DNA from: Ruminococcus albus 7 = DSM 20455
Lineage (GTDB): Bacteria; Bacillota; Clostridia; Oscillospirales; Ruminococcaceae
Length of the DNA stretch: 32,000 nucleotides
Assembly: GCF_000179635.2 (NCBI RefSeq)
Contig: NC_014825.1
Coordinates: 240,001 to 272,000 of the forward strand
Reading direction: 5' to 3'
The notes under the pieces were generated by a model. It saw only the letters and a list, made by a program, of their open reading frames with translations. It searched no databases and was not told the DNA's origin. Within the stretch, counting starts at the first letter, position 1. Each line of letters starts with the position of its first letter. Of this stretch, positions 1 through 32,000 are shown one piece after another. The position numbers were made by a program, and so were the translations under genes.

Positions 1-242
1 AAGGTCACGCTCCTCGGTCCTTCTTTAGTCATAACGTTTACCGGAGTTTCTCCGTCGGAATAGAAACCGAGCCTTTTTTCATCTTCCTCATTACAGAAGG
101 AAACATATCTGAGCGTCAGTCCGATAGACCTTGCAAAGCCTGCAATGTCAACGGGCTGGTACGAATAGTAAAGTCCCGCAAAATCCTTGATAAGCTGTTC
201 GCAGATCTCGTCCTGCGCTCTCGGTGATAAATAGTAGTTCAT
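1..242 (-). CDS. hypothetical protein, N-terminal 80 codons only (3' end beyond window); weak resemblance to the N-terminal part of ImmA/IrrE-type proteins
   Basis: Minus-strand frame is open from the ATG at 242 to the window edge (MNYYLSPRAQDEICEQLIKDFAGLYYSYQPVDIAGFARSIGL...). AAGGAG lies 9 nt upstream. It is absent from the ORF track because it has no stop in the window. Confidence 0.55.
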   Translation of the reverse strand, partial: MNYYLSPRAQDEICEQLIKDFAGLYYSYQPVDIAGFARSIGLTLRYVSFCNEEDEKRLGFYSDGETPVNVMTKEGPRSVT

Positions 243-330
243 GTTTCTTTACTCCTTTCACTTTACCTGATACGTTGATATATTTTCATCAGCTCCCGCG
301 ACCGGGGCTTGCACGTTTGCTGTGATATGA

Positions 331-359
331 ATTATATCACTTCAAAAGCACAATGTCAA
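331..359 (-). promoter_or_regulatory. sigma-A type promoter for the leftward gene (TTGACA-17-TATAAT)
   Basis: On the minus strand, TTGACA is at 359-354 and TATAAT at 336-331, with an exact 17-nt spacer. The -10 box sits inside the palindrome gtgatat-gaatt-atatcac (322-340). Confidence 0.6.
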
Positions 360-420
360 GCGCATTTCAACAAATTTTGAAATTTTGTAAGTTTGCACCG
401 AAAAGCGCATTTCAAATGCG
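359..420. promoter_or_regulatory. operator-like repeats in the divergent control region
   Basis: The 12-mer agcgcatttcaa occurs twice in direct orientation (359-370 and 404-415). The second copy is part of the 15-bp palindrome cgcattt-c-aaatgcg (406-420). The first copy overlaps the -35 box of the leftward promoter. Confidence 0.45.
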
Positions 421-468
421 TAAAAGTCACAAAAATAGATAAATCGTCGCATTTACTCGGATTTGCTA

Positions 469-497
469 TTGACAAATGCACTTTTTTGTGTTATCTT
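469..497 (+). promoter_or_regulatory. candidate promoter for the XRE/ImmA/polymerase operon (TTGACA-17-TATCTT with TGn)
   Basis: TTGACA is at 469-474, followed by a 17-nt spacer ending in tgt, then TATCTT at 492-497. GGAGG at 546-550 precedes the ATG at 559. Confidence 0.5.
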
Positions 498-558
498 AAA
501 TATACCAAAGTGCGCTTTATAACATTTTGGTTGAGCGCAAATAAACGGAGGTAATATT

Positions 559-957
559 ATGACTTTTGGTGAAAAATTAAAAAATCTGCGCATTTCAATA
601 GATAAGACGCAGGGAGAAGCAGCAGACGGAATAGGCATTTCAAGGAGAGCTTTGCAGCAGTATGAAATGGGCGAAACTATCCCGAGATTTGACAGGATCT
701 ATGAACAGGCAGCAAAATACTATAATGTCCCCGTAGAGTTTTTAAAGAACGAATCCGAAGATGATTTTAAGAAGTGCGCAGAATACGGTTACGGTGCCAA
801 AGGAAAAAAGCAGGCTGAGGAGCTTGCAAACGAGATTGCCGGACTTTTTGCGGGCGGCGAGCTTTCCGAGGAAGATGCCGACAAGATCATGAAGGTCATG
901 GAAGAAGCATACTGGGAAATAAAGATAAGAAAAAAGAATAAAGACAACAATACATGA
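559..957 (+). CDS. XRE-family helix-turn-helix transcriptional regulator
   Basis: The N-terminus FGEKLKNLRISIDKTQGEAADGIGISRRALQQYEMGETIP matches the Cro/C1 HTH pattern. It has a strong RBS and is followed directly by an ImmA-like gene. Confidence 0.85.
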   Translation: MTFGEKLKNLRISIDKTQGEAADGIGISRRALQQYEMGETIPRFDRIYEQAAKYYNVPVEFLKNESEDDFKKCAEYGYGAKGKKQAEELANEIAGLFAGGELSEEDADKIMKVMEEAYWEIKIRKKNKDNNT

Positions 958-978
958 TGTTCCGGAGGTATTCAAACA

Positions 979-1476
979 TTGGAAAGTATCTATGCTCTTG
1001 TTATGCAAATTATTTTGACATATATGACGAGAGACCCCTTTGAGATAGCAGAAAGTCTGGGGATACTCGTAAAAGAAGCAGACATGGGTAATCAGCAGGG
1101 CTTTTTCAGATATATTGATGGTGTTCCCTGCATTTTCATTTCATCACGATTAAATGTTTTTCAGCGGCTGATAGTGTGTGCTCATGAGCTTGGACACTAT
1201 TATCTTCATTCGGAAATAGCAAAGGAAAAAGTGCTCCGGGAGTTTGGATTGTTCAACATGAAAAACATAGTTGAAAATGAAGCTAACGTTTTCGCCGCGG
1301 AGCTGCTCATTGACGAAGATGAGTTACTGGAAAAGTTTGAAGAAGGCTATACCATATTTCAAGCTGCAAGTGCTTTGGGCTACAGCAGCAATCTCATATA
1401 TATAAAGCTAAGAGAAATGAACAGACGAGGCTATAATTTCGATTTATCATGGGGAAATCGTGAACTGTTCAATTGA
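979..1476 (+). CDS. ImmA/IrrE-family zinc metallopeptidase (DUF955-like)
   Basis: HEXXH motif present (CAHELGHYYLH) plus downstream ENEANVFAAELL. TTG start at 979 lies 10 nt after GGAGG. The pairing with an XRE gene resembles ImmR/ImmA modules. Confidence 0.8.
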   Translation: MESIYALVMQIILTYMTRDPFEIAESLGILVKEADMGNQQGFFRYIDGVPCIFISSRLNVFQRLIVCAHELGHYYLHSEIAKEKVLREFGLFNMKNIVENEANVFAAELLIDEDELLEKFEEGYTIFQAASALGYSSNLIYIKLREMNRRGYNFDLSWGNRELFN

Positions 1477-1508
1477 TGATAGTTTGATCTATGAAGGGAG
1501 GGAGTGCA

Positions 1509-2769
1509 ATGGCAGAACAATGCTATATGTGCGTGGATCTGTCGAAGTTTTTTCGCAAGTGCAGAATGTGTAGCCAGGAATCTTGACCCGAATACGACCG
1601 ACCTTGTAGTTGCCGACGAATCGAGAGGCAAGGGCGCTATCTGCCTTGCTGTATCTCCCGCTATTCATAAAAAGGGTGTTAAGAACCGCTGCCGCCTTTA
1701 TGAGATACCCGACAACCTCGACTACATCATTGCAAAGCCACGAATGAGAATGTACATGAACATCTCGGCTCATATCTACGGCATTTACAAGAAGTTCGTA
1801 GCCCCCGAGGACGTTTATCCTTATTCCATCGACGAGGTTTTTCTGAATGCCGGTCCATATCTTTCGTTATACAAGATGACCCCGAAAGAGTTTGCTAATG
1901 CGATAATGGACAAGATAATGGAAGAAACGGGCATCACCGCGACCGCAGGTATCGGCACGAATATGTTTCTTGCGAAAGTTGCGCTTGACATAACGGCGAA
2001 GCACGTTCCCAATCACATAGGCGTTCTTGACGAGGACACCTTTATTGCGACTGTTCAGAAGCACCGCCCCATAACCGACATCTGGGGTATAGGCAGAGGA
2101 ACAGCGCAGCGGCTGGAGCGTTTCGGAGTATTTGACCTTGAAGGGATAACCCATATTCCCGAAGCAACCATGTACCGAACCTTCGGTAAGAACGCCGAAA
2201 TATTGATAGACCACGCATACGGTCGGGAGCCATGTACACTTGCCGACGTTCAGAATTATCAGTCAAAAACACGTTCTTTGTCAAACAGTCAGGTACTTTT
2301 CAAAGATTATTCACATTCAGGTGCTCGGCTCATACTGAAAGAAATGGTGGACAGCCTTACGAACGAGCTTGTGGGACAGGCTATGTACACTAATCACGTT
2401 TCACTGTATATTCGTTACAGTAATGACGTTATAGCCCCTACGGGTGGCTCAAAGAAACTGGAACAGCACACCAATTCCTACAAGGATATTTCAGAGATGA
2501 TGCTGAAAATATACGACAGCACCACAAACAAAGGATACAGTATCCGTCAGATCGGTATCAGCTATGGTGATCTCGTTTACGAGCACTGTGAGCAGCTGTC
2601 GTTTTTCAAGGACGACGTTAAGGCACAAAAGGAGCAACAGCTTCTTCATGCGGTTTCGGTCTTAAAGGACAGGTTCGGCAAAAACTCCGTTCTGCGAGGA
2701 ATGAGCTTGCAGGAGGACGCTACGGCAATGATACGAAATACACTTGTAGGAGGTCACAGCGGTGGATAG
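1509..2769 (+). CDS. Y-family DNA polymerase (UmuC/DinB/UvrX-like), 5' end disrupted by an apparent 1-nt insertion near 1542
   Basis: The long frame (track ORF 1504-2769) shows SFFASAECVARNLDP...VVADESRGKGAICLAVSPAIHKKGV, typical of Firmicute UvrX/ImpB polymerases. GGGAGGGAG plus ATG at 1509 opens a different frame (MAEQCYMCVDLSKFF...) that stops at 1584. Confidence 0.8.
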
Positions 2770-3097
2770 AGCAGAACGAGCGAAGATTTTTATGCCTTTC
2801 GCCAGTCTGAAAGGCTACTATGACCTTATCCTCGCACAAGAGGACGGACAAGAGGTCAAACGGCAGGTGGACGATGAAACCGCCGCAAAGATCTCCGACA
2901 AGCTGAACCGTATCAATAAAGGCAGCAGCATCAAGGTCGAGTATTTTGAGTGCGGCAACTACATCACAGAAAAAGGCAAGGTCAGCCGTATTGATTACTC
3001 GTACAAGTTCCTTGTGGTGAACGAACAGAAGATATGGTTTGATGATATTATGGATATTGATGACTATGTTCCCTATGGACGGGAAACGTGGCTGTAG
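2762..3097 (+). CDS. YolD-like protein (accessory partner of Y-family polymerases)
   Basis: The GTG start overlaps the polymerase stop. Pattern IFMPFASLKGYYDL ... IKVEYFECGNYITEKGKVSRIDYSYKFLVVNEQKIWFDDIMDI fits the YolD-like fold pattern. Position immediately downstream of the polymerase also fits. Confidence 0.7.
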   Translation: MDRAERAKIFMPFASLKGYYDLILAQEDGQEVKRQVDDETAAKISDKLNRINKGSSIKVEYFECGNYITEKGKVSRIDYSYKFLVVNEQKIWFDDIMDIDDYVPYGRETWL

Positions 3098-3114
3098 AAA
3101 GGAAGGAATACAAC

Positions 3115-3924
3115 ATGGGTTATTTATTTACAACAAGCAAGGATATTAATGATCTGGATATATACAAGTTCGATACCATTATGGCAACAGACGAGGAGGT
3201 CGAAATAGCAAGACTGTTTCTTCTCTCCGAATTTGATGATGACTTTGTCAGAATGGAGAAGAATTATTCCGAAGAAGCGGCGTCCTATGTATATAGGAGA
3301 ACGCTTGTAACATTTCTAAGATATGTTCAGGAGTGGATGAACATAGCCGTGTATCCCGGCTTAATGGGGCAGGAGCACAGACCCTCTGCCGGGGAGGAAG
3401 CCGTAATGGTTATAGTTACAAGGTCTATTTTACCGGAAATGGTATCGGATTATTTAGAGGGAAAAAGTTCCTCACAGGGCTACACTATATATCAGATGTC
3501 CGACGAAGATGTTTTAAGCATTCGTGAAGAGTTTACAGGGAAAGAAGCTACGATCAATGAAGATGATCTGATAGCCATCGGCTCCGACGCATTTCATGTC
3601 ATTGACTACGAAAGCGTCCTCCCTGTCAAAGTAACCGACCGCAAAGGATTTCTATTCTTCTGCGAAGATAGTGAGGGAGAAGACTATGTTGTACCTTTCC
3701 ACCGGCTCTTCCGAACCGAGGAAGAAGCTGACAGACTGGTTGCGGAAAGGAATGAACGCCGTAATAGTGCGATTGAACAATATCATCTTCTTGATTTTAC
3801 CGATGATAAGAAATTACAGCATGATCGGAAAATAGCGCTTGAATGGCTGCATTATAACCATGATATACCCGAGTTGCTGGCTTATAGGCTCAACAAAGGT
3901 ATTAAACTGACAACAGCCGTATAA
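3115..3924 (+). CDS. hypothetical acidic protein (269 aa), no recognisable motif
   Basis: ATG at 3115 lies 7 nt after AAAGGAAGGA; the track ORF starts at a GTG at 3088. Long clean ORF with coding-like composition. Confidence 0.6.
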   Translation: MGYLFTTSKDINDLDIYKFDTIMATDEEVEIARLFLLSEFDDDFVRMEKNYSEEAASYVYRRTLVTFLRYVQEWMNIAVYPGLMGQEHRPSAGEEAVMVIVTRSILPEMVSDYLEGKSSSQGYTIYQMSDEDVLSIREEFTGKEATINEDDLIAIGSDAFHVIDYESVLPVKVTDRKGFLFFCEDSEGEDYVVPFHRLFRTEEEADRLVAERNERRNSAIEQYHLLDFTDDKKLQHDRKIALEWLHYNHDIPELLAYRLNKGIKLTTAV

Positions 3925-4037
3925 GAATAAGAACCGACATCTGAGTTCACTGATTAGGCTTGATTATATATTGGATGCCGGTGACTACGTTCCAAATGGT
4001 CTGAAAAGCGGATATAAAGCCTGCTTCTAAAATGGAC

Positions 4038-4066
4038 TTGCATTATGAGATAAACTATGGTATAAT
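4038..4066 (+). promoter_or_regulatory. promoter TTGCAT-17-TGgTATAAT for the 4109 gene
   Basis: TTGCAT at 4038-4043, a 17-nt spacer, an extended -10 (tgg) and TATAAT at 4061-4066. GAGGAG at 4094-4099 lies 9 nt before the ATG. Confidence 0.6.
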
Positions 4067-4108
4067 CTATATAACGGTTGTTACTATAAAAACGAGGAGA
4101 CTTCATCA

Positions 4109-4471
4109 ATGGACGACAGCAATAATATTGGAATCAGAATCGTAACGCTATTTGATATACTTGTATCAATATTTGTCGGAATAAAGTGCATACCCTCCGG
4201 CGTTCATATCCTGCTGAGAATACTCATTATTTTCGCCATATTCTTTGCAGCTTTCTTTATAATGAACATAAAAAAGTTCGGCATCGGCTTGATTGCCATT
4301 GTCGCCCTAAGCTTATTGTTCACATGGGTCGCAAACGGGATCATTATTGCACCTAAAGTGGAAGATACGGTATGGAAATGGGTACTAAGAGCCTGCGCTT
4401 TTCTGATCTGCTTTCTCGGACACATTAAGCTTACTGTTTGGGACGAGGAGATCAAGGACAGATTTTTTTGA
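4109..4471 (+). CDS. small integral membrane protein (about 4 hydrophobic helices)
   Basis: 120 aa dominated by hydrophobic stretches (IVTLFDILVSIFVGI, ILLRILIIFAIFFAAFFIM, IGLIAIVALSLLFTWV, VLRACAFLICFLG). It has its own promoter and RBS. Confidence 0.65.
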   Translation: MDDSNNIGIRIVTLFDILVSIFVGIKCIPSGVHILLRILIIFAIFFAAFFIMNIKKFGIGLIAIVALSLLFTWVANGIIIAPKVEDTVWKWVLRACAFLICFLGHIKLTVWDEEIKDRFF

Positions 4472-4555
4472 TTAAAAAACCTGCCTCAGCATCTGCGATG
4501 ATGTTGGGATAGGTTTTCCTTTCGTTTACTATATATACCAACATAATGGAGATAA

Positions 4556-6052
4556 ATGTGGCTTATATTATTTTGCCATGATAATCACATCATGGCATTA
4601 TGTTTGTTGGCAAGCTCCTTTGTCAATGAACTTCCAATGGCAAATTCATATTATGATAGTTTGCATTATGAGAAGTTCCCCGATGGTTCGGTGAAGTGCA
4701 TCGAAGATGAGATACCGTTTGAGCTGCCGGAGGGGTGGCGTTGGGATAGGCTTGGTAATGTATCAATCATTGCAAGAGGTGGTTCACCACGTCCAATAGA
4801 ATCGTATATAACAGACGATGAAAACGGTATAAATTGGATTAAAATCGGTGATACAGAAAAGGACGGAAAATATATATTTAAGACGAAAGAAAAAATAAAA
4901 CCTGAAGGATTATCCAAATCACGTTATGTTGAATCAGGCGATTTTCTTCTTACTAACTCCATGAGTTTTGGCAGACCATATATATTGAGAACTGATGGCT
5001 GTATTCATGACGGTTGGCTTGTAATCGGAAATATAGATACCGTATTTAATCAGGATTTCCTCTACTATGCACTTAGTTCGGATTTTATGTATCAAACTCT
5101 ATCGTTGTTAGCAGCAGGATCTACCGTGAAAAATTTGAAATCTGATACTGTTAAATCGGTTCTATTCCCTATACCACCTATGCGGGAACAAAAACGGATA
5201 GCAGAAAAACTTGATTCTTTAATATCATTCGTTATCAAAATAGAATCTGACAAAACAGACCTCCAAACCACCATACAGCTCACTAAATCAAAAATCCTCG
5301 ACCTCGCTATCAGAGGCAAGCTCGTTCCGCAGAATCCTGATGATGAGCCTGCAAGCGTTCTCCTTGAACGTATCAGAGCTGAGAAAGAGGAGCTTATCAA
5401 ACAGGGCAAGATTAAGCGTGATAAGAAGGAATCCGTTATCTTCCGAGGTGATGATAACTCTTATTATGAAACTATCGGAAGTGAAACCACCAATATTGAT
5501 GATAAGATACCGTTTGATTTGCCTGATGGTTGGTCATTTGAAAGATTGTGTAATATAGCATCATTTTCAGGAGGTAAAACTCCATCAACCTCAAAAGATG
5601 AATACTGGGGTAATGATTATTTTTGGATCACTTCAAAAGATATGAAAAGTAAGTATATTGATTCTTCTCAAATCAGTTTAAGTGAAAAAGGCGCAGAAAT
5701 AATGCAGATAATAGCCCCCGATACGCTTTTGTTAGTTGCAAGAAGCGGTATCTTACGTCACACTCTCCCTGTTGCTATTCTAAAAAGACAGGCTACTATC
5801 AATCAAGACATTAAAGCAATTTCAATATATAATACCTCTCTTGTTGAGTTTATATACACCTTCTTAAAGGGTATGGAAAACTCTATACTGCTGAGATACA
5901 CTAAATCAGGCACAACTGTTGAGAATATCAATTTTGATGAATTTAAGAGTATTGTCATTCCTATACCACCATTAAACGAACAAAAAAGAATAGCCGACAA
6001 AGTTAGTCAGCTATTCTCCCTGCTTGATTCCATAGCGGAAAATGTGAATTGA
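4556..6052 (+). CDS. hsdS: type I R-M specificity subunit cassette hsdS' (two TRDs, lacks the N-terminal conserved region of the expressed hsdS)
   Basis: Contains TRD - central conserved region (TDLQTTIQLTKSKILDLAIRGKLVPQNPDDEPASVLLERIRAEKEELIKQGKIKRDKKESVIF) - TRD - PPLNEQKRIA. HsdS-like sequence begins at MANSYYDSLHYEK (ATG 4637). It is oriented opposite to hsdRMS. Confidence 0.85.
   Translation: MWLILFCHDNHIMALCLLASSFVNELPMANSYYDSLHYEKFPDGSVKCIEDEIPFELPEGWRWDRLGNVSIIARGGSPRPIESYITDDENGINWIKIGDTEKDGKYIFKTKEKIKPEGLSKSRYVESGDFLLTNSMSFGRPYILRTDGCIHDGWLVIGNIDTVFNQDFLYYALSSDFMYQTLSLLAAGSTVKNLKSDTVKSVLFPIPPMREQKRIAEKLDSLISFVIKIESDKTDLQTTIQLTKSKILDLAIRGKLVPQNPDDEPASVLLERIRAEKEELIKQGKIKRDKKESVIFRGDDNSYYETIGSETTNIDDKIPFDLPDGWSFERLCNIASFSGGKTPSTSKDEYWGNDYFWITSKDMKSKYIDSSQISLSEKGAEIMQIIAPDTLLLVARSGILRHTLPVAILKRQATINQDIKAISIYNTSLVEFIYTFLKGMENSILLRYTKSGTTVENINFDEFKSIVIPIPPLNEQKRIADKVSQLFSLLDSIAENVN
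4661..4738. repeat. shufflon inverted repeat IR1, arm a (partner 8895-8972)
   Basis: 78 bp encoding LHYEK.PDG.VKCIEDEIP..LPEGW. About 87 percent identical to the reverse complement of 8895-8972 by hand count. Exact runs: ttgcattatgagaag and ctgccggaggggtgg. Confidence 0.8.
5240..5470. repeat. shufflon inverted repeat IR2, arm a (central conserved region; partner about 8163-8393)
   Basis: About 231 bp and about 92 percent identical to the reverse complement of the expressed hsdS central region. The longest exact run is 41 bp (5369-5409 versus 8224-8264). Confidence 0.85.
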
Positions 6053-6058
6053 TATATC

Positions 6059-6082
6059 AGCCGTTCTCAGCCGAGGACGGCT
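6059..6082. terminator. hairpin between convergent hsdS' and the recombinase gene
   Basis: agccgttctc-agcc-gaggacggct forms a 10-bp stem with one G-U pair and a 4-nt loop. It lies between the stops at 6052 (+) and 6089 (-). Confidence 0.5.
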
Positions 6083-6088
6083 ATTTAA

Positions 6089-6895
6089 TCACCATGTAAC
6101 GATCTTATCCACGATAGCCTGCTGTTCGCTTGCGGTCTTACGCAGATAGATACGGGTAGTTTCAATGCTCTCATGCCCCATAAGATCGGCAAGCAGAGCG
6201 ATGTCATTATACTTCTCCAAAAAGTTCTTTGCATAACGGTGACGGAAAGAGTGCGGATACACTACCTTTTTATCAAGCCCGTACTTTTCGGCGTAGTTTT
6301 TGAGCTGTTGAGATATGCCCCTTGCTGTAATACGCTCACCAAAGCGATTAAGAAACAGGTAGCCAGATGTACGCTCCTGAGTTTTGAGCCATTCAAGTGT
6401 TTCATTGCGGAGCTTCTTCGGAATATACAGCCTGCGGAGCTTACCACCCTTAGAATAGAGATCAAAATAGCCCGTTTCAACGTGTTCAATCTTAATGCGA
6501 ATCAGCTCACTCACTCTCGCACCCGTAGCACAAAGATACCATACAACGAAGTACCATTCCATAATGCCGTCCTTTTTGAGCGACTTTTTCAAAAATTTGT
6601 AGTCTGCATTGCTGATTACATTTTCAAGGAAGTTCTTCTGCTGCACCTTGACTGCCTTGATGCGAAGCGACTCCTTACCGAGATACACAAGATACTTGTT
6701 CATAGCCTGAATACGGAGATTTACGGTCTTAGGCTTGAAATTCTCCATAAGATAGCCCTTGTAGGCAAGCAGGTTCTCCTTAGTGATACCATCATAGTGT
6801 TCCTCGAAATACTTTACCGTCCAGAGATAGACCTCTATCGTGTTTGCCGAGAGATTGGTCTTTTTCAGGAACGCTTCAAATGTGCTGTCTGTCAT
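6089..6895 (-). CDS. tyrosine site-specific recombinase (phage integrase/Xer family), probable shufflon invertase
   Basis: Catalytic-region motifs ATGARVSEL, HSFRHRYAKNFL and LMGHESIETTRIYL are present. AGGAG RBS. The gene is embedded between hsdS cassettes. Confidence 0.85.
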   Translation of the reverse strand: MTDSTFEAFLKKTNLSANTIEVYLWTVKYFEEHYDGITKENLLAYKGYLMENFKPKTVNLRIQAMNKYLVYLGKESLRIKAVKVQQKNFLENVISNADYKFLKKSLKKDGIMEWYFVVWYLCATGARVSELIRIKIEHVETGYFDLYSKGGKLRRLYIPKKLRNETLEWLKTQERTSGYLFLNRFGERITARGISQQLKNYAEKYGLDKKVVYPHSFRHRYAKNFLEKYNDIALLADLMGHESIETTRIYLRKTASEQQAIVDKIVTW

Positions 6896-6958
6896 TTACT
6901 TCTACTCCTTTTTATACTGAATTTGGTGCGAAATTCCTTGTATAATCATTATACCAAA

Positions 6959-7567
6959 AGAGTAGAAGTCTCTTATTATGAGAAGATCGGTGATACCGTC
7001 ACTTGTATTGACGAGGAACTGCCGTTTGATATTCCCGAAAATTGGGCGTGGATACGACTTTCAAGTGCTTGCATTATCAATCCAAAGAACAATATAAGCG
7101 ATGATACTCTTGTATCTTTTGTGCCTATGACGCTGATTCAGGACGGATATGCCAATCAGTTTACGTTTGAGCAGAGGAAATGGGGCGAGGTTAAAAAAGG
7201 TTTTACCCATTTTGCTGAAAATGACGTAGGCTTCGCCAAAATAACACCTTGCTTTGAAAACCGCAAATCTGTTGTATTCCGTGGTTTGTGCAATGGATAC
7301 GGTGCAGGAACAACGGAACTATATATTCTGAGAACATTTCCTGATACTATTATGCCTGAATACATACTATATATCGTAAAGACGGAGAGTTTCTTGGTAG
7401 GTGGTAAACAAACCTGTGCAGGCGTTGTAGGTCAACAACGAATAAGCAAGGACTATGTTTGCGATTACTTAGTCCCTGTACCTCCGCTGAATGAACAGGT
7501 ACGAATAATAAATAAATGCACCGAGATCATGACAATGCTTCATAATATAGAAAAGAGCCTCAGCTGA
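6959..7567 (+). CDS. hsdS: startless half hsdS cassette (single TRD plus C-terminal conserved helix)
   Basis: This is the in-frame tail of track ORF 6173-7567. HsdS-like sequence starts at SYYEKIGDTVTCIDEELPFDIPENWAW and ends at PPLNEQVRIINKCTEIMTMLHNIEKSLS. There is no start codon or RBS. Confidence 0.8.
   Translation, partial: RVEVSYYEKIGDTVTCIDEELPFDIPENWAWIRLSSACIINPKNNISDDTLVSFVPMTLIQDGYANQFTFEQRKWGEVKKGFTHFAENDVGFAKITPCFENRKSVVFRGLCNGYGAGTTELYILRTFPDTIMPEYILYIVKTESFLVGGKQTCAGVVGQQRISKDYVCDYLVPVPPLNEQVRIINKCTEIMTMLHNIEKSLS
6970..7017. repeat. shufflon inverted repeat IR3, arm a (partner 8128-8175)
   Basis: 48-bp exact match (ctcttattatgagaagatcggtgataccgtcacttgtattgacgagga) to the reverse complement of 8128-8175. 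Confidence 0.9.
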
Positions 7568-7583
7568 GGCTCTTTTCTATATT
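7544..7583. repeat. 40-bp perfect palindrome containing the overlapping stop codons of two convergent hsdS reading frames
   Basis: aatatagaaaagagcctcagctgaggctcttttctatatt is symmetric about 7563/7564. Both genes end ...NIEKSLS-TGA, and the two stops overlap within the 8-bp palindromic core tcagctga at 7560-7567. Confidence 0.9.
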
Positions 7584-9170
7584 GGTCATGATTTCAAATG
7601 CTGCTGTGATAATCTCAATGATACGTTCCTGTTCTGCATAAGGCGGTAGAGCCACTATCAGGTTCTTCAATGTCAATGGCTTTAACTCCTTTTGATTGGT
7701 TGAGCCTTCACCGAGCTTTTCAAGTTCATGCTGATGTGCTTTCAAAAAATGGTAAATATATTCTGCACTTATTTCATTATTAGTTCTTATAACAGTAACG
7801 TGAGAATCAGGCACGACAGGCATTTCACGTCTATTATCGGTTCTTCTATATATGCCGACTCTACCGAGAGTTCCTGTGCCTGTTGAGTTTATTACTGTAT
7901 CCTTATCCTGCATATATTCATCATCAGGATACTTTACAAGCGTGGATTCATCAAGATACAGAGCTAAGTCCATATTGATACCGTCATATTTGGTATTACA
8001 TTTTTGAGCGAACACAAGCGTACCACTGCTTTCGGTGTATTTAGGAGATTTTCCACGCTTTATTTCCTTTTGACAGCACGTTTGAAGCCGTACCCACGCC
8101 CACCCGTCGGGCAGTTCAAACGGCAACTCCTCGTCAATACAAGTGACGGTATCACCGATCTTCTCATAATAAGAGTTATCATCACCTTTGAAGATGACAG
8201 ATTCCTTCTTATCACGTTTGATTTTGCCCTGTTTGATAAGCTCCTCTTTCTCAGCTCTGATACGGTCAAGGAGAACACTCGCAGGCTCATCATCAGGATT
8301 CTGCGGTACGAGCTTGCCCCTGATAGCGAGGTCAAGGATTTTAGATTTGGTGAGCTGTATGGTGGTTTGTAGGTCTGTTTTGTCGGATTCTATATTATCC
8401 GCAAAAGAAAGTAGTTGCTCTAATTTAGCTGCTATTCGATTTTGCTCGTTAATGGGAGCAACAGGAATCAAGGTTGTGCGAATGTGTTCCAAATGAAGAT
8501 TAGGAACGCCAATCCCTTTAAGCGAAGAATTGAAATAGTTTTGTATGGTTGAACTTGCTATTGTTGATAGCAAGTATTCAGGAGAGATTATATACCCTAT
8601 GATTCTAAGTAAAGCCAAACTTACATAGATGTCAAATACACAATCCCTATTAACTATTGCAGCAACACCCGTTGTTCCGTTTTTAGCAAGAAGAATGTCA
8701 TTCTTTTGTGGTGCTAATCTTGCATACAGTTCATTATGGAGGGATTCAGGAATATACATTATATTGTCCCAATCAATATGTCCAGATGTGACATTTTTTG
8801 AAGATAAGAATATGAAGCCCTCATCGCTGTATGTTGGAGTTTTATGAGTGCCGTCGGTAATTGGTTCACATATAGACTGTAATCTTGCCCATTCCCACCC
8901 CTCCGGCAGATCATAGGGTATCTCATCTTCAATGCACTTTACCGTGCCGTCGGGCATCTTCTCATAATGCAAATTATCATCACCGAGGAATATAACAGTA
9001 TCGTTCTTTATATCCTTAGCTTTCAGCTTGCCGTCCTTGACCATCTGCTGTTTTTCGGCTCTGATACGCTCCAACAGCACAGAAGCAGGCTCATCGTTCG
9101 GATCTTGCGGAACGAGCTTGCCCCTGATCGCAAGGTCAAGGATTTTCTGTCTTAATGCTTTTGTATCCAT
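7560..9170 (-). CDS. hsdS: type I R-M specificity subunit, expressed copy (N-terminal CR - TRD1 - central CR - TRD2 - C-terminal CR)
   Basis: The ATG overlaps the hsdM stop (TAATG). KILDLAIRGKLVPQ.P.DEPASVLL.RIRAEK occurs both at the N-terminus and in the centre. Last gene of hsdR-hsdM-hsdS. Confidence 0.9.
   Translation of the reverse strand: MDTKALRQKILDLAIRGKLVPQDPNDEPASVLLERIRAEKQQMVKDGKLKAKDIKNDTVIFLGDDNLHYEKMPDGTVKCIEDEIPYDLPEGWEWARLQSICEPITDGTHKTPTYSDEGFIFLSSKNVTSGHIDWDNIMYIPESLHNELYARLAPQKNDILLAKNGTTGVAAIVNRDCVFDIYVSLALLRIIGYIISPEYLLSTIASSTIQNYFNSSLKGIGVPNLHLEHIRTTLIPVAPINEQNRIAAKLEQLLSFADNIESDKTDLQTTIQLTKSKILDLAIRGKLVPQNPDDEPASVLLDRIRAEKEELIKQGKIKRDKKESVIFKGDDNSYYEKIGDTVTCIDEELPFELPDGWAWVRLQTCCQKEIKRGKSPKYTESSGTLVFAQKCNTKYDGINMDLALYLDESTLVKYPDDEYMQDKDTVINSTGTGTLGRVGIYRRTDNRREMPVVPDSHVTVIRTNNEISAEYIYHFLKAHQHELEKLGEGSTNQKELKPLTLKNLIVALPPYAEQERIIEIITAAFEIMTNIEKSLS
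8128..8175. repeat. shufflon IR3, arm b
   Basis: Exact reverse complement of 6970-7017. Confidence 0.9.
8163..8393. repeat. shufflon IR2, arm b (central conserved region of expressed hsdS)
   Basis: Reverse complement is about 92 percent identical to 5240-5470. Confidence 0.85.
8895..8972. repeat. shufflon IR1, arm b
   Basis: Reverse complement is about 87 percent identical to 4661-4738. Confidence 0.8.
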
Positions 9171-10600
9171 TATTCATCTACCTCGCCGATAAGACTTTCA
9201 AGCTGAGCTACGGCACTTGCGATATTCTCCGATTTTGTCTTTATCGTTTCAAGAAGCTCAGTCAGCGTATAATCATCGCTTGTATTCGCTGACTTAATCC
9301 AGCTTATATCAAGGCTTGTCTTATCTCGCTCTAAAATATCCTCATATGAGTATCTGCGCCATCTGCCGTTCGGATTCTCCTCACTCCATGTTTCCTGTCT
9401 TGCGGAAATATCCTCAGCATGATAGCACTCTACAAATTCATCAAAGTGACTTTCTTTCAGTGGATTGGTCTTGCCGAAGGACGGCATTTCGGAACGGAGA
9501 TCGTATATCCATACTTCCTTAGTGTTGCCCTTATCCGCAGTACCCCTTGTGAAGAAAAGCACATTGGTCTTTACACCCTGGGCATAGAAAATACCCGTAG
9601 GCAGACGCAGGATCGTATGCAGATTGCATTTTTTCATAAGGTCACGGCGTATCTTTTCACCGTCACCGTCAGCAAAAAGCACGTTATCAGGCAGAACAAC
9701 GGCAGCACGAGCATGACCTGACTGATTCAGGCTTCTGTAAATATGCTGTAAGAAATTGAGCTGTTTATTGCTTGTGGGGAAAGTAAGGTCATCACGGGTA
9801 GCACGTTCACCGCCTTTTTTCGTGCCAAACGGCGGATTCGTCAGTACAACGTCAAAACCTTTCATCTGCTTGCCGTAATTGGAAAGCGTATCACCGAGAT
9901 AGATCGGACCGCTAATGTCGTGAAGCATAGCGTTCATAAGGGCAAGCCTATGGGTATCATGAACAAGCTCACAGCCCGAAAATGCTTGTGTACGCTGAAA
10001 TTCCTGCTCATCAACCGACAAATCGAACAGATCGTCGGTCTGTTCCTTAACGTAGTGATCGGCAGCAATCATAAATCCGAAAGTACCGCAGGCAGGATCG
10101 TTACAGCGTTCTCCCGCCTTCGGAGCAATCAGCCTTGTCATAACATTGATAAGAACACGGGGCGTGAAATACTGTCCTGCACCGGACTTCTTTTCGGTAG
10201 CATTCTTCTCTAACAGTCCTTCATAAAGGTTGCCCAAGCCTTCTTCCTTTGCACTGTACCAGTCAAACTGGTCAATAGTGGTGATGATTTTTTCAAGATT
10301 CTTAGGCTCGTCAATGTTAGTCTGTGCGCCTTGATAAATCTCACGCACACGACCTTGACAGTTCTCTCCGAGGTGTTCCAAAAGCTCTTTATAGAACTTC
10401 TTCAACTCAATACCTTGCTTTGAAAGCAGCTTATCCCAACGATATTCTTCGGGAATAGCCTTTTCGGTATCGGTTTCCTTGCACATCTTCAAAAACAGTA
10501 TATAGGTAAGCTCCGTAACATACTGCTGATAGGTGATACCGTCATCACGCAGTACGTTACACAGATTCCAGAGCTTTGCGACAATTTCCTGATTATTCAA
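9170..10600 (-). CDS. hsdM: type I R-M N6-adenine DNA methyltransferase subunit
   Basis: N-terminal HsdM pattern (LWNLCNVLRDDGITYQQYVTELTYILFLKM), the SAM-binding region and the catalytic motif NPPFG (VVLTNPPFGTKKGG). The TTG start overlaps the hsdR stop. Confidence 0.9.
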   Translation of the reverse strand: MNNQEIVAKLWNLCNVLRDDGITYQQYVTELTYILFLKMCKETDTEKAIPEEYRWDKLLSKQGIELKKFYKELLEHLGENCQGRVREIYQGAQTNIDEPKNLEKIITTIDQFDWYSAKEEGLGNLYEGLLEKNATEKKSGAGQYFTPRVLINVMTRLIAPKAGERCNDPACGTFGFMIAADHYVKEQTDDLFDLSVDEQEFQRTQAFSGCELVHDTHRLALMNAMLHDISGPIYLGDTLSNYGKQMKGFDVVLTNPPFGTKKGGERATRDDLTFPTSNKQLNFLQHIYRSLNQSGHARAAVVLPDNVLFADGDGEKIRRDLMKKCNLHTILRLPTGIFYAQGVKTNVLFFTRGTADKGNTKEVWIYDLRSEMPSFGKTNPLKESHFDEFVECYHAEDISARQETWSEENPNGRWRRYSYEDILERDKTSLDISWIKSANTSDDYTLTELLETIKTKSENIASAVAQLESLIGEVDE

Positions 10601-13600
10601 GCTACGATTCCTCCATCGTCATATAAGTATTGGTTCAGTTCCATAATAACCTCATGGAGCTGTCCCTCAAATCGGCGGTCAATGCCTTTGAATCCGCCAT
10701 TATTCTTGAAAGCACCCTGTTCAAACATCTGCTCATCAAGCACAGCTTCTTCAAGCATGACCTTCTCTATACGTTTCAGCCAGTCAAGCTGAACCTTGTT
10801 AAACTTGTGGTTCTGTCTCAGCTTTGCAAAGGCATTTTTTACCCTTGTTTCATGACTTATCAGCGCCGAGCCAATAGCCTGCTGCCGAACAAATGCGATA
10901 ATATCCGCAACAATATCTTCGTTTGTCATTTCATTCCAAGCTGTATTAAGCTGTTTTTCCGTGAAATCATGACGGTCAAGCTCCATTTTCAGCTCTTTGA
11001 GAGTAGCCCTTGTCAACTCAGAGGGGCGAGTGCATACGATTTTGAGTGCATTTATTTCATTAAGGTTCTCCACAACAAATTTTCTGAATGCTTCAATATA
11101 GTCTTCGGGTTTGCTTGCCTTGCCGTAACCTCTTTCATGTGATACGACCTCATCATCATGATCGTCTATTACAACTGGACGCTTTCTATGTGTTCTGTCT
11201 TTATCAAGCACAGCAAATGCCTCCGAGCATTCCAAAGCTCTCTTTGTGGAGTCGGCAACTTTGCCGTCATTCAGCTCTTTTGCAAAAGCATTAAGGTCTT
11301 TACCGCCTGTCAGGTATATAAATTGCTCAAGAGCTTTTGCACTGATCTTACGGCTTTTCCTTTGCAGTTTGGCAATAATCAAACTGAGCTGATATGCCTG
11401 TTTGTCCTTCTCAACAACTCTCAAACCGTTAAGTAAGTCCTCAAAGGTAGTCTGGGGATTTGGTGTAACAGGCTTCATATTGCTTACAGGCTCTAAGGTT
11501 TCATAGACACCTACGGGATCATAGATCTCGAAGTGGTCTTTGTCTATCTTACTGCACAATCTCGTAGCTCTGCCGAGCATCTGCTCAAACAGGATACGGG
11601 ACTTGATACGACGCATAAATACAAGATTGACGATCTCAGGCACATCAATACCTGTTGTCAGCAGGTCAACAGTAACAACAACCTTTGGATAGGCTTCATT
11701 CTTAAACTGCCGTATCGCTTCAAGTATCTTCTTTTTATTGCCACCCTCTATGCTTCCGGTGATTTTCTTGACTACATCGTTATCAATACCGTATTTCGAG
11801 TAAATATCTTTCAGTATCTTTACGATAAGGTCAGCATGATCGTCATCGACCGCATAGATAAGCGTTTTGCCCTCACCGTCAGGATTGAAGTCCATAGCGA
11901 TTTCATTAAACACGGCTAAATTGAACTTCTCAGTAATTACGTCCTTATTGAATTTGTCTATTTCAAACTTCATATCGTCCTCAAGCTCATCGCTGTTGAG
12001 GACTTCGCCCGTGTTCGGATCGTAGATTGCGAGCGTTTCACCCTTTTTGTATTCAATGCCGTTATCACGGAGCTTAGTGTGAATATCATGCGGAGCATCG
12101 TGATCGACAAGATAACCGTCAATGACAGCTTCTCTGTAAGAGTATGTAAACACGGGCTTTCCGAAAATCTCTGTTGTATGCAGAGCAGGAGTAGCCGTGA
12201 GAGCAACCTTGACAGCATCGAAATACTCTATAACAGTACGATATTTGCTGATATAATCTTCCTGATTACGATACAGCATTTCATCATCGCTCAATTCTTT
12301 GTCGAGCGTATAACCTCTATGCGCTTCATCAACAACAATCAGGTCATAGTCAGAAACAGAGGGCATTGTGCCATCTTCGTTGTATATCAGGCGTTTTACA
12401 AGGCTCTGGACAGTAGCTATATGTATCTTTGTTTCCTTATCAATCTCTTTTTCGTCAAGACCTTTGATATTATATATCTCGTCGAGAGTCATTAAATCCT
12501 CTATCTTGACTTCCTTGAATACATCGGCTGCCTGTTCACCGAGCGCAGTTCTGTCCACAAGGAACAGAATACGTCTGAAACGGTTGCTCTTGATAAAGCG
12601 GTATATCATTCCGAGGATTGTTCTGGTCTTACCGGTTCCCGTAGCCATAGACAGCAACGCTGTTTTCTTACCATCAATGATAGCATTCTCAGCAGCTTCA
12701 ATAGCTCTTATCTGATATTCACGCAGATTCAGTCCATCTGGATCACGCAGTAAATCGTATGGGGTATTCTGCAACGTCTGATTAGCAGAAGCAATATCCT
12801 TATCGAGCATTTCCATAAGACCGTCAGGGCTAAACCAACCTTGCAGAGCCTTTGGAGTATTCGCACCGTCACGCAGATCAAGAAACCATATTCCGGATTT
12901 CAGCTCTATCTGTTTCAGATACTTTCTGCCATTAGTAGCAAACACAAACGGAACTTTATAGCCGTTCCAATCTTTGATAACATAATCGCTATGCTCCGAT
13001 TTTATCATACGGGCATAGTCTTTGCACTGATAGTCTATTACAGACGGAATATCTATACTTGCTTTCTTTGCTTCAATAATAGCAACAAGTTTAAGCCCCA
13101 CAAAGAGAGCATAGTCCGCATAACCACCCTTAGTTACCGTAGAATCAGTCGGAAACTCAGCGATAGCAAGGTTACGTCCCTTTTGTGGTCTGGTTCCCTT
13201 AGAATAGCGAAGATTGTTTGTATCAACCTCCCAGCCGTACTTTCTGAGCTGATCATCAATGATAATGCGTGTTTCAGCTTCTGAAAGTTCCATTGCTTCT
13301 GTAACTTCTGCTGACTTGTCGGCTCTTTCTTTTGAAGTTGATCCGTCGGTAGCTGTTACAACAGGTTCAGCCTTAGCAGCTTTCGCAAGCTGTTCCTCTA
13401 AGCCTTTGATTATGCTTTCATAGTCAGGGATAGGCTCATTCTGGGGCATAACAAAATCAGGTGCTTTGAAGCTGTAATCACCATACACCTCCATAAACCA
13501 CACAGCAAGCCTGAATGCCATTCTGAGCAAAGATTTAGCGGTATCAACCGAATCCTCATACTTATGAACAGCGTCATTACGCTTCATTCTGAGAGAATAC

Positions 13601-13857
13601 AGTATATCATCGATTCTTCCACCACGATCAATAAGCCCCTCACGTTTCAGGATTTTTATTCTATTGGCGTGAGTATTATCGTAATCAGGCTCGTCAAGCC
13701 CCTCGTTCGCAAATATCTCCTGTACAAGACGTTCAGCAAACATTCCGAGCTTATAAATACACGCATTAGGATCGTTATAGAGATAGCTTTCAGCAGTTTT
13801 TCCGATTTTAGCAAGAGTTCCCCAATACTTGCTCAAAAAATCAAAATTAGATTTCAT
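10597..13857 (-). CDS. hsdR: type I restriction endonuclease/helicase subunit with an extra N-terminal domain (DUF4145-like)
   Basis: 1086 aa. Motifs: helicase motif I (MATGTGKTRT), DEAH box (VVDEAHR), motif VI (QMLGRATR), and a PD-(D/E)XK-like region (YADYALF...IIEAKK). Confidence 0.9.
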   Translation of the reverse strand: MKSNFDFLSKYWGTLAKIGKTAESYLYNDPNACIYKLGMFAERLVQEIFANEGLDEPDYDNTHANRIKILKREGLIDRGGRIDDILYSLRMKRNDAVHKYEDSVDTAKSLLRMAFRLAVWFMEVYGDYSFKAPDFVMPQNEPIPDYESIIKGLEEQLAKAAKAEPVVTATDGSTSKERADKSAEVTEAMELSEAETRIIIDDQLRKYGWEVDTNNLRYSKGTRPQKGRNLAIAEFPTDSTVTKGGYADYALFVGLKLVAIIEAKKASIDIPSVIDYQCKDYARMIKSEHSDYVIKDWNGYKVPFVFATNGRKYLKQIELKSGIWFLDLRDGANTPKALQGWFSPDGLMEMLDKDIASANQTLQNTPYDLLRDPDGLNLREYQIRAIEAAENAIIDGKKTALLSMATGTGKTRTILGMIYRFIKSNRFRRILFLVDRTALGEQAADVFKEVKIEDLMTLDEIYNIKGLDEKEIDKETKIHIATVQSLVKRLIYNEDGTMPSVSDYDLIVVDEAHRGYTLDKELSDDEMLYRNQEDYISKYRTVIEYFDAVKVALTATPALHTTEIFGKPVFTYSYREAVIDGYLVDHDAPHDIHTKLRDNGIEYKKGETLAIYDPNTGEVLNSDELEDDMKFEIDKFNKDVITEKFNLAVFNEIAMDFNPDGEGKTLIYAVDDDHADLIVKILKDIYSKYGIDNDVVKKITGSIEGGNKKKILEAIRQFKNEAYPKVVVTVDLLTTGIDVPEIVNLVFMRRIKSRILFEQMLGRATRLCSKIDKDHFEIYDPVGVYETLEPVSNMKPVTPNPQTTFEDLLNGLRVVEKDKQAYQLSLIIAKLQRKSRKISAKALEQFIYLTGGKDLNAFAKELNDGKVADSTKRALECSEAFAVLDKDRTHRKRPVVIDDHDDEVVSHERGYGKASKPEDYIEAFRKFVVENLNEINALKIVCTRPSELTRATLKELKMELDRHDFTEKQLNTAWNEMTNEDIVADIIAFVRQQAIGSALISHETRVKNAFAKLRQNHKFNKVQLDWLKRIEKVMLEEAVLDEQMFEQGAFKNNGGFKGIDRRFEGQLHEVIMELNQYLYDDGGIVA

Positions 13858-13924
13858 GACGAATCACCTCCATCATAAAGTAACTTCCCATAATACCGTA
13901 CTATGAGAACTTATTATCTATTCT

Positions 13925-13953
13925 ATTATACCACAATTTGCACAATTAGTCAA
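13925..13953 (-). promoter_or_regulatory. hsdRMS promoter TTGACT-17-TGgTATAAT
   Basis: On the minus strand, TTGACT is at 13953-13948, followed by a 17-nt spacer, then TATAAT at 13930-13925. GGAGGTG RBS precedes the ATG at 13857. Confidence 0.6.
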
Positions 13954-14119
13954 TTGTCATACAGCGAAAAAAATATAGTTTCACACCGAGCTGATTGATT
14001 CATAAGTATCTGAAACAAGCTATAGATCATAGATATTAGATTATTCCATTCATCGCTACATCAACTATTTTCTGTAGAAAAAACGATAATTTTCTGTCGC
14101 GTTATGATAATTTTCTTGC

Positions 14120-15235
14120 ATGGAAAAGTTCATCTATTTTTCTGAGGTGGCATATGCTTGGTTTACGATGAGCCGCGAGGTTGAAGTAAAAGGAATCAAA
14201 ATGGTAGCAACAGTCCCTGAAGATTTACAGATTTCTGTTGGTAAGATTACTGCTACCAAGAACCTTAATGACACAGATAGCTTTTTGGCTGATTTAAGCA
14301 GCGGAAAGGCGATTGCTCCAACGGAAAATATCATGTGGTCGAACACTGTAAATTTAAGCCAGTATTATGAATTTGGTCGCTTAATTCCTGCTTCATCCTC
14401 TAAAGGAACGAATATATTCTTTACTCCCGATGCAACAGAAGAAGGTAAAAATGTTGCAAGAAATGCAAAATATATACAAGCAGCAACAGGATTGACGCCT
14501 ACAACTAGCACTTCTAGTATGATGGCAACACTTCATGCTAGAACGGGTGCCGCTGATGCATGGGCGGCTCCAACTGGAACGGGTTATACTCAAGCTGTAA
14601 ACTACATGGATACGCAGGATGATGGATATTATGTTGATATTCCCGTATGGATTAGAACTTCCACCACTGAAAATGTTGATCTTAAAGTTGAGGGCTTTGT
14701 AATTCCTAAGGATGCAACTAATAAAGGTTTAAAGGATGCAACAGCGGCTGAACTGTATAAGGCTACCCGTGTAGCCATCTTACCTGCTGCTGGCGATACA
14801 ACTAATGCCGAAAAAGGTACTAAAGGTGTAATTGACCTTAAGGATGGTGCTGCTACTGATACACCTGGTTGGAGTAGTGTTACCTCAATAATTGACTATT
14901 ATGGCACCAGTGCAATGCACGGGATAGCTAATGGTGCAGTTAAAGCTGCAGTAGACGCAAATGGTACAGAGAATCACGTTGAGGGTGGTTCAGAAACCAA
15001 TGCTGATAATTGGTCATTAATTTACGAAGCTGCTACTGTATATAATGGAACAGCGAGCATTGCAACAATTGCAGGTGCGACAGCTGGTGCAGAGTATGGA
15101 ACAGCAACACAGCTTTGGATTCGTGTATGGCTTGAAGGCGAAGATCCCGAGTGTTGGAACAAGAATGCTGGGCAGGATTGGAATATATCGCTTAAGTTCT
15201 CAAAGATTGAACCTGCCGCACCATCTGATCCGTAA
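14120..15235 (+). CDS. TasA/camelysin-like secreted-protein paralog c1, leader truncated
   Basis: The frame is open from 14111 (FSCMEKFIYFSEVAYAWFTMSREVEVKGIKM...). YAWFT-MS-E resembles the end of a SipW-type signal peptide. Blocks DDGYYVDIPVWIRTS and LWIRVWLEGEDPECWNKNAGQDWNISLKF are shared with c2 and c3. No Shine-Dalgarno precedes the ATG at 14120. Confidence 0.6.
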   Translation: MEKFIYFSEVAYAWFTMSREVEVKGIKMVATVPEDLQISVGKITATKNLNDTDSFLADLSSGKAIAPTENIMWSNTVNLSQYYEFGRLIPASSSKGTNIFFTPDATEEGKNVARNAKYIQAATGLTPTTSTSSMMATLHARTGAADAWAAPTGTGYTQAVNYMDTQDDGYYVDIPVWIRTSTTENVDLKVEGFVIPKDATNKGLKDATAAELYKATRVAILPAAGDTTNAEKGTKGVIDLKDGAATDTPGWSSVTSIIDYYGTSAMHGIANGAVKAAVDANGTENHVEGGSETNADNWSLIYEAATVYNGTASIATIAGATAGAEYGTATQLWIRVWLEGEDPECWNKNAGQDWNISLKFSKIEPAAPSDP

Positions 15236-15266
15236 CAACCACACTAAACAAAACATGGATATTTGT

Positions 15267-15297
15267 GTCCCCCCTCCTCGCAGAGGGGGGATTTTTT
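15267..15297 (+). terminator. rho-independent terminator after c1
   Basis: tcccccctc / gagggggga form a 9-bp GC-rich stem with a 6-nt loop, followed by T7. Confidence 0.85.
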
Positions 15298-15430
15298 TAA
15301 CTATACACATCATCGCGATGCAACACTATACTGTAATCGGCAAAAAAGATGAACCATTAAACATAAAAATATTCTCATAATAACGCTGTCACAAAGCCGT
15401 GCTATACTTATTCTGAAAGGAGTTGATAGC

Positions 15431-17464
15431 ATGGCTGAAATAACTATAATACAGCCAAGAGAACAGCCCCGCAGAAAACTTCGCTGCGGGGCATATTGCA
15501 GGGTATCGACGGGGCGAGAGGAACAGCAGCACTCATATGAGGCGCAGCGGCTGTGGTTCATGACGCTGCTCGGTGGCTCGCAGACAGAGGAGCTTGTGGA
15601 CATCTATGCGGACATAGGGATAAGCGGAACGACCACCGACCGCCCTGAGTTCATGCGTATGCTTAACGATTGCAGGCATGGGTGCATTGACCGCATACTC
15701 ACCAAGTCGATCAGCCGCTTCGCCCGCAACACCCGTGATTGTCTTGCAATACTGCGTGAGCTTCGGGAACTGGGCGTGACGGTTTTCTTCGAGAAAGAGA
15801 ACATCGACACTGCGAGAACTGCCGACGAAATGATGATAGCGATTATGGGCGGTCTTGCACAGGAAGAATCGCAGTCCATTTCGAGGAACATTCGCTGGAG
15901 CCTGCACCGCAAAATGGCGGCAGGGACGCTCGGCGTGGCGCGTGTACCTTACGGTTATGACAAGGTGAACGGCAGACTTGTGATAAATGATGAACAGGCG
16001 GCGGTCGTCCGGCGCATTTTTTCGCTGTATCTCGGCGGAATGGGTGCAAGACGAATCGCCGCTCTTTTCAATTCCGAGGGTCTGCCTGCACCCGAATCCA
16101 CCGCATGGAACAATATCACTGTCTACAAAATGCTCGCACAGGAGATGTATCTCGGTGATATTCGCTGGCAGAAAACAGTGTCCGTGTTTATGGGGACAAG
16201 CCACCCGAACACGGGGCAAGCTAACAGCTTCTATGTCAGTGGAAGTCATGAGCCGATAATTGACCGAGAGACTTTTGAATCGGCGCAGGCTTTGCGGTTA
16301 AAAAGCGTTCGTCCCGCCGAAAAGACCAATAACAGCCCGTTTCGTCAAAAGGTTGTCTGCGGAATTTGTGGGAGGTCGTACTACTTGATTGGTGCGGCTC
16401 GCCCTTACTGGCAATGCACGAGGCGATTTGATCTTGTCAAGCCCTGCACGAACGATATTCTGCATGATGAAACGCTTTCCGACTTGTGGCGAGTGATATG
16501 GACAAAGTTCACCAACCATGCCGATGATGTTCTCCTGCCGCTTATTGGGCAGCTTGAAAGGATCGCTGAAAAGGTCTCTGAAAATGCAGAAAGCGGTCGC
16601 CTTGACGAAATAATGCAACAGAAAATGACCCTTCGCAAAATGTGTGCGGAGGGTCTTATTTCTTATGGGGAAGTCATAACCTCCGAGACCGAGCTTAACG
16701 CCGAGTATTCCTCCTTGATTGAGAATTGCAGAAAACAAAAGGAGCATAATTCACTTTTGATAAATGAGGTAAAAACGCTCTACAAAGCGGTTTCCGCTGC
16801 TCATAGTGATTGTTGTGCCGATATTCTCAAATCTATCCGATTTGCCCACGATACCGCTGATTTTGAGCTTGTGAGCGGCATACATATCATTATGAGCATC
16901 CCGAAGCATAAAAAACGAATAATTACATCACATAATCCTATAAATGCGATTCGCTCACTTGCCTTGTGCGGAGGCTGCGGAGGAAGGCTTTCACGGCGCA
17001 AGGTCGAGGGTGTATATCTCTGGAAATGCTCAAACCGCCGTTGTTCTTATTGGAGGTCAAAGCATACGGACGAAGATATGATAGGCAACACAACTGACGT
17101 TTTTTCAAAGGTATACGCTGACCCACGCTTAGTAAGTCTTAAATGTTCCATGACGGAATATCGTCCAACGGAAAGTGTTCTCACAATGCTGGAAAGCCTT
17201 GAAAAGCTGATAGCTTTGGGAGAAAACGCTGAAATGCTTATCAAAGCGGCGGTTCATCTTGCAGAGGAAAAAATCGGCTGCATTGAGTACAACGTGAAAA
17301 CCGAGCAGACCGCGCATATAGAGGACGCTATCAAGAATTGTGTGGAGCTGCCGGAGTTTCTAATACAAGCGGTCAGGCACATCTATGTCACGCCCGACAG
17401 AGTGCGTGTTAAGTTCATCAACGGAAAGACGGTCAAAAGTGAAAGGAGCACCAACCATGAGTAA
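15431..17464 (+). CDS. large serine recombinase A1 with C-terminal extension homologous to the zinc-ribbon/C-terminal part of B2
   Basis: Contains YCRVST catalytic-serine motif, SISRFARNT and LAQEESQSISRNIRW, plus recombinase and Zn-ribbon regions (CGICGRSY...WQC). A second Cys cluster (CGGCGGRLS...WKCSNRRC) appears after residue about 505. AAAGGAG RBS. Confidence 0.85.
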   Translation: MAEITIIQPREQPRRKLRCGAYCRVSTGREEQQHSYEAQRLWFMTLLGGSQTEELVDIYADIGISGTTTDRPEFMRMLNDCRHGCIDRILTKSISRFARNTRDCLAILRELRELGVTVFFEKENIDTARTADEMMIAIMGGLAQEESQSISRNIRWSLHRKMAAGTLGVARVPYGYDKVNGRLVINDEQAAVVRRIFSLYLGGMGARRIAALFNSEGLPAPESTAWNNITVYKMLAQEMYLGDIRWQKTVSVFMGTSHPNTGQANSFYVSGSHEPIIDRETFESAQALRLKSVRPAEKTNNSPFRQKVVCGICGRSYYLIGAARPYWQCTRRFDLVKPCTNDILHDETLSDLWRVIWTKFTNHADDVLLPLIGQLERIAEKVSENAESGRLDEIMQQKMTLRKMCAEGLISYGEVITSETELNAEYSSLIENCRKQKEHNSLLINEVKTLYKAVSAAHSDCCADILKSIRFAHDTADFELVSGIHIIMSIPKHKKRIITSHNPINAIRSLALCGGCGGRLSRRKVEGVYLWKCSNRRCSYWRSKHTDEDMIGNTTDVFSKVYADPRLVSLKCSMTEYRPTESVLTMLESLEKLIALGENAEMLIKAAVHLAEEKIGCIEYNVKTEQTAHIEDAIKNCVELPEFLIQAVRHIYVTPDRVRVKFINGKTVKSERSTNHE

Positions 17465-19055
17465 TATAAAGACAGCGGCAAACGTGACACTTATCCCTGC
17501 AAAGGAGCAGGCAAACAGCGTATTTACAGGCAAAAAGCTGAAAGTGGCGGCTTATTGCAGGGTCAGCACAGACGAAACCGAGCAGATGAACAGCTTCGGA
17601 GTACAGATCGCGTACTACACCGACTACATCGGCAGCCGACCCGACTGGCAGATGATCGGCATTTTTGCGGACGAGGGCATCAGCGGCACGCAGACCGAGA
17701 ACCGCACACAGTTCAACCGCATGATCGAGCTGTGCCGCAAGGGGCGCATCGACCTGATACTCTGCAAGTCGATCAGCCGTTTTGCGCGGAATACCGTCGA
17801 TTGCCTTGATTTCGTGCGTGAGCTGAAAAGGCTGAATGTGGCGGTACAGTTTGAAAAGGAGAACATCAACACGCTGTCGGTCAGTTCGGAGTTTGCGATA
17901 ACGCTGTACGCAAGCTTCGCGCAGGCGGAAAGCGAGAGCATCAGCCGCAACATAACATGGGGTATCGAAAAGTCGTTCAAGGAAGGCAACGTGCGGTATC
18001 AGATGAGATACACGCTGGGGTATCGGCTGGTGGACGGCGTTCCGCAGATAATCGAGGACGAAGCCGTGATCGTGAGGGAGATTTTCAGCCTTTTTGCGGG
18101 CGGTATGAGTCTGCGAAAGATAGCAGAAAGACTAACCTCTGAGGGTGCAGCCCGCAGAAATGGCAGCACCGTCTGGAACCGCGACCATGTGAACTCTATC
18201 CTCAAAAACGAAAAATATGTGGGAGACGCCATTTTGCAGAAGTACTATACGGTCGATTGCCTGACCCACACCTGTGCGAAGAACAACGGTCAGAAGCCAA
18301 AGTATCTGGTGCAGAACTGTCACGCCCCGATCATCGACCGCGAAACTTGGGACAGGGTGCAGCTGGAGTTGTCCCGTCGCAGTGCTATGACGAAAGGCAA
18401 CGCTCGCGGGGGACGTTACCGCACTGAATACGCCCTGAGCGAGCTGCTCGTCTGCGGCAGCTGCGGCTGCAATTACAAGCGTGTGCTGTGGAAAAGTGGC
18501 ACCGGCAAGCGTGCCGTGTGGCGCTGCAAAAGCACTCTTGACGGTGGTAAGGCGAGGTGCGATTCGCCCAGCCTGCACGAGGAAGCACTGCACAGCGCGA
18601 TAGTGAGGGCGATAAACGAGCAGATACTTGACAGTAGCGGCTTTGATAGACAGTCTGCTCTTTCCGCAGATACCCTTGAATCCGAAAACGCCGACCTTGA
18701 ACGCAGGATAGCTTCGGTCAGTGCTCGCCTTGGAGAAATAGAAGTTGAGCGTAACCGCCTGCTTGCGGATATTTCTGCTATTCCTGCCGACGTTCTTGGT
18801 AGCAAGTTAAAGCTCCTGCACACGGAGGAACAGGAGCTGAAATCCAAACTTGATGAACTGAACAGCAAGCGCGATTCGGGGCGGCATGATCTGTACCGTA
18901 TCAAGGCGGCGAGGAATCTGACGCATGGTATTGAAGCGCTCGGGGAGTTTGATAATGATCTGGTCAGACAGGTTGTTGAGGAGATCACTGTTAAGAGCGC
19001 TGATAAGGTCGTTGTGAAGTTTTGTGGTGGCGAGAAGGTAACAGTTAAGGTTTAA
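17457..19055 (+). CDS. large serine recombinase A2 (ortholog of B1)
   Basis: Start MSNIKTAANVTLIPAK lies 8 nt after AAAGGAG and overlaps the A1 stop by 8 nt. Motifs AAYCRVSTDE, SISRFARNT and FAQAESESISRN, and Zn ribbon CGSCGCNY...WRC. Confidence 0.85.
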   Translation: MSNIKTAANVTLIPAKEQANSVFTGKKLKVAAYCRVSTDETEQMNSFGVQIAYYTDYIGSRPDWQMIGIFADEGISGTQTENRTQFNRMIELCRKGRIDLILCKSISRFARNTVDCLDFVRELKRLNVAVQFEKENINTLSVSSEFAITLYASFAQAESESISRNITWGIEKSFKEGNVRYQMRYTLGYRLVDGVPQIIEDEAVIVREIFSLFAGGMSLRKIAERLTSEGAARRNGSTVWNRDHVNSILKNEKYVGDAILQKYYTVDCLTHTCAKNNGQKPKYLVQNCHAPIIDRETWDRVQLELSRRSAMTKGNARGGRYRTEYALSELLVCGSCGCNYKRVLWKSGTGKRAVWRCKSTLDGGKARCDSPSLHEEALHSAIVRAINEQILDSSGFDRQSALSADTLESENADLERRIASVSARLGEIEVERNRLLADISAIPADVLGSKLKLLHTEEQELKSKLDELNSKRDSGRHDLYRIKAARNLTHGIEALGEFDNDLVRQVVEEITVKSADKVVVKFCGGEKVTVKV

Positions 19056-19091
19056 TATTTTATCATCTTTGCGGTCATCTCTTTTTCAAAA

Positions 19092-20171
19092 GTGGAATAT
19101 GCTTGGTTTACGATGAGCAAGGAAGTTGAAGTTACAGGAATTAAGATGACAGCTTCAGTTCCTGAGAATATTCAAGTTTCACTTGGTGCTGGTACAAATG
19201 GTACAGCAGGTTTAACAGGCGCTTCGTTTGTGGAAGCAAACGATGGTTCAACTCGTACACTTACTGTCACAACTCCTAGTGTAGCAGACGGAACAACAGA
19301 TTGGACTAATACTGTTGCAATATCCGATTACTATACTTTTGGTCGTTTGACTCCTGCTACATCAAAAGATGGCAATGATATATTCTTTACTTCTGATGCT
19401 ACTAGAGCTGGTCGTGCGCTGTTACAAGACACTTATGATGCAAATCAAAAAGCACTTACTGGTAAGAGTTATGCGGCATTCGTTCAAGCAGATACAGCTG
19501 CAACAAGTAAATATCAGGCATGGACAGAGCCTAATGATGTAACTGGTGCTTCAATGACCACAACCACAAAGGGTGCTACTACTAATGTGACTATTGCGGA
19601 TATTGATAAGACTGGTGGAGGTTACTATGTTGACATTCCTGTATGGTTTAGAACATCTATTACGGGTGCGGAAAATGAGAATGTTCAGCTTGCTGTAATC
19701 GCAACAATTACTCCTAAAAAGACAGGTGCTACTGCTGATGCAGTAACTACGCCTGATTTGTATCTTGCTGCTCGATGTGCATTGATTCCTAGTGGTGGAA
19801 GTGCAGTTGGAGCAATTATGGATAGCACAACAAAGTATTACCATACTGAAGAGGGCGCTGTAGATAGTGTTAATGGTTATGCTCCAGCATCTGCGTATAC
19901 AGTAAATGCTGCAACCGATAATTCGACTGCTCCTACATGGGTTCAGGTAGATCCTGTTACACAAGCCACAACTGCGGCTATAAATGATGGAATTGCTGGT
20001 GATGGTGAGGCGGTAGTCCTTGTGCCTAAGTCTACATCAACAAGTGGCGAATATGGCTCTGCTGCCGCTTATACTTTACGTGTTTGGCTTGAAGGCGAAG
20101 ATGTTAACTGCTGGGATGAAACTGCCGCTCAGGACTTCCAGATTGATCTTAGATTCATAAGAAAGAGCTAA
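19092..20171 (+). CDS. TasA/camelysin-like paralog c2, leader truncated by the A2 stop codon
   Basis: The frame is open from 19056, directly after the A2 TAA and in the same frame (YFIIFAVISFSKVEYAWFTMSKEVEVTGIKM...). No RBS. C-terminus is YTLRVWLEGEDVNCWDETAAQDFQIDLRF. Confidence 0.6.
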   Translation: MEYAWFTMSKEVEVTGIKMTASVPENIQVSLGAGTNGTAGLTGASFVEANDGSTRTLTVTTPSVADGTTDWTNTVAISDYYTFGRLTPATSKDGNDIFFTSDATRAGRALLQDTYDANQKALTGKSYAAFVQADTAATSKYQAWTEPNDVTGASMTTTTKGATTNVTIADIDKTGGGYYVDIPVWFRTSITGAENENVQLAVIATITPKKTGATADAVTTPDLYLAARCALIPSGGSAVGAIMDSTTKYYHTEEGAVDSVNGYAPASAYTVNAATDNSTAPTWVQVDPVTQATTAAINDGIAGDGEAVVLVPKSTSTSGEYGSAAAYTLRVWLEGEDVNCWDETAAQDFQIDLRFIRKS

Positions 20172-20207
20172 TCTTTATAGTATATGAACTCATAAATTAT
20201 GCAATAT

Positions 20208-20239
20208 AGCCCCTCTCTCCAAATTCGGAGAGAGGGGCT
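20208..20239. terminator. bidirectional hairpin between convergent c2 and c3
   Basis: agcccctctctcc-aaattc-ggagagaggggct gives a 13-bp perfect stem. Confidence 0.75.
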
Positions 20240-20271
20240 TATGGTATGCTTTATGGTTTTATATACAACTA

Positions 20272-21534
20272 TTAGCTTTCGATCTTTGCAAACTTCAGAG
20301 CAATTGCCCAATCCTGTCCAGCATTATCATTCCAGCATTCAAAGTCTTCACCATCAAGCCAAACTCTTATGATGAGCTTCTTAGCAGCACCATACTGTCC
20401 ATTAGTTGTACTACCTGCAACAGTTGCTACATTAGACCAGGCAGAAGCAGCAGAAGTAGGTGTTATGCAAGTGTAGTCAGTATAAGTACCAGCATAAGTA
20501 TCAACCACTCCATCACCATCGGGATCAGTTGCTGTTGTAGCTGCTGCACTTACGCCAGCATACATCTGCCCCTCAGCACCCTTGGCATACTTTGGCTGAT
20601 TTGCAGCAGTAAGTGCTGACGGAAGAGTTCTGCCAGTAGTAGCAAGGTTAGCAGAGTCGACAACAGATGTAAGAGTATTAGCCCACGGATTTGCAACGCC
20701 TGTAATAGCTGAAAATGTTCCATCTGTAACATTAGCTGATGTATCCCATGCATCTTTCAAAGGAATTATATTATTAGTGTTTGCAACTGCTGCATCACCT
20801 GCGGTACAAGCAACAGCACCAGTAGAAGCATTTTCAGAAACTGTCTCACCATCAAGGATTGCAACCCTAATTGCTCTGTACAGTTCAAGATCTGTTTCCT
20901 TGTTTGATGCGCCTTCGCCAGTATTTAAACTTCCAGGTAAAACATAGCCATCAACAGAAAGATTTATAGCTTCATTAGAAGAGGTTCTAAGCCATATAGG
21001 AATGTCAACATAATAACCATCATCTTTTGTTTTATTCCAAGTATCTGCCTGAGCATAAGCACCTGTACCTACAACGTTCCAGTTATCAGCTGTTGAAGTC
21101 TTAGCATGCAGCGTAGTTTTGTAAGTTGTTCCAGTGCCAGCGTCCGCAACAGGTGTGAGTTTATCTGTCGCTTGATAATAAGAAGCATTACCCTTAACTG
21201 TTTTACCAACACCATTTGCATCAGGCGTAAAGAATATCTCTCTGCCGTCATATGAAGATGCAGGTATCAATCTACCAAACTGGTAATAAGCACTTATATC
21301 TGCACTATTTGACCAATCCCACGATTTTTCAGGAGCAGAAGCACCGCCATTGTCAGCAGCACCAGCCGATGCAGAATACAGAACACCAGTACTAGCTCCA
21401 AGAGAAACACCATTCTCATCAACTTCAGCAGAATTGGGTGTATCGACATCTGCTAATCTTCCTAACGAAATCTGCAGGTCTTCTGGTACGGTTGCAGTCA
21501 TCTTAATACCTGTGACTTCAACTTCCCTGCTCAT
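20272..21534 (-). CDS. TasA/camelysin-like paralog c3, leader truncated
   Basis: The frame is open up to 21588 (AVLRLCIYTVKAIYAWFTMSREVEVTGIKMTATVPEDLQISLG...), with an in-frame TAG at 21589-21591. No start codon or RBS upstream of the internal Met. Confidence 0.6.
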   Translation of the reverse strand: MSREVEVTGIKMTATVPEDLQISLGRLADVDTPNSAEVDENGVSLGASTGVLYSASAGAADNGGASAPEKSWDWSNSADISAYYQFGRLIPASSYDGREIFFTPDANGVGKTVKGNASYYQATDKLTPVADAGTGTTYKTTLHAKTSTADNWNVVGTGAYAQADTWNKTKDDGYYVDIPIWLRTSSNEAINLSVDGYVLPGSLNTGEGASNKETDLELYRAIRVAILDGETVSENASTGAVACTAGDAAVANTNNIIPLKDAWDTSANVTDGTFSAITGVANPWANTLTSVVDSANLATTGRTLPSALTAANQPKYAKGAEGQMYAGVSAAATTATDPDGDGVVDTYAGTYTDYTCITPTSAASAWSNVATVAGSTTNGQYGAAKKLIIRVWLDGEDFECWNDNAGQDWAIALKFAKIES

Positions 21535-21852
21535 GGTAAACCAGGCATATATCGCTTTAACGGTATAGATACATAGCCTTAAAACCGCCTAATATCGTCA
21601 TTTTTCACACTTTATTTGAACGTTCAAAAAAGTGTGTTTTCGTAGATGACCGAGCCTATTTTGTACCGACTTTCATTTTCAATATCTAAAATTGATATTT
21701 CGTATATCAATCATTCATAGCTGTGATATTGAACGCAAAAAATAATAATATAATAATTTTAACCTCGCATTTCTTATTCATCGTGACAAAATATCGGTGC
21801 ATTATTTATCCATAGTGAACTTGTAATTTGTTTCGATAAAAGCACAAAGCAA

Positions 21853-21890
21853 TCTCCCCTTGTATCATTGAGAAATAATACAAGGGGAGA
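21853..21890 (-). terminator. terminator hairpin after the AAA-ATPase gene
   Basis: tctccccttgtat ... atacaaggggaga forms a 13-bp perfect stem with a 12-nt loop, 27 nt beyond the stop at 21917. Confidence 0.65.
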
Positions 21891-21916
21891 AATTATCTCT
21901 GTGAAATTTTGAAAGT

Positions 21917-23518
21917 TTACTTTGTGACCGTTTCTATCGTGCAAGTATGAACCTTAGTCTTTTCATCATAGTTGATGCCGACAAGTATGATCTTACCTTT
22001 ACGGTTCTTTAGGATAGTCGGATATTCACGGTCTTTGATCTGCTGAATGGCTGCCGTGTCAGACTTGTTCCATTTCAGCTCGATAACAAGTGTCGGATCG
22101 GTAGCCTTACGAGGAATGAAAACAACATCAGCGATACCCTTACCGCTTGGAAGCTCCTCGATCTTCATGTAGTTATCAACACAAACGATATAGGCAAACT
22201 TGATAACATACCTGAGTGCCTGCTCGTCATTGTAATAGGTGGGAGCATAGTTCATCATACGAATTTCGTCAATGGCTTTCGCAACAGCTTCTTCATTTCC
22301 GCTTATTGTATCTTGCAGGAGCTTTTTGGAATTACTGAGAAGATCGACCAGCACTTCATGCTTGGTCATTTTAAGGATATTGGAAAATTCAAGCCTGATT
22401 TCGTCGTTCGGGATATGAACAAACTCCCTGATGATCTCGTCCTCGTCATCGCCCTCTCCGAGTATCTCAACTTTCTGTTCGTATGCCAGATAGCCGAGGT
22501 GAACAAGTAAGGTCAGAACATCGTCTTTCAGCTTGAATCCTGTTACGTCATTCTTAAAACTGCTTGTGTTGATCTCAATGGTCTCGCCAGCAATAAGCTG
22601 TGCAATATCCCCTTGCAGACCTTCTTCGTCCATTTCAATATAGTCAAGCAGATTATCCGCCGCCGAGGTCTGTCTCCAATACGATGTGTATTTTTTCTTT
22701 TTGGCAGCACAGATAACCGAATACGGGTTGTAAACAGACTGAACATCACCAACAGTATAGCCGTCATACCATTTCTTCATCTTGCGGAAGTCAGCGTGAT
22801 ATTTGTCGCATATCTTATGAACATCTTCTTCCAAAAAACCAGTATATTTTGCAAATTCATCAGGCTCTATGATTGAATGTTCCTCAAAATCAGATATAGC
22901 AGACTGTGAACCATCTTTCTTTATAGGCAGGATACCTGTCATATATGCTGCGGCAAATATCTTGGGCGTTGTTGAACTGCTTTTAAAAAGCATACGCAAG
23001 AACAGTAGGTATTCTTTGGAATTGACCATAGACTCACGAATGGGTGCGTCCCACTCGTCTATTATCATCACAATTTTTCTGCCTGTTTTTTCTACTGCGT
23101 TAATAAGCGTTTGATCGAATGATGAACCTTTTATGATGTTTGTATCAGTAGCAAGGATTTCATTTTCAACGTTGTCCTTAATGAATTGAATCAGCTTCTC
23201 AGGTTCAACTTTTTCAAGCAAATTTGTCATATCAAGATAAATAACATGATATTTATTGATATTACTCTCATAGGTTCTATCGCTGCTGATCTCATACTTT
23301 TCAAAAAGGCTGTGAGAATCGCAAGTGTAGTCATAGTAGGCACAAAGCATTTTAGCAGCATAAGACTTGCCGAAACGGCGCGGACGGCTGATACACACCA
23401 ATTTGCTCGGAGTATTGATACGCTGATTTATCAAGGCGATAAGACCTGTCTTATCAATGTAGTCACCATTCAGCACTTCCTCAAATCCGCTGTTGCCGGG
23501 ATTGAGATATGTTCCCAT
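21917..23518 (-). CDS. AAA-ATPase-like / PD-(D/E)XK nuclease fusion protein (AAA-ATPase_like + PDDEXK_9 architecture)
   Basis: Start MGTYLNPGNSGFEE follows GGAGGTG; the track ORF extends to 23584. Walker A PRRFGKSYAAK, Walker B VMIIDEWD, and C-terminal nuclease core GIADVVFIP...LVIELKW. Confidence 0.75.
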   Translation of the reverse strand: MGTYLNPGNSGFEEVLNGDYIDKTGLIALINQRINTPSKLVCISRPRRFGKSYAAKMLCAYYDYTCDSHSLFEKYEISSDRTYESNINKYHVIYLDMTNLLEKVEPEKLIQFIKDNVENEILATDTNIIKGSSFDQTLINAVEKTGRKIVMIIDEWDAPIRESMVNSKEYLLFLRMLFKSSSTTPKIFAAAYMTGILPIKKDGSQSAISDFEEHSIIEPDEFAKYTGFLEEDVHKICDKYHADFRKMKKWYDGYTVGDVQSVYNPYSVICAAKKKKYTSYWRQTSAADNLLDYIEMDEEGLQGDIAQLIAGETIEINTSSFKNDVTGFKLKDDVLTLLVHLGYLAYEQKVEILGEGDDEDEIIREFVHIPNDEIRLEFSNILKMTKHEVLVDLLSNSKKLLQDTISGNEEAVAKAIDEIRMMNYAPTYYNDEQALRYVIKFAYIVCVDNYMKIEELPSGKGIADVVFIPRKATDPTLVIELKWNKSDTAAIQQIKDREYPTILKNRKGKIILVGINYDEKTKVHTCTIETVTK

Positions 23519-23563
23519 AAAAATCACCTCCGTGATCGTAACACGATACACTTTATCTATTCT

Positions 23564-23592
23564 ATTATACCCTATATCAAACAAAATTGCAA
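23564..23592 (-). promoter_or_regulatory. promoter TTGCAA-17-TATAAT for the AAA-ATPase gene
   Basis: On the minus strand, TTGCAA is at 23592-23587, followed by a 17-nt spacer, then TATAAT at 23569-23564. Confidence 0.55.
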
Positions 23593-23651
23593 GAGGTCAC
23601 AACTAATTTCTTCCGAAAAATCGTAGGCTGTGACCTCCTGCATATGTAACA

Positions 23652-25289
23652 TTACTTCTCTACCGCCACATTCATTTCATGCCCATCCTTGAAGATGATC
23701 TGCACCTCGTTCTTGGACAGTACCCTGATAACCTCAATGACCTTGCGGACGGTCACATCGTCATATTCGGCAAGGTGGCAGTCATGACGGCGCAGCTCCT
23801 CACCGACAGCCATGAGAGCGTATTTCTTCTCATCACTCAGCTTGGCTTTGGTCTGCATATCGTCAAGCTGGGTTTTCAGGTAGGCTTCCTCGTCGTTCAG
23901 GCTCTCAAAGTTTTTGTCGAGGGCATCTTCATCGACTGCACCGCTTGTGATCTGACGGACAAGTGAATCCCTCTCGTCCTCTATTTCTTCAAGGCGTTTC
24001 TGTATTTTGGCAGTCTGTTTCTGCATATCGCCATTGTCGCCGATGACAGCAAGGATATTCTGCTCCATTCGGGCAAGCATATCGCCGTTTCGGGAATAGA
24101 CAGCGTTCAGAGCCTTGACGATAGCATTTTGCAGGCTTTCTTCGCTGATTGAGGGAGAATGTTTGCAGTATTTACTGCCGTGATCGAGCCTGCTGATACA
24201 CCGCCACACGATACGCTTGTGACCGTGTGAAGTCCATGTTACCCTTCGGTATGCCGTTCCGCACTCTCCGCATATTAGAATATCGGTCAGGGCGTATTTG
24301 CTTGAATACTGCCCCAATTCCGTCCTTGCCTTTGCAGAGCGTTTCTTGATCGCTCCACGCTTCGCAAGTTCCTGCTGAACACGATTATATGTATCACGGT
24401 CGATAATGGCAGGGTGGCAGTCATGAACGATGTACTTATTTTTCTCGCCGTTGTTCTTGACACGCTTGTGGGTGATGCAGTCGATGGTGTAGCTTTTTTG
24501 GAGGATTGCATCGCCTGCGTATTTCTCATTTTTGAGGATGAAATTCACATTCGCCCTGTTCCATGTTGACGAACCGCTTCGGCGTTTGATACCCTCCGAC
24601 TGCAATTGATCTGCGATGCCCTGCATACTCATACCGTCAAGAAACATGACATAGATACGGCGGACAATCTCCGCTTCTTCCTCCACTATATACGGCACAC
24701 CGTCCTCGCCCATGCGGTAGCCGAGTGTCTTGTCGAGAACATACTTGACCTTGCCCTCACGGAAAGATTTCTCGATACCCCACGATACATTTTTGCTGAT
24801 ACTCTCGCTCTCTGCCTGAGCGAATGAACCATACAGCGATATGATAAATTCGCTGTTCATCATCATGGTGTTAATGTTCTCTTTCTCAAAAATAACGCCA
24901 ATGCCGAGCAGTCTCAGTTCACGGATATATTCAAGACAATCCACAGTATTTCGGGCGAAACGGCTGATTGACTTGCACAGCACAAGGTCGATTTTCTTTT
25001 GCTGACACTTGCGTATCATCTTGTTGAACTGCTTGCGGTTCTTGGTCTGCGTACCGCTGATGCCCTCGTCTGCGAATATGCCTGCAAGCGTCCATTCGGG
25101 GTTGGAGTTGATGAGGTTCGTGTAGTATTCTATCTGCACCTGATAGCTGTTCGCCTGTTCCTCGCTGTCGGTGGATACACGGCAGTAGGCAGCCACACGA
25201 ATTTGCCTGTATTTGGACTGTTTCAGCTCGGCAGGCGAGAGGGCAGGTATCATCGTAACATTGGAAGCCATATCGTTATTCTTCGGCAT
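23652..25289 (-). CDS. large serine recombinase B1
   Basis: Motifs AAYCRVSTDSEEQ, SISRFARNTVDCL and FAQAESESISKN, Zn ribbon CGECGTAY...WRC and a coiled-coil tail. GGAGG RBS. Aligns along its whole length with A2. Confidence 0.9.
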   Translation of the reverse strand: MPKNNDMASNVTMIPALSPAELKQSKYRQIRVAAYCRVSTDSEEQANSYQVQIEYYTNLINSNPEWTLAGIFADEGISGTQTKNRKQFNKMIRKCQQKKIDLVLCKSISRFARNTVDCLEYIRELRLLGIGVIFEKENINTMMMNSEFIISLYGSFAQAESESISKNVSWGIEKSFREGKVKYVLDKTLGYRMGEDGVPYIVEEEAEIVRRIYVMFLDGMSMQGIADQLQSEGIKRRSGSSTWNRANVNFILKNEKYAGDAILQKSYTIDCITHKRVKNNGEKNKYIVHDCHPAIIDRDTYNRVQQELAKRGAIKKRSAKARTELGQYSSKYALTDILICGECGTAYRRVTWTSHGHKRIVWRCISRLDHGSKYCKHSPSISEESLQNAIVKALNAVYSRNGDMLARMEQNILAVIGDNGDMQKQTAKIQKRLEEIEDERDSLVRQITSGAVDEDALDKNFESLNDEEAYLKTQLDDMQTKAKLSDEKKYALMAVGEELRRHDCHLAEYDDVTVRKVIEVIRVLSKNEVQIIFKDGHEMNVAVEK

Positions 25290-26145
25290 TGTTAACCTCC
25301 TTGTATGCGATGCGCTTTCCGTTTCTGAACTCTATCGCTATAACCTTGTTTTCATCAACGGTTATTCTGCTTACGATCTGCAATAAAAGCTCCGTATCAA
25401 TCGTTTCGGAAGGCTCATGTCCTGCAATCAGGTCTTGAAGCTCCTGCGTGATATACGGCTCTCTGCTGTATGTGCAGGCGTTGTATTTCATGACTGCCAG
25501 CGCAAGCGTTTTCGACTTTATCAGCTCATATTCAATGGGCTGAACAGCACAGAGCTGAGATATTTCCTTTTCTGCCTGCCGTATTTCTTCGGTAGGCTCA
25601 TACACAGTCAGAGGCGTACCTGTTTCAAGCATATCGGAATTACCGACAACATCGTTCATAATGCTCTGCACCACCGACACGAAATAATCATCGGGAATCC
25701 TCGGCTTAAAGTTCGCACAGCCCTTACGAGTACACCGCCACCGTTTGTAGCCTGTCCTGTCGGAGAAATGCACCATATTCGTACCGCACACGGTACAATA
25801 GGACAGCTTTTTCAGCACCGTGTAGGTATCGGGGACTTTCACTTTTTTGGCTGAGTTTCCGATATTTGAAGCGCCGAAAATGTCCTCCGAAATGATTGCA
25901 GGATAGCCGTCCGCACCGCAGTACCGCCCGTCACGGAGAATGCCGTACACCTTGTCGATAGCTTTTTTCTTATCCTCCGAGAAATAGGGTATCTGTTCAT
26001 CATAGAGTGCTGCACCGATCTTACTGCCAGATAAGCCGTTTGCCTTTTCGTCAAAGATACGGCGGATTATCTCGGCTTCACCAATATCAACAGCGATCCT
26101 GCCCTCTGCCCAAATGTAGCCGTAGGGGGTCTTTTTAATTGCCAT
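25276..26145 (-). CDS. recombinase-domain/zinc-ribbon protein B2 lacking the resolvase catalytic domain
   Basis: Begins MAIKKTPYGYIW, at the point where the LSR recombinase domain starts. There is no Y-x-R-x-S serine motif. Zn ribbon CTVCGTNM...WRCTRKGC. Overlaps both B3 and B1. Confidence 0.75.
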   Translation of the reverse strand: MAIKKTPYGYIWAEGRIAVDIGEAEIIRRIFDEKANGLSGSKIGAALYDEQIPYFSEDKKKAIDKVYGILRDGRYCGADGYPAIISEDIFGASNIGNSAKKVKVPDTYTVLKKLSYCTVCGTNMVHFSDRTGYKRWRCTRKGCANFKPRIPDDYFVSVVQSIMNDVVGNSDMLETGTPLTVYEPTEEIRQAEKEISQLCAVQPIEYELIKSKTLALAVMKYNACTYSREPYITQELQDLIAGHEPSETIDTELLLQIVSRITVDENKVIAIEFRNGKRIAYKEVNNAEE

Positions 26146-27673
26146 TCCTATCCAACCTTTCTGTAAATTCAAGTCCGCTGGGCAGCCTGAAAGTCAGCGT
26201 ATCGCCCGAAATGGTGATGCTCTCGACTGCTGTTTCAAGTATCTCCTTACGGGCTTCGGGAGTGCCGTCATAGCCTTTGAAAAGCTCTGCAAGAGTTTCC
26301 ATATCATCAATGGTCTTGTCCTTGTTCTCACTTGCCCTGTCCATACTGCGTGACAGGCTGCTGATCTGCATATCAATTTCCGTGACCTCACGGTCATACT
26401 TCTCGGTGGTGATAAAGCGTTTTCTGTACAGCGTGGCGAGCCTGAGCTTCTGCTCTTTCAGGTCGGCAATGGTTTTTAGCTGATTTGCTCCCTCTGCCGT
26501 ACCGTATTCCATAAGTCTTTGAAGCTCCGTGAGCTGTGCATAGCACTTGCCGATGATCTCCGCATTATGGGTATGGAGCTTGTCGCACAGTGCTGTGAAA
26601 GCAGTCTGCAATTCATCAGCATATAAAACAGTGTTATTGCAGGGATTGCCGACATCGTAGCGATAACCGCATTGCCAATAATCACGCTTTTTGGAGCGTA
26701 TCAGGGCATATGTGTGACCGCATTTTCCGCAAATCAGCTTCTTTCTGAATGGCGATTCGACCTTAGTGCTTTTCTGAGGTGTGGACGCTTTCCGCATATC
26801 CCTGACAAGGGCGAATTTCTCCTTGCTAATGATGGCAGGGTGGCTGCCCTCGATGTAATACTGCGGCACCTGTCCCGAATTGGGAATGAACTTCTCACCC
26901 ATGAATTTGGAGTAGGTTTTCTGCCAGAGTGTATCGCCGATATACTTCTCCTGTTCCAGAATGTTCAGCACCGTCTTTTGATTCCACGCTTTACCTGTGG
27001 GTGAGGGTATGCCCTCATCGGTCAGAGTAAGAGCGATCTTCCTTGCACCCATTCCGCTGATATACATATCGAATATCCTGCGGACGACCTCGGCTTTATC
27101 GGGTTCGATGATGAGCTTGCCTGTTTTCTTCTCTTTGGTGTAACCGTAGGGGACACGGCAATGCCCGAACGTACCCGATGCCATTTTCTTTTGAATGCCC
27201 CAGCGGACGTTGTTGGATATGGACTGTGATTCCTCCTGCGCCAGACCGCCCATGACGGTTATCATCATTTCGTCCGATAGCCTTGCCGTGTCGATATTTT
27301 CTTTCTCAAATGCTATGGTGATGCCCAGCTCTTTCAGCTCTCGGATAGATTTCAGGCAGTCCTTAGTATTTCGGGCGAAACGGCTGATAGACTTCGTGAC
27401 GATACGGTCGATTTTGCCAGCCCTGCAATCCTCCATGAGCCTTTGAAACTCCACACGCTTATCCATGCTCGTCCCCGAAATGCCCTCATCTGCGTACACA
27501 CCGACAAGCTCCGATGTCTCCGAACCTCTGTACAGGCTCGTGAAGTACCGCACCTGTGTTTCGTAGGAATGCTCCTGATCGTCCTTGTTGCTCGATACTC
27601 TGCAATACGCAGCCACTCTGATACGTCCCTGCCTGATCTGCGACACGGCAGGGATCACTGTCATTTTCTTCAT
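26135..27673 (-). CDS. large serine recombinase B3 (ortholog of the N-terminal 500 aa of A1)
   Basis: Motifs AAYCRVSSNKDDQ, SISRFARNTKDCL and LAQEESQSISNNVRW, Zn ribbon CGKCGHTY...WQC. AGGAG spacing favours the second ATG at 27673; the track ORF starts at 27679. Confidence 0.9.
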   Translation of the reverse strand: MKKMTVIPAVSQIRQGRIRVAAYCRVSSNKDDQEHSYETQVRYFTSLYRGSETSELVGVYADEGISGTSMDKRVEFQRLMEDCRAGKIDRIVTKSISRFARNTKDCLKSIRELKELGITIAFEKENIDTARLSDEMMITVMGGLAQEESQSISNNVRWGIQKKMASGTFGHCRVPYGYTKEKKTGKLIIEPDKAEVVRRIFDMYISGMGARKIALTLTDEGIPSPTGKAWNQKTVLNILEQEKYIGDTLWQKTYSKFMGEKFIPNSGQVPQYYIEGSHPAIISKEKFALVRDMRKASTPQKSTKVESPFRKKLICGKCGHTYALIRSKKRDYWQCGYRYDVGNPCNNTVLYADELQTAFTALCDKLHTHNAEIIGKCYAQLTELQRLMEYGTAEGANQLKTIADLKEQKLRLATLYRKRFITTEKYDREVTEIDMQISSLSRSMDRASENKDKTIDDMETLAELFKGYDGTPEARKEILETAVESITISGDTLTFRLPSGLEFTERLDRNGN

Positions 27674-27786
27674 AAACATCAGCTCCTGTTTTTACTGTTC
27701 AGATTTTGATACATATTTACGGTTTAGATGACCTGTTGCTTTTTGAATACGGAACAAGCAATTCGCCTGTTCCGTACCAATTCCGT

Positions 27787-27996
27787 TTAATCTTCGTCAG
27801 TGCAGTATGTCAGCCCATTCTGCAACTGGATAAAAATGCACTCGTTTCTTTCATGCTCCTCGCCGTCCGATGCCATCATCGCTTCAAGAAAGAAATGCTG
27901 TGCGTCTTCACGGTCAGACCATACACGTTTTACTCCGTTGCAGACGGTTGTAATCTTGCGACTGCGGTTCATTGCCAATTCGGGGATTTTAAGCAT
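27787..27996 (-). CDS. small hypothetical protein (69 aa)
   Basis: GGAGG lies 8 nt upstream. Its start overlaps the stop of the preceding gene (ATGCTTAA). It sits immediately upstream of the LSR triad, the usual place for small accessory/directionality proteins; that reading is inference only. Confidence 0.55.
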   Translation of the reverse strand: MLKIPELAMNRSRKITTVCNGVKRVWSDREDAQHFFLEAMMASDGEEHERNECIFIQLQNGLTYCTDED

Positions 27997-28240
27997 CTGT
28001 GATACCTCCTAAACCATAATCTTCGATAGACGGATAACTGGAGAAGATCATATCACGGTCAAGCTCGTCAATTTTTCTGCGCTGTTCCTCGGTGATAAGG
28101 TTCTTGCTGACGAGGTCGGCAAGAATTTCACGGCTGACAGCGTAATAATACTCTGCCTGACCGTAGCGTGTCCGCTCCGTTACACTGTCGCTCTTTGTAC
28201 AGAGAGCCGATGTACTTTCGTAGGATATTCCGTTAAGCAT
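27989..28240 (-). CDS. small hypothetical protein (83 aa)
   Basis: The ATG at 28240 follows AAGGAGGA. Sequence MLNGISYESTS...NLITEEQRRKIDELDRDM. Translationally coupled to the 69-aa gene. Confidence 0.55.
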   Translation of the reverse strand: MLNGISYESTSALCTKSDSVTERTRYGQAEYYYAVSREILADLVSKNLITEEQRRKIDELDRDMIFSSYPSIEDYGLGGITDA

Positions 28241-28288
28241 TGTTCCTCCTTCCCCTTGTCGGGGAGACATGGAATACCCTCATCTTCA

Positions 28289-28317
28289 ATGTTACACTTT
28301 AAAGCGGTGAAAGTCAA
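28289..28317 (-). promoter_or_regulatory. candidate promoter TTGACT-17-TAACAT for the small-gene/LSR operon
   Basis: On the minus strand, TTGACT is at 28317-28312 and TAACAT at 28294-28289. Confidence 0.35.
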
Positions 28318-28580
28318 CTGTTTCGCAGCAAGTTTGGAGATGCGCCGCAAGAGTGACACTGAAAAGGGATATTCCCCGGTTGATTTTGCACATACATATA
28401 GCAATACAAGAAAATAGCAGCATAAAGATTTCGAGAGAAAATTTCACAGTGCAAGGAAAACGACCGCAGTTGGGCTGTCGCCCTGCAAGGGAGTTTGACG
28501 CAGCAATGTGGAATTTTATCCGAAAGATTTGTGTTGGTATTTTCTTGGATTGCTATAATATAGGTGCGACTTACAAAAAT

Positions 28581-28741
28581 GGTGTCTTGGTGTCTGAATG
28601 GCGTAATATCGCCGTTTTGGGTGTCTGGTTTGCCGTCTTATCAGACAGAAAGGTGTCTGCTCCATACACCCTGCCTGTCTTTCATACACCATTTCAGACA
28701 TCTGAAACAACGTAATATCGCCGATAAGACACCAAGACACC
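28581..28741. repeat. iteron cluster / candidate replication origin
   Basis: GGTGTCT occurs four times direct (28581, 28589, 28620, 28652) and twice inverted (28727, 28735). The outer 15-bp arms are a perfect inverted repeat (28581-28595 / 28727-28741). A 13-bp direct repeat cgtaatatcgccg occurs at 28602 and 28711. Also the palindrome tttcaga-ca-tctgaaa and catacacc twice. Confidence 0.6.
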
Positions 28742-28747
28742 TTAAAC

Positions 28748-30121
28748 TCAGGTCGATATATATTTTATAGCGATACCTCTGAATCCTCTGACGGTCTTTC
28801 CACCTACTGAGATGTTATTGGTGTACTTGATGCTGAACTGGTCGCTGTTCTGCTTTACCCAGCTTGTGAAAGTGTCTCGCTTCAATGCCGTCAGAGCATT
28901 ATCATCACACCATCGGTAATAACTGTCATATAGTGCCGCCGATGAAACGCACAGCTTTTCCCCATACATCACCCTGTCCGTATCTTCCAGAAACTCCGTG
29001 ATATTGCAGTTATCCTGCATAGTCTCCATGACGTTCTGCCTTGCCCTGTCGGATATCGTGAAGCGGTAATTGTTGGCAAGCAGGCGGAGCAGTCCGTCAT
29101 ACATCCAGCAGAAAATCTTCTCTTTCTCAGCGATGAATTTCTCGGCGATATAGGGGTCAATAATTCGCCTTTCGGGCGGCGGCAGGGTGGTAAGGATTAT
29201 CATTCGGCGTGAGAAGCCCTTGCTCTTGTCATAGAGCGTTTTGGGACTGCCGTTGCCGAAGCACAAAAGCCGTGTATACAAGAGCGCCTGTTCCGACTGC
29301 TTGCCCTTTGCTTCAACATCTATGGGCGTTTCGGCGGTGACGAGGTTCTTGATGTAACCCGTTGAGGACAGCGCCTGCATTTGCATATCGTCATCTATCA
29401 TAAGCAGACGGTCTTTCAGATTGTAGCGAAAAAAGCGGTCTGTCTCGATTCGGTGGATATTGCCCGTAAGCATATTATCCCTGAAAATCTCACGGAGTAC
29501 GATGCCGATGCGAGACTTTCCCTCGCCGCCCTGACCTATGAGAAACATCATCTTTTGCCCTTTCGTGGAGGGTATCAACAGATAGCCGAGATATTCCTGC
29601 AAAGTGACCACATCTTCCGGTGTGAGCAGTTCCAACAGAAACGTCATGAACTGTTCGGGATAATAAGCACCGTTTCGGATATTCGGGTCATAGCAGATGT
29701 TCAGGCGGTTGGTGCAGAACTCCCTGTTGGGATAGAAGTTCCCTTGGAGGTCCAGCTTTCCGTTCTGAACATGGATAAAGTTCATGTCGGGCGGTATAGG
29801 CTCGCTGTATGTATAGAGCCTGAGCGCGTCCATTATCTGCACGACTTTCTTTGACAGCCCTATCCACACACCCAGACGGAGCATACGATAGACCTCGTTG
29901 CCGAGTGCGTTCTCGTCCACAAGTCCGTCATAATCGAAGAACCGTCCGCCGATGCATTTCATAGGGTGCTTCTGCGTGAACAGCTTGCAGAATTTCAGCT
30001 CATTAACGGTGGTCTTGTCCAGCATCCAATCGGGAAGCTCACGCTCTTTCTTCTTTTCAGGTGAAACGGTTGCCGAGGCATTCTCCCCATTCTTCGATAC
30101 ATCGTTTGTATTCTCGTTCAA
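28748..30121 (-). CDS. P4/D5-family primase-associated NTPase (replicative helicase-like)
   Basis: Walker A GQGGEGKSR and Walker B LLMIDDDM. TTG start lies 9 nt after GGAGG. General resemblance to the phage/plasmid primase P4-family C-terminal domain. Confidence 0.75.
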   Translation of the reverse strand: MNENTNDVSKNGENASATVSPEKKKERELPDWMLDKTTVNELKFCKLFTQKHPMKCIGGRFFDYDGLVDENALGNEVYRMLRLGVWIGLSKKVVQIMDALRLYTYSEPIPPDMNFIHVQNGKLDLQGNFYPNREFCTNRLNICYDPNIRNGAYYPEQFMTFLLELLTPEDVVTLQEYLGYLLIPSTKGQKMMFLIGQGGEGKSRIGIVLREIFRDNMLTGNIHRIETDRFFRYNLKDRLLMIDDDMQMQALSSTGYIKNLVTAETPIDVEAKGKQSEQALLYTRLLCFGNGSPKTLYDKSKGFSRRMIILTTLPPPERRIIDPYIAEKFIAEKEKIFCWMYDGLLRLLANNYRFTISDRARQNVMETMQDNCNITEFLEDTDRVMYGEKLCVSSAALYDSYYRWCDDNALTALKRDTFTSWVKQNSDQFSIKYTNNISVGGKTVRGFRGIAIKYIST

Positions 30122-30671
30122 TCCTGTCTACCTCCGTTTTTATTTCTTCCTGTTGCTCTTTGTCGAAACGATTGAACGTTTCAAGCATATACTCCGCATA
30201 GCCGATATTCTGCAAAGCGTATACGAAACGCCTGTCCGTTTCATCATCGGGAGAAGTCGGAACATAAAGCATTTTGTACTTGTCCAGCAAAGTAAAATAC
30301 CTGAGCAGAACATCATACATATGCTCCGCCCTTGCTTTCTCTGCCTTACGCTCGGCGATCTCCCTGCGCCGTCTGTTGACTTTCTCCATATCCGGTGGCT
30401 TGTCCACGTCCAGACCAAGTGCAAAATCGCTGTTGAGCTGTTTCACCGCTTCGATAGATGACAAGCCGAAAAGCTCCTGCACCAGCTTGATAACATCGCC
30501 GTGTGCCTGACAACCGAAACAGTAATAGTGGTCATCATACAGCTTGCAGGACGGGTGACGCTCCCTGTGGAATGGACAGAGCGCCATGTTTCCTCGGTGG
30601 ACTTCCACGCCGTAACTGCGGGCGGCGGTGGGTACGTCCACAAGCTCTTTTACTTCATCAAATATTGTCAT
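30057..30671 (-). CDS. CHC2 zinc-finger (DnaG-type) primase-like protein
   Basis: CPFHRERHPSCKLYDDHYYCFGCQAHGDVIKL is the CHC2 finger. Start MTIFDEVKELVD follows AAGGAGG; the track ORF extends to 30704. Confidence 0.75.
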   Translation of the reverse strand: MTIFDEVKELVDVPTAARSYGVEVHRGNMALCPFHRERHPSCKLYDDHYYCFGCQAHGDVIKLVQELFGLSSIEAVKQLNSDFALGLDVDKPPDMEKVNRRRREIAERKAEKARAEHMYDVLLRYFTLLDKYKMLYVPTSPDDETDRRFVYALQNIGYAEYMLETFNRFDKEQQEEIKTEVDRIEREYKRCIEEWGECLGNRFT

Positions 30672-30708
30672 TAAAAGACCTCCTTCACATACAGCCTTTT
30701 TCACCCCA

Positions 30709-30734
30709 AAAGTTGTACGAAAACGTACAACTTT
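30709..30734. repeat. perfect 11-bp inverted repeat aaagttgtacg-aaaa-cgtacaacttt
   Basis: Read directly from the sequence. It lies just upstream of the primase operon start. Confidence 0.7.
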
Positions 30735-30769
30735 AAATAAAATATGTTTTTATTAAATTAAAAATCATA

Positions 30770-30807
30770 TGTTATCACAAAATGAGAGCCTGCATTTTGT
30801 GATAACA
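30770..30807. repeat. perfect 14-bp inverted repeat tgttatcacaaaat-N10-attttgtgataaca (operator-like)
   Basis: Read directly. It ends 22 nt upstream of the -35 box of the STAND-gene promoter. Confidence 0.7.
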
Positions 30808-30828
30808 GCACAGCACATTTCCCGATAC

Positions 30829-30857
30829 TTGAAATACATATCGCTTTGTGCTATAAT
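30829..30857 (+). promoter_or_regulatory. promoter TTGAAA-17-TGcTATAAT
   Basis: TTGAAA at 30829-30834, a 17-nt spacer ending in tgc, then TATAAT at 30852-30857, 33 nt before the ATG at 30891. Confidence 0.65.
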
Positions 30858-30890
30858 GTATATTGGATAATTATTGAAAGGCGGCTATCT

Positions 30891-32000
30891 ATGTACAAGT
30901 TCTGCGACTTTCAGTCTGTTACCAAATTGCTGTACAGTGGGCTGATAAAATCTACGATCAAATCATATAACGTAATGATGAGCGACCTTTTTGGTGCATA
31001 TAACGCCGCTGAAAGAAAACAGGCGTTTACAAGCAGTGAGCTTTCACGTCTGGGCAACGGTAAGCGTGTGCCGTCAAAAACGTGGGTAGACTTCTATCAG
31101 CGGAATGATAAGTCTGTCATGATCGCAGATATTATGAGCATTATTCCAAATATCGTAGATAAAACATCAATGCAGAAAGCACTGTTTGAGCTTTACACCA
31201 ACGACAGATTTATCCCCGATGATTATATGCAGATATTTTTATCAAGCCATAAACCTGAATATTCCGATGATAACGCACTTGCGGAACTCATTTATGATGT
31301 TCTGTTCATTTCTATCGTCCGTCCTTATGAAGAAAAAACAAAGGAATGTTTTGTAGTTATACCCTTTGATGTTTCCGAGAATGAAGTTCCGTTTACAGAT
31401 CAGAAAGCCGATGTACTGCCCACTGTAAACATAAAATCTCCGGAATCGCCTGACACATTGTTCGCCAACAGCGAATATGTACCGCCGTGTCCGCATTTCT
31501 GCGGTTATGCGTCTGATATTGATGACCTGAACACAATGTTTGCAAAGGACAACAAGCTGTTTGTGACAGGCTATCCCTGTGTTGGCAAAAGTGAGTTTGT
31601 TCGTGCTTATATTGAGAAATACCGTTCCCAATATAAGAAAATCGGTTATTATTTTTACAGCGGCAGCCTGCGTTCGATCATTGCAAATATGAACTCGGAT
31701 ATGCCTGTATCGCTGAGTGATACAAATAACGCTCTCTACATAAGCAACCTTAATATTCTCCACACACTTGATGAAAGCACCCTTATCGTTATTGACAATT
31801 TCAACGTCGGCATTGAAGATGATGAATGTGCGGACGATATTCTCAAACTGAAATGCAGGGTCATCTTTACTTCACGCAGGCGATATGAGGGAGTGACTAC
31901 ATTCAAGCTAAATGGTATTTCCAAGAATGACGGAATGGAGCTTGTAGAAAAGTTTTTTGACAACCCCACGCCTTTAGCTGAACATAGGCTTAAGGGCATT
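30891..32000 (+). CDS. STAND (NB-ARC-like) P-loop NTPase, first 370 codons; about 215-aa N-terminal domain of unknown type
   Basis: I translated this frame by hand from ATG 30891 to the window edge and found no stop. Walker A LFVTGYPCVGKSEF, Walker B TLIVIDNF and RVIFTSRRR (the TTR/TSR motif of NB-ARC). It is not in the ORF track because it has no stop in the window. Confidence 0.7.
   Translation, partial: MYKFCDFQSVTKLLYSGLIKSTIKSYNVMMSDLFGAYNAAERKQAFTSSELSRLGNGKRVPSKTWVDFYQRNDKSVMIADIMSIIPNIVDKTSMQKALFELYTNDRFIPDDYMQIFLSSHKPEYSDDNALAELIYDVLFISIVRPYEEKTKECFVVIPFDVSENEVPFTDQKADVLPTVNIKSPESPDTLFANSEYVPPCPHFCGYASDIDDLNTMFAKDNKLFVTGYPCVGKSEFVRAYIEKYRSQYKKIGYYFYSGSLRSIIANMNSDMPVSLSDTNNALYISNLNILHTLDESTLIVIDNFNVGIEDDECADDILKLKCRVIFTSRRRYEGVTTFKLNGISKNDGMELVEKFFDNPTPLAEHRLKGI

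What the first reader, a model, noticed from the sequence alone, without database searches (positions are those of the whole stretch)
14108..21591. Three paralogous TasA/camelysin-like genes all truncated at the same point in the signal-peptide coding region
**Shared blocks.** c1 (14120-15235, +), c2 (19092-20171, +) and c3 (20272-21534, -) share three conserved blocks:
- [AEI]YAWFTMS[RK]EVEV[KT]GIKM.A.VPE
- DDGYYVDIP[VI]W.RTS
- RVWL[ED]GED..CW...A[AG]QD[WF].I.L[KR]F

The stretches between them are divergent and T/A/G-rich. YAWFT-MS-E resembles the cleavage end of SipW-type signal peptides (G-T-Y-A-Y-F-S-D-T-E).

**Upstream of the Thr.** Each frame still looks coding: FIYFSEVAYAWFT, VISFSKVEYAWFT and CIYTVKAIYAWFT. 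In c3 the differences are third-position synonymous (gcc/acc versus gct/acg). An in-frame stop is then reached 19, 19 and 18 codons upstream.

**What is missing.** None of the three has a lysine-rich n-region. None has a start codon with a Shine-Dalgarno, whereas almost every other gene in the window has a clear GGAGG-type RBS. All three copies therefore look like leaderless cassettes.

**Arrangement.** c2 and c3 lie tail-to-tail around a 13-bp stem. Their conserved 5' boxes (about 19092-19175 and 21455-21540) are therefore inverted repeats.

**Possible readings.**
- (a) LSR elements repeatedly target this leader sequence.
- (b) The copies are a silent-cassette archive for recombinational variation of a surface-fibre subunit, with the expression site elsewhere.
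- (c) Plain decay.
Basis: partly seen in the sequence, partly recalled or inferred. Interest (0 to 1): 0.8.

Follow-up and report, generated by a model that had tools for sequence, protein, structure and literature searches.

The report
Fibre-subunit genes beheaded by recombinase-driven mobile elements
Three copies of a secreted-fibre gene in Ruminococcus albus 7 lost their promoter and signal peptide because mobile elements that use large serine recombinases all insert at the same two bases, and for one copy other cultures of the same strain still carry the intact gene.

Summary
c1, c2 and c3 are intact open reading frames of one hypervariable family, and all three are cut at the same nucleotide. 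About 600 homologs exist; most start with a roughly 32-residue signal peptide ending ...TST|YAWFTMSREVEV.

The cut is the TA of the Tyr codon. What lies upstream of each copy is not decayed coding sequence. It is the element-side arm of a large-serine-recombinase (LSR) attachment site, so each junction is an attR.
- **c3:** contigs from other runs, 100% identical over 11.3 kb, join it to an intact leader beside a SipW-type signal peptidase operon. The inserted element, E3 (three LSR genes), has ends at four or more other TA targets.
- **c2:** it abuts a two-LSR mini-element that sits next to different bodies in other genomes.
- **c1:** it carries the same class of arm, but no recombinase lies nearby.

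Orphan leaders, the attL side, stack upstream of the live gene in seven genomes. Each insertion brings its own ribosome-binding site and leader, and E3 is shown to bring a whole gene.

TasA-family membership fails by HMM, but a SipW-dependent secreted protein is supported. This is a new variant of a known kind.

The parts
14153..15235 (+). c1 body: mature-protein part of a family gene, starting at the TA core (14153-14154) in the Tyr codon of YAWFT; it lacks promoter, RBS and signal peptide
   Evidence: Intact homologs carry a ~32-aa leader. Orthologous junctions occur in L030 and L090.
14128..14152 (+). Class-alpha element-side (P-type) att half-site joined to c1: GTTCATCTATTTTTCTGAGGTGGCA
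   Evidence: 19/25 identical to the arm at c2, with no similarity further upstream. The same arm occurs at three junctions in L030.
15267..15292 (+). Intrinsic terminator after c1
15338..15355 (+). Probable remnant of the left (inverted) alpha arm of the two-LSR mini-element (tcggcaaaaaagatgaac); the core-proximal part is not conserved
   Evidence: Homology to the L030 mini-element (84% over 3.86 kb) starts at window 15337. In L030 this arm runs on to a TA core joined to an inverted body. This is an inference.
15431..17464 (+). LSR1, a large serine recombinase (677 aa)
   Evidence: Resolvase + Recombinase + Zn_ribbon_recom domains. 82% identical copy in L030.
17385..19055 (+). LSR2, a large serine recombinase (556-aa ORF; called as 532 aa from 17457); its stop codon lies 42 bp before the c2 core
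   Evidence: 90% identical copy directly upstream of a different truncated body in L030; 532-aa LSRs sit directly upstream of P0042 in L091/L092.
19073..19097 (+). Class-alpha P-type att half-site joined to c2: GGTCATCTCTTTTTCAAAAGTGGAA
19098..20171 (+). c2 body, starting at the TA core (19098-19099)
20208..20239 (.). Palindrome between the convergent c2 and c3: a likely bidirectional terminator
20272..21549 (-). c3 body, starting at the TA core (21549-21548 on the - strand). It is identical to the body of the intact 460-aa gene P0039 seen in other runs of the same strain.
21550..21572 (-). Class-beta P-type att half-site: the right end of element E3 (GTATCTATACCGTTAAAGCGATA on the - strand)
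   Evidence: The same end is joined to c3, to a sigma-70 gene region and to a macB/FtsX gene in different runs. It forms an inverted repeat with the beta' arm at E3's left end.
21853..21890 (-). Terminator after the E3 ATPase gene, upstream of c3
21917..23584 (-). E3 gene: AAA-ATPase_like + PD-(D/E)XK protein (called as 533 aa from 23518)
   Evidence: The same LSR-ATPase-junction order is seen in L020, L035 and L057.
23652..25289 (-). LSR3 (545 aa), about 51% identical to LSR2
25276..26172 (-). LSR-related ORF lacking the catalytic Resolvase domain (289-298 aa)
26135..27679 (-). LSR4 (512-514 aa), about 44% identical to LSR1
28748..30704 (-). E3 replication-type genes: a DUF5906 protein and a CHC2 zinc-finger primase-like protein. 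E3 continues beyond the window's right end.

Best explanation
c1, c2 and c3 are the displaced 3' parts ('bodies') of genes for a hypervariable secreted protein that depends on a SipW-type signal peptidase. Each was cut from its promoter, RBS and signal peptide when a mobile element integrated by large-serine-recombinase (LSR) site-specific recombination.

The crossover is the 2-bp TA of the Tyr codon in ...T-S-T-Y-A-W-F-T.... By analogy with TasA, this lies two codons before the predicted cleavage site.

Each junction in the window is therefore an attR, an element P-type arm | TA | gene B-type arm:
- **c2** is the attR of a 3.8-kb mini-element made of LSR1 + LSR2 (arm class alpha).
- **c3** is the attR of E3, a large element with three LSR genes, an ATPase and primase-type genes (arm class beta).
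- **c1** is the attR of a third, alpha-armed element end, HTH-IrrE-UmuC-YolD..., into which the type I RM system later inserted.

The matching attL sides are orphan leaders stacked upstream of the currently intact gene at one chromosomal expression site. That site has a consensus promoter and lies divergent from the sipW operon.

Elements of at least two classes (beta and delta) carry their own RBS and leader immediately inside attP; for E3 a whole family gene and operon follow. Integration therefore silences the resident subunit and installs the element's own behind the host promoter. The new gene is a fresh target, so leaders pile up on one side and bodies on the other.

**Shown:**
- the common breakpoint;
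- the intact c3 allele in the same strain;
- E3 ends at several TA targets;
- arm symmetry;
- the LSR association;
- leader stacking.

**Inferred:**
- which LSR acts at which site;
- the order of events;
- c1's history;
- silence of the bodies;
- the cleavage position.
For: 1. **Truncation is real.** Most of 120 listed homologs start MKK...KKLIPAAGML..SA.ML.TST before YAWFT. A minority elsewhere are cut at exactly the same residue.
2. **Same-strain variant.** Logan contigs L001-L006 match window 10272-21549 at 100.000% over 11,278 bp. At 21549/21550 they continue into an intact leader (P0039, 460 aa) and the sipW locus. The window-type junction is in other runs.
3. **Core.** The attB-like site is ACG-TA-TGC and the attL-like sites are ACG-TA-AC[AT]. 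The attR-like sites are GGCA-, GGAA- and GATA-TA-TGC. Only TA is shared.
4. **E3 is mobile.** Its right end is joined to c3, to a sigma-70 gene region or to macB/FtsX 3'. Its left end is joined to leader2, the matching macB 5' part, a promoter-like region or a fourth site. The core is always TA and the right flank TATG..GTTTAC-like.
5. **Arm symmetry.** E3's two arms are inverted repeats (ATCTAwACCGTTArAGC..TA..GCTyTAACGGTwTAGAT; 19/30, the best of 16 arms).
6. **P-type against B-type arms.** Most P-type arms share a G-TCA motif at 18-25 nt from the core. The gene-side arm has GCTCATCG at 12-19 nt. This is the P-versus-B half-site offset known for LSRs (read).
7. **LSR association.** 9 of 16 truncated copies have an LSR upstream, against 0 of 39 intact copies (p = 1.8e-6). 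The LSR2-like gene abuts different bodies in L030 and L091/L092. The bodies are only 35-47% identical although the element DNA is 82-85% identical.
8. **Stacked leaders.** Orphan leaders in L011, L014, L030, L043, L055 and L059 all end ...[ST]T|TAAC. The unit length is fixed at 227 bp (delta') or 248 bp (beta'), and each unit ends in a new leader.
9. **Empty site.** Strains 99% identical in the flanks have leader1 joined directly to a body (L007, L008, L010, L012, L016).
10. **Recombinase domains.** All four LSRs have Resolvase + Recombinase + Zn_ribbon_recom.
Against: - No free attP junction was recovered for any class. The E3 attP 30-mer is absent from JGI metagenomes, and no Logan place showed it.
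- For the alpha class, which covers c1 and c2, only arm|body junctions were seen and never leader|alpha. In L030 the mini-element is flanked by two bodies facing outward, which a single simple insertion does not produce.
- c1 has no recombinase within 14 kb upstream.
- A palindromic TA core gives an LSR no polarity information. That is unusual for this family.
- The window is annotated as plasmid pRUMAL02, whereas the matching attL and the sipW locus are on the chromosome. At least one further rearrangement, or an assembly choice between E3 copies, must be assumed.
- No expression data were examined.
Confidence: 0.8

Rival explanations
1. Programmed cassette switching, as in Mycoplasma pulmonis vsa. 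Under this reading c1-c3 are a maintained archive of silent bodies. LSR1/LSR2 are domesticated recombinases that exchange bodies between the single leader-bearing expression site and alpha|TA|box sites by inversion, for example of the 2.45-kb c2-c3 segment flanked by inverted boxes.
For: - There is one promoter-bearing expression site beside sipW.
- leader|c3 and alpha|c2 are inverted sites around a convergent gene pair in R. albus 7, and the same layout (leader|A, B|alpha) occurs in L030.
- Alpha arms are only ever joined to bodies, never to leaders. Body swapping would predict this.
- The LSR1-LSR2 module is conserved inside the array in two species but in opposite orientation.
- All bodies are intact ORFs.
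- A palindromic TA core would permit either orientation.
Against: - No junction of the swapped type (leader2|c2 or alpha|c3) was found.
- The only variation seen in the same strain is insertion or absence of a bona fide mobile element that also sits at unrelated genes.
- The sites are of attR and attB type, a pair that LSRs are not known to recombine (established LSR biochemistry; my own knowledge).
- Bodies next to the same element end are non-orthologous between genomes, as expected for independent insertions.
Confidence: 0.12
2. RecA-dependent homologous recombination between paralogs at the conserved box, with no site-specific enzyme, scrambled the locus and left 5'-less copies.
For: - The box and the first ~60 nt are the most conserved DNA of the family.
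- Multiple E3 copies, or plasmid-chromosome exchange, probably do involve homologous recombination.
Against: - Homologous exchange would put breakpoints inside the shared sequence, not at its outer edge next to unrelated DNA.
- Sixteen junctions in 10 genomes share the identical TA boundary and fall into conserved arm classes with inverted-repeat symmetry.
- E3 uses the same core at non-homologous targets.
Confidence: 0.04
3. Plain decay, or genuinely short N-termini. Either the copies are pseudogenes truncated by random deletion, or the proteins naturally start near MSREVEV.
For: Gene callers annotate such starts (for example Rumal_3909 and P0002, P0003, P0005).
Against: - The breakpoint is identical in three copies and in other genomes.
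- The ORFs are otherwise intact.
- c3 is identical to an allele with a full leader.
- There is no SD and no signal peptide, although the family is otherwise exported.
Confidence: 0.02

Closest known systems
Large-serine-recombinase elements that integrate inside a coding gene and can restore it on excision (SPbeta/SprA in spsM, the skin element/SpoIVCA in sigK, A118-like phages in comK)
   Same: - LSR with Resolvase + Recombinase + zinc-ribbon domains.
- A 2-bp crossover inside an ORF.
- attL and attR with a longer element-side half-site.
- The gene is intact when the element is absent, as seen here for c3.
   Different: - The target is a conserved motif shared by a multi-copy, hypervariable family, so many genes per genome are targets and several element lineages converge on it.
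- The cut separates the signal peptide from the mature protein.
- The element brings a replacement leader, and for E3 a replacement gene.
- The core is a palindromic TA.
SCCmec-type islands (CcrA/CcrB LSR pair at rlmH/orfX) and their tandem composite arrays
   Same: - Paired LSR genes on a small element.
- Successive elements accumulate at one chromosomal site because a usable site is regenerated.
- The catalytic-domain-less LSR-related ORF in E3 (25276-26172) weakly resembles CcrA.
   Different: - Here the regenerated target is a whole new gene copy carried by the incoming element, not the retained end of rlmH.
- The arrays consist of orphan leaders and orphan bodies of a surface-protein gene.
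Clostridial LSR transposons Tn4451/Tn4453 (TnpX) and Tn5397 (TndX)
   Same: - The LSR serves as the sole integration/excision enzyme of a mobilisable or conjugative element.
- A 2-bp core.
- Several target sites that resemble the element joint, as shown here for E3 at four or more sites.
   Different: - The core is TA rather than GA.
- There are three recombinase-type genes in tandem.
- The favoured target is the family box.
Mycoplasma pulmonis vsa locus (one expression site, silent 5'-truncated genes, site-specific inversion by HvsR)
   Same: - Silent copies all lack the promoter and signal-peptide region and begin at a conserved recombination box inside the coding sequence.
- A phase-variable hsd locus lies next door.
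   Different: - The recombinases are LSRs on mobile elements, not a tyrosine invertase.
- The left halves of the sites differ (element arm against leader).
- No inversion variants were observed.
- The mechanism shown is insertion.
Bacillus subtilis tapA-sipW-tasA (TasA fibres)
   Same: - An exported beta-rich protein whose leader ends in an aromatic-rich T-x-A-x-F motif.
- A SipW/archaeal-type signal peptidase encoded at the expression locus.
- The TasA fibre is the top fold match.
   Different: - No sequence-model membership.
- The fold match is not significant.
- The proteins are larger (340-490 aa), with long variable T/A/G-rich inserts.

Membership tests
Large serine recombinase (LSR) integration system | Recombinase with an N-terminal Resolvase catalytic domain, a Recombinase domain and a zinc beta-ribbon domain | tested here: met
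   LSR1, LSR2, LSR3 and LSR4 all pass the three Pfam models. The 25276-26172 ORF lacks the catalytic domain.
Large serine recombinase (LSR) integration system | Crossover at a 2-bp core shared by all four site types; attL and attR are hybrids of attB and attP arms | tested here: met
   Only TA is common to the attB-like, attL-like and attR-like junctions. For E3, both hybrid junctions are seen at the macB target and at leader2/c3. attP itself was not observed.
Large serine recombinase (LSR) integration system | Imperfect inverted-repeat half-sites, with the element-side (P) half-site longer than the bacterial (B) half-site | tested here: met
   The beta and beta' arms match 19/30 as inverted repeats, and the alpha arms flanking the L030 mini-element match 20/25 by eye. 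The outer motif G-TCA sits at 18-25 nt from the core in most P arms, whereas GCTCATCG sits at 12-19 nt in the box arm (read).
Large serine recombinase (LSR) integration system | Recombinase-dependent integration and excision | not testable with these tools
   The evidence is indirect only: occupied and empty states of the c3 site in 100%-identical DNA, and E3 at different sites in different runs.
TasA / camelysin (Pfam Peptidase_M73) family | Match to the family sequence model | tested here: not met
   No Pfam hit for c1-c3 at E <= 0.01, nor for any of 25 intact members at E <= 10. The PDB sequence profile search found nothing.
TasA / camelysin (Pfam Peptidase_M73) family | TasA-like fold | tested here: inconclusive
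   The AF2 model of P0039 has pLDDT 67.7 and pTM 0.76. The best PDB match is the TasA fibre 8aur_A, but with E 0.018, probability 0.54 and TM 0.20/0.34.
SipW-dependent exported proteins | SipW-cognate class signal peptide (NCBIfam TIGR04088-type model) | tested here: not met
   No NCBIfam hit for intact members at E <= 10. By eye the leader is a basic n-region, a hydrophobic core and then TSTYAWFT. A related R. albus 8 protein (38% identical to the E3 family gene) is named 'SipW-cognate class signal peptide' by UniRef (P0305).
SipW-dependent exported proteins | Genetic linkage to a SipW/archaeal-type signal peptidase I | tested here: met
   P0121 scores 94.1 bits on TIGR02228 (cut-off 51.85) and 108.8 bits on the SipW model (below its equivalog cut-off of 190). 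The neighbouring DUF2357 protein carries a second such domain. Both lie in the operon divergent from the expression site.
Site-specific-inversion antigen switching (vsa-type shufflon) | One expression site plus several silent copies lacking the 5' end, each starting at a shared recombination box | tested here: met
Site-specific-inversion antigen switching (vsa-type shufflon) | Alternative junctions that exchange bodies between the expression site and silent sites within one strain | tested here: not met
   Only the E3-present and E3-absent states were found for c3. No leader|c2 sequence was found. The search was limited to available assemblies.

The most novel reading that the evidence does not exclude
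The sipW-linked locus may work as an integron-like exchange platform for the major subunit of a surface fibre. Under this reading, LSR elements deliver alternative subunit genes that are expressed only after integration behind the host promoter. Displaced bodies such as c1-c3 are kept intact and can return to expression. Return could happen by element excision, as seen for c3, or by LSR-catalysed exchange between leader|TA|box and alpha|TA|box sites, which the palindromic TA core would allow in either orientation. The result would be reversible antigenic variation driven by large serine recombinases.
Probability: 0.2. Interest if true: 0.85.

Novelty: new variant of a known kind. Interest (0 to 1): 0.6.

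Why it matters
- **Annotation.** It explains a recurrent puzzle in rumen Clostridia: many 'hypothetical' family genes appear to lack N-termini.
- **Target choice.** It shows several LSR element lineages converging on one 2-bp target at the boundary between signal peptide and mature protein in a hypervariable exported family.
- **Effect of insertion.** It suggests a way mobile elements can swap a cell-surface fibre subunit, and for E3 a whole fibre operon, in a single recombination step. That has likely consequences for phage or host recognition and for adhesion in a major fibre-degrading bacterium.
- **Tools.** It provides natural attB/attP pairs with a TA core for a set of related LSRs, which may interest genome engineers.
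- **Reference genome.** It flags that the replicon structure of the R. albus 7 reference (pRUMAL02 against the chromosome) may depend on recombination between element copies.

Tried and rejected
- **Pfam and NCBIfam** scans of c1-c3 and intact homologs found no family. The PDB sequence profile search found nothing.
- **Other copies in the window.** I searched for further copies of the box, for orphan leaders and for the beta' and delta' arms. There were none. The attL partners therefore lie outside the window.
- **PLSDB** does not hold pRUMAL02, so the plasmid could not be walked.
- **Viral contigs** gave one distant relative only, so these are not typical phage genes.
- **Metagenome scans** for a c2 5' end in another context and for the E3 attP joint both found nothing.
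- **The GTDB scan** did not return R. albus 7 itself.
- **A corrected pairing.** I first paired the 'TAACTCG' arm with the alpha arms of c1 and c2. Systematic comparison showed its real partner is a different (delta) arm, seen in L062 at 21/30, so that pairing was dropped.
- **Inversion as the link between L030 and the window** was considered. The bodies are not orthologous, so this could not be tested.
- **Literature.** Searches for R. albus with serine recombinases, and for SipW in Ruminococcus, found no prior description.

Full report
**1. What is in the window**

The window is part of the Ruminococcus albus 7 replicon annotated as plasmid pRUMAL02. c1 is 100% identical to Rumal_3909, on a 352,646-bp contig; the accession CP002405 for pRUMAL02 comes from PMC7672463.

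The three ORFs are present as described. The 22-bp box ATATGCYTGGTTTACSATGAGC occurs only at 14152, 19097 and 21529(-), with none expected by chance. Upstream similarity between the copies ends at the same base. None has a Shine-Dalgarno sequence or a basic n-region. The upstream frames close after 13-14 codons. c2 and c3 converge on a palindrome at 20208-20239. The three bodies are 35-46% identical to one another and have no internal stops.

The neighbours are as follows.
- Two LSR genes lie between c1 and c2.
- On the minus strand, LSR4, a catalytic-domain-less LSR-related ORF, LSR3 and an AAA-ATPase/PD-(D/E)XK gene read toward c3.
- A type I RM system lies left of c1.

**2. The copies really are truncated**

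A search of about 5.8 billion proteins found 599 relatives. Most of the 120 listed start with a basic stretch and a hydrophobic core, MKK..KKLIPAAGML..SA.ML.TST, immediately followed by YAWFTMSREVEV. A minority from other genomes start at or just before YAWFT with unrelated residues in front. The natural protein therefore has a signal peptide of about 32 residues, and c1-c3 lack it.

**3. Direct evidence for c3**

P0039 is c3 with a full leader. It is encoded on contigs assembled from six independent sequencing runs. These contigs match window 10272-21549 at 100.000% over 11,278 bp and diverge exactly at 21549/21550.

Beyond that point they carry a leader, an RBS and a second, orphan leader. 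A consensus promoter follows, TTGACA-17-TATAAT, read. A divergent operon then runs EAL, a 239-aa protein, signal peptidase I, a 526-aa protein and a DUF2357 protein.

The peptidase, P0121, passes the SipW/archaeal-type model TIGR02228 at 94 bits against a cut-off of 51.85. The DUF2357 protein carries a second such domain. The window-type junction is present in other runs. The same strain therefore exists with c3 attached to its leader and with c3 detached.

**4. What detaches c3**

The DNA upstream of c3 in the window is the right end of an element here called E3. On the minus strand its gene order, reading toward c3, is: CHC2 primase-like gene, DUF5906, LSR4, the LSR-related ORF, LSR3, ATPase.

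The same end, identical up to ...GCGATA|TA, is joined in other runs to a sigma-70 gene region or to the 3' part of a macB/FtsX gene.

E3's other end begins TA|ACAGGCTCTAACGGTTTAGATGACC. After it come an RBS, a leader, a family gene (P0241, FAWFTMNKEVQV), several further genes with SipW-type N-termini and a 3750-aa protein. This end is joined to leader2, to the matching 5' part of macB, to a promoter-like region or to a fourth site.

Only the dinucleotide TA is common to all junction types. The two E3 arms are inverted repeats of each other, 19 of 30, the best among 16 arms compared. E3 is thus a mobile element that integrates at TA by an attP x attB type reaction. The c3 junction is its attR, and leader2|TA|ACAGG is its attL.

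**5. c2 and c1**

*c2.* The LSR2 stop codon lies 42 bp from the c2 core. The 25 nt in between and upstream, GGTCATCTCTTTTTCAAAAGTGGAA, form an arm class (alpha) that recurs at c1 and at three junctions in the orthologous locus of another species, L030. c1 and c2 share 19 of these 25 nt and nothing further upstream.

In L030 the LSR1-LSR2 module is 84% identical in DNA over 3.86 kb and is bounded by two alpha arms in inverted orientation, 20/25 symmetric by eye. In L091 and L092 an LSR2-like gene abuts yet another body. Bodies next to homologous element ends are only 35-47% identical, as expected if the element entered different family genes independently.

*c1.* Its alpha arm is the end of an HTH-IrrE-UmuC-YolD block. 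That block is conserved next to a c1-like body in L030 and L090. The type I RM system is an extra insertion in R. albus 7.

*Unexplained.* c1 has no adjacent recombinase, and no leader|alpha junction was seen anywhere.

**6. Generality**

Among the window and 52 loci from species-representative genomes, all 16 truncated copies break at TA followed by [TC]GCNTGGTTYAC. Their upstream arms fall into at least five classes.

An LSR lies within 4.5 kb upstream on the same strand for 9 of 16 truncated copies and 0 of 39 intact ones (p = 1.8e-6). One of the 16, L026, was a misclassified intact copy.

Most element-side arms share a G-TCA motif 18-25 nt from the core. The gene-side arm has GCTCATCG at 12-19 nt (read). 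This offset is the known distinction between P-type and B-type LSR half-sites (my own knowledge of LSR-DNA structures).

**7. Leader stacking and gene replacement**

Orphan leaders occur in seven genomes. They always end ...[ST]T|TAAC, with two arm classes, and the distance from one core to the next is constant: 227 bp for delta' and 248 bp for beta'. Each unit ends in a new leader, and the last leader is attached to an intact gene.

Strains with 99%-identical flanks have leader1 joined directly to a body, which is the empty site. Each integration therefore brings a new RBS and leader, plus a gene for E3, behind the host promoter, and pushes the former body to the far side of the element. In this view c1-c3 are such displaced bodies. 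This last step is inference.

**8. What the protein is**

No Pfam or NCBIfam model matches. The AlphaFold model is mostly beta, with pLDDT 67.7 and pTM 0.76. Its best PDB match is the TasA fibre, but not significantly: E 0.018, TM 0.20/0.34.

Three points support a SipW-processed exported protein:
- linkage to SipW-type peptidases;
- the TSTYAWFT motif;
- a source annotation of a related protein as 'SipW-cognate class signal peptide'.

Membership of the TasA family is not shown. By analogy with TasA, which is cleaved after ...GGTWA (my own knowledge), cleavage would fall after ...TSTYA. The TA core would then remove all but two residues of the signal peptide.

**9. Open points**

- No attP joint was recovered.
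- The alpha class shows only arm|body junctions.
- The TA core is palindromic.
- The window is annotated as plasmid, whereas its attL partner and the sipW locus are on the 3.685-Mb chromosome. Yet contigs and an NCBI draft scaffold link the two directly.
- The junction census is macB5'|E3 and E3|c3 in the reference's own runs, leader2|E3 in others, and E3 at one site per run in another project. It fits one or two E3 copies whose flanks can be exchanged. That could be a real pop-out or cointegrate, or an assembly choice.
- A programmed switching role for LSR1/LSR2 is not excluded. I rate it at about 0.1-0.2.

**10. Verdict**

The mechanism is a known kind, LSR integration into a gene. The new features are convergence of several element lineages on a family-wide TA at the boundary between signal peptide and mature protein, replacement leaders or genes carried next to attP, and the resulting stacks of orphan leaders and bodies.

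Noticed in passing
window 4556-9170: Two inverted hsdS genes (4556-6052 +, 7560-9170 -) flank a tyrosine recombinase gene (6089-6895 -) and share 93-293-nt inverted repeats. This is a phase-variable type I RM 'epigenetic inverton', already listed for pRUMAL02 in PMC7672463. The whole RM block (about 4.5-13.9 kb) is absent from the otherwise syntenic loci L030 and L090.
   Followed up: partly
window 21548-21549, against L001, L009, L073 and L081: Replicon conflict. The window is annotated as plasmid pRUMAL02, whereas the sipW locus and E3's left end are on the 3,685,408-bp chromosome. Same-strain contigs and NCBI draft scaffold KK211249.1 link the sipW locus directly to c3-c2-LSR-c1-hsdR. The reference's own runs show macB5'|E3 and E3|c3. 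The 352-kb 'plasmid' may be a pop-out or cointegrate between E3 copies, or an assembly choice.
   Followed up: partly
L081 10001-21092 (E3 left end, outside the window): E3 carries an operon next to its att arm. It holds a family gene whose Tyr codon is replaced by Phe (TTC), so the gene lacks the TA core and may be immune to re-insertion. It also holds further proteins with SipW-type N-termini (IAWFT, VYAWL) and a 3750-aa protein. None has a Pfam match.
   Followed up: partly
window 25276-26172 (-): The middle gene of the three-gene recombinase cluster of E3 has the Recombinase and zinc-ribbon domains but no Resolvase catalytic domain. It weakly resembles CcrA. It may be an accessory or directionality partner rather than an enzyme.
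   Followed up: no
window 559-4471: An HTH regulator, an IrrE-like M78 peptidase, a UmuC/ImpB polymerase and YolD form a conserved cargo block. In three genomes it ends in the alpha arm joined to a c1-like body, yet no recombinase gene lies within the sampled flanks.
   Followed up: partly
L007, L008, L010, L012, L016 (sipW locus in strains 99% identical to R. albus 7): With flanks 99% identical, the single gene at the empty expression site has different bodies (418-460 aa) in different strains. This suggests strong diversifying exchange of the mature part of this protein.
   Followed up: no
L030 6259-10034: The LSR1-LSR2 mini-element is flanked by two truncated bodies facing outward (body|alpha ... 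alpha|body), not by a leader and a body. A single simple insertion does not explain this arrangement.
   Followed up: partly

What the first reader, a model, noticed from the sequence alone, without database searches (positions are those of the whole stretch)
19040..19120. LSR stop codon abuts the truncated leader in the same frame: candidate attachment-site junction, with a look-alike at c1
**Junction.** The A2 recombinase ends at TAA 19053-19055. The c2 leader remnant (YFIIFAVISFSK...) starts at the very next codon, in the same reading frame.

**Similarity to c1.** I aligned the 66 nt starting at that TAA, without gaps, against the 66 nt starting at the TAA at 14108 upstream of c1:
- c2: taatattttatcatctttgcggtcatctctttttcaaaagtggaatatgcttggtttacgatgagc
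- c1: taattttcttgcatggaaaagttcatctatttttctgaggtggcatatgcttggtttacgatgagc

By my count 50 of 66 positions are identical, and the stop codon sits at the same position in both.

**Similarity to B1.** The sequence after the B1 stop (minus strand, from 23654: taatgttacatatgcaggaggtcacagcctacgatttttcgg...) shares taat.tt..at, ggtca and tttttc with these, then diverges.

**Interpretation.** This is what an element-derived arm, a crossover and then target DNA would look like. The TasA-like leader would be the target of module A, and c1 would carry a scar of a related event. The B1 similarity is weak and could be chance.
Basis: inference. Interest (0 to 1): 0.65.

Follow-up and report, generated by a model that had tools for sequence, protein, structure and literature searches.

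The report
Serine-recombinase junction decapitating a secreted-protein gene
The sequence right after the A2 recombinase gene is a genuine recombination joint: a recombinase-linked DNA arm fused at a single TA to a secreted-protein gene that has lost its export signal, and two sister genes nearby are cut at the very same TA by two other mobile elements.

Summary
A2 stops at 19053-19055, and 50/66 positions match the c1 site. The 42 nt after the stop are not a leader remnant. They are a recombinase-linked "P arm" that travels with A2 in five other genomes, each time next to a different gene body.

Homology to intact genes of this family starts exactly at TA 19098-19099, the Tyr codon of ...ST|YAWFT. 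A c2 orthologue with 91% identity carries a full signal peptide up to that TA.

The partner joint (orphan leader-TA-P' arm) exists in sister assemblies and relatives. In three relatives the two joints flank a canonical 5.3 kb module of cassette gene + A1 + A2.

c1's look-alike arm is the right end of a separate conjugative element, 94-97% conserved between genomes against 82-86% for A1/A2. The B1-proximal similarity is chance. The real B joint is at c3's 5' end (21548-21549). There, runs of apparently the same strain show three alternative partners, all joined at TA.

"TasA-like" is unsupported: no Pfam, NCBIfam or fold match. Leaders and bodies are mosaic across the family, so these recombinases may drive cassette exchange. 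That reading is not proven, and the A joints are invariant in all assemblies seen.

The parts
15431..17464 (+). A1, large serine recombinase (677 aa)
   Evidence: It has Resolvase, Recombinase and Zn_ribbon_recom domains. It is conserved at 80-82% aa identity next to A2 in L011 and L117.
17457..19055 (+). A2, large serine recombinase. Public gene calls give 532 aa; the longest ORF starts at 17385.
   Evidence: It has the three LSR domains. It aligns over its full length to SPbeta SprA/YokA structures. The same 532-aa protein occurs on 15 contigs, always followed by c2.
19053..19097 (+). P arm: the recombinase-proximal half-site (A2 stop codon plus 42 nt), ...GGTCATCTCTTTTTCAAAAGTGGAA
   Evidence: It is conserved in register with the A2 3' end in L005, L011, L112 and L114. 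It is not homologous to any leader. The motif AGATGAC lies at +18..24 from the TA on the reverse complement, as in the P' arms (inference from the sequences).
19098..19099 (+). TA crossover dinucleotide, the first two bases of the Tyr codon of YAWFT
   Evidence: BLAST homology to the intact orthologue L091 starts at 19098. TA is the only sequence common to the attB-, attL- and attR-type joints.
19098..20171 (+). c2: leaderless body of a secreted beta-rich protein gene. Its first 21 nt (19098-19118) are the conserved core TATGCTTGGTTTACGATGAGC.
   Evidence: It is 91% identical to P0123, which carries a 32-aa leader. The core occurs three times in the window against 0 expected. No Shine-Dalgarno-like sequence lies before GTG 19092 or ATG 19110 (read).
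14108..14152 (+). P* arm: the right end of the conjugative element that fills window 1-14152
   Evidence: It matches the P arm at 29/45, unique in the window. It is near-identical in L005, L114 and L011, next to different bodies. The high-identity ICE block ends here.
14153..15235 (+). c1: leaderless cassette body joined to P* at TA 14153-14154
   Evidence: Core match. The protein begins ..FIYFSEVA|YAWFT, as at the equivalent site in L005, L006 and L114. The 371-aa form, which includes arm-encoded residues, occurs on 26 contigs, so the joint is invariant.
1..14152 (+). Right-hand part of an integrative conjugative element: HTH, ImmA/IrrE-like peptidase, UmuC, YolD, two hypotheticals, then a type I R-M block at 4556-13857
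   Evidence: Pfam hits. Identical or near-identical copies continue into T4SS genes in L005-L010 and L114. Nucleotide identity between genomes is 94-97%, against 82-86% for A1/A2 and about 76% for the backbone.
20272..21549 (-). c3: cassette body joined at TA 21548-21549 to the B-type arm
   Evidence: The same body, at 100% identity, is joined at this TA to three alternatives. These are its own leader L3 (L002, L103, L105), a MacB-like N-terminal fragment (L092), or the B arm (window, L109, L123, L124).
21550..21594 (-). PB arm: the right half-site of element B (...GTATCTATACCGTTAAAGCGATA-TA)
   Evidence: Its reverse complement (TATCGCTTTAACGGTATAGATAC) mirrors the P'B arm ACAGGCTCTAACGGTTTAGATGACC found after the MacB-N fragment. 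It is joined at TA to three different right partners.
21550..32000 (-). Right-hand part of element B: AAA-ATPase/PD-(D/E)XK gene, LSR triplet B1/B2/B3, DUF5906 and CHC2 primase genes
   Evidence: Pfam hits. The B3-B2-B1 triplet architecture recurs in about 60 of 80 related loci.

Best explanation
**What it is.** Window 19053-19120 is an attR-type recombination joint made by large serine recombinases.
- The 42 nt after the A2 stop are the recombinase-proximal half-site (P arm) of the A1/A2 module.
- Strand exchange took place at TA 19098-19099.
- Everything to the right is the body of a secreted-protein gene (c2) that lost its promoter, start codon and about 35 codons of signal peptide.

**How the module looks in its canonical form** (seen in relatives):
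- The module is about 5.3 kb: P' arm, promoter and complete cassette gene, A1, A2, P arm.
- It inserts into the leader-coding region of a resident paralogue.
- That leaves an orphan leader that stops at TAA (the TA plus the first A of P') and a silent, leaderless body.
- The module supplies its own complete gene just inside the left joint.

**The other two joints in the window.**
- c1 is this module's own cassette position. It is now headed by the right end (P* arm) of a separately acquired conjugative element.
- c3 is headed by the right arm of a third element, B.
- So three paralogues are cut at the identical TA by three related elements.

**Shown:**
- the joints;
- the TA as the only shared sequence;
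- the intact alleles;
- conservation of the arms;
- the canonical arrangement in relatives;
- the alternative partners at c3.

**Inferred:**
- A1/A2 made the joints at c2;
- c2 and c1 are not translated;
- the present inverted position of the partner joint in this strain arose by a later inversion.
For: **Recombinases.** A1 and A2 have all three LSR domains, and A2 aligns to SprA.

**P arm belongs to the element.** It is conserved with A2 in five loci while the bodies differ.

**Intact alleles.**
- The c2 orthologue P0123/L091 has a full leader. Protein alignment (91%) and DNA homology both begin at the Tyr codon/TA 19098.
- 102 of the 120 best homologues have a leader ending ...ST(Y/F)AWFT.

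**Partner joint.** The orphan leader-TA-ACTCGTTGATACCAAATAGTTGACGG joint is present:
- 2.6 kb from c2 in L001, L002 and L103-105;
- in L011, L112-114 and six metagenome contigs;
- always leader-TA-P'.

**Arm symmetry.** P' shares AAATAGNTGA at +14..23 with the reverse complement of P/P*.

**Canonical arrangement.** It is seen in L114 and L117 (and in L011, with one extra silent cassette), on the same backbone as this strain. Direct attL and attR lie 5.3 kb apart around cassette gene + A1 + A2.

**Element B shows the same design.** The same TA chemistry is seen at 100% sequence identity across runs. PB-TA is joined to c3, to MacB-C or to a sigma-factor upstream region. MacB-N-TA is joined to P'B or to c3.

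**c1.** The match to the c1 arm is statistically unique in the window.
Against: - No attP (P-TA-P') and no excised circle were found in the fetched loci, in one metagenome scan or in two viral-contig scans.
- The A2-P-TA-c2 and P*-TA-c1 joints are invariant in all 15-26 contigs that carry them, so there is no sign that A is currently active.
- In this strain the A-type attL lies in inverted orientation relative to attR. The locus is therefore not a simple excisable insertion and needs an extra inversion whose mechanism is unknown.
- The intact c2 allele comes from another strain and has a leader different from the local orphan leader.
- The far (left) end of the conjugative element was not reached.
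- No recombination directionality factor was identified.
Confidence: 0.8

Rival explanations
1. **Programmed cassette switching (shufflon-like).** On this reading the P, P* and PB arms are permanent 'silent-site' half-sites. The recombinases routinely exchange gene bodies between a leader-bearing expression site and the silent sites, by inversion or non-cognate joint resolution. The junction at 19098 would then be a working switch site rather than a fossil insertion boundary.
For: - Two orientation classes of the A1/A2-containing segment exist between the same flanks. R. albus-type and L005/L006/L112 form one class; L011/L114/L117 form the other. The breakpoints fall at the TA sites.
- In the L002 state, c1 and c2 both lie inverted relative to the leader-bearing c3, so one inversion would bring either of them behind a leader.
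- 35 of 59 homologue pairs with at least 90% identical leaders have bodies under 60% identical, and 20 of those have 100% identical leaders.
- The L3 leader is identical on c3 and on an unrelated body, P0037.
- At c3, three partners occur in runs of one strain, and contigs break exactly at TA/TATG.
- About 8% of the homologue clusters are leaderless.
Against: - No alternative partner of c1 or c2 appears in 15-26 contigs of this strain.
- The required pairing (leader-TA-body with P-TA-body) is not a canonical large-serine-recombinase reaction (established knowledge of attP/attB/attL/attR selectivity).
- The orientation classes could stem from rare inversions between about 110-nt leader repeats by homologous recombination before the conjugative element arrived.
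- The mosaicism can also arise from insertion followed by excision between joints of different element copies.
Confidence: 0.3
2. **No recombinase involvement at c2.** On this reading the c1/c2 upstream similarity is ordinary paralogy: a duplicated upstream region of tandem gene copies. The truncations would come from homologous recombination or decay, and A2 would merely lie next door.
For: - c1 and c2 are paralogues in tandem orientation.
- Their conserved 5' coding region extends about 100 nt (D4).
- No activity of A was seen.
Against: - The arm stays attached to the A2 stop codon at a fixed 45 nt in five genomes while the bodies differ.
- The second arm stays attached to the end of a 94-97% conserved conjugative element while the bodies differ.
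- Matching orphan leader-TA-P' joints exist.
- All breaks fall on one dinucleotide.
Confidence: 0.04
3. **c2 naturally starts here** (GTG 19092 or ATG 19110) and encodes a cytoplasmic, leaderless variant, so nothing is truncated.
For: - Gene callers predict 352-359 aa products.
- Short 1.3-kb contigs (L003, L004) span exactly the A2 3' end to the end of c2 and might be transcripts.
Against: - No ribosome-binding sequence lies before either start.
- The 91% orthologue and 102/120 homologues carry the leader.
- The conserved YAWFT upstream of the ATG is coding sequence in the intact genes.
Confidence: 0.03

Closest known systems
Large-serine-recombinase integration of prophages and ICEs into protein-coding genes (SPbeta SprA in spsM, the skin element SpoIVCA in sigK, A118-type integrases in comK, Tn5397 TndX, Tn4451 TnpX)
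   Same: - The recombinase gene sits at the end of the element, next to its P arm.
- The crossover is 2 bp.
- The target gene is split.
- attL and attR are hybrids of element and target half-sites.
- A2 aligns over its full length to SprA.
   Different: - The target is the signal-peptide/mature junction of a multicopy, hypervariable gene family, so many attB sites exist per genome.
- The element carries its own complete paralogue immediately inside attL.
- The crossover TA is palindromic.
- No attP, excised form or directionality factor has been seen.
SCCmec CcrA/CcrB, a two-recombinase cassette chromosome, and the tandem accretion of SCC elements
   Same: - Two adjacent LSR genes form the mobility module.
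- Related elements pile up at joints left by earlier ones. Examples are the tandem orphan leaders in L011 and L120, and the conjugative element abutting the A module.
   Different: - The A1 and A2 genes overlap by 8 nt (A2 start 17457, A1 end 17464). A1 is 42% identical to B3 and A2 is 51% identical to B1. The A1/A2 pair was never compared with Ccr proteins here.
- The target is not a single conserved housekeeping gene end.
- Elements sit in both orientations, with inversions between them.
Surface-protein cassette switching by site-specific inversion (Mycoplasma pulmonis vsa, M. agalactiae vpma/Xer1, Ureaplasma mba; papers listed). Also Campylobacter fetus sap and Lactobacillus acidophilus slp, from general knowledge.
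   Same: - One promoter plus leader serves several promoterless, leaderless bodies.
- The recombination site lies in or next to the 5' coding region.
- Bodies sit in both orientations around the recombinase genes.
- Leaders and bodies are mosaic between strains.
   Different: - Those systems use tyrosine (Xer-like) recombinases or RecA, not large serine recombinases.
- They are chromosomal and not carried on mobile elements.
- Switching within a clone is documented there, whereas here it is seen only at the B joint.
TasA/CalY/camelysin with SipW-type signal peptides
   Same: The leader end ...STYAWFT resembles the TasA ...GGTWAAFND motif (recalled from memory, a lead only). The proteins are secreted and beta-rich.
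   Different: - There is no Pfam or NCBIfam hit.
- There is no PDB sequence hit with an 87-sequence profile.
- There is no fold match for a confident model, pLDDT 87.7.
- No sipW gene lies in the window.

Membership tests
Large serine recombinase (A1, A2) | N-terminal resolvase catalytic domain plus Recombinase domain plus zinc-ribbon domain | tested here: met
   PF00239, PF07508 and PF13408 all score above their cut-offs in A1, A2, B1 and B3. A2 residues 76-516 align to SprA/YokA chains. Both proteins have the AYCRVST serine motif (read).
LSR attachment-site joint (attR type) | The recombinase-linked arm is conserved with the element, while the DNA beyond the crossover varies with the host or target | tested here: met
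   The arm is conserved over about 45 nt in the window, L005, L011, L112 and L114, with five different bodies.
LSR attachment-site joint (attR type) | An uninterrupted target (attB, the empty site) exists | tested here: met
   For c3 it exists at 100% identity in runs of the same strain. For c2 it exists only as a 91% orthologue in another sample.
LSR attachment-site joint (attR type) | A reciprocal joint (attL: target left half, same dinucleotide, P' arm) exists | tested here: met
   Leader-TA-ACTCGTTGATACCAAATAGTTGACGG was found in 8 fetched loci and 6 metagenome contigs. In this strain it is present but inverted relative to attR.
LSR attachment-site joint (attR type) | The P and P' arms form an imperfect inverted repeat around the crossover | tested here: met
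   B type: TATCGCTTTAACGGTATAGATAC against ACAGGCTCTAACGGTTTAGATGACC. A type: a shared AAATAG(A/T)TGA at +14..23. Both were compared by eye, without a formal statistic.
LSR attachment-site joint (attR type) | An attP or excised circular form is observed | tested here: not met
   No P-TA-P' joint was found in any fetched locus, in the metagenome scan or in two viral scans. Absence from assemblies is weak evidence.
LSR attachment-site joint (attR type) | The recombinase catalyses recombination on these sites | not testable with these tools
   This needs in vivo or in vitro assays.
Integrative conjugative element (left part of the window) | A type IV secretion/conjugation module contiguous with the regulatory and cargo genes | tested here: met
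   This was shown in related loci only. VirB4/TraG-like, PrgI, VirD4-type coupling protein and DUF3801 genes lie next to the identical HTH/ImmA/UmuC block. The window itself starts inside the element.
Invertible multi-cassette switch (shufflon / vsa-type) | Alternative arrangements coexist within a clonal population | tested here: inconclusive
   The A-type joints are invariant in 15-26 contigs. The B-type joint at c3 has three partners, and contigs break at TA. Between genomes there are two orientation classes.
TasA/camelysin (Peptidase_M73) family | Sequence or fold membership | tested here: not met
   There are no Pfam hits for c1, c2 or c3 and no NCBIfam hits. The profile search against PDB gave 0 hits at E<=1. 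Foldseek against PDB gave no match at E<=0.001, and the top hits have TM about 0.1.

The most novel reading that the evidence does not exclude
A family of large-serine-recombinase elements in rumen Ruminococcus acts as a natural cassette-exchange system for a hypervariable secreted-protein family.
- The members range from a 5.3 kb 'cassette gene + two recombinases' module to a conjugative element and a primase-bearing element.
- Each element targets one TA at the signal-peptide/mature junction.
- Each brings its own complete replacement gene just inside attL.
- By recombining non-cognate joints, including P-TA-body with leader-TA-body, they reshuffle leaders and bodies and flip segments. This would be mobile-element-driven antigenic or phase variation.

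In R. albus 7 the same chemistry may even link or separate the 352-kb replicon and the chromosome. The N- and C-terminal halves of one MacB-like gene sit on contigs of 352,646 bp and 3,685,408 bp.
Probability: 0.35. Interest if true: 0.8.

Novelty: new variant of a known kind. Interest (0 to 1): 0.62.

Why it matters
- **For genome engineering.** It defines, at base resolution, the attachment sites of an uncharacterised clade of two- and three-gene serine-recombinase modules: about 45-nt P arms, 26-nt P' arms and a TA crossover. Such sites are directly usable in engineering.
- **For annotation.** Three 'hypothetical' genes on a Ruminococcus albus replicon are silent cassettes decapitated by three different mobile elements at one dinucleotide. 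This corrects how they should be annotated.
- **For biology.** If the wider reading holds, a dominant rumen fibre degrader varies a major secreted protein family through mobile elements that replace and reshuffle gene bodies. No large-serine-recombinase system of this kind turned up in the literature searches run here. A 'megaplasmid' boundary may also be created by the same recombination.

Tried and rejected
- **Exact look-up of the 556-aa A2 ORF** found nothing. The public gene call is the 532-aa form.
- **PLSDB megablast with window 18000-22000** gave no match, so the whole replicon could not be read and the far ends of the elements stay unseen.
- **TasA-likeness.** Pfam, NCBIfam, a PDB profile search and a Foldseek search with a pLDDT 87.7 model were all negative.
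- **B1-proximal similarity** is indistinguishable from chance.
- **attP searches.** All P' arms in the fetched loci and in metagenome contigs have a leader on their left. Exact reconstructed attP patterns for A and B gave 0 hits in viral contigs.
- **A predicted L3 leader::MacB-C fusion protein** (253 or 255 aa) is not in the protein collection. The reciprocal product of the B-arm/c3 joint is therefore unconfirmed.
- **Context of MacB-C** shows only the canonical PB-TA-MacB-C joint.
- **The promoter/terminator scan around the junction** was no better than shuffles.
- **Most A2 relatives at 40-58% identity** are B3-B2-B1 triplets with no cassette gene nearby. The targeting of this gene family is therefore specific to the A2 clade and to this B element.
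- **A model in which the conjugative element and A1/A2 form one unit** was considered and rejected, because their identity levels differ (97% against 86%).
Full report
**1. The observation**

A2 (three LSR domains) ends at TAA 19053-19055.
- Twenty-one of these identities belong to a core, TATGCYTGGTTTACSATGAGC. It occurs exactly three times in the window, at the 5' ends of c1, c2 and c3, with 0 expected by chance.
- The 45 nt upstream of the core match at 29/45. This is the best non-self match of that arm anywhere in the window. Among 929 TAA-anchored 45-mers (mean 13.7, sd 3.1), nothing else reaches it.
- The sequence after the B1 stop scores 14/45, which is the null mean.

**2. What the genes are**

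c1, c2 and c3 have no Pfam or NCBIfam match.
- A search with c2 found 363 homologues at E <= 0.001, mostly from Ruminococcus/Oscillospiraceae metagenomes.
- Of the best 120, 102 begin with a lysine-rich, hydrophobic leader ending ...ST(Y/F)AWFTMS(K/R)EVEV.
- All three window copies lack that leader.
- An AlphaFold model of c2 is confident (pLDDT 87.7, all-beta). It has no PDB fold match, and an 87-sequence profile finds no PDB sequence.
- 'TasA-like' therefore remains an untested resemblance of the leader end only.

**3. Where homology to intact genes starts**
- P0123 is a 389-aa member of c2's 90% cluster, from another sample. It is 91% identical to c2 over 357 residues, and the alignment begins at Y of YAWFT. 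Its 32-residue leader has no counterpart in the 14 codons (YFIIFAVISFSKVE) that follow the A2 stop.
- At the DNA level the match to its contig begins at window 19098.
- A six-sequence alignment shows two classes left of TATGC: leaders and arms. Everything is alignable from the TA rightwards.

The 42 nt are therefore not a leader remnant.

**4. The arm belongs to the recombinase**
- In L005/L006 (metagenomes), L011 (RUG10798, A2 91% identical), L112 and L114, the A2 homologue stops exactly 45 nt before the TA. The intervening arm is conserved (GTCATCT, TTTTYC, GAGGT). The body after the core differs each time.
- In L011 the arm contains an in-frame stop. The shared reading frame is thus a by-product of a fixed arm length, not a coding feature.

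**5. The reciprocal joint**
- In contigs 100% identical to the window (L001 = GCA_000621285.1; L002, L103 and L105 = Logan assemblies), c3 is followed upstream by its own leader L3. Further upstream lies an orphan leader that ends ...ACC-TA-ACTCGTTGATACCAAATAGTTGACGG.
- The same 26-nt P' arm, always preceded by a leader and TA, occurs in L011 (twice, in tandem), in L112-L114 and in six metagenome contigs.
- The TA plus the first A of the arm makes a TAA that terminates the orphan leader.
- P' shares AAATAG(A/T)TGA at +14..23 with the reverse complement of the P arms. This is the half-site symmetry expected of an attP.

**6. The canonical arrangement**

L114 and L117 have the same backbone (EAL, DUF2357, GGDEF genes, about 76% nt identity) as the R. 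albus contigs. L011 shares that backbone and has the same order with one extra silent cassette before A1. The order is:
- backbone
- orphan leader-TA-P'
- promoter and leader L3-TA-body
- A1, A2
- P-TA-body
- then, convergent, body-TA-P* and the conjugative element.

attL and attR are direct and 5.3 kb apart. The unit between them is a complete cassette gene plus two recombinase genes.

In the window (and in L005/L006/L112) the central segment is inverted relative to both flanks:

element, P*-TA-c1, A1, A2, P-TA-c2, then reversed c3-TA-L3, P'-TA-orphan leader, backbone.

One inversion between the L3 site and the P* site relates the two classes. Its mechanism is open. It could be a non-canonical recombinase reaction. 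It could also be homologous recombination between leader repeats before the conjugative element arrived.

**7. c1's look-alike**
- The block HTH, ImmA/IrrE-like peptidase, UmuC, YolD plus two small genes continues into T4SS genes in L005-L010 and L114.
- It is 94-97% identical between genomes, against 82-86% for A1/A2.
- It always ends with the P* arm next to a different body.
- It is therefore a separately and recently acquired conjugative element whose right end mimics the A2-linked arm. In L005/L114 the similarity may extend into what corresponds to the last codons of a recombinase gene (suggestive only).
- The window copy carries a type I R-M block that L005 lacks.

**8. Element B**

The region right of c3 encodes an AAA-ATPase/PD-(D/E)XK protein, the triplet B1/B2/B3, and DUF5906 and CHC2 primase proteins.

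In runs of apparently the same strain, the c3 body (100% identical) is joined at the same TA to one of:
- L3;
- the PB arm (window state);
- the 222-aa N-terminal fragment of a MacB-like permease.

That fragment is otherwise followed by TA-ACAGGCTCTAACGGTTTAGATGACC. This arm mirrors the PB arm and is again followed by a complete cassette gene.

PB-TA is joined in other runs to:
- the FtsX half of the same permease, which is the canonical insertion and the commonest state;
- a site upstream of a sigma-factor gene.

All right-hand partners begin TG, and two share GTTTAC. Several contigs stop exactly at TA or TATG, as expected if alternatives coexist in a sample.

In SRR3925598, unbroken contigs pass through both MacB-N-TA-P'B and PB-TA-c3. 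In the window state, therefore, one B copy is flanked by non-cognate halves. The predicted reciprocal L3::MacB-C product was not found.

**9. Family-wide mosaicism**
- Among the 102 leader-bearing homologues, 59 pairs have leaders at least 90% identical. In 35 of those pairs the bodies are under 60% identical, down to 30%.
- L3 itself is identical on c3 and on the unrelated P0037.
- About 8% of the clusters are leaderless, and two of those start with arm-encoded residues (MGVIFFSEVE|YAWFT).

Recombination at this boundary is thus common in nature.

**10. Interpretation**

The junction at 19053-19120 is an attR-type joint of the A1/A2 module (confidence 0.8).
- The corrections are those listed in sections 2, 3 and 8.
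- Whether the recombinases also run a programmed cassette switch is open (0.3-0.35). The A joints are invariant in every assembly of this strain.

**Identity of the source (inference)**
- Contig lengths of 352,646 and 3,685,408 bp, together with R. albus accessions attached to cluster members, point to Ruminococcus albus 7, replicon pRUMAL02.
- That replicon is cited as carrying a multi-hsdS type I R-M locus (PMC7672463).

No paper describing this recombinase/cassette system was found.

Noticed in passing
window 4556-9170 (inverted repeats 5186-5478/8155-8447, 5291-5415/9022-9146, 6955-7060/8085-8190, 4653-4745/8888-8980): The type I R-M locus has two or three hsdS genes with long inverted repeats, which marks a phase-variable 'epigenetic inverton'. 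PMC7672463 lists R. albus 7 pRUMAL02 among plasmid-borne multi-hsdS loci. No dedicated invertase gene lies between the hsdS genes, and the nearest recombinases are A1/A2.
   Followed up: partly
window ~4512-14060: The whole R-M block (hsdS, hsdM, hsdR) is absent from the otherwise 97% identical copy of the conjugative element in L005. It is therefore a cargo insertion just inside the element's right arm.
   Followed up: partly
window 25276-26172 (-): B2 is a recombinase paralogue that has the Recombinase and zinc-ribbon domains but no catalytic resolvase domain. It is conserved as the middle gene of B3-B2-B1 triplets in about 60 of 80 related loci. It could be an accessory or directionality subunit.
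   Followed up: no
L092, L093-L102, L121, L125-L131 (outside the window); window 21548-21549: The two halves of one MacB-like permease gene are reported on contigs of different size: the N-terminal half on 352,646 bp and the C-terminal half on 3,685,408 bp. With the alternative joints at c3, this suggests that the PB-TA-c3 joint in the window may be the point where a 352-kb replicon and the chromosome separate or fuse. The predicted reciprocal fusion protein was not found.
   Followed up: partly
L011 5011 and 5238; L120 185 and 412: There are tandem orphan leaders, each followed by the same P' arm. This is the footprint of successive insertions of related modules into the cassette gene carried by the previous one.
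   Followed up: partly
homologues P0001-P0120: Identical 32-40-aa leaders sit on bodies that are only 30-55% identical (35 of 59 pairs with at least 90% identical leaders; 20 of the 35 have 100% identical leaders). The boundary is at (Y/F)AWFT.
   Followed up: yes
L003, L004 = window 18849-20202 and 18886-20192: Two 1.3-kb contigs from separate runs start inside the A2 3' end and stop about 20-30 nt past the c2 stop codon (20171). They could be assembled transcripts of a 'silent' cassette or just assembly breaks.
   Followed up: no
window 20077-20369: c2 and c3 are convergent, with only 100 nt between their stops. Their conserved C-terminal coding ends form a 73-nt inverted repeat. The same tail-to-tail cassette pairs recur in L011, L112 and L114.
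   Followed up: no
window 28397-28741: Two pairs of inverted repeats (37 and 47 nt arms) lie upstream of the DUF5906/primase genes of element B. They may be an origin or a regulatory region.
   Followed up: no
L106 3976-6008: In one run (SRR059971) A1 is split into 496- and 128-aa ORFs. This could be a sequencing error or a real frameshift variant.
   Followed up: no
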